Shown: piece after piece, positions 1-43,331 of the stretch
How positions within the stretch are numbered: the first letter of the stretch is position 1
Layout of the letters: every line of letters begins with the position of its first letter
Source: an uncultured Thermoplasmata archaeon
Lineage (GTDB): Archaea > Thermoplasmatota > Thermoplasmata > Halarchaeoplasmatales > Halarchaeoplasmataceae
Direction: 5' to 3'
DNA length: 43,331 nucleotides
Assembly: GCA_964454575.1 (NCBI GenBank)
Contig: CAYVTG010000003.1
Location: 1 to 43,331, forward strand
Made by a program: the position numbers and the translations under genes
The notes under the pieces: generated by a model
Told to the model about the DNA's origin: nothing
What the model saw: only the letters and a program-made list of their open reading frames with translations
Database searches by the model: none

Positions 1-1
1 C

Positions 2-499
2 AGGATACAAGCAAAAAGTATCAGGATACAGATCAATTACAAGAATGCCTGGCTCCCGGCACTTTCTCCCATAGACAAGGTACCAGAATTCTTCATCTTG
101 GAATATCAGAAACCGAAGAAACTCATCAAAATAACACATTCGAGCAAAGAGGACTTGATCGCGGATAAAGTCCTTGCGACCTGTAACGTCGGTGGTTTCG
201 GGCGAGAGCGTTTCAAGGATGTCTATGATATAGGGATGTTGCAGAAGGAGGGTTATGACAAGCAAACGGTATCTAAAAAACTCGGATTGGTTGGAAAAAA
301 AGCAAAGATCGAACCTGCATCGCTCATTAAAGGTGCAGTTGAAACCATCTCGGATTTTGGGATAAGGGGCGCAGAAGCCAAAGGTTTTGCTTCCATGGCA
401 GCCAATGCCGGCCAGGATCACGTCAAAGATTGGGAAAGTTTTTGTTTCCGTATCGCGGACGGATTGAAGGGGTTACTGGGCCACATGGATGGATACTGA
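2..499 (+). CDS. AbiEii/AbiGii-like nucleotidyltransferase (type IV toxin family), C-terminal part; 5' end is off the window
   Basis: The frame is open from nt 2 with no stop before the TTG at 98 used by the ORF track, so the gene is cut by the window edge. The block DKVLATCNVGGFGRERFKDVYDIGML resembles the conserved K..A...R...RDlYDl block of DUF1814/AbiEii proteins. Recognised by eye only. Confidence 0.45.
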   Translation, partial: RIQAKSIRIQINYKNAWLPALSPIDKVPEFFILEYQKPKKLIKITHSSKEDLIADKVLATCNVGGFGRERFKDVYDIGMLQKEGYDKQTVSKKLGLVGKKAKIEPASLIKGAVETISDFGIRGAEAKGFASMAANAGQDHVKDWESFCFRIADGLKGLLGHMDGY

Positions 500-547
500 T
501 AGCGACCGAAAGATTCCATGCTCCTCCATACTCTTCCGATTTGTGGA

Positions 548-940
548 TCAATCATCGGTTTTAGTCAAATTATCCAACCCTATATCGATGTATTCGATCA
601 CGTCCATCAGAGCAAGCGTGTTCTCTTTACTCCAGTCATTGACCTCGTCTTCGATGATGCACTTAAGCTCATAACCTGTGATTGATCTTTCTCTGATCGG
701 ATCCAGGTACCATCTCCTTTCGACGGTATTGTAGCTCCCTATCCGCTTTGCAATTCGAAGCCTGCGCTGGAATTCATCTTTCTCCATATAACTATCGGCG
801 ATCTCGAAGGATGTTTGAAGAGGACAGTCCTTCGGAGGGTCACCGGCAGAGTGCTTCGTCCAGCCACATTTGTGATATTGACAGTAATCGCAAACGATCA
901 TATCCGATATGTTCCTGTGGATAAAAGAAACCATGTACAT
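548..940 (-). CDS. hypothetical Cys-rich protein (130 aa)
   Basis: Longest ORF in this interval. N-terminal CDYCQYHKC...C cluster. No family recognised. The competing plus-strand ORFs (489..674 and the 5' part of 815..1408) look less protein-like. Confidence 0.3.
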   Translation of the reverse strand: MYMVSFIHRNISDMIVCDYCQYHKCGWTKHSAGDPPKDCPLQTSFEIADSYMEKDEFQRRLRIAKRIGSYNTVERRWYLDPIRERSITGYELKCIIEDEVNDWSKENTLALMDVIEYIDIGLDNLTKTDD

Positions 941-1057
941 GGGATGGGGGACAGGGCTTTAAGATTTTCTAAGCGTGTTTCAAAATCCGAAACGAGATCC
1001 GGCTTGATGTCAACCGATATAAGTGATTACATCCAAGGTATATACGGTGTATCAAAC

Positions 1058-1408
1058 ATGAAAAATGAAACAAAAAAGAAAACCTCCGCACTCGAATGTC
1101 CTCTGTGTAGAGTATCTTTCACAGATATTGATGATCATCTGGATCATGAGCATGGAATGAAAAGGGAAGAACTAGCCGATTTTCTTAGATATGTGGATAT
1201 CTCCCGGGAAAATCAGTTAAAAAAACAAGTATTCAAAGGACTCTGTATGACCTTCTGGATATACGCATTGGTGGCTATGTGGGTAGCATTACTCTTCATC
1301 ACCACTTTCTCGGGGTTCACACTTGGTTTGAATACAGGCATAATGTCAGTGTCCTCCCTATCCGTTGGTTCGATGCTGATATTACGGTCAGAAGTAACCG
1401 ATGAATGA
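1058..1408 (+). CDS. small membrane protein with an N-terminal C2H2-like zinc-binding motif
   Basis: CPLCRVSFTDIDDHLDHEH motif followed by two hydrophobic helices (LCMTFWIYALVAMWVALLFITTF and GIMSVSSLSVGSMLIL). I use the internal ATG at 1058 (ATG 1007 is also possible) because the 815 start overlaps the minus-strand ORF. A T6 tract follows the stop. Confidence 0.45.
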   Translation: MKNETKKKTSALECPLCRVSFTDIDDHLDHEHGMKREELADFLRYVDISRENQLKKQVFKGLCMTFWIYALVAMWVALLFITTFSGFTLGLNTGIMSVSSLSVGSMLILRSEVTDE

Positions 1409-1435
1409 CAAAATCAAGATAACCTTCTTCCCCCC

Positions 1436-1441
1436 TTTTTT
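1436..1441 (+). terminator. oligo-T tract (T6 after a C5 run) downstream of the 1058..1408 gene
   Basis: CCCCCTTTTTTC lies 28 nt after the stop. Archaeal intrinsic termination uses oligo-T tracts. Confidence 0.35.
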
Positions 1442-1473
1442 CTATCTATATCGATGAGATAAATCGCACTAAA

Positions 1474-1482
1474 CTATATATC
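1474..1482 (+). promoter_or_regulatory. TATA-box-like element upstream of the response-regulator gene
   Basis: CTATATATC lies about 35-42 nt upstream of ATG 1516, which is compatible with a short 5' UTR. Confidence 0.35.
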
Positions 1483-1515
1483 TTAGAAATACGTTGATAC
1501 CGTAGTGAGTGATAC

Positions 1516-2730
1516 ATGACATCTGTCCTGATAGTTGATGATGAACCGGCGGTTCTTGAACAAGCAAAGGTATTCTTAGAGAGAAAGAGTGAAGAGATCG
1601 AAGTGGATACTGCAGACTCCGCAGTGAAAGCGTTAGAGATGGTCGATGAAAATAATTACGATGCGATAGTATCCGATTACAAGATGCCGGAGATGGATGG
1701 CCTTGAACTTCTGAAACGAATAAGGGAGTACGACGATGAGATTCCTTTCATATTCCTCACCGGAAAGGGGGAAGAAAAAGTGGCCATGAACGCATTGAAT
1801 TTGGGGGCCAATAGGTATCTCATCAAAGAAAGCGATCCCCGGGCACAGTATAACATGCTCACACAGACATTATTCCAGGAAGTAGAACTACATGAATCTA
1901 GATTAGAACAAGAAAGGATGAGAAGCGAACTTGCAAAGAGTGAAAAGAAGTATAGGACCATCTTCGATGCAACCGGTACCGCCACCGTCCTTATAAACGA
2001 GGATGGGACTATTTCACTGGCAAACAAAGGTTTTCAGGAACTCACCGGTTACACACGTGAAGAGTTGATCGATAAAAAGAAATGGCTTCAATTCGTTAAC
2101 GAAAAGGATACCGAACGAGTCGACAGATTTCACAAGTTGGGTATGGTGGATACAAGTTTATCTCAGAAAAGTTACGAGATGAGATTGGTAGATAAAAACA
2201 ACAGATCTAAAAATGTGTATGTGACTTTGTCTTGGGTTCCGGAAACCCAAAAATGCATAGCGTCAATACTCGATTTCACCGGTTTTGAAAGTCCCCTTGA
2301 AGAATTGAAAAGTCTTCATGCATCCGTATTATCCGACGATAAAAAAAGTATCGAAAAGCACCTCTCCAGCATGGTGGCAGAATTATTTGAACCCGAAGTC
2401 CTCAAAAAGCGTATAAAAGATTGGGGTTTGGAGGAGATATTCCTGCTGTTGATAGCCATAAGGGACGGTGCTAATGGTAAAGAACTCGGTGAGGACCTTA
2501 GAAGACTTTTCAATATATCTCTGAGTACCAGTATAGTATATCCCTGTCTTTATGAACTTGAGGAAGCCGGTTTTCTCAGGAAACAGGAACATATACGCAC
2601 CAAGGAATATCTGATCAAAGATGAAGATCGAGCGATGGAATCGATCCAAGAAAAGATCAAACAACTCTTTGGTATTTATTCCATCTTAAAACTTCTATCA
2701 TTGCAGGTGGAAATGAATGACCGTGAATGA
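1516..2730 (+). CDS. response regulator: CheY-like receiver + PAS + C-terminal PadR-like winged-helix
   Basis: Receiver motifs LIVDDEP and VSDYKMPEMDG (acceptor Asp54, nt 1675-1677). PAS block KKYRTIFDATGTATVLINEDGTISLANKGFQELTGYTREELI. C-terminal ANGKELGEDL...SIVYPCLYELEEAGFLRKQEH..TKEYLIKDED matches the PadR wHTH pattern. Confidence 0.85.
   Translation: MTSVLIVDDEPAVLEQAKVFLERKSEEIEVDTADSAVKALEMVDENNYDAIVSDYKMPEMDGLELLKRIREYDDEIPFIFLTGKGEEKVAMNALNLGANRYLIKESDPRAQYNMLTQTLFQEVELHESRLEQERMRSELAKSEKKYRTIFDATGTATVLINEDGTISLANKGFQELTGYTREELIDKKKWLQFVNEKDTERVDRFHKLGMVDTSLSQKSYEMRLVDKNNRSKNVYVTLSWVPETQKCIASILDFTGFESPLEELKSLHASVLSDDKKSIEKHLSSMVAELFEPEVLKKRIKDWGLEEIFLLLIAIRDGANGKELGEDLRRLFNISLSTSIVYPCLYELEEAGFLRKQEHIRTKEYLIKDEDRAMESIQEKIKQLFGIYSILKLLSLQVEMNDRE
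2706..2710 (+). promoter_or_regulatory. Shine-Dalgarno-like GGTGG for the histidine kinase start
   Basis: 6 nt upstream of ATG 2717 and inside the 3' end of the upstream gene, suggesting translational coupling. Confidence 0.45.
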
Positions 2731-5700
2731 GAAGGAGAAAGGCAAAGTAAAGATAATGGTCGTTGACGATGAAGAAGATTATCTTATACAACTAAGGTCA
2801 CATCTGAATAAACTCGATGATGATTTTAGTATCGACACATTCTCATCGCCTGACAAGGCACTCAACGCATTTATAGCCGGAGACTATGATATCGTGGTTT
2901 CGGACTATCATATGCCAGGTATGGACGGTTTTCAATTTTTACAGGCATTGAAGGAAAATGATATAGATATACCGTTCATATTCCTGACCGGCAGAGGTGA
3001 GGAAAAGATAGCTGCGAAAGCTCTCAATCTGGGGGCGGACGGTTATATAAACAAAAATTCCGGGTTAAAATTGGTGGCAAAGGATATCCATCGAAATGTA
3101 GCTGCCGTACGTGAAAAAAGGGATATCACAGATGCTTTAAAAGAGAGCCAGCGGATGCTTTCCACATTGATGAGTAATCTTCCCGGGATGGCATATCGAT
3201 GCAAGAACGATAAACAATGGACCATGAAATTCGTCAGTGAAGGGTGTTTCGACCTAACCGGTTATCATCACGATGAACTTCTTGATAATCGCGTCCTGTC
3301 CTTTGCTGAACTGATGCATCCCGATGATGTTTCATTTGTGGAGGAAGCGGTTAAGGCCGCCCTCAAAAATAACGAACCGTTCAAGCTTACCTATCGTATC
3401 TTCAGTAAGGACGGAAAAGAGAAATGGGTATGGGAACAGGGGAGCGGTGTTCGGGACGTTGATGATAACATCGAATTCTTGGAAGGTTTCATCACCGATA
3501 TCACAGAAACGAAGACCAAAGAAAAAGAGAGAAAAGAAAGTGAAGAAAAGTATCGTAATCTTATCGAACGTGCAAATGATGGTATCGCAGTAGTCCAAGA
3601 TGCAGAGTTAAAATATGTTAACCCACGATTGGCTCAGATGCTCGGTTACTCAGTGGATGATATTCTGAAAACACCTTTCGCCATTTATATAGCTCCGGAC
3701 GAACTACCCAAGGTTTCGGATCGCTACAAAAAAAGGATAGCTGGAAAGGATGTTCCGCAGGTATATGATACCACCCTACTCAAAAAAGACGGAAGTAGGT
3801 TGGATGTGGAACTCAATGCAGGGATAATAGATTACGAAGGCAAGCCTGCGGATTTCGTTTTCATAAGAGATATCACCAAGCGTAAACAGGCCGAAAAAGC
3901 ATTGAAGGATTCAGAGAGAACATATGTTAGTATATACGAAACCATGCTTTCCATCGCAGCGGAGGAAGAATTATCTCAAGTCATCAAAAAAATAGCCGAT
4001 GAGGCAACTGAATTATTAGAAGCATCTGATTGTACCGTCTATTTAGGAGATACCACAAAGGAAGTTCTCGTCCCCATCTATTCCAATCACAAGTCTTACA
4101 GCCATGAGATAATGGACTATGAGATACCTTTTGGAAAGGGTATCACCGGTAACGCGTTCCGATCTGAAAAAACAATATATCTTAATTATGATGAAGAGGA
4201 TCCATATTCTATACATATTCCCGGTACCAATCAAAGGGAGGATCAATACGAATCTGTTGTTTCTACACCTCTTCTCCACAATAACAACGTAATAGGTGTA
4301 CTGTCCATAAATAAACTCAAAGAAAAATTCGACGAATCTGATGTTAAGAAATTAAACATATTTGCGAAACAAGCAGAGCTAGCCTTGAAAAAAGCAGAAG
4401 ATCGCGACAAACTGATCGCTTCTCAAAAAATGCTCAGAAAGAGTGAAGTCAAGATAAAGAAACTTCACGATGTAGCAATGAGGATGAAAACGGCAAGCGG
4501 AGAAGAAGAACTTTTCAACCTTGTAAAGGATGCCGCTCGTCGCATACTTGATTTTAAAGTATGTAGTATAGATATGGTGGAAGATGATGAATTAGTAGTC
4601 AAAGCTACGATCGGTGGTGTTCAGAAAGAAGGAACCCGTTACCCCATCGAAGGTGTAGCCGGCCAGACATATGAAGAGAGAGAATCATTCTTGATCGCAG
4701 ATATAGAAAAGGAAAAGAAGGCTGTTCCGAAAAGTGAGACGTATAAGTCGGCCATAAGTATCCCTATCGGTATCTACGGCGTGTTTCAAGCACTATCCGA
4801 AGAATTAAATCACTTCGATGAAAAGGATCTTGAACTAACTGAGATACTTGTGTCACATCTGACACTATCTTTAGAAAGGATCCGGCACGAACACGAACTC
4901 CGTGAAAAGGATGAAAGATTCCAATCATTAGCAAATAGTGCACCGAGTATAATCTATATGATAAACAATGATGAACACTGGTCTATGACATATATCAACG
5001 ATGCTGTGGAGAGCGTCACCGGTTATCCGAAAGAGCTATTTTTAAAGGGTGAGAAGAGCTTCTCCGAGCTTTATTTACCGGAAGACAAGGATGGCATTTA
5101 CAGAGATGTTCAAGACGCTGTCGCCGATAAAAAGATCTATCATCTTAATTATAGGATCGTACATGCCGACGGCAGCATCCGTTGGATGGAGGAATACGGT
5201 GATGCCATCCGTGAAGACGGAGAGATACAGTACTTCGTGGGCATCGTTTTGGATATAACCGAACGTAGGATATATCAGGAGGGCCTGAAGGCGACGAAGG
5301 AATTTCTGCGAAACGTTATGGACACCATACCTGTGCGTGTTTTCTGGAAGGATAGGGAATCAATATATTTGGGCTGCAACAAACCTTTTGCAAAAGATGC
5401 AGGTCTGGAATTACCCACAGATATACTGGGTAAAGACGATTTTCAGTTGGGTTGGCGAGAACAAGCCGAGCTCTACCGGTCTGACGACAAACAGGTGATG
5501 GAAAGTGCAGAACCTAAGATAGGATACGAGGAACCCCAAACAACCCCCGATGGTAAAAAGATATGGCTGAGGACCAGTAAAGTTCCTCTTAAAGACCCTA
5601 ATGGAGAAACCATCGGAGTATTGGGTACTTACGAAGATATAACAGAACAAAAGTATGCCGAAGAAGAGTTAAGAAAATACAAAGATCATCTTGAAGAATT

Positions 5701-6409
5701 AGTAAAAGAAAGGACCGCTGAACTAGCAGAAGTTAACAAAGAACTGGAATCTTTTGCTTATTCGGTATCGCATGACCTACGAGCACCATTGAGGGCCATC
5801 GAAGGCTTTGGTCAGGCACTGCTTGAGGATTATAAAGGATCTAATCTTGAGCAAGTTGAAGAGTACTCTCAAAAGATGGTGGACGCTGCTGAAAGGATGG
5901 ATGCTCTGATCCTAGACCTCCTCGCCTACAGTAGGATGACAACAAATGAGATAAACATAACCTCTGTTTCATCGGAGGATATCGTAGTACGGGTGATGGA
6001 TCGGTTAGATAAAGATATAGAAGACAGTGGAGCGGAGATAACCATAGAAAAGCCCCTGCCGGATATCAAAGCACACCCTTCTACGATGGTCAGGATATTG
6101 ACCAACATAGTTAATAATGCTATAAAATACGTGAAGCAGGAAGAACATCCCGTTATCAAATTAAGAGGCGAAAAAGTAAACGATAATGTGCGTATATGGA
6201 TTGAGGATAAAGGGATCGGCATAGCTCCGGAAAATACCGATCATATATTCGAAATATTCGAACGTCTTCACGGTCGTGAAACCTATCCCGGGACCGGAAT
6301 AGGTCTGGCCATCGTCAAGAAAGGAGTGGAAAGGATGGGCGGGCGTGTGGGTGTAGAATCTGAATTGGGTAAAGGCAGCAGGTTCTGGATCGAACTACCC
6401 GGTGGATAA
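2717..6409 (+). CDS. hybrid multi-sensor histidine kinase (REC - PAS x4 - GAF x2 - HisKA - HATPase_c)
   Basis: Receiver (MVVDDEEDY...VSDYHMPGMDG), repeated PAS/PAC blocks and GAF-like blocks. H-box FAYSVSHDLRAPL (His codon 5771-5773). N/G1/G2 boxes NAIKY, EDKGIGI, GTGIGLAIV. The start overlaps the upstream stop by 14 nt. Confidence 0.9.
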   Translation: MTVNEKEKGKVKIMVVDDEEDYLIQLRSHLNKLDDDFSIDTFSSPDKALNAFIAGDYDIVVSDYHMPGMDGFQFLQALKENDIDIPFIFLTGRGEEKIAAKALNLGADGYINKNSGLKLVAKDIHRNVAAVREKRDITDALKESQRMLSTLMSNLPGMAYRCKNDKQWTMKFVSEGCFDLTGYHHDELLDNRVLSFAELMHPDDVSFVEEAVKAALKNNEPFKLTYRIFSKDGKEKWVWEQGSGVRDVDDNIEFLEGFITDITETKTKEKERKESEEKYRNLIERANDGIAVVQDAELKYVNPRLAQMLGYSVDDILKTPFAIYIAPDELPKVSDRYKKRIAGKDVPQVYDTTLLKKDGSRLDVELNAGIIDYEGKPADFVFIRDITKRKQAEKALKDSERTYVSIYETMLSIAAEEELSQVIKKIADEATELLEASDCTVYLGDTTKEVLVPIYSNHKSYSHEIMDYEIPFGKGITGNAFRSEKTIYLNYDEEDPYSIHIPGTNQREDQYESVVSTPLLHNNNVIGVLSINKLKEKFDESDVKKLNIFAKQAELALKKAEDRDKLIASQKMLRKSEVKIKKLHDVAMRMKTASGEEELFNLVKDAARRILDFKVCSIDMVEDDELVVKATIGGVQKEGTRYPIEGVAGQTYEERESFLIADIEKEKKAVPKSETYKSAISIPIGIYGVFQALSEELNHFDEKDLELTEILVSHLTLSLERIRHEHELREKDERFQSLANSAPSIIYMINNDEHWSMTYINDAVESVTGYPKELFLKGEKSFSELYLPEDKDGIYRDVQDAVADKKIYHLNYRIVHADGSIRWMEEYGDAIREDGEIQYFVGIVLDITERRIYQEGLKATKEFLRNVMDTIPVRVFWKDRESIYLGCNKPFAKDAGLELPTDILGKDDFQLGWREQAELYRSDDKQVMESAEPKIGYEEPQTTPDGKKIWLRTSKVPLKDPNGETIGVLGTYEDITEQKYAEEELRKYKDHLEELVKERTAELAEVNKELESFAYSVSHDLRAPLRAIEGFGQALLEDYKGSNLEQVEEYSQKMVDAAERMDALILDLLAYSRMTTNEINITSVSSEDIVVRVMDRLDKDIEDSGAEITIEKPLPDIKAHPSTMVRILTNIVNNAIKYVKQEEHPVIKLRGEKVNDNVRIWIEDKGIGIAPENTDHIFEIFERLHGRETYPGTGIGLAIVKKGVERMGGRVGVESELGKGSRFWIELPGG

Positions 6410-6410
6410 C

Positions 6411-7727
6411 TCAGAAATTTTTGAGTATATCCTTCAGTACGGATTCGTCCTCCACCTCTAGCTCGTATTTTACCCTGACTAGCGGCTTGCTGACTTTGAG
6501 CACTCTTTCTAGATCTATGGGTGTTCCGGAAACAACAACATCGCATTCAGAGCGTTCGATAGTTTCTTCGAGATCTTTTACTTGAGAATCTCCGTAACCC
6601 ATTGCGGGAAGTACTTTTTCCAGATGAGTATATTTCTTAAATGTGTCATCGATGGAGTTAACTGCAGAAGTTCTGGGATCGATTATCTCTGCTGCGTTGT
6701 ATTTTTTCGCTGCCAAAAGACCTGCTCCAAAACCCATATCGCCGTGGGTAACTGTTGGACCGTCTTCGATAACTAGGACCTTTTTTCCTTCTATCATCTC
6801 AGGTTTATCAACGGTTATCGGCGAGTTGGCTCGTATTATCTTTGCATCGGGATTGGTATTTTTGATGTTTTCTTCAAGTGCTTTAATATTTTCTTCATCG
6901 GCGGAATCACACTTGTTGATTATACAGACATCAGCCATCCGTAGATTGACTTCACCGGGATGGTATTGCAGTTCATGTCCCACTCTATGTGGATCAAGTA
7001 CTGTAAAGTTTAGGTCCGGTCTGTAGAAAGAAGTGTCGTTGTTTCCACCGTCCCATATTATGATATCCGATTCCTTCTCAGCATCGATAAGTATCTTACC
7101 ATAATCTACTCCTGCATAAACGACCATTCCCTTATCTATGTATGGTTCGTATTCTTCACGTTCCTCTATGGTACATAGATGTTTGTCGAGATCTTCATAC
7201 TCTGCAAATCTTTGGACCGCCTGTTTTTCAAGGTCTCCGTAGGGCATGGGATGCCTGATGGCACTTACTTTCTTTCCCTTTTCGATGAGTAATTCACATA
7301 TCTTACGGGTGGTTTGACTTTTCCCCGATCCCGTTCGTATAGCGCAAATAGATATCAATGGCTTTCGTGATTTGATCATGGTTGAATCATTTCCAAGGAG
7401 CACGAAATCCGCCCCGAGTGCTATAGCCGTAGATGCTTTGTGCATCACATATTCGTGTCTAACATCACTGTATGCGAATACAACTTCTTCTACATTCTCA
7501 TCTACGATCAATTCCGGAAGATCATCCTCATGAACTATAGGTATACCATCGGGATATTGTTCTCCCGCAAGTGCTGGAGGATATCTACGGCCTTCTATAT
7601 CAGGTATCTGAGTTGCTGTAAAAGCTATCACTCGATAATCTGGATCGTCTCGGTACACTGTGTTGAAATTGTGAAAATCTCTTCCCGCAGCGCCCATTAT
7701 TATTACATTCTTTTTTTTCCTTTCCAT
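6411..7727 (-). CDS. COG2403-family predicted P-loop GTPase (cyclic 2,3-diphosphoglycerate synthetase-related)
   Basis: N-terminus VIIMGAAGRDFHNFNTVYRDDPDYRVIAFTATQIP and P-loop CAIRTGSGKSQTT are as I remember for this archaeal family. Full-length 438-aa ORF. Confidence 0.7.
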   Translation of the reverse strand: MERKKKNVIIMGAAGRDFHNFNTVYRDDPDYRVIAFTATQIPDIEGRRYPPALAGEQYPDGIPIVHEDDLPELIVDENVEEVVFAYSDVRHEYVMHKASTAIALGADFVLLGNDSTMIKSRKPLISICAIRTGSGKSQTTRKICELLIEKGKKVSAIRHPMPYGDLEKQAVQRFAEYEDLDKHLCTIEEREEYEPYIDKGMVVYAGVDYGKILIDAEKESDIIIWDGGNNDTSFYRPDLNFTVLDPHRVGHELQYHPGEVNLRMADVCIINKCDSADEENIKALEENIKNTNPDAKIIRANSPITVDKPEMIEGKKVLVIEDGPTVTHGDMGFGAGLLAAKKYNAAEIIDPRTSAVNSIDDTFKKYTHLEKVLPAMGYGDSQVKDLEETIERSECDVVVSGTPIDLERVLKVSKPLVRVKYELEVEDESVLKDILKNF

Positions 7728-7828
7728 TTTGACACCGATTGGGCGAAGTAGGATAGTGTATAACTAATTTACGGACATGCATCAATGATTCAATAATACT
7801 AAATCCCACCTGTCTTATAGCTCGAACA

Positions 7829-8707
7829 ATGTATTGGCTTTCGTATGTGGTAATCGCGATGATCCTAGGCGGTTTGATAGTTGCCTGGAAGACTGAATTG
7901 TATATCACACAAGTACTGGTGATCGTAAATCTTTTGATATTCATGATGGTGTTCATACCGGGTATAAGATATCCGGATATAACCAATACTGTGTACCAAG
8001 ATCTAGCCGGTCGCGCTGTATATCTGCAAACAGGGCGTTCGCTATACACTTTTTTTACTTTGATGTTCCTTCACGGGAGTTTTATGCACATCGCCGGAAA
8101 CATACTCGTTCTGTTCTTCATCGGGATCGCATTGGAAGACCGGTTAGGTAAAAGTAAGACTGCGCTCGCTTTTTTTTCAACTGGTCTGATCGCCACCCTG
8201 GGTCAATACATGGTGAATTGGGGTTCTAGCAATCTAAATCTAGGGGCCTCAGGTGCCGTTATGGGGGTCATGGGTGTGATGGTAATCCTATATCCCAGGG
8301 ACAAGATACCGATGTTTTTAGGTCCCATCTTCATGCCCGCTGTGCGAGTAGATCTAGCCGTGGGAGTCTTCATCGCCATGCAAACCGGTATAGCACTATT
8401 GAATCCCCATTCGAATATAGCACATGCGGCACACATAGCCGGGTTCGTTTCCGGTATCATATTGGCAGCTGTCATGCGAAAGACCATTGTGTCTGATGAT
8501 ATCAAAAAGGTACGAGATCACACGAAACTTGAGGAACTAATCACCGATGAGGCCATGGCTGAGATCTATAGAAAGATCATCCGGGCGGATACCGATGTGG
8601 TCAGAGATGCATGGCTGGAGGCCTTCCTTGAAAGGGCAAAATGTCCCGATTGTTCTGAACCCCTTGAGGGTGAAAGATGCAGATGTGGATACAAGATATG
8701 GGAGTAA
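7829..8707 (+). CDS. rhomboid-family intramembrane serine protease with C-terminal zinc-ribbon tail
   Basis: Rhomboid motifs LHGSFMHIAGNILVLFFIG, catalytic GASGAVMGVMG (GxSG) and AHAAHIAGFVSG, with multiple TM helices. The tail contains CPDCSEPLEGERCRC. Confidence 0.85.
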   Translation: MYWLSYVVIAMILGGLIVAWKTELYITQVLVIVNLLIFMMVFIPGIRYPDITNTVYQDLAGRAVYLQTGRSLYTFFTLMFLHGSFMHIAGNILVLFFIGIALEDRLGKSKTALAFFSTGLIATLGQYMVNWGSSNLNLGASGAVMGVMGVMVILYPRDKIPMFLGPIFMPAVRVDLAVGVFIAMQTGIALLNPHSNIAHAAHIAGFVSGIILAAVMRKTIVSDDIKKVRDHTKLEELITDEAMAEIYRKIIRADTDVVRDAWLEAFLERAKCPDCSEPLEGERCRCGYKIWE

Positions 8708-8742
8708 GGTTAAAATAGATAGGCTGTATGTATTGTAGAAAT

Positions 8743-8749
8743 AGGTGAT
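8743..8749 (+). promoter_or_regulatory. Shine-Dalgarno AGGTGAT
   Basis: Complementary to the archaeal 16S 3' end (..AUCACCU..). Spaced 5-6 nt from ATG 8755. Confidence 0.6.
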
Positions 8750-8754
8750 AAAAC

Positions 8755-9348
8755 ATGAATATTTCCGGAACATATAATCTTATATGCCCCGTATGTGAAA
8801 CTGAAACCCCTCATAAAATACTCAAGGGTGAAGTAGGAACATCCGGAAAAGAGATAACTATCGACGGCGTGGTAAAATGCGAAGAATGCGGACACACAAG
8901 GCACAAGACCATAAGAGAAAAGACCGCAATAGATGTACCTCTGATAATCAGCTGGAAGAAAGAAACAGAAAAAACTTCGATATCTCTGCTTCCGGACGAA
9001 TGGGTTCATGTTGACGACGAACTTTTAGTCGATGGAGTAAGAACCAAGATAACAGCAATCGAGACCGAGCCGAGAAGGGTTACTAAAGCTAAGGCAGAGG
9101 ATATTACCACGATATGGACGATAAAATACGACAAAACATTGGTTAAAGTTGCCGTTCATAAGGGACGAAATACCGTATCCCGTGTTCTCGAAGTTCCACC
9201 CGAAGAAGAGTTTTACATAAACGACCCGATACAAGTCGGCCGTTACGATGCAGTGATACAGCGGATCAAAACGACCAAAGGCATAGTGAAGCGTGGCTCA
9301 GCTAAGGCAGATGATATCACAAGGATATATGCAAAGATGATACGTTAA
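8755..9348 (+). CDS. archaeal zinc-ribbon protein of unknown function (COG1326/HVO_0476-like)
   Basis: CPVC...x37...CEEC zinc ribbon at the N-terminus followed by a beta-rich domain. Strong Shine-Dalgarno AGGTGAT lies 6 nt upstream of the ATG. Confidence 0.55.
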   Translation: MNISGTYNLICPVCETETPHKILKGEVGTSGKEITIDGVVKCEECGHTRHKTIREKTAIDVPLIISWKKETEKTSISLLPDEWVHVDDELLVDGVRTKITAIETEPRRVTKAKAEDITTIWTIKYDKTLVKVAVHKGRNTVSRVLEVPPEEEFYINDPIQVGRYDAVIQRIKTTKGIVKRGSAKADDITRIYAKMIR

Positions 9349-9349
9349 C

Positions 9350-10435
9350 TCACATCTTTTTCTTAAAAAAGAGTGCAGTCATGCCTCCGATAACAACGAC
9401 TATACCTACGAAGATACCGACCATCTCTGTGAACGAGAGCGGTTGAGCCGCGGATGTAACTTCTTGTGAAACTTCATAAACTCTGACTTCATGTTGTGTG
9501 GAATCGATACTTAAAAATACATGGGTTTCCCCGTTCACTATACTAACGTAATAACCTTGTTCCTCTGTACTGTGGAGTTTGTTAGCTCCCACGTATTCCA
9601 GTTCTTCACCGTCCAAAGAAACCTTGATGTCTGAAAGATCGTTGATCTCTGAACCGATGAATGCACGACTTAAATTGAGCTGAATTATCCTACTGCCTGG
9701 AATATCACTAGAAACCGTCAATTCTACATCTCCTTTTACTACCTTCCGTTTTACAACAGATATATCTGCCCCCTCTTTACTCATATATCCCTGACTATCT
9801 ATAGATATCTGTGGAATATGTTCTTCGGGCTCTTGTTCCTGTGGTATGTATTCCATATAAGTGCTTACGAAGCCACCGGTATGTAGAGTGAATGAAATAT
9901 CCACGATATCATGAATTTTTTCTACACGTATATGACTGCCGTCAGACCATGAGATGGTAAGTTTGTGTTCATCTGAAATTATAAGGCCAAGATGATCTTC
10001 TGCAGGAGCTTCCCACTCAATTCCCGGCGCGATGATAATTTTCACTTCGACTTGATCTATGGATGTTTGCAATATTCTTAGCTCTCCGTTTTCCGTATCG
10101 TTGAAAGTTAGATGTAATCCTTTTCTGACAAATTGAAAAGCATCATTTTCAAAGATGGAGTTCGAATCAAAGGGCATATTGAAATCACCTTCTATGATCA
10201 TCTCAGAAAATACATCGTATTCCTCATCTTCATAGCTATATGTAACATCGGTAAATATGATCATATCTTCTGTGATCTCTACGTCATAGGCGAGATATGT
10301 ACCTTCAAAAGATTCACTTATAGGTGTATTTTGAGGTTCATTCTGATCGTAAGTTTGGCTTAGAACTGATCCACTGTAAGGAATTGCCAAGATAAGAAAC
10401 ATGGCTATCAATATGATATTTTTTTTCCATTCCAT
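9350..10435 (-). CDS. secreted, C-terminally membrane-anchored protein of unknown function
   Basis: Signal-like N-terminus MEWKKNIILIAMFLILAIPYSGS and C-terminal TM MVGIFVGIVVVIGGMTALFFKKKM. Start set at the ATG at 10435 rather than the TTG at 10450. Confidence 0.6.
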   Translation of the reverse strand: MEWKKNIILIAMFLILAIPYSGSVLSQTYDQNEPQNTPISESFEGTYLAYDVEITEDMIIFTDVTYSYEDEEYDVFSEMIIEGDFNMPFDSNSIFENDAFQFVRKGLHLTFNDTENGELRILQTSIDQVEVKIIIAPGIEWEAPAEDHLGLIISDEHKLTISWSDGSHIRVEKIHDIVDISFTLHTGGFVSTYMEYIPQEQEPEEHIPQISIDSQGYMSKEGADISVVKRKVVKGDVELTVSSDIPGSRIIQLNLSRAFIGSEINDLSDIKVSLDGEELEYVGANKLHSTEEQGYYVSIVNGETHVFLSIDSTQHEVRVYEVSQEVTSAAQPLSFTEMVGIFVGIVVVIGGMTALFFKKKM

Positions 10436-10515
10436 GATTACCACTATCAATCTATAAGTATCTCTTTTTAAATAAACTTTGGTACAAAGGTCGAACTTCC
10501 AAATTACAACAAGAC

Positions 10516-10523
10516 TTTAATAT
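10516..10523 (+). promoter_or_regulatory. TATA-like TTTAATAT, candidate promoter of a leaderless nadX mRNA
   Basis: Centred about 27 nt upstream of ATG 10547, with no SD-like sequence in between. Confidence 0.35.
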
Positions 10524-10546
10524 GCCTTTCTAACGTACATCTTTGT

Positions 10547-11353
10547 ATGAATGTACTGGTAATAGGTGCAGGGGCTATCGGAATAGAATTGATCAAAGAA
10601 TGCGAGAGCATGGATCAGGTTGAAATCTGTTATGTTTTAGATAATCATCCGGAAAAAGCCAGAAGATCCTGCGAACGATTCGGTAAGGCGAAGGTTATCA
10701 ACGAATTCGATGAAGCTTTTCCAGAAGTAGACCTGGTCGTAGAAGCTGCATCGCAGGCCGCAGTCGGTGAATACGGTCCTAGATCCTTAAAAAAAGCGGT
10801 CGATCTTATGATCATGAGTATAGGTGCTCTCGTAGATGATAAACTGAGAGAAGATATATTCCAGCTTGCCGAAGACAATGATGTAAATATATATATCCCG
10901 TCAGGTGCGATCTGCGGTATAGACGGAATAACTTCAGCGGCTATCACGGATATCGACGAAATATCCTTGGAAACTCGCAAGCCGCCGGCAGCCCTAAAGA
11001 ATTCGGAGTACGTGATCAAAAGAGGTATCGACTTGGATTCTCTGAAGAAAGAAACCGTGCTTTATGACGGACCGGCTTCCGAGGCAGTCAAAAAATTCCC
11101 AAAAAATGTTAATGTCGCCGCAACTCTTAGTCTCTCTGGTATAGGTTTTCAAAGAACGAATGTTAAGATAATATGTGATCCTTCGGCAAAAAGTAATACG
11201 CACACTATCAGGTTGAAGGGAAAGGCAGGAGAACTGAAGTGTGTGAGTGATAATGCACCCTCTCCGGACAATCCCGGGACCAGTTATCTCGCAGCTCTTT
11301 CGGCCGTTTCCACGTTAAGGAAAATATGTGGAAACGTTTGGATCGGTCTTTAA
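10547..11353 (+). CDS. nadX: L-aspartate dehydrogenase
   Basis: Rossmann start VLVIGAGAIG. Blocks IPSGAICGIDGI, ETRKPP, FPKNVNVAATLSL, HTIRL and PSPDNPGTSYLAALS closely parallel Thermotoga/Archaeoglobus NadX as I recall it. Confidence 0.85.
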   Translation: MNVLVIGAGAIGIELIKECESMDQVEICYVLDNHPEKARRSCERFGKAKVINEFDEAFPEVDLVVEAASQAAVGEYGPRSLKKAVDLMIMSIGALVDDKLREDIFQLAEDNDVNIYIPSGAICGIDGITSAAITDIDEISLETRKPPAALKNSEYVIKRGIDLDSLKKETVLYDGPASEAVKKFPKNVNVAATLSLSGIGFQRTNVKIICDPSAKSNTHTIRLKGKAGELKCVSDNAPSPDNPGTSYLAALSAVSTLRKICGNVWIGL

Positions 11354-11356
11354 AGA

Positions 11357-12457
11357 TCACATCAGTCCGAGTTCACCTAGTTTCTCGGGTAGATATACAT
11401 CGGTAACGTAGTCCAAACCATACTTTGCCAGAGCCTGCTGTTCAGCTTTTTTGTTTATCTCCAGCATGGTTTCTATCTCATCCTTCCAAAATCTAGTATT
11501 GAACCTTGGGTCTTCGAGTTCCTGTTTCAATGCATTTTTATCCGTGGTACTCAATTTGTCCGTTGGTAAATCGTAGTTTAAAATATCACTGGCCGTGATA
11601 CCCACATATTCTGCAGTAGGTGTGGCAAGCAGTTCAGATAGATGGGCACTATTGATCGCCCCGTACGCTACACTGGCAAAGATGCGAAAACTCCAAGGGT
11701 CTCCGTCGGTAAAAACGACTACCGGAAGACCTTGTTCTTCATTCAATCTCTTCATCAATCTTCTAGTCGACCGAGCTGGCTGTCCTTTCAGGTGGACGAG
11801 CAGTGCGTTTGCTTCTTCATCGAAGCCGTTCTCCACAAGCCTGTCGAACATACCGCCTGTCTCGATGGCGATTATGAAATCTACATTCACGTTAGAAAAG
11901 TTGAGTTTGTCCTTCTCTACATTGTATGGTATGGTGTAGCCTGAATCACCGACATCGTCCCGGCAGTTAAGCTTTCTTAGATCACCCTTTCTTGTCTTCT
12001 CTTCGACAACTATATCTCCGATTATCCTCGCTCCGTCCTCTTCTGGTCTCAGTTTAAAATCTTCTCTAAGACAGTCTGTAACTATCTCTATGTCCTCTGC
12101 GAGTCTATCCGACTCTTTTTGATCTCCGAATTTGGCTTTGTTCCATCCTTCTGAGATATAGTACATCTCCCTCAAAGTAGATGATTTTTCGGTGTCGAGC
12201 ATATCTCTAATAAAATCTAGCATGTACAGAGTGCGAAGTATCATTATCGCTCCGCTTATCTTCTTAGCCGAGCGTGTGCTTTTTGAATTCCCTAATTTCC
12301 AAACACCCGCACGTTTATTGAACTTGATATTACTTTTACTACGGGTCGCGATCTTCATCTCCGGTATCTTACCTTTATCCAACTGCGTGTAAAACTGTTC
12401 CGCTATCTGTTCCAGGCTTTTAAAGGCGTTTTGATATCTATCTCTCATTCTACTCAC
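11357..12457 (-). CDS. top6A: DNA topoisomerase VI subunit A (Spo11-like)
   Basis: [10 protein letters not shown] (catalytic Tyr region) and Toprim blocks [12 protein letters not shown] and [13 protein letters not shown]. The start overlaps the top6B stop by 8 nt. Confidence 0.93.
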
Positions 12458-14357
12458 CTTCCTTTATCTCTGCCATCTCTATGCCCCAATCAGCCGGTAG
12501 TGTATCCGCCCCTATCAATTCCGTTTCCGGAACACCTTCTATGTAAACTTCTATACTCGCCAGATCATCCTTAACAAGATCCCCGTTGTACTCAAAAGTA
12601 ATCACTTGTCCTTTTGAAGGTTTCAGAGTATCGAGTTTCCACTTTAGATGATCTCCGTCGTGCACCGGTTCGGGGTCTGATGAAATAAGGACGGTCTCCG
12701 GATAGGGTTTTTCCATGTATACATGGATATTACGATTTTTACTTGTATAATTATTAATGTCTATAGTTCCACCCCATTTCTTTCCGTTCTTCTTGAAGGA
12801 ATTTTCTACGTAAACGACTCCCATTATCTTCGTCATAACCTTTTCAAGTGAAGGTATATCTTTACCCACTATAGCGGAAGATTTTTCTGCTATCATGGGC
12901 AGTATATCCTTAGCGACCATGAACTTCTCAGCCATCTTTTTACGTCTTTTTCCTTTGTTCAGATGTGTTCGCATACTTCTTGCACAATCTCTCAGAGCCT
13001 TTTCGATCTCATCAACCACTTCGGGGATGTCGGCTATAGCATCCTTTGCTTCGGAAGTGAATGGAACCCTTGTGGAGGCCACATGAACAAGTATGATAGC
13101 TGGCCCGGAAGGCATGCCCGTACCTCCTCTTTGATCGAGACCGTAGATACGCCAATCGATATTCTTGATAGCGGTAGTGGTTGCACACGCACTTTTTTTG
13201 TAAAGTAGAGGCACTCGGTTGGCAAAACGCAGTACTCCTACCGAACCCTCTGAGGGTAAATTACCTCCATATACCAACCCGACTTCTACCTGGAATGGGT
13301 TTCCTCCGTAAACTGCCGGTTCACGTGTAGTCGGGGGTGCGTAAAATTCAGGTTTGTAGCCCTTTAAGACGTTCTTCAAACCTTTTTTGATCAACATGCT
13401 TTTTATAGGCGATAAACAGTCCGTTTCAGGTGCCATTATCTTGACCTTTTCCGTCGCCTTGAGTATTTTCTTACAGTCGCTTATATCCATATCAGATGGT
13501 GAAACCTTTTCGTCTATTTCTGCTTCGCCGCAGATATCTCTCACGGTCCTGTAGCTGATCCTGCTGAATTCATTGACAAGGAAAGAACTGAGATTTCTGC
13601 GGTCGGTGTCTTTGACCATCTTTACAAAGGTCCCCAATTCTATACCTCTGATATGGGGTTTGACCGCCTCGGTTTTAGGTGGAAGCTGTTCTGTAGCGCG
13701 TTTAAATATTGTCTTTTCGTCATCGCATATGAAGGTGATTTTGGCATGAGGATTCACGATAGCGGTGTTCTTAAGATATTCAAAAACAGAATGGTCACCG
13801 CTTCTCAATAGGCCTTCAAGATGCGTTTCAAACATTGTTCCGTGTTCCTTATCTTCCCACAGGACTACTTCTTGTGAAAGTATATCTGGTTTGTTTTTCT
13901 TCGTATCTAGGGTGATGTTCATCTCGATGGCATAATCCTTTTCTTTAACTTTTGATCTAACAAGAGTGGGTTTCCCGGTACTGAGTTGACCGTACATAAC
14001 TACTGCGGATACTCCTATACCTTGCTGCCCCCGACTCTGGCGTATATCGTGGAATCTGGAGCCGTAGAGCAGTTTGGCGAATACATCAGCGATATTACGC
14101 TTTGGTATCCCCGGTCCGTTGTCTTCAACAGACGCACGGTATTCCTGATCCGCTACAGTTTCGATCTCGACGGTGATGTCCGGGAGTATCTCCGCTTCTT
14201 CACACGCATCCAGGGCGTTATCTACACCTTCTTTGACTGCAGTGACCAAAGATTTGGTTAAAGAATCAAATCCCAATATGTGTTTGTTCCTCTCAAAGAA
14301 CTCTCCGATAGATATTTCCTTCTGCTTTCCAGCTAGTTTTTCGGCTATGGACTCCAT
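12450..14357 (-). CDS. top6B: DNA topoisomerase VI subunit B (GHKL ATPase)
   Basis: Bergerat-fold motifs [19 protein letters not shown] and [15 protein letters not shown], then a transducer region. It lies immediately upstream of top6A. Confidence 0.93.
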
Positions 14358-14430
14358 TGCATCCCATCTTTTTCACACAGATGTAATATTTTCTTAATAA
14401 AGTTTCTGGCAAACAAACTCGTCAACAGCC

Positions 14431-14436
14431 AAAAAA
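14431..14436 (-). terminator. oligo-T tract (T6 on the minus strand) after the giant gene
   Basis: The minus strand reads ..TGAAGGCGTGTTAGATACCGTTTTTTGG.., 17 nt after the stop. AT-rich TATA-like sequences for top6B follow. Confidence 0.35.
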
Positions 14437-14453
14437 CGGTATCTAACACGCCT

Positions 14454-17400
14454 TCATCGGAAATACTCTTTCTCGTAATCGGAGAGGTTCGTTTTTCGAT
14501 ATCTCTTCCATCTCCTCTTCCTTATAACAGGGCTGTATGACAGATAAAATACCATGACTGCGATGGCAAATAGGATCATCATCAGGATCATCAGGAACAA
14601 CCCCAGCTCTTCGGATAGTTCTTCTTGGGATCCTTCTTCGGTATATTCTTCTTTTGCATCAGCAGTTTCAAAACGCCAGGAAATTTCAACGGTGTTTCCG
14701 GCCAAGTCACCAGCTCGCAAGGTTACAGAATAATTTGTAGAGTGTTCCAGAGGTCCATGTGGTGTAAAGATGATGGTGTCGCTTTCGGATACGATCCAAT
14801 CCCCAATCACTATCCCTCCTTCCTCTTTTTTTAACCATACCTCTACCGATGATCCATCGATATCTTCGTCAAAAGTTACCTCTATATGTGTATCGGTCAT
14901 CACATCTATCGCATCAGAATAAGGACGGTGACTGAGTACCTCCGGGGCTGTTTTGTCAACGACTACCGTATACTCAGAAGTAGGCGATTTGTACTCCATA
15001 TTCCCGGCTGCATCTATAGCGACCGAATAAAAGTCGTACACACCTTCATCTGATGTAGTGAAATTAAAAACACCTTCATAGATGGACAGCTCTTGATCTA
15101 CCAGTGAGATATTTTTCCACACTTCCCATGGTCCGTCATCCTTTTTGGAATACAGTAAAACTCGTTCCAGCCTTGTATCATCATCAACGCTCAACATTAC
15201 ATGGAACCACATCTGCGGATGATACACTATCTCTTCATCCCCTACAGTGCTCCGTGGTTCTACTGTATCTACGGTCGTCATGGCTTCCGGTTCCGTTTTT
15301 TCCAGCTCTTTCCGTCCCACTATGTTTTCCGTTTTGGTAAAGAATTCGTAGTACCCTTCTGTTGCTGCCGTAAAGTTGAAAAAACTAGAACATGCAGTTC
15401 CGTTTAGATATATGGTATCGAACATCTGCCATTCGCCACCGTTTATACGATAGAACAATGTGATCTTCTCCAAACCGATGGGATCGTTTGCATGGAATGG
15501 TATAGTAAAATTCCTCTTATTGGTGTACTTCGGAAGGCTTCCTTCAGGGTCAGCACGGCTTGAAGGCGGCTCCAGTTCTTCTCCTATGGCGTAAAGATAT
15601 CCTTCCGTATGTGTAATATATATTATGTTCTTCGATGCTATGGTCGGACTGTTGAAAAAACCTTTGTTCATATCGATAGGAGAAAAAAGCCACATCTCAG
15701 TACCATCGGGATGGACAGCATGTAATCGATCTGACCCGAAGAACAGATTACCGGTGTTATCTATCGAGATATCGGATATGCTATTTGGAACTGCCTCTGT
15801 GTAGTCCCATAGATGAGTTCCGTTGGATCTGAATGCACGCAGGATCCCTTCCTCTTTTGTGGATACTCCGATATACACTGAACCACTGGGGGCGATCGAA
15901 GGAGATGTTGTTACAGAACCGTTCAACGTGTGGTTCCATATCTGTTTCCCTTCGCTATTCAGCGCAAAGAGATGTCCGTCGCCCATTACATTCATACCAA
16001 GATATACGCGTCCGTTTTCATCCACCGCTGGTGAATTATAGGACCATGACCACTGTCCGGTATCGAATCTCCATCTCAATGTACCGTTTACTCCGATAGC
16101 ATAGAGCGATCCGTCGAATGAATTTATGTAGATCGTATCATCGGCAAAGGCAGGAGACGATGAGATCGGTCCTCCGGTTCTAAATTTCCACAAGAGTGTA
16201 CCGTTTGGACTTATGGCATATAGGTTACCGTCAAGAGAACCGACAAATAAGGTTCCGTCTTCTCCGATGATCGGAGAGGACATTATACCGTCGTATGCCG
16301 GATTCACACTCCAGAGAAGTGTGCCGTCTTGTTCTATGGCGTACATATACCCTTCCGAGCAGCCCATGTATATCGTTCCGTCGCTGCCTACAGAGGGAGA
16401 GGCATGTAGGACACCATCCGTGAGCTTCTTACTCCATCGCAGTTCCCCGGTCCTTGTCAAGGCATACAGATAGCCGTCGTGATCACCTACATAGATGATA
16501 TCATCTTCACCGACGACCGGCTGCATGATGACCTCACCTTCTGTCTCAAAGATCCACTGTATCCCGCCGTCTTCGATATCGGTTTCGAAGGGACTTGCTC
16601 CCGTACGTCGCTGGTCGTGTTTGAATACCGGCCAGTCGCTGTCATGGGGCGTGACCATAGTCATGAAGCTCCAGGTATATGGTTCTCCCACGTTGCCCGC
16701 TCTGTCTTTGTAATCGCTGATATTCAGAGCTATCTCGTCGTATGTTTCCCAGGGTGCATGGGTCCAAACTGCTGTATGGTTATCTGCCCATCCTATAAAT
16801 TCCCAACCCCCAGGGTCGTGACCGGCTGTCTGTTCGATGGAGGGTGTGGACGATAAATTCATGCTCTCGTTGAACGTAACAACCACGCTTGCCTCGATAT
16901 CCACACCGGAGGAACCGTTCGAAGGTCGTGTCGTCTCCACACGGGGTGGGAAGGTATCGTGTTCGAGCGGAGTCACAGTTGTGAATGACCATGAATAGTC
17001 ATCCTTCGGGTGTCCTTCGTATTTTCCGTTGCCATTGCCATCAAGGAAATTCTCCCGTTCATCTTTTACATAGGATGCGTTCAGTGTGACCGTGTAATCG
17101 GTCTCCAGGTCCAGCTGTAAGGGCGGTTTGAAAGTGACCATCCGATGATCGTCATCCCATGATATCTCGGAAGGCGACCAGCTTTCTTCACCGTCCGTGA
17201 GTAAAACACCCCTTTCAAACGACAGTTTATCCATCGTCTGGTCGAATTCGATGCTTATATCCGGTCGAAGATCGACGGCAGTTGCATCCCGTGTCGGTCT
17301 GTGTCCGATCAGTATCGGACTCGTATCTTCGCCATGAACCGTGACCATTGATGTTATCAAGTTCTCGAATGGTATTACCCTGTGCGGAGCAGCCACCTTT

Positions 17401-20400
17401 ACACCAGTCGAATCCACCAATGAAACGCCCATATACGTACCCACGGGTGCGTGATCGGACAGATCTACGGCCAACAATAAACCCATGGTCTCACCGGGTT
17501 GTACGTTCAAACCGGAGATATCGATCCGTAGTTTTTTCCTGATGAAGGTACCTCCGCCCAAATACGTGTCGAATTCGGGTTCTAAAACACCGTTTCCATC
17601 GTTATCTACGTATATTTTCAACCCTGCCGTATCTCCGTCGTTTCCGCTCCCCGATAACTTGAAGCTAAATTGTTCTACGGAGATCGGATGATCGCTCGAT
17701 GTTATGTTCAGTCTGCCGACCACTATGTTTGTTTCACCCTGGTCCCCTTGGATGGCACCGTAGGTGTCCACGGTCACAACCGCATTTTCGATACCCCCCA
17801 TATAAACATCAGTGATGTACCAACCGTTCTTCCCTGTATTTTCAAGGTCCCATCCCACGACGAATCTGACCCGTATGATCTTACCACCGTAACCGGATAG
17901 ATCGAATCTATCGTATATCCAGCCGCTACTGGAGCCGATAAAGGCCTGTTGTCCTTCGAGTGGGTTACCGTATCTCCTTGATATCTCACCGGGATAACCT
18001 CTTTCCGGAACCAAACGTGTCCAAGTTTCAGTTTCATTATCCCATACCTCGATAACTCCTCCGTCCCCATATCCGTAGAAATTATCACCGAAACTGTAAT
18101 GATGCAGGAAGGAAAGCTCAACGATAGGTGAAGTATCGCTAAGATCTATATAAGGAGATATCAGTGCGCTCGTTCCTCCCACAGGCCATTCTCCATCTTC
18201 TTTACCACTCCACCATACATCTCCTATGCCGTATAATTCCGTGATCTGCCAGTTGTCCGTGATCGTCATGCCGTCCATCCTTGCGTGAGACCAATCAGTG
18301 GCGTTTTCTTCGAAGTCGCTGTCGTAAGGGCCGGTCATGGGAATGGATATATTGATACAGGCTCTCCGATATACAAGAGATGAGGAGGCGCTATCAACGT
18401 GGATGGTAACATGTTCTTGCATCCCCTGAGATAATAGGTCATCGGTGGTTGCATTAACTATCAAAACAAAGCGGTCTCCCGGCTCCATGAGGCCAGTCTC
18501 GGTGATCGACGACCATGAGGCGTCGAGTATGTCCACACTGATGTTTCCGGACGATAGGGCCGAAAGTTCGAAGTTCTCAGCGATCTTACCGCTGTTGGTG
18601 ATCTCGAAGGTAAATGTGGAGGTTTCTCCAGGCCATGAATATGTTTCGATATTTCCGGTATCCAGTTCCACATCCGGCAGCGGTGAACCGATATAAAGAT
18701 CGTCGATATACCATCCTTCCTTGATACCCCTGTCCGCCGCGTTCCAGCCGACTCTGAACCTTATCTTAACTGTTAGATTCGCATATTCGCCCAGGAAAAA
18801 ATTTTCGCGTTCCCATAACGGAAAGCTCTCTCTGTCGGTGAAGGCTTCCATCCCTCCCAGCGGATTCTTATGAAGACGGTTCAGTGTCCTATCGTATCCC
18901 CTTTCGGGGTATATCTGGCTCCACTCCCCGGTCACATTATCCCATATCTCCACTATACCTCCGTCCATCACCGAATATCGGTAACTCTCGAAGAAGTACC
19001 AGTGCCAGAAGGTCATCTCTAAGTCGGATGGAGCTCCGGTGAGATCGAAATATGGAGTCTCCAAAGCGGTGTCACCCCCGTTTTTCCACGTGGCTATCTC
19101 CGGCCCGCTCCACCAGGAATGGTTACCGCTGTATGCTCTTACATCCGAGATCTCCCAATTGTCCGGTATGTTATCACCGCTTATCCAGTAGTGCCTCCAT
19201 GCGCCTTCACCGCTTTCTATGTCCTCGTAGAAAGGCACAGTATAAGGCACCATCGTATGAACGGTGTATTCGTCTGTGATGTTATCGTCATCGGCAGATA
19301 CTATCGTCAGTGGCTTTTCATCGAAACTGCCTGGATCTGCTTCGTTAGGAGGGGTAACGACCAGGAGTATTTTTACGGTCTGTTGTGGTCGAATTTTTCC
19401 AGTGTCCGCGTAACCGTCACCGTTTGTATCTGTCAATTTTGTTCCATTTTGGTGATAGAGATCATATGTCCAAGTGGAAGATTGTATGCCGTGATCTATC
19501 GGTGTTCCTATAATGATAGAAAAACTATCGTTTCTAGCCCCCAGGTTGGTGATGGAGACATTGTAGTTACCATGTCCTTCTGAAGAGATGTAAGTGCTCT
19601 CCTTGTCTATCGAAGTTTCCACGGCCGCCGGTCGGAAGGTGGCGTTCACTCTGAAATCATCAATATACCAACCGGCCCATCTCTCTGCCGCTCCTGTAGA
19701 AGTGCCGTAAAAATAGAATCTAAAGAGGATGTAATTGTCTATATATTCTGTGAGGTTGACGCTGCCTTTAAGCCAGCCGTTGCTATCCTGGCCGTAGCAT
19801 CTGTCAGGATACACTCCCGGACTGATGGTTTCGTTGTATCCCTCGTTGGGGATCACATAATCCCAGGTTTCACCGAAATCTGTCGATACCTCCAGAAACC
19901 CTCCGTCGTCATTACTGTTCCCCGGGTCGTCACCCCAGATAGAGTACCAATGGTAGAAACTAATTTCAGCTGATGAAGCCCCTTTTAGATCTATGGCTGG
20001 AGATGTAAGGGTAGCTATCGCTTTGGTGTAATTGGAATCTATGTTCGTACCCCAGCAGTTATCTCCCGAATAGGGTGTTCCGGGGCCGTATATGTGTCCT
20101 GATACGTTTCCCAATTCCCATGCCGTACCTTTGTTGTTATCCAGTGTCATCCATCCACCTTTACCCGACTCCATATCGTCGGTCCAATTCAATGTTACCG
20201 GGACGAATGTTTTAACATCAGTTCTGAATGCCGCCGAAGCATCTCTGGATGAGGTAAAGGTTACTGTTCCGAAGTCGGTGGCACCGTTCGTTCCGTTGAC
20301 TGGTACCTCTATGACCAATTCGATATCAACGTATGTGAGACCGGGCACATCACCGGTGTCCCTCTCGCCCGAACCGTCCGTATCCGTGAGTGACGACCCG

Positions 20401-23400
20401 GTAGATACGAAACGGATGTCGTACGGCCATCCGTGTATGGATGTGTAATCCATATCTACCGTATCGTTGAGACCACCTTTGTTATGTACTCTGAGTGGGA
20501 TGACCGCACTATCCCCCGGATTTGCCAGGTGGGTTACTAGATCCGGCTCGCAGGTGATCTTTGGTAACGGTATAACGGTTTTTATCATCAAAGAATGAGT
20601 CACATTCGGGTCAGTAACCGATATGGCATAAACCGTCACATTATCTGTTATACCTGGTTGGACATCTTGTGGTACTGAAACACGCAGAAGTATATCTTTG
20701 TATCCTTCAGTTTCTATAATCCCCGTATCGGCCAGAGGGCCGGAGCCATTAACATGGTATGATTCTACGTGCCAATCGTTTTCTGAATTAGCTTCGAGTT
20801 CAAAAGATTCGGCTGTTTCTCCAAGATTTCTGATCCGTACCATATATTCAACGGTTGTATCTTCAGCGGCTTCTTTAGTATCCAAAGACGATCCTATATT
20901 GACTTCATGGGTATGTGGATCCAACCATGCGAGTATTCGCTGCATCAAGCTCTCCCTTGTATCCGCGTTCGCCACCGCCGCAAAATCGAATCCTGTGTAA
21001 ACCGTTTTGAACGTATCGTCCACGGAAGTGGCGGCAGCGAAACCTTCTCTCAATCTGAATATTTCACGCGCGTTACCTCTGACCTCTCCGTATATCCCTC
21101 TATTATCTAGCTCCTCCAAAAATTCACCGTTTTTGTATATGTCTAATTCCATCATATCTCCGATAGGGTGACCATCGACTCCGTAAGCGCTACTCGGATA
21201 CGACCACCAGTTCAATCTGGATCTGAAGCCGAAATACTGTGTCATGAAGTTTACGTATCCTTCTTCGTCGGCTATATACCCGGCTCCCTGGCTGGAGAGG
21301 TACAATTTCCCATCCATATCCAGATATGCTTTTATGGCGCTACGATGCTTATCGGGGAGAGAGTCAGTTAAAGAAGATGAGTGTGTCCCTCTATGGTTGC
21401 CGGTAAACCAGATAACGGATCCGTGTGAGGCCATACAGTTCGGGTCAGGTGGTCCTTGTTCGGCGATGACCCATTCGTTAAACGTTCGATGGGTGGATGA
21501 AACTGCATTCTTGAAATAATCCGAAGAGCCTATACCTCCGTCGTCGTTGACCAGCAGGACATGAGCTTTGGGATACGTGAACAGTACAACAGTATCCCCA
21601 ACAAGAGGGTCCACAGACGAGTTAAACACGACCTCTGTTCTTTCGGGCACATCTCCAGGTAGTGCATCAGAAGGAACGGTCACATTGACCTTTAAGTTGG
21701 TTGTTTTCCCCGCATCCACAGAGATGTTATCGGATATCGGGTTCCATAAAGTATCATAGAAATTTACCTCCCAACCACGGTCAGAGAAGTGTTGGAAATT
21801 GAAAACATCGTCGGAACTTCCCCGATTGCTCAGATATATTTCATAAGTGCCATCCTCCTCGGGTTGGGCTGCTCCGCCCTGTACCTGTTCGTCGATCCTG
21901 ATACCCGCCTGTGACACGGATATATTTACGTCGTCGATGTACCATCCTGCGCGAGTGGAACCATCTCCACTGGCAAAATGCCATCTGAGCATTATCGTAC
22001 GGTCTATGTATTCATAAAAGTCGAATATCTCTTGAGTCCATACCTTATTAGCACCGCTGTAGGCCTCTCCTCCCAAGCCCCCAAATATTCCGCTGGTGTA
22101 CGGATACCCATCTTTAGGCGTCAATCTGGACCATGTTCTACCACCGTCATAGGATAATTCCACGATCCCTCCGTCATTGATGGATTCGATGTGATACCAA
22201 TGCATGAACGATAGTTCCGCGGTGTTTACACCTTTCAGTGAGATAGGGGGCGACGTGAGGGTGGTTACAGAGTGATCTGTGTAAAGTGAATCGATATTCG
22301 TTCCCCAGCAGTTGCTTCCTGAATGAGAGGAATCCGGGCCGTACTCGGATCCAGAGGGATCTCCCGATTCCCATAAGGTGTCGACGTTGTCGAAATCTAC
22401 AGACCAGTTTTCTCTCCCATCCTCGAAGTCGTCGTGCCATGTGGGTACGATGGGGACGACTGTTCGTATGTTTACCTTTCCGGAGATCGAAGGATTTAAT
22501 GAAGATCGGAAAACCACCGAGATCGTATCATCCTTCCGATATACGGCATCTTCGGGTACATGCACACTGACGATAATGAACTTTGAACCGCTTACGGAGA
22601 TCCTACCTGTATCCGGGATATCGTTGTGGTTGCTATCTTTGATCAAAGTTCCATCGGTATACAGTATATCATGATTCCAGTGTGGATCTTCTATGTAAAC
22701 ATCAAATGTATCAGCCCCGTTCCTTCCCGTATTGAACACCTTGAGTTTATGTTCGACTGTGTCTCCCGGTAGCCCGTAGGCCGTCTGTTCAGGCGGACTT
22801 ACGTGTACACCGACGGGAGGTTCAAGGAGCCAATCGATAGTTCTCTTTACGGAATCTATCATCTCATCGGGTCTGACGAAAGATAATTCCCATGCAAAGA
22901 AGGCTGTGCGGAATGAGTCTCTCTCGTATGCAACACCATGGTACGGATATCTTATGCTCCCGCTTTCCACCACGCCATAGGCCCCGGCCCTCGGTTTCAG
23001 TTCGTATGCTACGTCATATCGGGTAACCCCCTTCTTCCAGTGGCTTTCGATATTGCCCTCCATATCTTCCATGAAGGTTCCAAAGACACCCTTGACAGGG
23101 TTTACAGTTGGTTCGTGGTTGGAATAGAGTGCTTCCACACCCATATAGTTACGCAAAAATGAATCACCGGAAGTCACAAAGTTTCCTCTCCCGTGAAGAT
23201 CGTTAGCCAAAAGGGGACCGATCAACCAGAGCGAGCCGCCCTCATCAAGGTACGATTCAAGGTTGGAAATATCTTTGGTGGTTAGAGTGCTTTCTCTCGT
23301 TCTAGAATAACCATTATACCCGGTAACCCATATTACAATCTCGTAAACTCGCATGACCTCTAAAGGCGGGCCATCCTGTCCGGAGGTGACCACATATTCT

Positions 23401-26291
23401 CCGAACGGATATCCTGCTGCGGTCAAAGCATCGCTGTAAAGTGGTTTATTGTCGTCCTCCACCATTCTACTATCATACGGCCCACCGTTGTTAAGACTGT
23501 TATCGTCGTCCACGAGTAATATCTTCGGCAATCTGGAGATGTTGAATGTGTAGTATTTACCATCCCGATCATCGATCTCTTTATTGCCTGCTTCGTCAAC
23601 GGATTCCAAGTAGAAATAGTAGGTCGAAAGTTCGTCGAGTTCGGTGAGTAGTATACGGTGTTCCAATTGTGGTGATGGTGAATAAACCGTATCGGTGGGT
23701 GGTATCGTTTTTCCGTAAACAACTTTTGAAGAACTCGGTTCGTCGGTTTCCCACGATATTTCCGTCGTGGCGTGAGGGAGTATTTCCGTGCTAACGTTAA
23801 ATATGTCCGGTGGTGTTACATCTATACGTGCAGTAGCATTTGTCCATGTGGGATCACCAGTTCTATCGTCTATGTGAAGGTAAGAAGCAGTTATTATGTC
23901 ATCGTCCTGTACCTCTAGTTGGCTGTTGTTCCGGATCGCTTCAGAAGACAGTACCAGTTCGATATCACTGGTAAAAACGCCTATATCATCTCTGATCTCT
24001 GTCAGTTTTATATATTCGATATCTCCTGTAAGATGACTGGTGATATTTACAGAGAATTCGTCTGATAATTCGGTATTAGTTAGTGTGATCAAAGGGCGTG
24101 TTTCCGTATTGTAAACCTCCCTGTCGAAACCGATATTCGTTTTGGACGAGGGCGGAGAGTACGACATGACCATCGCAAAATCCTGATCTACCTTTGAGGT
24201 ACTGGGTACTCCGTCGATGGGTACGTTATGGGCGCGGACCTTGATGGTATATTCCCCTAATTTTAGATCGTTCGTATCTATGTAAACAGCTTCGATATTG
24301 TTGAGATCATCTCTATCTGTCGCATAGGGATCGGACCATCCGTCGTAGAATTGATTGCCTCTGTATACTTTTCCGTCTGGCCCTGTCACTGTAAGGTCAA
24401 GATCGTTCACTAGGGTGGTCAGTGCAGTGGGTGAGGCCGGTGGGTCAGTCCATGTCACTACGACTTTTAGTGGAGTATCAAGACTGCCCACGTAAACGCT
24501 TTTTGTCATGTTATCTCCGGTGGTCAAACCTTTTATCTGGTCTTCGTAAAATGTCTTCCCGTCGGATCGTACCACGTTGCTCAAGTTCAGCCGCCCCCAG
24601 CCTTCGTCGAAGTTCGGTATTCCGCTCCTGTTCATATCGTTAGCACCCATGACCAGGGCAGCCTTTGTGAGTGCGGGACTGGGTTTCACACCGTATTCCT
24701 GTTCATAATATTGTACGAATGTAGCGGCGCCACCTGATACATGCGGTGCAGCCATGCTGGTACCGCTGAGATAATGATAGTGCTCATCTATCACAAATGG
24801 GTAGGAGTGTTTTGTTTCGCTCGATAGTGCTGATGAGATGTAAGTGCCAGGCGCGACGATATCGGGCTTTATACGTCCGTCACTTGTGGGACCGCGGCTG
24901 CTGAAAGATGCCATCTCATCGATGTTGTTCGCTCCGGAAGCCAGATAGGGTCGATAATTCTCAGATGCACCTACGGTTATCACATTCTTCGCCGTTCCCG
25001 GTGCACCTATGGTGGTAGGGTGTGGTCCGTCATTACCTGCTGCAAATACGATTATCATCGGATGTTCCCCCGACGTTCCGGGAAGTGCATCTCTAACGTA
25101 ACCATCGTAGCGTGCGCTGGATGCGGTGTATTCCCCATAAACCCTTGCACCCCAGCTGTTGCTTGATACATAAGCGCCGGAGTTGTAGGTATCGGCCATC
25201 AGGACATTTGGGCTGGGGAATTGTGAAACCCCGTCATCGGTGAACACTTTTTGTGCCACCAATTCAGCGGAAGGTGCAACGCCCATACCGTACAGATAGC
25301 CGTATGAATCGTTTGTACCTGTAGAACCGTCACCTGCTGCAATGCCTGCAACATGAGTCCCGTGTCCGTGTCCATCCCGGGCCGTACCGTCGGGATCGGT
25401 ATAATCAAAGAATTCTGTTACTCTCAGGTCCGGATGAACGATATTGTCCTTCCCCCCGTCTATGCCGGTGTCTACGACAGCCACTTTCTGGCCCGAACCG
25501 TCGTATCCCAAGTAGTTGACGTATGATCCAGGTCCTCCCCATGGTGAACCGGCAGTCCAGTTACCTCCGACGATCTCCGCGGAAGCCTCGTCGGAAAGGA
25601 TCGGAGGTGAAAACGGTTCTATCCAATATAGGTTTCGAATCATGGCCACATCCAGCAGAAACTTCCCGCGGATGCTTCCTTCGATACCCGTGTATGATCT
25701 GGTACTCCATACGGAGAAAACAAGGTCCATGAGTTCGCTGACTAGTTCAATCGAATTTTTAGTGTTTTCATCGTTGAAAATGAGCACGGTTATATTGACA
25801 GTTCCACTGCCATTGACATCTATTTGAGGGTGGATCTTGTGTTCGGGGATATATTCTCCCGCCCATCTTACAGGCAGCGACGATAGTTCATTGGATGATA
25901 TCTTCACACCGCTGTTGATACCGACCAGGTATGCATAATCCGGTATATACTCTATGATTTCAATGCCGCTACTCTGCAATGTTTCCAACCATTCGTTCTC
26001 TATCGGTCCAGGAAACTGGACGATGTAATAACCGGTACCGGATGAAGAAGAGATTGTGTTCAGCGAGGCCATCGTTGAACCATTCTCTACAGGATCAAAA
26101 ACAGCTGATTTCAGCTTTATCTCTACCGGTCCGTTATCTCTTAATCTCCAGTTCAATTCTTCCTCGTTAGATGTCCACCCTAAGGTACCGCCTAGTTGCA
26201 GTGATGATATCAGCATCAACACTAGTACGATAACTACGGAGAACCTCTTAACGATCATCTTGGAAGAAGGCTTCGGCATTTTTGTTGACAT
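14454..26291 (-). CDS. giant (3945 aa) membrane-anchored surface protein: signal/propeptide + subtilisin S8 peptidase + FN3/Ig-like, MAM-like, alpha/beta, Big_5-like and beta-propeller modules + C-terminal TM anchor
   Basis: One uninterrupted ORF. N-terminal hydrophobic segment FSVVIVLVLMLISSL. S8 triad VVDTGID (D274), HGTHVAG (H313), SGTSMAAPH (S512) and oxyanion AAGN. C-terminal TM LGLFLMILMMILFAIAVMVFYL followed by the basic tail RKRRWKRYRK. Confidence 0.9.
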   Translation of the reverse strand: MSTKMPKPSSKMIVKRFSVVIVLVLMLISSLQLGGTLGWTSNEEELNWRLRDNGPVEIKLKSAVFDPVENGSTMASLNTISSSSGTGYYIVQFPGPIENEWLETLQSSGIEIIEYIPDYAYLVGINSGVKISSNELSSLPVRWAGEYIPEHKIHPQIDVNGSGTVNITVLIFNDENTKNSIELVSELMDLVFSVWSTRSYTGIEGSIRGKFLLDVAMIRNLYWIEPFSPPILSDEASAEIVGGNWTAGSPWGGPGSYVNYLGYDGSGQKVAVVDTGIDGGKDNIVHPDLRVTEFFDYTDPDGTARDGHGHGTHVAGIAAGDGSTGTNDSYGYLYGMGVAPSAELVAQKVFTDDGVSQFPSPNVLMADTYNSGAYVSSNSWGARVYGEYTASSARYDGYVRDALPGTSGEHPMIIVFAAGNDGPHPTTIGAPGTAKNVITVGASENYRPYLASGANNIDEMASFSSRGPTSDGRIKPDIVAPGTYISSALSSETKHSYPFVIDEHYHYLSGTSMAAPHVSGGAATFVQYYEQEYGVKPSPALTKAALVMGANDMNRSGIPNFDEGWGRLNLSNVVRSDGKTFYEDQIKGLTTGDNMTKSVYVGSLDTPLKVVVTWTDPPASPTALTTLVNDLDLTVTGPDGKVYRGNQFYDGWSDPYATDRDDLNNIEAVYIDTNDLKLGEYTIKVRAHNVPIDGVPSTSKVDQDFAMVMSYSPPSSKTNIGFDREVYNTETRPLITLTNTELSDEFSVNITSHLTGDIEYIKLTEIRDDIGVFTSDIELVLSSEAIRNNSQLEVQDDDIITASYLHIDDRTGDPTWTNATARIDVTPPDIFNVSTEILPHATTEISWETDEPSSSKVVYGKTIPPTDTVYSPSPQLEHRILLTELDELSTYYFYLESVDEAGNKEIDDRDGKYYTFNISRLPKILLVDDDNSLNNGGPYDSRMVEDDNKPLYSDALTAAGYPFGEYVVTSGQDGPPLEVMRVYEIVIWVTGYNGYSRTRESTLTTKDISNLESYLDEGGSLWLIGPLLANDLHGRGNFVTSGDSFLRNYMGVEALYSNHEPTVNPVKGVFGTFMEDMEGNIESHWKKGVTRYDVAYELKPRAGAYGVVESGSIRYPYHGVAYERDSFRTAFFAWELSFVRPDEMIDSVKRTIDWLLEPPVGVHVSPPEQTAYGLPGDTVEHKLKVFNTGRNGADTFDVYIEDPHWNHDILYTDGTLIKDSNHNDIPDTGRISVSGSKFIIVSVHVPEDAVYRKDDTISVVFRSSLNPSISGKVNIRTVVPIVPTWHDDFEDGRENWSVDFDNVDTLWESGDPSGSEYGPDSSHSGSNCWGTNIDSLYTDHSVTTLTSPPISLKGVNTAELSFMHWYHIESINDGGIVELSYDGGRTWSRLTPKDGYPYTSGIFGGLGGEAYSGANKVWTQEIFDFYEYIDRTIMLRWHFASGDGSTRAGWYIDDVNISVSQAGIRIDEQVQGGAAQPEEDGTYEIYLSNRGSSDDVFNFQHFSDRGWEVNFYDTLWNPISDNISVDAGKTTNLKVNVTVPSDALPGDVPERTEVVFNSSVDPLVGDTVVLFTYPKAHVLLVNDDGGIGSSDYFKNAVSSTHRTFNEWVIAEQGPPDPNCMASHGSVIWFTGNHRGTHSSSLTDSLPDKHRSAIKAYLDMDGKLYLSSQGAGYIADEEGYVNFMTQYFGFRSRLNWWSYPSSAYGVDGHPIGDMMELDIYKNGEFLEELDNRGIYGEVRGNAREIFRLREGFAAATSVDDTFKTVYTGFDFAAVANADTRESLMQRILAWLDPHTHEVNIGSSLDTKEAAEDTTVEYMVRIRNLGETAESFELEANSENDWHVESYHVNGSGPLADTGIIETEGYKDILLRVSVPQDVQPGITDNVTVYAISVTDPNVTHSLMIKTVIPLPKITCEPDLVTHLANPGDSAVIPLRVHNKGGLNDTVDMDYTSIHGWPYDIRFVSTGSSLTDTDGSGERDTGDVPGLTYVDIELVIEVPVNGTNGATDFGTVTFTSSRDASAAFRTDVKTFVPVTLNWTDDMESGKGGWMTLDNNKGTAWELGNVSGHIYGPGTPYSGDNCWGTNIDSNYTKAIATLTSPAIDLKGASSAEISFYHWYSIWGDDPGNSNDDGGFLEVSTDFGETWDYVIPNEGYNETISPGVYPDRCYGQDSNGWLKGSVNLTEYIDNYILFRFYFYGTSTGAAERWAGWYIDDFRVNATFRPAAVETSIDKESTYISSEGHGNYNVSITNLGARNDSFSIIIGTPIDHGIQSSTWTYDLYHQNGTKLTDTNGDGYADTGKIRPQQTVKILLVVTPPNEADPGSFDEKPLTIVSADDDNITDEYTVHTMVPYTVPFYEDIESGEGAWRHYWISGDNIPDNWEISDVRAYSGNHSWWSGPEIATWKNGGDTALETPYFDLTGAPSDLEMTFWHWYFFESYRYSVMDGGIVEIWDNVTGEWSQIYPERGYDRTLNRLHKNPLGGMEAFTDRESFPLWERENFFLGEYANLTVKIRFRVGWNAADRGIKEGWYIDDLYIGSPLPDVELDTGNIETYSWPGETSTFTFEITNSGKIAENFELSALSSGNISVDILDASWSSITETGLMEPGDRFVLIVNATTDDLLSQGMQEHVTIHVDSASSSLVYRRACINISIPMTGPYDSDFEENATDWSHARMDGMTITDNWQITELYGIGDVWWSGKEDGEWPVGGTSALISPYIDLSDTSPIVELSFLHHYSFGDNFYGYGDGGVIEVWDNETETWTRLVPERGYPGEISRRYGNPLEGQQAFIGSSSGWIYDRFDLSGYGGKIIRVRFVVGWDLENTGKNGWYITDVYMGGIENAVVTVDTYGAIQGDQGETNIVVGRLNITSSDHPISVEQFSFKLSGSGNDGDTAGLKIYVDNDGNGVLEPEFDTYLGGGTFIRKKLRIDISGLNVQPGETMGLLLAVDLSDHAPVGTYMGVSLVDSTGVKVAAPHRVIPFENLITSMVTVHGEDTSPILIGHRPTRDATAVDLRPDISIEFDQTMDKLSFERGVLLTDGEESWSPSEISWDDDHRMVTFKPPLQLDLETDYTVTLNASYVKDERENFLDGNGNGKYEGHPKDDYSWSFTTVTPLEHDTFPPRVETTRPSNGSSGVDIEASVVVTFNESMNLSSTPSIEQTAGHDPGGWEFIGWADNHTAVWTHAPWETYDEIALNISDYKDRAGNVGEPYTWSFMTMVTPHDSDWPVFKHDQRRTGASPFETDIEDGGIQWIFETEGEVIMQPVVGEDDIIYVGDHDGYLYALTRTGELRWSKKLTDGVLHASPSVGSDGTIYMGCSEGYMYAIEQDGTLLWSVNPAYDGIMSSPIIGEDGTLFVGSLDGNLYAISPNGTLLWKFRTGGPISSSPAFADDTIYINSFDGSLYAIGVNGTLRWRFDTGQWSWSYNSPAVDENGRVYLGMNVMGDGHLFALNSEGKQIWNHTLNGSVTTSPSIAPSGSVYIGVSTKEEGILRAFRSNGTHLWDYTEAVPNSISDISIDNTGNLFFGSDRLHAVHPDGTEMWLFSPIDMNKGFFNSPTIASKNIIYITHTEGYLYAIGEELEPPSSRADPEGSLPKYTNKRNFTIPFHANDPIGLEKITLFYRINGGEWQMFDTIYLNGTACSSFFNFTAATEGYYEFFTKTENIVGRKELEKTEPEAMTTVDTVEPRSTVGDEEIVYHPQMWFHVMLSVDDDTRLERVLLYSKKDDGPWEVWKNISLVDQELSIYEGVFNFTTSDEGVYDFYSVAIDAAGNMEYKSPTSEYTVVVDKTAPEVLSHRPYSDAIDVMTDTHIEVTFDEDIDGSSVEVWLKKEEGGIVIGDWIVSESDTIIFTPHGPLEHSTNYSVTLRAGDLAGNTVEISWRFETADAKEEYTEEGSQEELSEELGLFLMILMMILFAIAVMVFYLSYSPVIRKRRWKRYRKTNLSDYEKEYFR
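15576..16649 (-). repeat. eight-bladed PQQ-like beta-propeller of the giant protein
   Basis: Eight blades with the pattern (D/E)G.LYA(I/L)...G...W: HDGYLYALTRTGELRW, SEGYMYAIEQDGTLLW, LDGNLYAISPNGTLLW, FDGSLYAIGVNGTLRW, GDGHLFALNSEGKQIW, EEGILRAFRSNGTHLW, SDRLHAVHPDGTEMW, TEGYLYAIGEE. Confidence 0.7.
17796..18338 (-). repeat. MAM-like module 4 (type B)
   Basis: aa 2652-2832: WWSGKEDGEWPVGGTSALISPYIDL...VELSFLHHYSF....DGGVIEVWDNETETWTRLVPERGY...NPLEGQQAF...GWYITDVY. Confidence 0.6.
18687..19244 (-). repeat. MAM-like module 3 (type B)
   Basis: aa 2350-2535: WWSGPE..TWKNGGDTALETPYFDL....LEMTFWHWYFFE....DGGIVEIWDNVTGEWSQIYPERGY...NPLGGMEAF...GWYIDDLY. Confidence 0.6.
19644..20195 (-). repeat. 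MAM-like module 2 (type A)
   Basis: aa 2033-2216. Shares NCWGTNIDSNYT..ATLTSPAIDLKGASSAEISFYHWY...DDGGFLEVSTDFGETW...GWYIDDF with module 1. Confidence 0.6.
21918..22445 (-). repeat. MAM-like / choice-of-anchor-J-like module 1 (type A) of the giant protein
   Basis: aa 1283-1458: W.DDFEDG..W......W.(G).......P.SG.NCWGTNIDS.YT....TLTSPPISLKG...AELSF.HWY......DGG.VE.S.DGG.TW...GWYIDD. Confidence 0.6.
24567..25604 (-). other. subtilisin-like S8 catalytic domain of the giant protein
   Basis: Asp codon 25470-25472, His codon 25353-25355 and Ser codon 24756-24758, each checked against the DNA. An I9-like propeptide block GYYIVQFPGPIENEWLETLQSSGIEIIEYIPDYAYLV lies upstream. Confidence 0.85.
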
Positions 26292-26372
26292 CTATAACAG
26301 AAAAATACGGCCGCCTGGTAAAAATAGTTTATCGTGCTTTAATGTGCGAAGTTCGACCGTTGTACTGAAAGA

Positions 26373-26381
26373 TTTATATAT
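26373..26381 (+). promoter_or_regulatory. TATA-like TTTATATAT in the divergent promoter region between the two surface-protein genes
   Basis: About 48 nt upstream of ATG 26429. A transcript starting about 25 nt downstream would contain the GGAGG at 26415-26419. Confidence 0.4.
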
Positions 26382-26414
26382 GTCCAGTCTTATCATCTGT
26401 CAGAAATATATAAT

Positions 26415-26419
26415 GGAGG
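26415..26419 (+). promoter_or_regulatory. Shine-Dalgarno GGAGG
   Basis: 9 nt upstream of ATG 26429 and directly abutting ATG 26420. Confidence 0.5.
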
Positions 26420-26428
26420 ATGTTCGGA

Positions 26429-29400
26429 ATGGGAAACAAAAAGATAGTAAGCTGGGCCTTGGTAACGTTATTGATGATATCCACTCTATCCGTGTTATTT
26501 ACGGGTAATGTGATGGGACAGACGTATTTAGGGGAAATCACACCGAGAGATGTGGATGGGACTCTGAAAAATGAATTTTTAGAGGGAGATCTTCTTTATT
26601 TTAAAGTGTCCATAACGGAAAACGCTAACGCTACAGAGACATCGGTTACATTGAAGATCAAAGATGAAAACGGTATCACTGAAGATCAAATGAGTGTGAC
26701 AACTGGTATAAATGGTATCTACGAAAGTTGGGAACAGGATCCACCTGTTTACTTCGACCTTTCCGGTTATCAAACTGGTACATACACACTGAATATAAGT
26801 CATCCCGTGGGAGACCATACAAACGCTACATTCGAAGTGTTTTCAAACTATGCTCACGGGTCTTCCGTAGAGACATGGCATGATAATGCCGGAGATATCG
26901 AACGGGAAAATTTTGTCAGGGGCAGTCTGATATATTACGATGGTTATATCCGTGATGCCTTCGACGAACCGTTGGAATGGGGAAACGTAGATGTGGGTAT
27001 TTTCCAGAAAGGAGAGGCCAATCCTGTAAGTGACCACACTAGAAGTACATTGACGGACGGATATTTTTCCAGTTCATTTATGGTTCATCAGAACTGGGAC
27101 TACGATGATTATTATCTTAATGTGACTTATGATTACGGTGGTGACATAGGCGAACAAGTCGTTGCCAGTAAACAGATAACCATCTATGAACCGGATTATA
27201 CCGACAACTCCATCATAGTCACCACGGATTCGGATTACTCAACGGAGAAGGATTACTTCTTCGAAAACGAATACTTATACTATCATCTCAAAGTCTTAGA
27301 TCAGCATGGTTGGACGCCCGAGATGTATCCGGACGATAGGGTCAGAGTATTCTTACAAAAACACGAAGAAGAACCTTACGAAATAGGCTGGCATAATTTA
27401 GATAACCTAGGATCGGCCAATCGTAGTTTTTATATCTCTCACTTGCCTTATGATGAACTTAAAGGCGACTATGATATCTTTCTTTACAGCCACGATAGCG
27501 ATATCTCCGACGGAGAGATAAAAGGGACCCTATACGCATCGGATCCATTCTATGTTATCTCGATGGATATATATATACATCCTTCACTAACTCGCTATAC
27601 ACAGGGTCAGGACATAGAGATACGTATAGAGAGTAACCTTCCCGACGAAGTCGATATCACCATCGTTAGTCAGATATCCGGATCTTATGAGATACTACAG
27701 GGGGCAGAATGGGAAGACCAGGAATTCTTGGATGAATTTTGGAATGCAGATTATAGGATACCGAGTAATACACCCGATGGAGAATATTATGTTGTCGTCA
27801 ATCGCTCCGACGACGGCAGGTTTATCGGTTCTCATCAATTTACTATTAGGAAATACACTCTTGATGTAGAAACGGAAAAGGAAGTTTACTTGCCCGGGGA
27901 AACAGTAAGAGCATACTACACGATCGAAAATATCCTTGATGGTTCACAATCAACGGGAGTAACAGTTCAATGGCGTGTAACCTACAGGAACGAAACAAAC
28001 GACGAAGTGATGTTCAAGGGAACTACGACCCAGGGTTGGTTCAGCTTCATGCTGCCAGAAGACGCTAGGACAAATCATCAATTTATAATCGAGGTCTGGG
28101 CAAATCACACTTCCGGACATACCCATGATAGAAGGTTGACGAGATATGTGGGAAGACTATCTACAGATATAACTTTAGACGATCATGAATATCTACCTGG
28201 ACAGACCATCTATCTAGATGTAGTTACAAGTGCAAACTATTATGGTTGGAATCAATATCTGGGATACGCCGACCTCAAAGTTGAATTATTAAAAGACGGC
28301 GATGTCCTTGGGGAATATACGGTAGAAACATCCACAGATTCCAGCGGCCACAGGACCATCTGGATCGAGCTGTCGGATGATATAGAAGCCGGCATATATA
28401 CGATCAGAGCCAATGGAACATACAATGATAACTGGGATGAAGATGAAGAACAATTCGAAGTCGTTGACCTTAGTAGAGTATTGACGATACACCTCCGAAC
28501 CGATAAGGGCGGTAATCATTACTATCCCGGAGACACCGTTACGATAACTTATTCCGTAACAAGGCAGGGAGAAATCGTCACAGGAGCGAATGTCAAGTAT
28601 TATGTGAGCGACTCGCAAAAAGTACACGCCTTCGAATACGCTTCAGGCGGTTCCATCGTATTTGAAATACCCACGGATTATAACCCTGAAACCAGCGGAA
28701 ATCTGGAAGTTTCAGTGTATGCCAGATATGACCAGGAAACAGTAGGATGGAACGAGATAGCTATACCTGTAGATCTAGGCAGGATATTGATTAATTCAGA
28801 TGATAATGAGTTCGAAAAAGGCGGTGATAACCTTACCTTTAGATACGAACTACTTCATATCCCACAAGGATCTATAGACACGATCGAATATCGCGTTTAC
28901 AATGCATACGGCCATATAGTGAAAATGGGTACGCCCGTCGGGGGAATGTTTGGTTTTTCCATACCGCAAAATCCTACGGAATATTACACTGGAAGCGTAA
29001 CAGTTCTTACAACCGGTGGTAACACGATAACCGCAAATATCGACATTGCAAAGAGAGCTGGATATCTGCTTTCTGTGAATATACTTACCGGATCAGATTA
29101 CACTACCGGAGTTTTCGTTCCCGGACAAAAATTGCGTGTCAGCTATGAACTGATATCCCGGGGAAACGAACCTCTTCCCGAAACGATACAATTGAGCTAC
29201 AGGATATCCGGCGAAGATTTCGCCAGAACAATTTCAACACAAAACACATCCGGTGTCGTCGAGATAACTATACCACAACTAGAGGACGGAGAATATTATC
29301 TCAACTTCAATGCACAAGGATTTGCTGACAACGGTAGGATGTTCGAAGTGGAAAATGAACCTTCCTGGGTAAACAAAAATTCCGCAATAAACGGACTCAA

Positions 29401-29674
29401 TCAGTTCGGTTTCCTTATCTTGATACTACTGATAATCGCTTTACTGCTCGGCACATTGACTTCGATAATAGTTCTTTTTAGACGTCCTAAAAGTATGAGG
29501 CAAAAGGAACCCCGGCGCAGAGAGCCTGTTGAAAGAGAAGAAGTACCGTACGAAGAACCGGAGCCGGAGATGGTAGAAGATGAAGGATATATCATCGAAG
29601 AAGGTGAGCCGGAACCGGAAGATAGATGGCAAGCCGGTGATCAGATAGAAAAAGATGAGGATATGGAATGGTAA
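26429..29674 (+). CDS. surface protein with about nine tandem macroglobulin(MG)/Ig-like beta-sandwich repeats, a C-terminal TM anchor and an acidic cytoplasmic tail
   Basis: Signal peptide KKIVSWALVTLLMISTLSVLFTGNVMG. Repeats of about 100-115 aa contain Y.PG(E/Q/D)(T/K)(V/I)-type strands (VYLPGETVRAYY, EYLPGQTIYLDV, HYYPGDTVTITY, VFVPGQKLRVSY). TM FGFLILILLIIALLLGTLTSIIVLF. I prefer ATG 26429 over 26420 because GGAGG (26415-26419) abuts 26420 but is well spaced from 26429. Confidence 0.8.
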   Translation: MGNKKIVSWALVTLLMISTLSVLFTGNVMGQTYLGEITPRDVDGTLKNEFLEGDLLYFKVSITENANATETSVTLKIKDENGITEDQMSVTTGINGIYESWEQDPPVYFDLSGYQTGTYTLNISHPVGDHTNATFEVFSNYAHGSSVETWHDNAGDIERENFVRGSLIYYDGYIRDAFDEPLEWGNVDVGIFQKGEANPVSDHTRSTLTDGYFSSSFMVHQNWDYDDYYLNVTYDYGGDIGEQVVASKQITIYEPDYTDNSIIVTTDSDYSTEKDYFFENEYLYYHLKVLDQHGWTPEMYPDDRVRVFLQKHEEEPYEIGWHNLDNLGSANRSFYISHLPYDELKGDYDIFLYSHDSDISDGEIKGTLYASDPFYVISMDIYIHPSLTRYTQGQDIEIRIESNLPDEVDITIVSQISGSYEILQGAEWEDQEFLDEFWNADYRIPSNTPDGEYYVVVNRSDDGRFIGSHQFTIRKYTLDVETEKEVYLPGETVRAYYTIENILDGSQSTGVTVQWRVTYRNETNDEVMFKGTTTQGWFSFMLPEDARTNHQFIIEVWANHTSGHTHDRRLTRYVGRLSTDITLDDHEYLPGQTIYLDVVTSANYYGWNQYLGYADLKVELLKDGDVLGEYTVETSTDSSGHRTIWIELSDDIEAGIYTIRANGTYNDNWDEDEEQFEVVDLSRVLTIHLRTDKGGNHYYPGDTVTITYSVTRQGEIVTGANVKYYVSDSQKVHAFEYASGGSIVFEIPTDYNPETSGNLEVSVYARYDQETVGWNEIAIPVDLGRILINSDDNEFEKGGDNLTFRYELLHIPQGSIDTIEYRVYNAYGHIVKMGTPVGGMFGFSIPQNPTEYYTGSVTVLTTGGNTITANIDIAKRAGYLLSVNILTGSDYTTGVFVPGQKLRVSYELISRGNEPLPETIQLSYRISGEDFARTISTQNTSGVVEITIPQLEDGEYYLNFNAQGFADNGRMFEVENEPSWVNKNSAINGLNQFGFLILILLIIALLLGTLTSIIVLFRRPKSMRQKEPRRREPVEREEVPYEEPEPEMVEDEGYIIEEGEPEPEDRWQAGDQIEKDEDMEW

Positions 29675-29727
29675 ACTACGCACAAATAGGCGTTTTACAC
29701 TACCAAAACCTAAAATACTCCTAAGTT

Positions 29728-29747
29728 ATACCCCATAAAAGGGGTAT
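29728..29747 (+). promoter_or_regulatory. perfect 7-bp hairpin (ATACCCC-ATAAAA-GGGGTAT) just upstream of the KaiC-like TTG start
   Basis: Seen directly in the sequence. The 3' arm GGGGTAT is the only SD-like purine block ahead of TTG 29752. Confidence 0.4.
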
Positions 29748-29751
29748 TCAC

Positions 29752-30537
29752 TTGGCATGGAGCACTAAAACAACAAAAGACGAAGGTAAAGAGCAAGCAA
29801 AGAAAGAAGTTAAACGACCTGTAAAGAGCACGGTTTCTATAGATAGGGTACCTACGGAAGTAGTCGGCCTTGATGAAAAGATGGAAGGCGGCGTTCCCAG
29901 TGGTTTCATAGTACTTATAGCTGGTAACAGTGGTTCTATGAAGACATCCGTGGCTTTTAGCATACTTTATAACGCTTACAAGAAGCACAACAAAAAAGGC
30001 ATGTACATCTCGCTGGAACAGAGCAAGGGCAGCATCATCACCCATGTGGAGCGGTTGGGAATGCCATTGAAAGGTATGGCGAACCCGGTGATCATCGACC
30101 TGTCCAAAGTGAGAAAAGATACAGGTAAAGCAGGTAAAGAAGAGAAGATCGATTGGCTGGGCTCAACGCTGAAAGTCATCAAAAAGTACAAGGAAGCCTT
30201 CGGATGCGAAATACTCGCTTTCGACTCTCTAGCCGCATTATATGCCGTAAACGAATTCGACAACCCAAGGAAGGATCTTTTCTATTTCTTTGAAGGCCTC
30301 AGAGATATAGGTCTCACTACATTCTTGATATCGGAGATACCTAAAGGCCAGGACGTTTATGGAATATATGGTGTGGAGGATTTCCTTTCGGACGGAATAC
30401 TCCATTTGAAGGCAGAGGAGATGGATACTGGAACTAATATCTACCTTAAAGTTGTAAAGATGAGACAGACCCATCACAAGAGAGGCTTCATGCCTTTGAT
30501 CTTCGATGACGGCAAGTTTGAAGTATTGAAAAGGTGA
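29752..30537 (+). CDS. KaiC-like RecA-superfamily ATPase with non-canonical Walker A
   Basis: The KaiC pattern RVPTEVVGLDEKMEGGVPSGFIVLIAGNSGSMKTS has GNSGSMKT in place of GxxGxGKT. ISLEQ replaces the usual EE, Walker B is EILAFDSL, and the C-terminal block is VKMRQTHHKRGFMPLIFDDGKFEV. TTG is the only in-frame start that keeps the conserved N-terminal block. Confidence 0.8.
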   Translation: MAWSTKTTKDEGKEQAKKEVKRPVKSTVSIDRVPTEVVGLDEKMEGGVPSGFIVLIAGNSGSMKTSVAFSILYNAYKKHNKKGMYISLEQSKGSIITHVERLGMPLKGMANPVIIDLSKVRKDTGKAGKEEKIDWLGSTLKVIKKYKEAFGCEILAFDSLAALYAVNEFDNPRKDLFYFFEGLRDIGLTTFLISEIPKGQDVYGIYGVEDFLSDGILHLKAEEMDTGTNIYLKVVKMRQTHHKRGFMPLIFDDGKFEVLKR

Positions 30538-30538
30538 T
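30533..30538 (+). promoter_or_regulatory. GGTGAT Shine-Dalgarno embedding the upstream TGA stop (coupling KaiC-like -> HhH gene)
   Basis: AAGGTGATATTATG. The stop at 30535-30537 lies inside the SD and the ATG is at 30542. Confidence 0.55.
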
Positions 30539-30541
30539 ATT

Positions 30542-31705
30542 ATGGAAATAGTAAACGAACTCAAAGCTATCCATGGAATCGGCGAAAAAAGGGCGGAACG
30601 ATTAGTCGATTCCGGTATAAAAAATATGAACGACCTAGCCAAGAAGTCAAAAGAAGAACTTGCGGATCTGGGTCTTAACGAACGTGTTATAAGGAATGTT
30701 TTGGAATATTTCGAAGACTTCAATGTGGTTGAGGTACAAAGTGATAATACAAAACACGAGGAATACGAATCGCAGATACTCGAGTGGGCGGCCGAAGGCT
30801 ACTATGTTGTTCCCGTCGAAGAAGAACTGAACGACGCTGGGGACCCCAAAAAGGTGATGGATAAATTCGGTAATGCAGTAAAATTATCCCGGGATATGCG
30901 AAACAAGATCATAGACATGAATGTAGCAGAACATCTTGACGAAGCTGAAAATCTCCTGGATATGACATTCGATCTTGGCAAGATGGATCAATGGAAAGAT
31001 AGTTTTGAAGATTTGGTCAAGAAGATAGATGCTCGCGACTTGAGGTATGAATTGGAGGATATGAAGATACCTCAATTACAGGACCGCATAGATGCTGTTG
31101 TATCACAACTAAAGGAAGAAATGGATGCCGAATCCGTAAGAGATGAAGTTGAAGATATAAAACGGTCTTATCAGGAAAACTTTTTTGTTGAAGAGTTCAT
31201 CAAAGATTCGGATGAAAAGGAATATCGAGAATCTGTTCAAGTACACCACAAGGAAACTAAGATACCTTCTAAAGCCATGCCTATAGATGATATATTCCTC
31301 TTCCACGGACCTAAAGGCATACTCTTGATAAAATGGTACAAGCACAAACTGTCTCCCGAAAGAGGGGTAAAGGGCGCTAGAAATATAGTGAGTGATATAC
31401 GCAACTACATAAGAACGGCAAAAAAATTCAAACCTAACATGCTGTTGAAGATGAAGGCTGCGGACGGTACGAATATAATCTTGACCCGAGGAAAGACACT
31501 TGTACTTGCAGCAACGGTTTCCGGAGGGATGTCCGATTACGGTCGAAAAGCACTCGTTAATTCAGTAAATTTGATCGAAGGGGTAGACGGGCCGATCTTA
31601 AAAGATTGGAACCGTAAGAAAGGAGAACCAGAGTACTTAGAAAAAGTGATGAAAGCACTGCTCCTTCTATCGTTAAGGAACAGAGATAAAGGGGGCAAAA
31701 GATAA
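30542..31705 (+). CDS. helix-hairpin-helix protein with an acidic helical middle and a C-terminal Roadblock/LC7-like domain (uncharacterised)
   Basis: N-terminal HhH LKAIHGIGEKRAERLVDSGIKNMNDLAKKSKEELADLG. The C-terminal alpha/beta block (aa 247-375) is paralogous to part of the 37309..38805 product. The ATG lies 3 nt after a GGTGAT that contains the upstream TGA stop. Confidence 0.7.
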   Translation: MEIVNELKAIHGIGEKRAERLVDSGIKNMNDLAKKSKEELADLGLNERVIRNVLEYFEDFNVVEVQSDNTKHEEYESQILEWAAEGYYVVPVEEELNDAGDPKKVMDKFGNAVKLSRDMRNKIIDMNVAEHLDEAENLLDMTFDLGKMDQWKDSFEDLVKKIDARDLRYELEDMKIPQLQDRIDAVVSQLKEEMDAESVRDEVEDIKRSYQENFFVEEFIKDSDEKEYRESVQVHHKETKIPSKAMPIDDIFLFHGPKGILLIKWYKHKLSPERGVKGARNIVSDIRNYIRTAKKFKPNMLLKMKAADGTNIILTRGKTLVLAATVSGGMSDYGRKALVNSVNLIEGVDGPILKDWNRKKGEPEYLEKVMKALLLLSLRNRDKGGKR

Positions 31706-31851
31706 ATCCCGCCATCGGAAAAAACATAGGAAAAATACTCGATTCCCTAGCAAGCAAGAAAAGAAGGCAGATATACGTATGCGACCTTCCATCCGGTAAA
31801 CGTACCGAACTTTTAACCACCGGAGGTCAGGGTAAATACATCCGATACAAA

Positions 31852-34263
31852 TTGCCTACCTCCGATGATATCGGCGATATCGCACTCATACCTACTATAC
31901 TATCTGCACTTTCACATTCTACCGATGGTAAGATCAAGATATCTAAGAGAGACCATAGGATAAAAGTTAAGCGAAAAAAGATATCGACCCACACACTTAT
32001 CATCCTTGATGTAAGCAGCTCGATGATGGAAGGCAGCAAGTTGATGGTCGCAAAAAAATGCCTTGATGAAATCTTTTTAGATACCTATCAAAAACGTGAT
32101 AGGATCGCTGTTATCACTGCCGGGGGTGAGCAGGCCGACTACCTTTTACCCTTCACATCTAATATCGAGAAGGGCAGAGAATTGATAGATTCTATCGGGT
32201 TCGGCGGCACTACACCGCTTTCTTCCGGTCTACGAAGTGGAATTCGGGTCCTTGAAGATATAATGAGAAAAGAACCCTGGATGGTACCTATAATGGTAAT
32301 AATTACCGATGGAGGTGCAAATGTTCCATTATCTATGGGAGGTAGTATCCAAGATGAATTCTCCCGCCTATCGTCTGAAATGGACTATGTGAACATAAGG
32401 CCATTAGTTATCAATGTGGGTGACGATTCGGCTCTCTGCGAAGAGATGGTATGGAAGACCGATGGTAGATATCTATCTTTAACTGTTGAGGACGAATACA
32501 TCTCTTCGGATCTTGAGCTTGAAAAAGAAGTGGAAGATATACTGCACGGGATATTACTTTCTTTTGTTGGTAGTAACACCACTTGTTTGTCCTATGACGG
32601 TTATAGCATGGAAGCCTTAAGTAAAGTAAAAGAGATATTGGAAGATCATCCTATCAAGATAGAGGTAAATGAAGACTGTCACTACGGATGTTCACCACAT
32701 GATGACCCTTCTGATCTTTGTCGAGAGTGTCTGTTGAAAGTCAACGAGGATATGAACACTATATCAAGGGCGGCAGGCATCGGTTATGTCTCAGAACACC
32801 AAAACGAAAAAGATCTTCGAGGAGAGCTATTTGTGAGATACCTCGTTCAACCGGGTACATTGATGAAAGCTCACAACGGTATTCTTTTCGTGGAAGACGA
32901 AGCCGCTTATGATAAATTTTCAGATCTAATCGAAACAGGGATAAATAAGGGTGAATGTAATGCATCCAACGCCGAATACACAGAATCATATCCCTTCAGA
33001 CCACATGGTGTGATCGTGCGGCGAGATCAAGATTATATCGACTTGGACGACAAGTTCCATGTTCGGTACAAAGATGTAGTAGAAGAAAAACTGTGGATGG
33101 TCAACGCGGAAAGAGATTCAAAAACCGACCATACTAAATTCATGGAAGAATTAGGATCGAGTCGTTTGGAGAAGATAGATATCATAAACGGTCTGATAGC
33201 CGGTGATATATACGTAAATGTCCCGGATTACATCAACGATCTACTTCGGAATGCCGTTGACCCCGATCAGATCAATAATATAATCGGCCTGGCCAAAGCT
33301 TCTGCCGCGCTCAAGGGTAAAGATAAGGCAAATCTGGAGGACCTTGCAGATGCGCTGAAACAAACAGATATCTCCATGGCCATCGATGAAAGCAATTCCC
33401 ATCAATATCTTTTTAGTAAACTCGCATTCTCTCTGGCCGCCAAAGATGAAATCAAACTTTCACTCGTTGACGGATATACATATGATGAATTTAGCGATGC
33501 GATAGATATCATTTCTGAATTACCTATCACCATCGAAACATTACCGGAGTGCTCGAATAACTGCCACCCAAAGAGTGATGATCTGTGTCCGGAATGCAGG
33601 ATAAGATGGGATGATAAAGATCCGGAAACAGTCGAAATACCTTTACCGCTGGTTCGTATAAAGGGAAATGAATCCCTTCAACAACTCAGAGGTGAATTAT
33701 TCGTTAAATATGTATTGACCTCGGACACACTTTTGAAAGCTAACAGAGGCTTACTAGTCATCGAATCCATAAAAGATATGGATACGGATACTATTGCATT
33801 TTTAAAAGAATTATTGACCACGGGGAAATTCACAGTAAGGAACGAAGAACATTCCCAATCTTTCCATGTTGACCTCTCTGTGATCGCACTTAAAGACAGC
33901 AACAGATACAACGATCTGATCGATCATTCTATAGGACATGTGATCACAAAAGAAGATTACGAAGATATTCTACCACCGATATTCGGCGGGGATAGAGGTG
34001 ACCAATTTATAGAAAGAACACTGGAGCGTATCGAAGAAACACGAAGTAACGAAACAGAACTATCTGACGAATTACTTGACTATATCATCAGAGTCTGTAT
34101 GGAATTGGGGATAAACAGATATGATGCTGAGATAAAGATAGAGCGATTGGCAAAAGCAATGTCGGTATGGAATGGAAGTGAAGTTACCAACGAAGTGATA
34201 AATAAAAGCATCAGCACACTTGCACCTTTGATGGGGGAAGGTATGCGAGATAATATAAGGTGA
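31852..34263 (+). CDS. vWA (MIDAS) domain protein fused to two tandem P-loop-less ChlI/BchI-like AAA+ modules; true start uncertain
   Basis: ChlD-like pre-vWA linker and vWA with MIDAS LIILDVSSSM...GGTTPL...VIITDGGAN. Two modules then align by eye to ChlI: LLKANRGLLVIESIKDMDTDTIAFLKELL / LMKAHNGILFVEDEAAYDKF versus [29 protein letters not shown]. Each module has a CxxxC..CxxC cluster and a lid helix, and neither has a GxxGxGK[ST]. Confidence 0.8.
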   Translation: MPTSDDIGDIALIPTILSALSHSTDGKIKISKRDHRIKVKRKKISTHTLIILDVSSSMMEGSKLMVAKKCLDEIFLDTYQKRDRIAVITAGGEQADYLLPFTSNIEKGRELIDSIGFGGTTPLSSGLRSGIRVLEDIMRKEPWMVPIMVIITDGGANVPLSMGGSIQDEFSRLSSEMDYVNIRPLVINVGDDSALCEEMVWKTDGRYLSLTVEDEYISSDLELEKEVEDILHGILLSFVGSNTTCLSYDGYSMEALSKVKEILEDHPIKIEVNEDCHYGCSPHDDPSDLCRECLLKVNEDMNTISRAAGIGYVSEHQNEKDLRGELFVRYLVQPGTLMKAHNGILFVEDEAAYDKFSDLIETGINKGECNASNAEYTESYPFRPHGVIVRRDQDYIDLDDKFHVRYKDVVEEKLWMVNAERDSKTDHTKFMEELGSSRLEKIDIINGLIAGDIYVNVPDYINDLLRNAVDPDQINNIIGLAKASAALKGKDKANLEDLADALKQTDISMAIDESNSHQYLFSKLAFSLAAKDEIKLSLVDGYTYDEFSDAIDIISELPITIETLPECSNNCHPKSDDLCPECRIRWDDKDPETVEIPLPLVRIKGNESLQQLRGELFVKYVLTSDTLLKANRGLLVIESIKDMDTDTIAFLKELLTTGKFTVRNEEHSQSFHVDLSVIALKDSNRYNDLIDHSIGHVITKEDYEDILPPIFGGDRGDQFIERTLERIEETRSNETELSDELLDYIIRVCMELGINRYDAEIKIERLAKAMSVWNGSEVTNEVINKSISTLAPLMGEGMRDNIR
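31987..32496 (+). other. von Willebrand factor A domain with DxSxS MIDAS motif
   Basis: DVSSS at aa 53-57 (nt 32008-32022, checked in the DNA), T of GGTTPL, and D of ITDGGAN. Confidence 0.8.
32524..33381 (+). repeat. ChlI-like pseudo-AAA+ module 1
   Basis: aa 225-510. The Walker A position reads LLSFVGSNTTCLSYDG. Cys cluster CHYGCSPHDDPSDLCREC (nt 32677-32730). Lid-like INDLLRNAVDPDQINNIIGLAKASAALKGKDKANLEDL. Confidence 0.65.
33394..34260 (+). repeat. ChlI-like pseudo-AAA+ module 2
   Basis: aa 515-803. The Walker A position reads IKLSLVDGYTYDEF. Cys cluster CSNNCHPKSDDLCPEC (nt 33550-33597). Lid-like LLDYIIRVCMELGINRYDAEIKIERLAKAMSVWNGSEVT. Confidence 0.65.
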
Positions 34264-34264
34264 T
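34259..34264 (+). promoter_or_regulatory. GGTGAT Shine-Dalgarno embedding the upstream TGA stop (coupling vWA gene -> short ChlI-like gene)
   Basis: AAGGTGATCTTACCATG. The stop at 34261-34263 lies inside the SD and the ATG is at 34271. Confidence 0.6.
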
Positions 34265-34270
34265 CTTACC

Positions 34271-35068
34271 ATGGAAAAAAGAACCGGAAATTTTCCATTC
34301 ACAGCCGTTGTTGGCCAAGATCCATTGAAGAGATTTCTATCTATGTGCGCTATATCTTCTGATCTCGGCGTTGTGATGATCCAAGGACCTAGTCACACCA
34401 TGAAATTACGGCTTGTTAACGCCATGTGTCATATAGCAGATGGTATATCGGATAAAGATACAGATACCTTTTTCATAGCCAATTCTTACGGATCTTATGA
34501 TGTTGAAAAGATCATAAACGATACTAAGGTTGAGTACGTAGTCATCCCATCATTTGAACGCTACGCAAAATCCAAAAAAGAAGATATATTGGATTCCTGG
34601 GGAAGTAAAAAAGAACGCGACAATTTATTGATTTTGCTCGAAAACAACGACTCCTCAGATAGTTACAAAAATATCGATTTTTATTTACGCGTCAAACCGA
34701 TAGATGATATCGAACGGCGTATAGAGATGGTGAAGCGAGAGAGAGATTATCTATCTAACAGAGAAGCTTTTACACAAAGATTCGATGATGTGGAATCTGA
34801 ATTCATAAACCGGATCGGTAAAGCCAGGAAGATACTTCCTGAGATCAACATAGCAGAGACTTTAAAAATAGAATTACGCGAGAAATTGAGTGGCATATTT
34901 TCAGCGAAAGATAGTCAAAGACCTTATGATCTTGTTTTAAAGTATGCACGAGCCGAAGCGGCGTTCAACAACAGACGATGGGTTTCACAAAACGATATCG
35001 AATCCGCATTTAGCTATCTCAACTATCAAACCGTCCAAAAAGTTCCTTCTCCTTACGTATCAAACTGA
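34271..35068 (+). CDS. short ChlI/BchI-like protein with a degenerate P-loop (pseudo-AAA+)
   Basis: N-terminus FPFTAVVGQDPLKRFLSMCAISSDLGVVMIQGPSHTMKLR parallels ChlI fPFtAIVGQeemK..LLl..idp.iGGVli.GdrGTGKST, but GPSHTMKLR replaces GxxGTGKST. The C-terminal lid block DDIERRIEMVKRERDY...KARKILPEINI...RPYDLVLKYARAEAAFNNRRWVSQNDIESA matches the ChlI lid. The ATG lies 6 nt after GGTGAT. Confidence 0.7.
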   Translation: MEKRTGNFPFTAVVGQDPLKRFLSMCAISSDLGVVMIQGPSHTMKLRLVNAMCHIADGISDKDTDTFFIANSYGSYDVEKIINDTKVEYVVIPSFERYAKSKKEDILDSWGSKKERDNLLILLENNDSSDSYKNIDFYLRVKPIDDIERRIEMVKRERDYLSNREAFTQRFDDVESEFINRIGKARKILPEINIAETLKIELREKLSGIFSAKDSQRPYDLVLKYARAEAAFNNRRWVSQNDIESAFSYLNYQTVQKVPSPYVSN

Positions 35069-36035
35069 TCTCAACTTTGTCCAATTCATCCTTTCTTGCC
35101 ATCATGGATGATATCATCTCTTGCAGATATTTTCTCTTTTCTTCTAATTCTTCTATCTTTTCATCGTACTTGGCTTCCGTCCTCTTCAAGTCCATCTCTC
35201 TTTTCGACAATTCTTCGCTTCTTATATCGATGGTTTTCTGGATCTCTTCTAGTTTTGCTTCTCTCTGTTTGATCTCCCGACGTAGATCTAGTTTTCTATT
35301 CTCTAGTTTCTGTATTTCTTCGTTCAATTCCTCTTCCTTAAACTCAAGTTCCGTTTCCCTCATATCTGCATCGGCAAGACGCTCTTCGAGATTTGTCTCT
35401 AATTCTTTTAGTTCGTTCTCCTTATCTAAGAGTTCATCACGTCTTCTTTCAAGGTTTTCTCTTAATTCGTTTAGTCCCTCTTCTCGACTCTCGACACCTT
35501 TCTGTTTTTCTTCGAAGATACGCTTTTCATGCTGTAATTTTTCTTCACCGGAGATGATATCCTGGACTCTCTTGTTCAACATCTCGTCTCTCTTAGCCAT
35601 CTCTTCCTTCATTATGTCGAGTCGTTCCCTCAACTTGAGGGCTTTTTCCATCTCCTCTTCTCCTTCGCTCTGAATAGTTAAAGCCTTCAATTCCATCTCT
35701 TCCGCTTCCACCTTTCTTTCGTCGAGTTCTTCTTTGTAAGATCTCAATTTAGACTTAACGCTCTCAATTTCGTTTTCTTTTTCTTCGATCTTCTCTTCCC
35801 TCTGGTTCAATCTGGATGAAAGTTCATCTATATGAGATCGTTCTTCGGATATCTCTTTTTCCCACTCTTTGAGTTCCGATTCTTTTTGTTGAAGTTCTTT
35901 TTCTTTGTTTTCAAGAGTGGTCTTTCTGCTTTGTAGTATATTTGTAAGGTCAGAAACACTACCCACTCTACGTTTAACACGACGGACTATACCTTGTTTT
36001 TCTTCATCATCACTTTCCTTTTCTTCCTTTTCCAT
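35019..36035 (-). CDS. E/K/R-rich long coiled-coil protein
   Basis: About 300 aa of continuous heptad-like charged sequence (KEKELQQKESELKEWEKEISEE...LEEKRKYLQEM). The complementary-strand Ser-rich ORF is its shadow. I prefer ATG 36035 over the TTG at 36044. The 3' end overlaps the convergent upstream gene by 50 nt. Confidence 0.6.
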   Translation of the reverse strand: MEKEEKESDDEEKQGIVRRVKRRVGSVSDLTNILQSRKTTLENKEKELQQKESELKEWEKEISEERSHIDELSSRLNQREEKIEEKENEIESVKSKLRSYKEELDERKVEAEEMELKALTIQSEGEEEMEKALKLRERLDIMKEEMAKRDEMLNKRVQDIISGEEKLQHEKRIFEEKQKGVESREEGLNELRENLERRRDELLDKENELKELETNLEERLADADMRETELEFKEEELNEEIQKLENRKLDLRREIKQREAKLEEIQKTIDIRSEELSKREMDLKRTEAKYDEKIEELEEKRKYLQEMISSMMARKDELDKVEISLIRKEKELFGRFDS

Positions 36036-36111
36036 CTTGATCAAGGATTCTCATCAAAACATAAATACTTTCTGTCTTAAACACCCGTTATTTTTATTTA
36101 CATCCATTGGC

Positions 36112-37305
36112 ATGAAGGTTCATAAAAACAAATGGGGAATCTACTTGAAAACCGGACTAAACTACCTGCTGTACGAGGAACGACCTGATAAAAGCTTCGT
36201 GTTACTTGAAGAACTGATCAAAGAACACCCAGTACTGTGTATAACTACAATTTACCCAGAAAAGCTTAGAAAGATGTATGATCTGGAAGCCGCAGCCATA
36301 GTATGGTTAACAGATTCAGAGGGTGGTGACGACACAGTCCGTCCCGAAAGGTTGGACTTCGAGCTGTCCAAAGGTGTGATGAACTTTGTAACCGACAATC
36401 CGGGATGTGTAGTGTTGATAGAGGGCTGCGAGTATCTCATGCTGGAGAACGATTTTAAGAACGTCAAGAAATTCTTTAAACGTATAAACGATCTAGGCTC
36501 CGTGAACGGATCTACGATCATGGTATCCGTTAGTCCAGACGCCTTCGATAGAGAGACCGTTGCCGCCTTTTCAAAGGATTTTGATAAAGCATGCAAACCG
36601 GAAGAGCTTTCGGAGAAAATACCTGAAACAGCCCCCGCTAAAACGGAAAAAGAATCACCTAAACCTCAACCTACCCCTCCGCAACCAGCAAAACAGCCGG
36701 AAGTTGCCAGCCAACCACCCACAGAAGAACCATCGGAATCTACCACTGATCTTTTAGCCAAGGCAGATAGGTATATGAAGAAGCGAGATTACAACCAAGC
36801 GGTTTCTTTTTACGATAAATTACTCAGATCCGAACCTCATAACACAAGAGCATTGTTCAACAAAGCTGTTTGCCTCCAGATGTCAAACCGTTTACAGGAG
36901 GCAGTCAAGGTTTACGACCAATTACTAGAGATAAATCCACGTGATATAGATTGTCTTATCAATAAAGGTCTGGCACTGAGAAAGATGGGAGATATGCAGG
37001 GGGCTGTGGAAACCTATCGAAAGGCGGGAGAGATCAACCCAGGCGACTCTACCGTTTGGAATAACCTTGGTATAGCACTAAAAAGCATGGGTAAGTGGGA
37101 AGAAGCCATAGATGTATATGACAAAGGACTTTCTGCAAGACCGAACGATGCCGGGTTGTGGAGTAACAAAGGTGTTGCCCTTAAAGAAGCAGGCAGGCTG
37201 CAGGAAGCCTTGGATTGTTATAATAAAGCACTCGCCATCGACCCATCTAGAACGATGACTAAACAAAATAAATCTCTACTGGAAGAAGAGATGAAACGAA
37301 ATTAA
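36112..37305 (+). CDS. DUF835 (inactivated KaiC/RecA-like) domain - P/Q/E-rich linker - TPR repeat protein
   Basis: DUF835 signature LNYLLYEERPDKSF...HPVLCITTIYPEKLRKMY......IVWLTD.......VRPERLDFELSKGVMNFV...GCVVLIEGCEYLMLENDFKNVKKFFKRINDL....GSTIMVSVSPDAF. Then KPQPTPPQPAKQPEVASQPP and five TPR units (A..FYDKLL..EP.N..ALFNKA...). Start set at ATG 36112 because the upstream part of the tracked ORF overlaps the divergent gene. Confidence 0.8.
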   Translation: MKVHKNKWGIYLKTGLNYLLYEERPDKSFVLLEELIKEHPVLCITTIYPEKLRKMYDLEAAAIVWLTDSEGGDDTVRPERLDFELSKGVMNFVTDNPGCVVLIEGCEYLMLENDFKNVKKFFKRINDLGSVNGSTIMVSVSPDAFDRETVAAFSKDFDKACKPEELSEKIPETAPAKTEKESPKPQPTPPQPAKQPEVASQPPTEEPSESTTDLLAKADRYMKKRDYNQAVSFYDKLLRSEPHNTRALFNKAVCLQMSNRLQEAVKVYDQLLEINPRDIDCLINKGLALRKMGDMQGAVETYRKAGEINPGDSTVWNNLGIALKSMGKWEEAIDVYDKGLSARPNDAGLWSNKGVALKEAGRLQEALDCYNKALAIDPSRTMTKQNKSLLEEEMKRN

Positions 37306-37308
37306 AGC

Positions 37309-38805
37309 TTATATCCAAGTCAAACTTTCCAGTATAAGAGTTTTTTCAAGTAATTGGTGCTTTCTTTCTTCGTTGCTATCAAGAGCGATAGCATCATTAT
37401 AAAATTTCAATGCGCTATCCGTGTTAAAACTACGTAAGTACTGATCACCTGCTTTTATGGAATATTTTACCGCTTTTTTACGGATGATATCGTATTTAGA
37501 TGCGTAGGGCAGCAACAATTCGGCGATGCGGATGTTGTATTGAGGGGAATTGTTTTTGATCAGTGCGGCCGCGACCCTCAACTCTATCTCCTTTTTTTCT
37601 TTTCCTTGTATACCTTCGAGTGCACGTTCCCTTAGGCGGCTATTGGCAAATCTATTACCTTTTATTATGCCGGCCTTCTTCAGTTTATCCATCACATCTC
37701 CGATATTTATATCGGTTTTTTTGAGCGCTTGTTTCAACACGTCCGTATCAAAGGTACCGATCATCGCGGCATAACTAAGTAATGTCATAGCTTTGGGTTC
37801 CACATCGGTTAATTTTGAGCGTACGAGTTCTTCTATATCTATGTCTGAACGTATAGAAATATGTGTGCAATTACCTTCGTCCTCCTGTTCCCTTATAAAC
37901 TCCCCCACGGCTTCGTTAAATTCAGTTTCATCTAGAACATCCGTATTGTGCTGACAGATCACGACGGCATCTGTGTTATGTACCACATGTTTTATCAAGT
38001 CCAAGGAAAGCGGATCTATCGTTTCGATATCATCAAATAAGAAGGCTAGTTGGTCACCCTTCGCTGAGATCTCATCGACTTTCTCTGATAGATATGTTTT
38101 GATCTCTTCTTTATTTTCCATGATATCTTCCATATCTAAGACGCCGTCATATCTTCCCGACCCTAGGAACGTTTTATTCAGTTCTTCGGTGATATTATTT
38201 AGGAAAGACTCATTCGTGTTTCCCGACCACTCTTTAAGATCCGTAAGATGATTTTCATTGATATATCGGATGGTTTTATCCAGGTCACCTTCTATCGACC
38301 TTGATATGTCTCCTTTGTACGTGACGATGAGAACACAGTCTTCTCCCCTTCTGATACGTATGGTAAGATTTCCTAGATTTTCATCCCTGTATGACAGTGC
38401 ATCCAAACCGCCTCCGTCTTCTTTTTCTTCTCCACTCCATTGTTGAATGGAATCTTTAACAAAGTTACTCACAGCGTTCAACATCCCAGAGAAGATGTCA
38501 GCATCCATACTGGATTCTTCACGATGAGCTTCCGCAAGTAGCATCCCGTTCATATCTGAGAGGTATACCATCATGACTTTAGGCGGAGTTCTGATCCTCA
38601 ACATCTCCGAATGTTTTGGTAAGGCTCTGCTGAACACATTATCACTTTTGATGGATGCAGTGGCCTCACGCACATCGAAATCTGTCAATACGTTCTTTGC
38701 AAGTGTAAGACCGTCTTCCGCACCTATCTCACGTTCTATGATAACAAAATTTCCTTTATCTAGAGCTCCGCGAACTTTCCCCGAAATATCCTTTGAACTG
38801 TCCAT
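37309..38805 (-). CDS. Roadblock-like domain + STAND/AAA_16-like helical region lacking a P-loop + TPR-like C-terminus
   Basis: aa 76-205 are paralogous to the C-terminus of the 30542..31705 product. QLAFLFDDIETIDPLSLDLIKHV resembles the Walker-B/DDxxWxD block of AAA_16 regulators, but no GxxxxGK[ST] is present anywhere. The C-terminus has TPR-like ALKFYNDAIALD. Confidence 0.65.
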   Translation of the reverse strand: MDSSKDISGKVRGALDKGNFVIIEREIGAEDGLTLAKNVLTDFDVREATASIKSDNVFSRALPKHSEMLRIRTPPKVMMVYLSDMNGMLLAEAHREESSMDADIFSGMLNAVSNFVKDSIQQWSGEEKEDGGGLDALSYRDENLGNLTIRIRRGEDCVLIVTYKGDISRSIEGDLDKTIRYINENHLTDLKEWSGNTNESFLNNITEELNKTFLGSGRYDGVLDMEDIMENKEEIKTYLSEKVDEISAKGDQLAFLFDDIETIDPLSLDLIKHVVHNTDAVVICQHNTDVLDETEFNEAVGEFIREQEDEGNCTHISIRSDIDIEELVRSKLTDVEPKAMTLLSYAAMIGTFDTDVLKQALKKTDINIGDVMDKLKKAGIIKGNRFANSRLRERALEGIQGKEKKEIELRVAAALIKNNSPQYNIRIAELLLPYASKYDIIRKKAVKYSIKAGDQYLRSFNTDSALKFYNDAIALDSNEERKHQLLEKTLILESLTWI

Positions 38806-38921
38806 CGGTCATGAAAATAGCTATTACCTTTATATCGTTTACTGATGAAAAAGTGCGGATTTTGACGAAAAGCATATATATGTGGCCGTGTTTAATGAGA
38901 TCAGAGATTTTAAGGTTCCGT

Positions 38922-38948
38922 TTATTGGGTAACAGTTATCCCCAATAA
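38922..38948. promoter_or_regulatory. perfect 8-bp inverted repeat TTATTGGG-N11-CCCAATAA in the long divergent intergenic region
   Basis: Seen directly in the sequence, in the 325-bp spacer between the 37309..38805 gene (minus) and psmB (plus). Confidence 0.3.
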
Positions 38949-39130
38949 GATGACTACCTGACAGATCTTACAAATCCATAAAATGGAAAAAGAGTTATAT
39001 ACAATAACTTACTTTTCCCAGATGCAAGATGGAGGCATCAGCTTTCATTGCGTTGGTTTAAGACTAACTCATAAGGAAAATATTTCCCAATATTCCCTTA
39101 CTTGTTATAGATGGGAACGAGTGTGAAATC

Positions 39131-39784
39131 ATGGAACAAAATGCAAAGAAAGGAACTACAACATTAGGTCTAGTATGTAAAGATGGAATAGTCATGGCTA
39201 CGGAGAGAAGGGCCACGATGGGGCATATGATAGCTCATAAGAAGACTCAGAAGCTATTCCCTATAGGGGATCACATGTGCCTTACCATAGCCGGTCTCGT
39301 CGCCGATGGACAGCTTTTGGCACGATATCTCAGCTCAGAAGTAGAACTTTACCAATTGAAAAGAGAAAAGGAGATGACGCTGGAAGCTTCGGCAACTATG
39401 TTGTCAAACATATTGTTAGGACGCCGATGGATGCCATTCTGGGTCGGACTACTGTTAGGCGGAGTGGACTCCAAGGGCGGACACATATATTCTCTGGATG
39501 CAGCCGGAGGATCTATACCGGATAATTTTGCAACAACTGGTTCCGGTTCTCCATTTGTTTACGGCGTACTCGAAGATCATTACAAAGAAGGCATGACTGT
39601 TGCCGAAGGTGTAGACTTGGCAGTGTTGTGTTTGATGGTGTCTTCAAGTAGAGATTCTGCTTCAGGAGACGGGATCAACGTGGCTACGATCACAAAGAAA
39701 GATGGATTCAAAGAGATCAGCGAGAAAGAGATCGACAAAAAGATGTCGAAGATCAACAAAGAAAAAGGTCTCAAAAAACTATGA
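39131..39784 (+). CDS. psmB: proteasome subunit beta (with 8-residue propeptide)
   Basis: MEQNAKKG|TTTLGLVCKDGIVMATERRAT with catalytic Thr9 (nt 39155-39157), plus GSGSPFVYG and other Ntn-hydrolase blocks. Confidence 0.92.
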   Translation: MEQNAKKGTTTLGLVCKDGIVMATERRATMGHMIAHKKTQKLFPIGDHMCLTIAGLVADGQLLARYLSSEVELYQLKREKEMTLEASATMLSNILLGRRWMPFWVGLLLGGVDSKGGHIYSLDAAGGSIPDNFATTGSGSPFVYGVLEDHYKEGMTVAEGVDLAVLCLMVSSSRDSASGDGINVATITKKDGFKEISEKEIDKKMSKINKEKGLKKL

Positions 39785-39847
39785 AAGCCGCGGATGATGT
39801 TGTAATATGAGGTTAAACCATTTCAAATAATCAAAATGTGAAATATT

Positions 39848-41761
39848 ATGAGTGTTGAAGACGTTTTAAAGGAAGCCCGAAGAGCGGTTGATGAAGTTAT
39901 ACCGACTTCGGTAAGAATAACAGATATCGAATTCGAAGGTTCTAAAGTGGTCATATACACTAAGGACCTCAAAGAATTCACCGGTGATTCAGAGGTAGTT
40001 AAGAAGCTGGCAGAATTTTTGAAGAGAAGAGTTTCCATCAGACCTGACGCTTCGCTGTTAGACGAAATAGAAGAAGCAGAAAGTAAGATACGGGAGATCG
40101 TACCGGAAGAAGCCGAGATAATCGATATGTACTTCAAAGAAGATACTGGCGAAGTCACCATCGAAGCCAAGGCACCCGGTGTTGCCATCGGTAAAAAAGG
40201 AAATGTGCTCAACCAGATAAAGAGAGAGACCGGATGGGCGCCGGATGTTGTAAGAGCACCTCCGATACCATCGAAGACGGTAAAAGATATACGTAGTTAT
40301 CTACGAGCGGTCCGAGGGGAACGCAAAACATTCCTTCAAGCACTTGGCCGAAAGATAAACCGAGATCAAAGAAAGGGAGAAACTTTTGCAAGGATAACTG
40401 CCCTGGGAGGATACAGAGAGGTAGGTAGAAGTGCGCATCTTCTACATACAAGGGACAGTAAGATCCTAGTTGATTGTGGTGTGGATGTATCTTCACCGAA
40501 CAACGGTACTCCGTATCTGAACGCACCTGAGATCTTACCACCTGATACCATCGATGCCATCGTACTTACTCACGCACACCTTGACCACTGCGGACTGATA
40601 CCTGCACTTTTCAAGTATGGTTATGACGGACCGATATACTGCACACCACCTACACGAGACATGGCAGCCCTACTTCAACTTGATTTCATCAAAGTAGCAG
40701 TCGGGGATGCCAGAGATCCACCTTATAAATCAAGCGACATACGTGAAGCAGTCAAACACACCATTCCATTGGAATACGGAGAAACTACGGATATAGCACC
40801 AGATATAAGACTAACACTGCATAACGCGGGCCATATCTTAGGTTCAGCCGTAGCTCATATGCATATCGGTGATGGAGATTACAATGTGGTATTCACAGGA
40901 GATATAAAATACGATAAAACATGGCTCTTCAATCAGGCGGTTAATAAATTCCCGAGAGTCGAAACTGTAGTCATGGAGGCCACTTACGGTGGCTATAATG
41001 ATATACAGCCCAGCCGTTTGGACGCTGTTGAACAGCTAAAAGATATACTGATACAGCACCTTGACAGAGCAAAGGGAAAGGTTCTAATTCCTGTGTTCGC
41101 CGTCGGTCGTTCTCAGGAAGTGATGATCGTTATCGAAGAAGCTATGAGGAAGGGCGATATCCCCGAAGTACCCATATACCTTGACGGCATGATCTGGGAA
41201 GCTACCGCCATACATACCGCTTATCCCGAATTTTTGAACAATAAACTCAAACGAAAGATATTCAAAGAGGACGAAAATCCATTCCTATCGCCGGTGTTCA
41301 ATCAGGTAGATAGTATGGATATGAGACGCGAGATATGCGACTCCGCTGAACCGTCTATCGTACTGGCTACAGCTGGTATGATGAACGGTGGTCCCGTACT
41401 TGAATACTTTAAATCTTGGGCCGGGGATCCGGAAACGGCCATAGTATTCGTAGGTTATCAGGGCTCCGGAACCATCGGAGATCGTATCCAAAAAGGATAT
41501 GACCATATCACCCTAATGGAAAACGGGACACCCATAGATTACAATATCAAGCTACGCGTACATACTTGTGAAGGTTTTTCCGGACACAGTGATAGGATAC
41601 AACTTTTACATTACATAAGCGGCATGAAACCCTCACCGGAACGTGTGATTGTATCTCACGGTGAAGAGGGTAAATGCACTAATCTTGCAAGTACCATCTA
41701 CAAAAAATACGGTATGGAATCTAGAACACCATGGAATCTTGAAACCATCAGATTGTACTGA
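39848..41761 (+). CDS. fttA: archaeal CPSF1-type beta-CASP ribonuclease / transcription termination factor (2 KH + MBL + beta-CASP)
   Basis: N-terminal KH-like domains (VVIYTKD..., GVAIGKKGNVLNQIKRETGW), metallo-beta-lactamase motif VLTHAHLDHCG, HNAGHILGS, and the C-terminal GFSGHSD / SHGE motifs. 637 aa, typical for aCPSF1. Confidence 0.92.
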   Translation: MSVEDVLKEARRAVDEVIPTSVRITDIEFEGSKVVIYTKDLKEFTGDSEVVKKLAEFLKRRVSIRPDASLLDEIEEAESKIREIVPEEAEIIDMYFKEDTGEVTIEAKAPGVAIGKKGNVLNQIKRETGWAPDVVRAPPIPSKTVKDIRSYLRAVRGERKTFLQALGRKINRDQRKGETFARITALGGYREVGRSAHLLHTRDSKILVDCGVDVSSPNNGTPYLNAPEILPPDTIDAIVLTHAHLDHCGLIPALFKYGYDGPIYCTPPTRDMAALLQLDFIKVAVGDARDPPYKSSDIREAVKHTIPLEYGETTDIAPDIRLTLHNAGHILGSAVAHMHIGDGDYNVVFTGDIKYDKTWLFNQAVNKFPRVETVVMEATYGGYNDIQPSRLDAVEQLKDILIQHLDRAKGKVLIPVFAVGRSQEVMIVIEEAMRKGDIPEVPIYLDGMIWEATAIHTAYPEFLNNKLKRKIFKEDENPFLSPVFNQVDSMDMRREICDSAEPSIVLATAGMMNGGPVLEYFKSWAGDPETAIVFVGYQGSGTIGDRIQKGYDHITLMENGTPIDYNIKLRVHTCEGFSGHSDRIQLLHYISGMKPSPERVIVSHGEEGKCTNLASTIYKKYGMESRTPWNLETIRLY

Positions 41762-41770
41762 TAGTTGATA

Positions 41771-42382
41771 TTACAAGCGTTGTTCGAAATCGTCCAGTTC
41801 GAAAGTAAAATCTTCCCTTGTCTCTATCTTACCCTTTTCGAGCATGATCTCCCGTGCAAGTAGCCAAAATACTAGAGCAAGTGCCTTTCTACCTTTATTG
41901 TTGGTAGGTATGGCAAGGTCTACATTTTCAAGCATGTTGTTTGTATCTACAAGAGCTACGATGGGGATACCGATACTGACGGCTTCTTTCAGAGCCTGTC
42001 TATCAGCAGCAGGATCAACAGCGATGATCACTTCGGGTTCTATAAATTGTGGAAGATCAGGATTCGTCAATATACCTGGAATAAAACGTCCTGCGATGCT
42101 CATGGTTCCGACGACTTCTGAGAACTTCTCTATCGGTTGGCTACCGTATTGCCTTGCGGATACGATGAGAATCTTTTCCGGAGGTATTCGGGAGAGAAAT
42201 TTTGCAGTAGTCTTCAATCTTTTATTTGTTTGTCTTACATCGAGTACATAAAGCCCGTCATCCCTTACTCTGAATATGAAAGGTCTCATGGCTGCGCTTT
42301 TTTGCTGCGTACCTATGTGAACTCCAGATGTGAGGTACGTGTCTTCCTTCACTAGCATATCATCTACTTCGGTTTCAGTCAT
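41771..42382 (-). CDS. rps2: 30S ribosomal protein uS2
   Basis: [36 protein letters not shown] and PIVALVDTN blocks. Overlaps the rpoK stop by 8 nt. Confidence 0.92.
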
Positions 42383-42563
42383 CCTTATTTCTCCCGTAAA
42401 CGGTGATCGGACTCACACCCTTGTTAAATTCCATTATTGAGATATCGACTGGGTCGATCATACATTCTTCTACCTCGATCAGCGGCGGTGCACCCATGGA
42501 AATCTGTAGTGCACGAGCACCGATTATCCTGGCTTTTTCAAACTTGGTGTGTTTCCTTTTCAT
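42375..42563 (-). CDS. rpoK: DNA-directed RNA polymerase subunit K (Rpo6)
   Basis: [24 protein letters not shown] is the Rpo6/omega-like signature. 62 aa, directly upstream of rps2. Confidence 0.85.
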
Positions 42564-42626
42564 TTGTTAATCCCCATTCCCAAATTAGAACACTATAATA
42601 AGCTTTTTGTCTGATTGCGTTTATAT

Positions 42627-43331
42627 TTAGCCCCATTTCTCCTTTACCAACCCTGTCAGCTTCTCTTTGCTAAATTCACCTACTTCAAACGGCTGCTTTC
42701 GCATACGGTGTGGCAATGCCAACTCGGAGGCTTGTATGATATCTTCTATCGTAACGGACGTACGATCGTTGTATGCCGCATTGGTTATTGCTGTTCTAGC
42801 TATGATTATGTCTCCTCTATGGCCGTCTATATCGAATTCTCTACATATACGGCAGATCAAATTCAGCTTCTCGTCAGACAATTCAACATCTTTGAGTTTC
42901 TTATTAGCCCTATGGATTTTTTCTCTTAAATTTTTTTCCTCGTCTTTATGCCTTCTCATCAAACCGTAGGGATCTTCAAGAAAATCACGGTTTATCTTGA
43001 TCAATTCTAGTCTTTTATCTGGATCACTGATGGTCTCGGTCTCTACTTGAAGTGAAAATCTGTCCAGGAGCTGAGGTCGTAGAAATCCTTCCTGAGGATT
43101 CATACTGGCGACTAGCATGAAATCGGACATATAGTTGGTAGAGATCCCTTCTCTTTCAACAGTAACGACCTTCATGGCTGCTACATCTAAAAGAAGGTCA
43201 ACGATATGGTGATCTAATAAGTTGATCTGATCTATGTACAATATATTCTTATTTGCTCTCGCTAGGAGTCCCGGCTCGAATGATTTAACCCCATCCTGAA
43301 GAACTTTTTCCACATCTATGGTACCGATCAA
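42627..43331 (-). CDS. magnesium-chelatase subunit I (ChlI/BchI)-like AAA+ protein, C-terminal 234 aa; N-terminus is off the window
   Basis: LIGTIDVEKVLQDGVKSFEPGLLARANKNILYIDQINLLDHHIVDLLLDVAA...VEREGIS...NPQEGFLRPQLLDRFSL...DGHRGDI...LPHRMRKQPF is collinear with plant/bacterial ChlI/BchI as I recall them. The leading M in the ORF track is an artefact of the window edge (TTG = Leu). Confidence 0.85.
   Translation of the reverse strand: MIGTIDVEKVLQDGVKSFEPGLLARANKNILYIDQINLLDHHIVDLLLDVAAMKVVTVEREGISTNYMSDFMLVASMNPQEGFLRPQLLDRFSLQVETETISDPDKRLELIKINRDFLEDPYGLMRRHKDEEKNLREKIHRANKKLKDVELSDEKLNLICRICREFDIDGHRGDIIIARTAITNAAYNDRTSVTIEDIIQASELALPHRMRKQPFEVGEFSKEKLTGLVKEKWG

Follow-up and report, generated by a model that had tools for sequence, protein, structure and literature searches.

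The closest described relatives of the system reported here are the ChlI/ChlD (BchI/BchD) proteins (PDB 2x31, 1g8p, 6l8d), in which the AAA+ domain of ChlD has no detectable ATPase activity, its MIDAS is essential and the protein works together with the ChlI motor (PMC6604950). A comparable pairing of an AAA+ ring with a MIDAS-bearing vWA adaptor is found in the MoxR/vWA systems (NorQ/NorD, CbbQ/CbbO, RavA/ViaA, CoxD/CoxE and the Bat operon), some of which associate with the membrane; TPR proteins also form part of the Bat operon. Archaeal KaiC-like ATPases, along with the inactivated domains DUF835 and MEDS, have been proposed to act as signal-transduction hubs (Makarova, Galperin and Koonin 2017, as relayed in PMC5847659 and PMC4858521), and PMC5847659 classes DUF835 as one of the inactivated KaiC domains, iKaiC. 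As presented in those same two papers, Roadblock proteins, and vWA proteins with MoxR/GvpN ATPases, are recurrent partners of archaeal surface-structure loci (PMC5847659, PMC4858521).

The window analysed here is a 43,331-nucleotide stretch of a contig from an uncultured Thermoplasmata archaeon. Its positions 29752-38805 hold seven ORFs, A-G, encoding six P-loop-fold modules, none of which has a canonical GxxxxGK[ST], in combination with vWA/MIDAS, HhH, coiled-coil and TPR parts and two Roadblock-fold domains. An earlier sequence-only reading of the locus had described these seven genes and their non-canonical Walker A motifs, and an ORF check recovered all of them. Its assignments of KaiC, DUF835, ChlI-like, vWA/MIDAS, HhH, coiled-coil and TPR modules were borne out by profiles and structure alignments, and its two Roadblock-like domains by AF2 models, Foldseek and a B-G hhalign comparison. 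Two coordinates needed correction: F starts at 36112, and the coding sequence of C begins near 31702 and not at 31852.

The junctions of A to D look like those of an operon, in line with the linkage that had been proposed for these four genes. The gaps are +4, -4 and +7 nt, and a range that includes these values is enriched among subunits of heteromeric complexes (PMC10666635). At the A/B junction (30532..30544, + strand), the Shine-Dalgarno (SD) sequence AGGTGA includes the stop TGA of A and is followed after 4 nt by the ATG of B. At the C/D junction (34257..34273, + strand), AAGGTGATC is an SD that includes the stop TGA of C, with the ATG of D 7 nt after the stop, so that AGGTGA with an embedded stop codon stands before the starts of both B and D. 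The B/C junction (31688..31705, + strand) has a G-rich SD-like run within the last codons of B, and an ATA at 31702-31704 in the frame of C overlaps the stop TAA of B at 31703-31705. This ATA is the probable start of C: it is kept in all eight loci compared, GGAGG lies exactly 9 nt upstream of it in the four more divergent locus types (five loci), and the first canonical start, TTG 31852, falls within conserved coding sequence that begins about 50 codons further upstream. The 3' ends of the convergent genes D and E share 50 nt. A PADLOC search found no known anti-phage defence components in the locus, only marginal TPR, coiled-coil or AAA matches.

Proteins C and D resemble ChlD, the vWA partner of the ChlI motor that is classically without ATPase activity. 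C (31702..34263, + strand) consists of a ChlD-like linker, a vWA domain with a complete MIDAS and two ChlI-like AAA+ modules. Its linker and vWA are most like those of ChlD/BchD, as judged from matches to TIGR02442 (E 5e-51), TIGR02031 (E 2e-33) and the BchD integrin-I domain 2x31_A (E 3e-8); it also matches VWA_2 (E 5e-11), Mg_chelatase and AAA_lid_2. As in ChlI/ChlD, the vWA/integrin-I domain with its DxSxS MIDAS (DVSSS...T...D, with LDVSSS, GGT and TDG conserved) follows a ChlD-type basic linker, and the AAA+ modules, like ChlI, carry a Cys-rich insert and AAA_lid_2; in both modules of C this insert is an invariant Cys4. D (34271..35068, + strand) is a reduced ChlI-like protein (TIGR02030, E 1e-19) in which the ChlI N-terminus and the complete lid domain are retained and the core is shortened. 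Its residues 6-67 and 138-249 form two segments that align to ChlI 8osf and 6l8d, and module 2 of C matches residues 55-322 of 6l8d. Neither D nor either module of C fits the definition of a ChlI/BchI ATPase by Walker A GxxGxGK[ST], Walker B hhhhDE and equivalog score. The P-loop positions read YDGYSMEAL and VDGYTYDEF in C and GPSHTMKLR in D, against GDKGTGKS in ChlI; at the Walker B positions, module 1 of C has VEDE and module 2 has IESI, and D has lost the region by deletion. No curated cut-off is approached by C or D, whose scores are 174 against 779, 116 against 500 (C on TIGR02031; 499.55 in full) and 71 against 467 (D on TIGR02030; 70.7 of 466.95 in full), with C at 36.2 on TIGR02030. 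C shares with ChlD/BchD a MIDAS-bearing vWA, ATPase-silent AAA+ modules and the presence of ChlI-type genes nearby. It departs from the ChlD architecture of N-terminal AAA+, linker and C-terminal vWA in that the order is reversed to linker-vWA-AAA-AAA, with the vWA on the N-terminal side, and three silent modules are spread over two proteins where ChlD has one. An ordinary pair of ChlI and ChlD makes up the nearest outgroup locus.

Protein A (29752..30537, + strand; 261 aa) is a single-domain KaiC/RadA-like protein that belongs to the KaiC family (PF06745, 135.3 bits, cut-off 26.6, E 3e-39) and aligns over residues 26-254 to KaiC CI structures (E 1e-28). It is not a bona fide circadian KaiC: it has one domain instead of tandem CI and CII, both the canonical Walker A and the catalytic E-E pair are absent, and it scores 104.8 on NF006799 (cut-off 408) and 68.8 on TIGR02655 (cut-off 546). 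No KaiB-like or thioredoxin-like product was found among the neighbours in the window or related loci. Its Walker A reads GNSGSMKT, the Walker B Asp is retained (LAFDSL) and SLEQ, an E-Q pair, stands where KaiC has E-E. GNSGSMKT and SLEQ are invariant across six orthologs, and a P-loop with M or L before the lysine, as in A, occurs in 29 of the 29 nearest family representatives. The label 'defective P-loops' given to the locus earlier is thus right in that none is canonical, and misleading for A, whose motif is, from this comparison, not a product of decay; together with the E-Q pair, it is the invariant norm of a large KaiC-like subfamily. A probably still binds nucleotide via this non-standard conserved P-loop. 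Of all proteins in the locus, A is the one under the tightest constraint, with 81-98% identity across loci against 41-71% for C; this identity, along with the invariant Cys4 and MIDAS residues of C, shows purifying selection.

The pairing of A with F resembles the archaeal KaiC hubs as portrayed in the papers cited above, and the type IV pilus genes of archaeal surface-structure loci are absent here. F (36112..37305, + strand; 63-70% identity across loci) joins a DUF835 domain (PF05763, residues 24-156, 87.1 bits, cut-off 33.1, E 1e-24) through a Pro/Glu/Gln-rich linker to five TPRs (TPR_1, E 4e-38), with a weak match to the BatC TPR. Seven of ten long members of the subfamily of A are fused to TPRs, and one to both HhH and TPR, so that A, B and F provide in trans a domain set that is elsewhere fused. 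Between D and F lies E (35019..36044, - strand), a coiled-coil protein of 341 aa, rich in Glu and Lys, that lacks TM segments and has only weak profile matches of the coiled-coil type (SMC, RNase Y N-terminus); its position and strand are conserved in all loci.

Proteins B and G are joined by a predicted fold. B (30542..31705, + strand) has an N-terminal (HhH)2 (HHH_5, E 1e-7) resembling the RadA N-terminal domain and the HhH of Pol IV/Hel308 in profile matches, a long helical middle (about residues 70-220) and a Roadblock/LC7-fold C-terminus (about residues 248-380). In the AF2 model (pLDDT 77), every top Foldseek match of this C-terminus is a Roadblock protein (Rag CTD, LAMTOR, MglC; probability 0.98-1.0), with TM scores of about 0.4-0.5 normalised to the target. 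The family counts seven homologue clusters in total. G (37309..38805, - strand) has an AAA_16/STAND-type domain whose Walker A and Walker B positions are separated by an inserted Roadblock domain, followed by a winged helix and short TPR-like helices; its AF2 model (pLDDT 82) matches STAND 6mfv, MalT 8bob, LAMTOR 6ehp_B (the insert, E 7e-4) and RuvBL-type split AAA+ proteins. A definition of AAA_16 by profile match and P-loop GxxGxGK[ST] does not fit G, which has no Pfam match (AAA_16 only at E 0.13) and reads REIGAEDG where an AAA_16-TPR paralogue in locus L001 (BLASTP E 8e-20) reads GEAGIGKT, the lysine being replaced by Asp. The insert is common to both proteins. By this homology, the conserved hhhhDD Walker B (FLFDD) and the winged helix with TPR tail, the modelled G can be placed among the STAND/AAA_16 NTPases, from which it differs in the Roadblock inside the NTPase domain and the Asp at the P-loop lysine. 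No Pfam Roadblock family was detected at E up to 10 in the B C-terminus or the G insert, and the Roadblock calls rest on predicted models with pLDDT of about 55-90 in these segments; an alpha-beta-alpha Roadblock fold is predicted in both. In hhalign the two segments align with each other (probability 85%, E 6e-6) and represent one Roadblock subtype. Solved Roadblock domains are typically paired, for example in LAMTOR and the Rag CTD. The resemblance to Roadblock/LC7 platforms such as MglB and Ragulator-Rag CTD lies in these folds, and unlike those platforms, the locus does not encode a small GTPase. A G-like paralogue, P0018, sits between two small-GTPase genes.

About 10 Thermoplasmata metagenome populations share the A-G order, with no exception among contigs of sufficient length, and it holds even where C is only 41% identical. 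Further, the B, C and G families are equally rare, none reaching 10 clusters in a set of 5.8 billion proteins, and co-occur one to one. On this comparative evidence A-G is a dedicated conserved system and not a chance neighbourhood, as the sequence-only reading had suspected; a literature search likewise found no published description of a KaiC-like, ChlD-like pseudo-AAA+/vWA and Roadblock-STAND unit, and the earlier reading had known of none. All carriers (about 10 genomes) belong to one class, and shared ancestry contributes to the synteny.

The impression that the locus consists of nothing but dead NTPases did not survive; it arose from the placing of the boundary. A second cluster linked to A-G holds genes for I1 and I2, ChlI-type AAA+ proteins that are close to canonical, and for three uncharacterised proteins, two of which have signal peptides and are membrane-anchored. 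I1, its first gene, is represented in the window by the C-terminal 234 aa (42627..43331, - strand; cut by the right end), matches AAA_lid_2 (E 7e-16) and Mg_chelatase and is 88% identical to a 346-aa ortholog in L011 that itself scores 375 bits on TIGR02030. I1 is soluble and I2 has four TM helices and a coiled coil before its AAA+ domain, a membrane anchor that sets it apart from ChlI/ChlD. The two also differ from ChlI, in all orthologs, in the Walker B D-Q of I1 (LYIDQ) and the Walker A GTAKS of I2, so the 'motor' of the second cluster may itself be a poor hydrolase. In the window and in L001, L002, L011 and L012, I1/I2 either adjoin A-G or lie no more than 4 kb away. The clusters stay linked through three different arrangements: the second cluster adjoins G in L001 and L002, and four housekeeping genes separate it from A-G in L011 and L012. 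L016 begins the arrangement of L011/L012 but ends in aCPSF1. In L010, the third arrangement, a homologue of X730, itself known without its N-terminus, lies directly upstream of A. In the window, four housekeeping genes (a putative rpoK among them) lie between G and I1, which excludes co-transcription of both clusters in this lineage. The two clusters complement each other, since the vWA is found in A-G, where no AAA+ is intact, and the two ChlI-type AAA+ proteins in the second cluster, where there is no vWA. The linked ChlI-type AAA+ genes also suggest that C and D are a ChlD-type silent partner and not a self-contained scaffold.

Our best explanation, plausible but tentative, is that an AAA+/vWA machine of the ChlI/ChlD type, specific to this lineage and controlled through KaiC and Roadblock components, has its regulatory and adaptor half, located in the cytoplasm, in A-G, and that its working motors are likely encoded in the second cluster nearby. 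C and D would be a rearranged, triplicated ChlD with a MIDAS vWA and three ATPase-silent ChlI-like modules, so that two C:D pairs could complete a single six-module ring. We infer that C/D dock onto soluble I1 and membrane-anchored I2, and that A, its inactivated paralogue F and the B/G Roadblock pair form an input or switch layer that would set the state of the adaptor. The general likeness to MoxR/vWA pairs stops at the AAA+ type, which is ChlI here and not MoxR (AAA_3); DUF58 is absent, and MoxR/vWA systems are without the KaiC, Roadblock and STAND components of A-G.

The original proposal, that A-G alone is a self-contained, nucleotide-independent pseudo-NTPase scaffold or switch with unrelated ChlI neighbours, fits the lack of GxxxxGK[ST] in all six modules, the unbroken contiguity of A-G and the housekeeping genes that part it from I1 in the window lineage. 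We consider it unlikely, because in A, the best conserved protein, the P-loop Lys-Thr, one of the catalytic Glu residues and the Walker B Asp are all invariant, the second-cluster linkage survives three different rearrangements, and no ChlD-type protein is known except as the partner of a ChlI-type motor (PMC6604950). Rather less probable still are two or three independent systems (A/B/F/G signalling, C/D ChlD-like and the second cluster) that are neighbours by descent. C stands between B and D at -4 and +7 nt inside the A-D string, the order holds to 41% identity in C and B, C and G co-occur one to one, which argues against independence even though the KaiC-like subfamily, DUF835-TPR and Roadblock-STAND proteins occur elsewhere without vWA/ChlI (P0028-type fusions, P0018) and synteny within a single class could be partly inherited.

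Two further functions suggested by individual matches carry little weight. A DNA repair or recombination module, built from a RadA paralogue A and a DNA-binding HhH partner B, would account for the weak RecA/RadA/DnaB matches of A and the RadA- and Pol IV/Hel308-like HhH of B; it is very improbable given the far stronger KaiC profile (E 3e-39 against 3e-4 for RecA), the fusion of HhH also to TPR-KaiC signalling-type proteins and the absence of a linked nuclease, helicase or polymerase. Scarcely credible is the idea that the system is a divergent chelatase of the ChlI/ChlD/CobN type, inserting a metal (Mg or Co) into a tetrapyrrole at the expense of ATP. The best named matches, TIGR02442 (putative cobaltochelatase), BchD-ChlD and BchI-ChlI, point that way, whereas the C/D scores fall far under the curated cut-offs, the P-loops are missing and the context is one of KaiC, Roadblock, TPR and surface proteins. 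Further, the ChlH/CobN substrate subunit of a chelatase was not found in any fetched locus.

The reading of A-G as the adaptor half of a ChlI/ChlD-type machine can be extended to a complete, if speculative and somewhat unlikely, scheme: a hitherto undescribed trans-membrane AAA+ machine of some Thermoplasmata in which a ChlI-type ring of I2 and I1, tethered to the membrane, would be gated by C2D2, whose silent ChlI modules would be equivalent to a hexamer and would bear two MIDAS domains. The gate would be set by the KaiC-like switch and a Roadblock heterodimer, and the output would be the remodelling or positioning of membrane-anchored extracellular proteins. If true, these archaea would have a ChlI/ChlD engine that acts on something other than a tetrapyrrole.

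The locus comprises seven ORF calls: A (29752-30537, +), B (30542-31705, +), C (31852-34263 by its first canonical start, +), D (34271-35068, +), E (35019-36044, -), F (36112-37305, +) and G (37309-38805, -). Profile searches confirmed what the sequence-only reading had proposed for the modules of A, B, C, D and F. A belongs to the KaiC family (PF06745, E 3e-39), B begins with an HhH pair, and C carries a vWA domain and is of ChlD type (TIGR02442, E 5e-51; TIGR02031, E 2e-33) with Mg_chelatase and AAA_lid_2 fragments. D matches the ChlI profile TIGR02030 (E 1e-19), F combines DUF835 (iKaiC, an inactivated KaiC) with five TPRs, E is recognised as a coiled coil only, and G has no match in Pfam. 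The junctions between genes are tight: the starts of B and D are each preceded by an AGGTGA that contains the upstream stop, with gaps of +4 and +7 nt. Genes for subunits of heteromeric complexes are enriched for such intergenic spacing (PMC10666635). The convergent genes D and E share 50 nt at their 3' ends (35019-35068), as they do in the related locus L009; the overlap is 11 nt in L002 and absent in L001. The first canonical start of A is a TTG with AGGGG ahead of it, and a small inverted repeat, CCCCATAAAAGGGG, lies immediately before this start (29722-29751). Close relatives have an ATG nine codons upstream of the TTG, where the window has GTT.

C and D form the ChlD-like side of the locus. 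The BchD integrin-I domain is the structural match of the vWA domain of C, whose nearest outgroup is an ordinary ChlI plus ChlD pair. The second module of C aligned to residues 55-322 of a solved ChlI structure. D aligned to such structures in two pieces, an N-terminal one (residues 6-67) and a lid (residues 138-249), with the core between them shortened relative to ChlI. When the two modules of C and the one of D were aligned with genuine ChlI-type proteins of a related locus, the position of the ChlI GDKGTGKS was occupied by YDGYSMEAL, VDGYTYDEF and GPSHTMKLR, respectively. Walker B reads VEDE in the first module and IESI in the second, and is deleted in D. Pseudogenisation was ruled out because the frames are undisrupted, the Cys4 insert retained in both C modules and the MIDAS residues of C are invariant, and gene order is conserved.

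The start of C required separate attention. Its frame is open from 31690 and contains no ATG, GTG or TTG until 31852. The 50 residues upstream of 31852 (ILDSLAKKKRRQIY.C.LPSGKRT.LLTTGGQGKYIRY), the counterpart of the ChlD linker, are conserved in all homologous loci. Eight loci were compared (the window, L001, L002, L004, L005, L009, L010 and L014), and four of them lack a canonical start ahead of this segment. An ATA in the C frame overlaps or closely follows the stop of B in all eight, and in the four more divergent locus types (five loci) it is preceded by GGAGG at a distance of exactly 9 nt. Translation of C thus probably begins at the AUA by Shine–Dalgarno-led initiation that is coupled to the termination of B. 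The rival explanation, a -1 frameshift fusing B and C, is less likely because the sequence lacks an X XXY YYZ heptamer and because, in L010 and L014, the ATA is shifted 5 nt past the stop of B while its 9-nt distance from GGAGG is unchanged. Several automatic gene calls in metagenome-assembled genomes begin C at an internal Met and so drop the MIDAS motif. The probable AUA start would therefore be a conserved case overlooked by gene callers at the cost of that motif.

The GNSGSMKT of A is invariant across all orthologs, and A is 81-98% identical across loci in which C is 41-71% identical. An exhaustive HMMER search gave 103 representatives at E < 1e-30, and the nearest 29 covering the motif were scored. 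The residue preceding the P-loop Lys is Met in 24 of these, Leu in four and Tyr in one, and the E-E pair of KaiC is E-Q in all 29. Judged from these alignments, GNSGSMKT is a subfamily signature under selection and not a degenerate motif. The earlier description of the P-loops as defective is consequently misleading for A. Among the longer members of the subfamily, seven of ten are TPR-KaiC fusions and one is an HhH-TPR-KaiC protein, so that A, B and F together supply in trans a domain set that is fused elsewhere.

The folds of B and G were approached through AF2 models built on ortholog alignments (pLDDT 77 and 82, respectively), and Foldseek searches with these models supported the predicted Roadblock domains in both proteins and the STAND fold in G. 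Every top match of the C-terminal domain of B was a Roadblock protein (Rag CTD, LAMTOR or MglC). The model of G matched STAND 6mfv, MalT 8bob and RuvBL-type split AAA+ proteins, and an internal segment of ~110 residues matched LAMTOR. Pfam searches at E up to 10 with the isolated Roadblock-like segments and the middle region of B found nothing. As BLASTP between B and G was not significant (E 0.67), profile-profile and fold comparison was needed to match the two domains; hhalign gave a probability of 85% (E 6e-6). A 1171-aa AAA_16-TPR paralogue (L001 3551-7066, -) aligns to G with E 8e-20 and reads GEAGIGKT, then the inserted domain that G also has, then LILFIDD; the corresponding positions of G read REIGAEDG (P-loop) and FLFDD (Walker B). 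G is therefore best described as a P-loop-less STAND NTPase derivative with a predicted Roadblock domain inserted in its core. The paralogue, with its insert placed between an intact Walker A and the Walker B, appears to be an intact G relative; no description of a STAND protein of this architecture was found in the literature. Roadblock domains are usually paired with small GTPases. P0018, a G-like paralogue that is longer (794 aa) and has extra TPRs, is flanked by two Ras/Arf/Roc-type small GTPase genes (L013 3230-7879), a position that fits this pairing. No small GTPase gene is present at the locus in the window.

In a collection of 5.8 billion proteins, the C, G and B families have nine, eight and seven other clusters, respectively, and all matches come from Thermoplasmata or Thermoplasmatota metagenome-assembled genomes. 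Four of the 185,579 species genomes carry C, as does one additional true metagenome contig; the metagenome scan yielded nothing beyond a single short true locus and an ordinary ChlI/ChlD pair. Examination of the neighbourhood in related genomes showed the order and strands A B C D E' F G' (primes marking the reverse strand) in every contig long enough, although the identity of C drops to 41% across syntenic loci. The small number of family clusters, the order kept down to this identity and the tight junctions uphold the proposal of a dedicated unit over a chance neighbourhood. In GCA_003559355.1 the cluster is split over two contigs, with A-D on L018 and E-G on L012, where an IS200/605-type Y1 transposase gene (11327-11830) adjoins E at the contig end.

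The limits first drawn for the locus proved too narrow, as a second cluster is linked to it beyond G. Its five genes directly follow G in L001 (16794-22238) and L002 (8548-13959). In L011 (1-6175) and L012 they lie beyond proteasome beta, aCPSF1, rpS2 and rpoK, and the start of this arrangement is visible in L016 up to the contig end. This is also the arrangement of the window, where the last ORF (42627-43331, -) encodes the C-terminal 234 aa of I1, truncated by the right end of the window, with 88% identity to the L011 protein. In L010, of the most divergent clade, the gene immediately upstream of A encodes an X730 homologue, so that both clusters stay linked in three different arrangements. 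I1 (346 aa; TIGR02030, 375 bits) is a ChlI-type AAA+ protein with a canonical Walker A and a D-Q Walker B. I2 (668 aa) combines four TM segments and a coiled coil with a ChlI-type AAA+ domain that has GEKGTAKS and a canonical D-E. Both motifs are conserved in each protein. X228, X448 and X730 (about 228, 448 and 730 aa) have no family matches; X228 and X448 each have a C-terminal TM anchor in addition to a signal peptide, and PDB sequence searches with X448 and X730 gave no informative match.

Elsewhere the window has the gene content of an ordinary archaeal chromosome, with two-component sensors, a rhomboid protein, Topo VI A and B, a 3945-aa surface protein, proteasome beta and aCPSF1; searches across it for tRNAs and Rfam families found none. 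Topo VI A and B account for two minus-strand ORFs (366 and 635 aa; 11357-14357) that had been considered as a ChlI pair. A response regulator with PAS and a 1230-aa hybrid histidine kinase (REC, multiple PAS, GAF, HisKA and HATPase; 1516-6409, +) are an ordinary two-component pair without evident connection to the locus. Directly upstream of A lie the 3945-aa ORF (14454-26291, -), whose L017 ortholog has Peptidase_S8, PQQ/beta-propeller and Big_5 domains, and a 1084-aa protein (26420-29674, +) that combines MG2/A2M-like domains with a signal peptide, a TM anchor at the C-terminus and an acidic tail. Only the closest relatives (L016, L017) keep these two genes as a pair.

In Mg-chelatase the motor is ChlI, and its partner ChlD is ATPase-silent and bears a MIDAS (PMC6604950). 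The A-G genes provide a vWA domain with silent ChlI modules only, whereas the second cluster has ChlI-type AAA+ proteins but no vWA domain. The simplest reading of these sequences is that the two clusters would encode one machine. Like ChlD, the C/D side pairs a vWA domain with silent modules, but in a rearranged form; C and D may form a ChlD equivalent serving I1 and I2, with KaiC-like A, iKaiC-TPR F and the Roadblock pair of B and G as a putative regulator layer. The physical contacts, stoichiometry and output of the proposed machine are likewise putative. A tetrapyrrole chelatase is unlikely because a CobN/ChlH gene is absent and scores fall far below the cut-offs, and PADLOC returned no match to a known defence system.

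The components belong to known kinds. Papers citing the primary 2017 mBio study of KaiC hubs name Roadblock proteins, KaiC-like ATPases and vWA proteins with their MoxR/GvpN ATPases, each separately, as putative regulators in archaea. A description of the KaiC-like, ChlD-like and Roadblock combination was not found in the literature searched, the primary 2017 paper lying outside that search. The system is restricted to a few uncultured lineages, and individual cases within it are of value, namely pseudo-AAA+ modules under strong selection and a STAND NTPase with a Roadblock domain in its core. To our knowledge, nearly all that is understood of ChlI/ChlD-type AAA+/vWA engines concerns metal chelatases, and the archaeal KaiC-like 'hubs', proposed from comparative genomics, have few defined partners. 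The locus offers a compact, conserved list of partners: ChlI-type proteins, a ChlD-like triple pseudo-AAA+/vWA, a KaiC-like protein, an iKaiC-TPR protein and a pair of Roadblock proteins.

Follow-up and report, generated by a model that had tools for sequence, protein, structure and literature searches.

A vWA-first, ChlD-like protein with two ChlI-like modules lacking ATPase motifs in uncultured Thermoplasmata

The vWA gene of an uncultured Thermoplasmata archaeon encodes a protein in which a vWA domain with an intact MIDAS comes first and is followed by two complete ChlI-like units, both of which lack the ATPase motifs. The gene lies in contig CAYVTG010000003.1, whose positions 1 to 43,331 were analyzed as one stretch (here called the window). 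As listed, its ORF spans positions 31852..34263 on the plus strand and encodes 803 aa from a TTG codon. The inverted domain order had been proposed in the original prediction from the sequence, and it was borne out by profile and structure matches. That prediction had not recognized the order from described systems; our literature searches for a vWA-ChlI-ChlI architecture likewise found no description. The vWA protein is a new arrangement of known parts. We consider it moderately likely that this protein serves a ChlI-type AAA+ assembly as a non-catalytic adaptor or scaffold and derives from a ChlD-like ancestor whose domain order was reversed.

The N-terminal part of the protein is of the ChlD type. 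Positions 430-640 of the 641 in NCBIfam TIGR02442 aligned to aa 5-210 (E 5e-51), and in ChlD-like proteins the matched region is the C-terminal linker plus vWA. A pre-vWA helix, the ChlD-type segment ahead of the vWA domain in this alignment, occupies aa 1-44 (31852..31983, plus strand; GDIALIPTILSALSHS…), and its motif was also found in the canonical protein P0015 as 'SDIALIPTIRAAVLR'. The vWA domain follows at 31984..32496 (plus strand). It was identified by Pfam VWA_2 on aa 48-154 (E 5e-11) and by the BchD vWA domain 2x31_A (E 3e-8). The MIDAS consists of D53-V-S55-S-S57 (nt 32008-32022), T120, and D153. Across 16 family members, T120 and D153 were invariant and D53/S55/S57 were conserved in at least 90%.

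Both C-terminal modules have the complete base plus lid of ChlI/BchI at the fold level, as detected with hhalign and Foldseek. Module 1 covers aa 219-512 (32506..33387, plus strand) and module 2 covers aa 513-803 (33388..34260, plus strand). The ChlI identity assigned in the original prediction was confirmed by significant profile matches. Against a canonical ChlI profile, hhalign gave 99.9% and E 7e-38 for module 1 (template positions 17-315 of 325) and 100% and E 4e-44 for module 2; together the modules cover template positions 17-322 of 325. Module 1 also had weak Pfam matches to Mg_chelatase (aa 332-383) and AAA_lid_2 (aa 479-502). Module 2 matched residues 55-322 of the ChlI structure 6l8d in the PDB (E 1e-5), and its aa 545-666 matched TIGR02030 (E 3.7e-9). 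An AF2 model of the vWA protein, of moderate confidence (pLDDT 71.6, pTM 0.55), had BchI 1g8p (1.4e-11) and then ChlI 8osg/8osf as its best Foldseek matches. The two modules matched each other with E 1e-18 in BLASTP and E 1e-54 in a profile-profile comparison. Sequence comparison indicates that the two ChlI-fold modules arose through internal duplication.

The motif alignment located the remnants of the nucleotide-binding site in each module. The P-loop equivalent is DGYSMEAL in module 1 (aa 249-256; 32596-32619, plus strand) and DGYTYDEF in module 2 (33469-33492, plus strand). The original prediction had placed the second correctly (LVDGYTYDEF). For module 1 it had given VGSNTTCLSYDG, which is the preceding strand, a shift of one structural element. 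Its Walker B strings agreed with the motif alignment: ILFVED in module 1 (aa 344-349; 32881-32898, plus strand) and LLVIES in module 2 (aa 634-639; 33751-33768, plus strand). A GK[ST] motif was present in neither module in 13 of 13 family members, and in all members aligned both modules were without the Walker A Lys/Ser-Thr, the Walker B acidic pair, the sensor-1 Asn, and the Arg finger. The absence of ATPase motifs claimed for both modules was therefore upheld, and the motif alignment turned up no overlooked GxxGxGK[ST].

Each module retains a CxxxCx(7-9)CxxC cluster. The first is formed by C276, C280, C290, and C293 (32677..32730, plus strand), in an insert after the Walker A helix, and the second by C567, C571, C579, and C582 (33550..33597, plus strand). 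All eight Cys were invariant in 16 sequences. The coordinates originally given for the clusters were exact and the clusters are conserved, but they are not special to the vWA protein. The same CxxxCx8CxxC pattern was present in motif-intact archaeal ChlI/ChlD homologues, namely P0012 and the L001 and L023 ChlI proteins, and also in L036. The Cys4 clusters were thus rejected as a novelty. As judged from these active homologues, the cluster is ancestral, and the two copies probably hold structural zinc.

The start of the gene lies further upstream than the originally listed position 31852. The sequence before this position is coding and conserved and contains no ATG, GTG, or TTG; the frame is open from 31684. 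An N-terminal extension in the same frame (31702..31851, plus strand; …KNIGKILDSLASKKRRQIYVCDLPSGKRTELLTTGGQGKYIRYK) is basic and matches the end of the ChlD linker. It was also found in the homologues P0002, P0006, and P0008 and in the wider family. Over the 38-40 codons before 31852, comparison of the window with locus L006 gave 12 synonymous changes and 0 non-synonymous changes. The true start is located about 46 codons 5' of 31852, at about 31702-31735. The candidate starts are ATA 31702, ATC 31714, ATA 31726, and ATA 31735, and the Met of P0002 aligns with ATC 31714. A canonical start codon 5' of the N-terminal segment was also missing in L001, L004, and L006. A frameshift from the upstream HhH gene was considered as the reason for the missing start codon and was rejected: moving from the HhH frame to the vWA frame would take a -1 shift, but no recognizable slippery heptamer was seen. 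A non-canonical ATA or ATC start would be simpler, as a candidate only. Because a canonical start codon is absent, gene callers cut off the N-terminus of the vWA protein.

The family is known only from metagenome-assembled genomes (MAGs), and the full-length architecture was found only in those of the uncultured Thermoplasmata lineage. At 50% identity it falls into about 12-14 clusters, and the full-length loci number about 21 at the species level. There is also a one-module form of ~600 aa. In the relative P0019 the two modules are nearly identical, which may be an assembly artefact. Database names of the family are automatic only ('VWA domain-containing protein', 'Mg-chelatase subunit ChlD', 'hypothetical'). 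The tblastn matches spanning query residues 9-368 had suggested the vWA-first order in bacteria and methanogens as well; these proved to be canonical operons instead. In L036 (Desulfofundulus), a ChlD-like gene borders with its vWA end on the chlI gene that follows, and tblastn runs the two together into one match.

A ChlI-like gene lies directly 3' of the vWA gene in nearly every locus with downstream sequence. In the window, this partner gene (34271..35068, plus strand) begins 7 nt past the stop of the vWA gene and encodes 265 aa, a third ChlI-derived module. It was identified by TIGR02030 (1.2e-19), by ChlI 8osf/6l8d (E 7e-10), by an AF2 model matching ChlI 6l8d (TM 0.73-0.74, E 2.5e-12), and by alignment with wider-family partners. 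Its Walker A is degenerate (GPSHTMKL) and it has no DE pair; deletions have removed the Cys4 hairpin and a portion of the core, and the lid is kept. Most wider-family partners retain Walker A (GEAGTGKST) and the sensor-1 region; at the Walker B position they show L-V-E-R or I-A-R, and they have lost the Arg finger.

Two further genes precede the vWA gene. The first encodes a KaiC-like single-domain ATPase (29752..30537, plus strand; Pfam KaiC 2.9e-39) with Walker A G-N-S-G-S-M-K-T, and its identity is 81-98% in the close subfamily and 57-58% in L010, L023, and L028. The second encodes a helix-hairpin-helix (HhH) protein of 387 aa (30542..31705, plus strand), identified by HHH_5 (1.3e-7) and synteny. 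In the window subfamily, KaiC-like, HhH, vWA, and partner genes form a four-gene row with gaps of 4-8 nt. Since the vWA gene sits in this tight row, the proposed assembly is probably tied to a KaiC-type ATPase module. On the other side of the row are a 341-aa coiled-coil protein (35019..36044, minus strand), a conserved neighbour in the close subfamily; a DUF835 (inactivated KaiC-like domain) plus TPR protein (36109..37305, plus strand; DUF835 1.2e-24, TPR matches, and synteny); and a conserved 498-aa protein with no family match (37309..38805, minus strand). DUF835 has been listed as iKaiC (PMC5847659). Annotated neighbours in about 20 loci were housekeeping genes or genes of no known function. 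Three further families (about 215-260, 450-550, and 700-1080 aa) co-occur elsewhere and are not in the window, and the conserved gene set in uncultured Thermoplasmata also includes surface proteins.

A ChlI-type AAA+ ATPase is cut by the window end (42627..43331, minus strand), as identified by tblastn (77% identity, E 5e-112) and translation. Its sensor-1 and Arg-finger region is preserved (SMNPQEGFLRPQLLDRF), and its Walker B is ILYIDQ, a natural Glu-to-Gln change. It is a homologue of the 348-aa ChlI that adjoins a membrane-anchored canonical ChlI in L001, L002, and L023. Its distance to the vWA gene is about 8 kb, and three housekeeping genes separate it from the conserved cluster. This active-looking ChlI pair was linked in four loci of two diverged subfamilies (L001, L002, L023, and the window end). 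In most wider-family loci, a motif-intact ChlI was absent within 10 kb.

A regulatory or adaptor role in a ChlI-type ring had been put forward in the original prediction, and the synteny fits this reading, with the ChlI-like gene directly downstream and the linked ChlI pair. Points against it are the distance to the linked ChlI in the window, the scarcity of motif-intact ChlI genes near most wider-family loci, and the loss of ATPase motifs from every ChlI-derived module in the immediate window operon. In such an assembly, the two dead modules and the downstream ChlI-like protein would dock onto, or take ring positions among, ATP-competent ChlI paralogues. The paralogues would be the ChlI with the Glu-to-Gln change and the membrane-anchored canonical ChlI next to it. 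The MIDAS face may capture an acidic residue of a client protein, which would match the motor-adaptor-effector scheme of ChlI-ChlD, CobS-CobT, NorQ-NorD, and CbbQ-CbbO. A general model of the motor-adaptor-effector type is described (bioRxiv 10.64898/2026.07.21.739949; PMC7159879).

Alternatively, the vWA protein could act in a KaiC-centred module, for signalling or associated with DNA, as a scaffold that stands alone and does not depend on nucleotide; its dead modules would then serve as protein-binding platforms only, with no functional link to an AAA+ motor. The tight four-gene row of the window subfamily, the coiled-coil, DUF835(iKaiC)-TPR, and 498-aa proteins conserved alongside it, the linkage of KaiC and HhH genes in the distant loci L010, L023, L028, and L034, and the fact that all three ChlI-derived modules of the window operon are dead are in its favour. 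However, many wider-family loci are without KaiC, HhH, and DUF835 within 10 kb, yet nearly every locus with downstream sequence has the ChlI-like partner, which mostly retains its P-loop, and the motif-intact ChlI pair recurs in two diverged subfamilies. We regard this scaffold as unlikely. It appears improbable that the vWA protein is a genuine D subunit of a Mg, Co, or Ni chelatase of class I (ATP-dependent) and works with a ChlH/CobN-type subunit encoded elsewhere in the genome. The best family matches were TIGR02442 'putative cobaltochelatase' and BchD-ChlD, the JGI name of some members is 'Mg-chelatase subunit ChlD', and the neighbouring ChlI-like gene matches the layout of chelatase operons; but the scores fall far short of the family cut-offs (173.8 bits against 779.45 for TIGR02442, 116 against 499.55 for TIGR02031), and the partner ChlI is dead too in the window subfamily. 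Among the annotated ORFs of the window and of flanks reaching up to 10 kb at about 20 loci, no ChlH/CobN-like gene was identified. The P-loop is entirely lost here, whereas ChlD needs its Walker A Lys: in Synechocystis ChlD, K49 is essential and the K49A mutant is inactive, although the AAA+ site of ChlD is non-catalytic and allosteric (PMC3789969). The automatic name 'Mg-chelatase subunit ChlD' is probably misleading for the family genes.

The pairing of vWA with MoxR-clade AAA+ proteins also forms recurrent cores of conflict systems (PMC7159879), which raises the question whether the locus belongs to a vWA-MoxR system for conflict or anti-virus defence. We judge this very improbable, as none of seven cluster proteins (the vWA protein, the partner, and five neighbours) had a significant PADLOC match, with weak matches only to TPR and coiled-coil regions. 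Effector domains were absent, and the loci occupy stable positions among housekeeping genes (primase PriL, EF-2, SRP54, proteasome, and FttA), not variable islands. The loss of all catalytic motifs, the conserved N-terminus without a canonical start codon, and the nearly identical modules of P0019 could be taken as signs of a decaying relic or pseudogene, or of a gene-calling or assembly artefact. The selection data make this hardly credible. Against L006, all domains of the vWA protein had pN 0.07-0.24 and pS 0.71-0.81, with pN 0.07 and pS about 0.8 for the vWA domain and pN 0.24 and pS 0.76 for module 1. These values indicate that every part of the protein is under purifying selection. About 21 independent MAGs also have the frame uninterrupted over about 850 codons, the Cys and MIDAS residues are conserved as described above, and synteny is conserved.

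Compared with known systems, the vWA protein is closest in content to ChlD/BchD and TIGR02442 proteins, which likewise have a ChlI-type AAA+ module that is not a catalytic ATPase, a pre-vWA segment, a vWA with MIDAS, and an adjacent ChlI-like gene; archaeal TIGR02442 members have the Cys4 insert in common with it. In those proteins, the order is N-terminal AAA+, linker, and C-terminal vWA. ChlD/BchD has one AAA+ module instead of the two found here, and the acidic, proline-rich linker of ChlD is not present. The MoxR motor/vWA adaptor pairs (CobS-CobT, NorQ-NorD, CbbQ-CbbO, RavA-ViaA, and CoxD-CoxE) resemble the present locus in that a helix-2-insert-clade AAA+ gene adjoins a MIDAS vWA gene, and by analogy the same logic of motor, adaptor, and client is expected. 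Their adaptors are helical in the N-terminal part, have the vWA domain at the C-terminus, and contain no AAA+ modules, whereas this one carries two dead AAA+ modules. The adjacent AAA+ is ATP-competent in those pairs and dead in the window subfamily; in the wider family it mostly keeps Walker A without the Walker B acidic pair, and the motif-intact ChlI is linked loosely.

Concatenated AAA+ modules with short linkers, some of them non-catalytic, are also found in midasin/Rea1 and dynein, which belong to the same AAA+ clade, and midasin carries a MIDAS on the same chain. Both are eukaryotic, and the MIDAS domain of midasin is C-terminal after a long linker. Their six modules form a whole ring in one chain, whereas here there are two plus one encoded separately. 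Clamp-loader delta and delta' and some ORC subunits are AAA+ folds without nucleotide binding or hydrolysis that have a structural place among active paralogues. They share inactive AAA+ folds with the vWA protein, but belong to another AAA+ clade, are without vWA, and have no tandem modules in one chain.

The reversed order probably arose in three steps. A chlD-like gene (AAA, linker, vWA) would have fused with the chlI directly behind it, fission within the linker would have left a vWA-AAA protein, and module duplication would have given the two-module form. This route is suggested because the one-module form exists and because the canonical operon layout, as in L036, accounts for such an origin.

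Taken together, the vWA protein and its 265-aa partner contain three dead ChlI folds. With two copies of this set, the folds could close a six-position, nucleotide-independent pseudo-AAA+ ring with MIDAS sites and four structural zinc sites, coupling the KaiC-type ATPase module to the membrane-anchored ChlI motor and associated surface proteins. We regard this as a speculative and rather doubtful extension. If formed, the ring might work without nucleotide, since every ChlI-derived module in the immediate window operon is ATPase-dead; a whole AAA+ ring would then have become a passive scaffold within an archaeal machine specific to this lineage.

The family shows that the AAA+/MIDAS pairing of ChlI/ChlD, MoxR-vWA, and midasin can be rebuilt in the opposite order, and that an AAA+ part which was duplicated and completely inactivated can still stay under selection. 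It provides a natural test of the non-catalytic AAA+ module in ChlD-like adaptors once nucleotide binding is removed. It also points to a conserved gene set in uncultured Thermoplasmata, which includes dead ChlI modules, a Glu-to-Gln ChlI, a membrane-anchored ChlI, KaiC-like and iKaiC proteins, and surface proteins.

The window is a segment of an archaeal chromosome, with genes for topoisomerase VI A and B, a proteasome beta subunit, FttA/aCPSF1 and ribosomal protein S2. The vWA gene is listed from a TTG codon as an 803-aa ORF at 31852-34263 (+), and its closest relatives are in Thermoplasmata MAGs. Pfam VWA_2 matched aa 48-154 (E 5e-11), and NCBIfam TIGR02442 aligned through positions 430-640 of 641 with aa 5-210 (E 5e-51). 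The BchD-ChlD profile aligned through positions 403-538 with aa 25-162, and the vWA-family profile matched the BchD vWA domain 2x31_A (3e-8). The pre-vWA helix GDIALIPTILSAL is the counterpart of an element in canonical ChlD-like proteins, for example 'SDIALIPTIRAAVLR' of the homologue P0015. The MIDAS consists of D53-x-S55-x-S57, T120 and D153; among 16 vWA-family members, T120 and D153 were invariant and the other three residues were at least 90% conserved. These results indicate that the N-terminal part of the vWA protein is ChlD-type.

The original prediction placed the gene start at 31852, and this did not hold, as the conserved coding frame runs further upstream. The frame is open to 31684 and encodes KNIGKILDSLASKKRRQIYVCDLPSGKRTELLTTGGQGKYIRYK, a segment also found in the homologues P0002, P0006 and P0008 and in the wider family; KNIGKILDSLASK, likewise encoded upstream of 31852 (+), belongs to the same N-terminal extension. 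When the window was compared with the related locus L006, the 38-40 codons 5' of 31852 showed 12 synonymous and 0 non-synonymous codon changes, so this stretch is coding. The real start of the vWA protein is predicted to lie upstream of 31852, which would bring its length to ~849 aa. No ATG, GTG or TTG is in frame in the conserved ~46 N-terminal codons (31684-31851). Candidate in-frame starts are ATA at 31702, which overlaps the TAA stop of the upstream HhH gene, ATC at 31714, which aligns with the Met of P0002, and ATA at 31726 and 31735. The related loci L001, L004 and L006 likewise have no canonical start codon 5' of the segment equivalent to KNIGKILDSLASKKRRQIYVCDLPSGKRTELLTTGGQGKYIRYK. 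Because a canonical start codon is missing, public gene models such as P0003 and P0007 are truncated.

The vWA domain is followed by two ChlI-like paralogues, module 1 (aa 219-512) and module 2 (aa 513-803), which matched each other with a BLASTP E of 1e-18 and a profile-profile E of 1e-54. The ChlI profile matches on which the original prediction depended were found near full length over module 1 (99.9%, E 7e-38, template positions 17-315 of 325) and module 2 (100%, E 4e-44, positions 19-322). The module 2 region of the vWA-family profile matched residues 55-322 of ChlI 6l8d. The AF2 model of the vWA protein (pLDDT 71.6), a check that had been proposed, gave BchI 1g8p (1.4e-11) and ChlI 8osg/8osf as top structural matches, followed by vWA domains. 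Profile alignments and structural matches thus agree with the proposed order of a vWA domain and then two ChlI-like units, and with nearly the whole ChlI profile covered, both units are complete.

Canonical ChlI has the Walker A motif GPKGSGKST, and the equivalents are DGYSMEALS in module 1 (from aa 249) and DGYTYDEFS in module 2 (from aa 540). The module 2 string had been read correctly, but the one first assigned to module 1 is the preceding strand. In the motif alignment, Lys-Ser/Thr was present at the Walker A position in no vWA-family member and in neither module, in line with the predicted loss of the P-loops. The Walker B strings, ILFVED and LLVIES in place of ILYVDE, were also as first read; in the wider family the acidic positions are E/K/N, then D/N. 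The sensor-1 Asn (TMNPEEG) and the Arg finger (ELRPQ) of canonical ChlI are absent from both modules. The Arg at the sensor-2 position is absent from module 1 and appears in module 2 as R756 in the close subfamily only. Each module has one CxxxCx(7-9)CxxC cluster at exactly the predicted position, and all eight Cys are invariant. However, the same cluster is common to motif-intact homologues, namely P0012, the ChlI proteins of L001 and L023, and the Desulfofundulus ChlD-like and ChlI proteins. The Cys4 insert is therefore ancestral rather than peculiar to the vWA protein, and it is probably zinc-binding. In comparison with L006, pN was 0.07 for the vWA domain, 0.24 for module 1 and 0.23 for module 2, with saturated pS (0.71-0.81). 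The dead modules evolve ~3x faster than the vWA domain, and these values indicate that they are clearly under constraint.

A ChlI-like partner gene lies directly 3' of the vWA gene in nearly every locus with downstream sequence. In the wider family, the partner is ~330 aa. Most copies retain the sensor-1 region and the Cys4 cluster as well as a Walker A motif (GEAGTGKST); they lack the Arg finger, and LVER or IAR stands where Walker B should have DE. In the window subfamily, the partner (34271-35068, +, 265 aa) has GPSHTMKL as Walker A and an intact lid; deletions have removed its Cys4 hairpin and some of the core. Its AF2 model (pLDDT 71.3, pTM 0.71) matched ChlI 6l8d with a TM of 0.73-0.74. 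As the partner too is degenerate, none of the three ChlI-derived modules of the window operon has an ATP site that looks functional. The 3' ends of the partner and the convergent coiled-coil gene (35019-36044, -) overlap by 50 nt.

Two more ChlI genes were found a few kb from the vWA gene, on the opposite strand, in L001, L002 and L023. ChlI(DQ), of ~350 aa (L001 16794-17840; L023 16432-17511), has an intact P-loop, known from full-length homologues, and retains the sensor-1 region and Arg finger. Its Walker B is ILYIDQ or ILYVDQ, a natural Glu-to-Gln change conserved across diverged subfamilies. AAA+ proteins engineered to carry this substitution trap ATP. The adjoining ChlI gene (L001 17840-19846; L023 17499-20093; -; ~670-865 aa) has N-terminal transmembrane segments, a ~180-residue Glu/Lys-rich coiled coil and a ChlI with fully canonical motifs, and this fusion gives it the appearance of a membrane-anchored motor. 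The window copy of ChlI(DQ) (42627-43331, -; 77% identity, ILYIDQINLL) is truncated by the right window end, with three housekeeping genes between it and the vWA cluster. A window copy of the membrane-anchored ChlI, if any, would lie beyond this end.

Among 5.8 billion proteins, a word-indexed search returned nine close members including the window's own protein, and every named one belonged to a Thermoplasmata or Thermoplasmatota MAG. When 1.84 billion representatives were searched exhaustively with a profile, ~12-14 clusters at 50% identity had the full-length architecture; the remaining strong matches covered the vWA part only, located C-terminally in canonical AAA-linker-vWA proteins. With one genome per GTDB species, ~21 full-length loci were labelled Thermoplasmata, Methanomassiliicoccales, Proteinoplasmatales, Methanobacteriota or unclassified archaeal MAGs. 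These searches indicate that the architecture is restricted to uncultured Thermoplasmata. Source names of the family members are automatic only, and no description of the vWA-ChlI-ChlI order was found in the literature searched, consistent with the initial failure to recognise it from described systems. Shorter relatives of ~600 aa (P0024, P0027, P0028, P0033, P0050 and L029) have the same N-terminus and vWA domain with a single dead module. In P0019 (860 aa, ENA contig of 2836 nt), which resembles the one-module L029 protein, modules 1 and 2 are almost identical, reflecting either a very recent duplication or an assembly artefact.

In the close subfamily, a conserved row runs from a KaiC-like gene through the HhH gene, the vWA gene and the partner, with 4-8 nt gaps or overlap among these four. 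It continues with a coiled-coil protein (opposite strand), a DUF835-TPR protein and a ~450-500-aa protein without known family (opposite strand). In this subfamily the KaiC-like protein is unusually conserved, at 81-98% identity compared with 41-68% for the vWA protein; between the window (29752-30537) and L006 it is 98% identical and the adjacent vWA protein 68%. In its P-loop, Met replaces the last Gly (G-N-S-G-S-M-K-T; GHAGTMKS in distant relatives). The DUF835 domain is considered to be a KaiC domain that has lost its activity (PMC5847659). Four distant loci (L010, L023, L028 and L034) also have linked KaiC and HhH genes. Elsewhere in the wider family, most loci have housekeeping genes as their annotated neighbours (FAA hydrolase, PriL, EF-2, SRP54). 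The 498-aa protein at 37309-38805 (-) shares 27% identity over ~250 residues with a 1171-aa AAA_16/TPR (STAND-like) protein of L001 (3551-7066, -). The window also contains a 3945-aa ORF (14454-26291, -) with subtilase, MAM-like and Ig-like domains and beta-propellers, in a region with a G+C of 0.47-0.50 vs ~0.41-0.44 in the rest. Three families co-occur in L001, L002, L005, L010, L011 and L023 and not in the window (L010 7533-15585; L011 9030-17997; L001 19846-21944; L023 20078-22352; L005 95-2275), without a Pfam match among those scanned. They are a membrane protein of ~215-260 aa, a protein of ~700-1080 aa, and one of ~450-550 aa that, on inspection of the L023 sequence by eye, has a hydrophobic (signal-like) segment at its N-terminus and a membrane anchor at its C-terminus. 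Membrane-anchor-like hydrophobic segments were seen in L023 for the two smaller ones.

The ChlD-type domain could suggest a true chelatase D subunit. This is unlikely because no CobN/ChlH-type (H/N) subunit was identified among the annotated genes of the window or of the flanks, of up to 10 kb, at about 20 loci, because the modules have no P-loop, and because the scores fall far short of the family cut-offs. It is possible, especially in the window subfamily, that the vWA protein is a free-standing scaffold of a KaiC-centred module. PADLOC offered nothing in favour of a defence system, and a pseudogene or artefact is disfavoured by conservation and selection.

In ChlD, the AAA+ site has an allosteric rather than a catalytic role, and the MIDAS cannot be dispensed with (PMC3789969). 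AAA+ motors of the ChlI clade generally have one vWA adaptor holding the client (bioRxiv 10.64898/2026.07.21.739949; PMC7159879). The simplest reading is that the vWA protein would be an extreme form of such a vWA adaptor. Its MIDAS domain would hold the client, and the two dead modules would give ATP-competent ChlI paralogues a surface to dock on or would fill positions in their ring; the downstream partner, whose module is dead or half-dead, may help in this role. With the corrections described here, the adaptor-type function originally predicted is supported. The vWA gene plausibly arose by fusion, fission and duplication: a chlD-like gene would have fused with the following chlI, as arranged in canonical operons (Desulfofundulus L036), fission within the linker would have produced the vWA-first form, and module duplication the two-module form. 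The one-module ~600-aa form fits as an intermediate. The architecture is a new variation on the pairing of ChlI/ChlD-type AAA+ and vWA domains.
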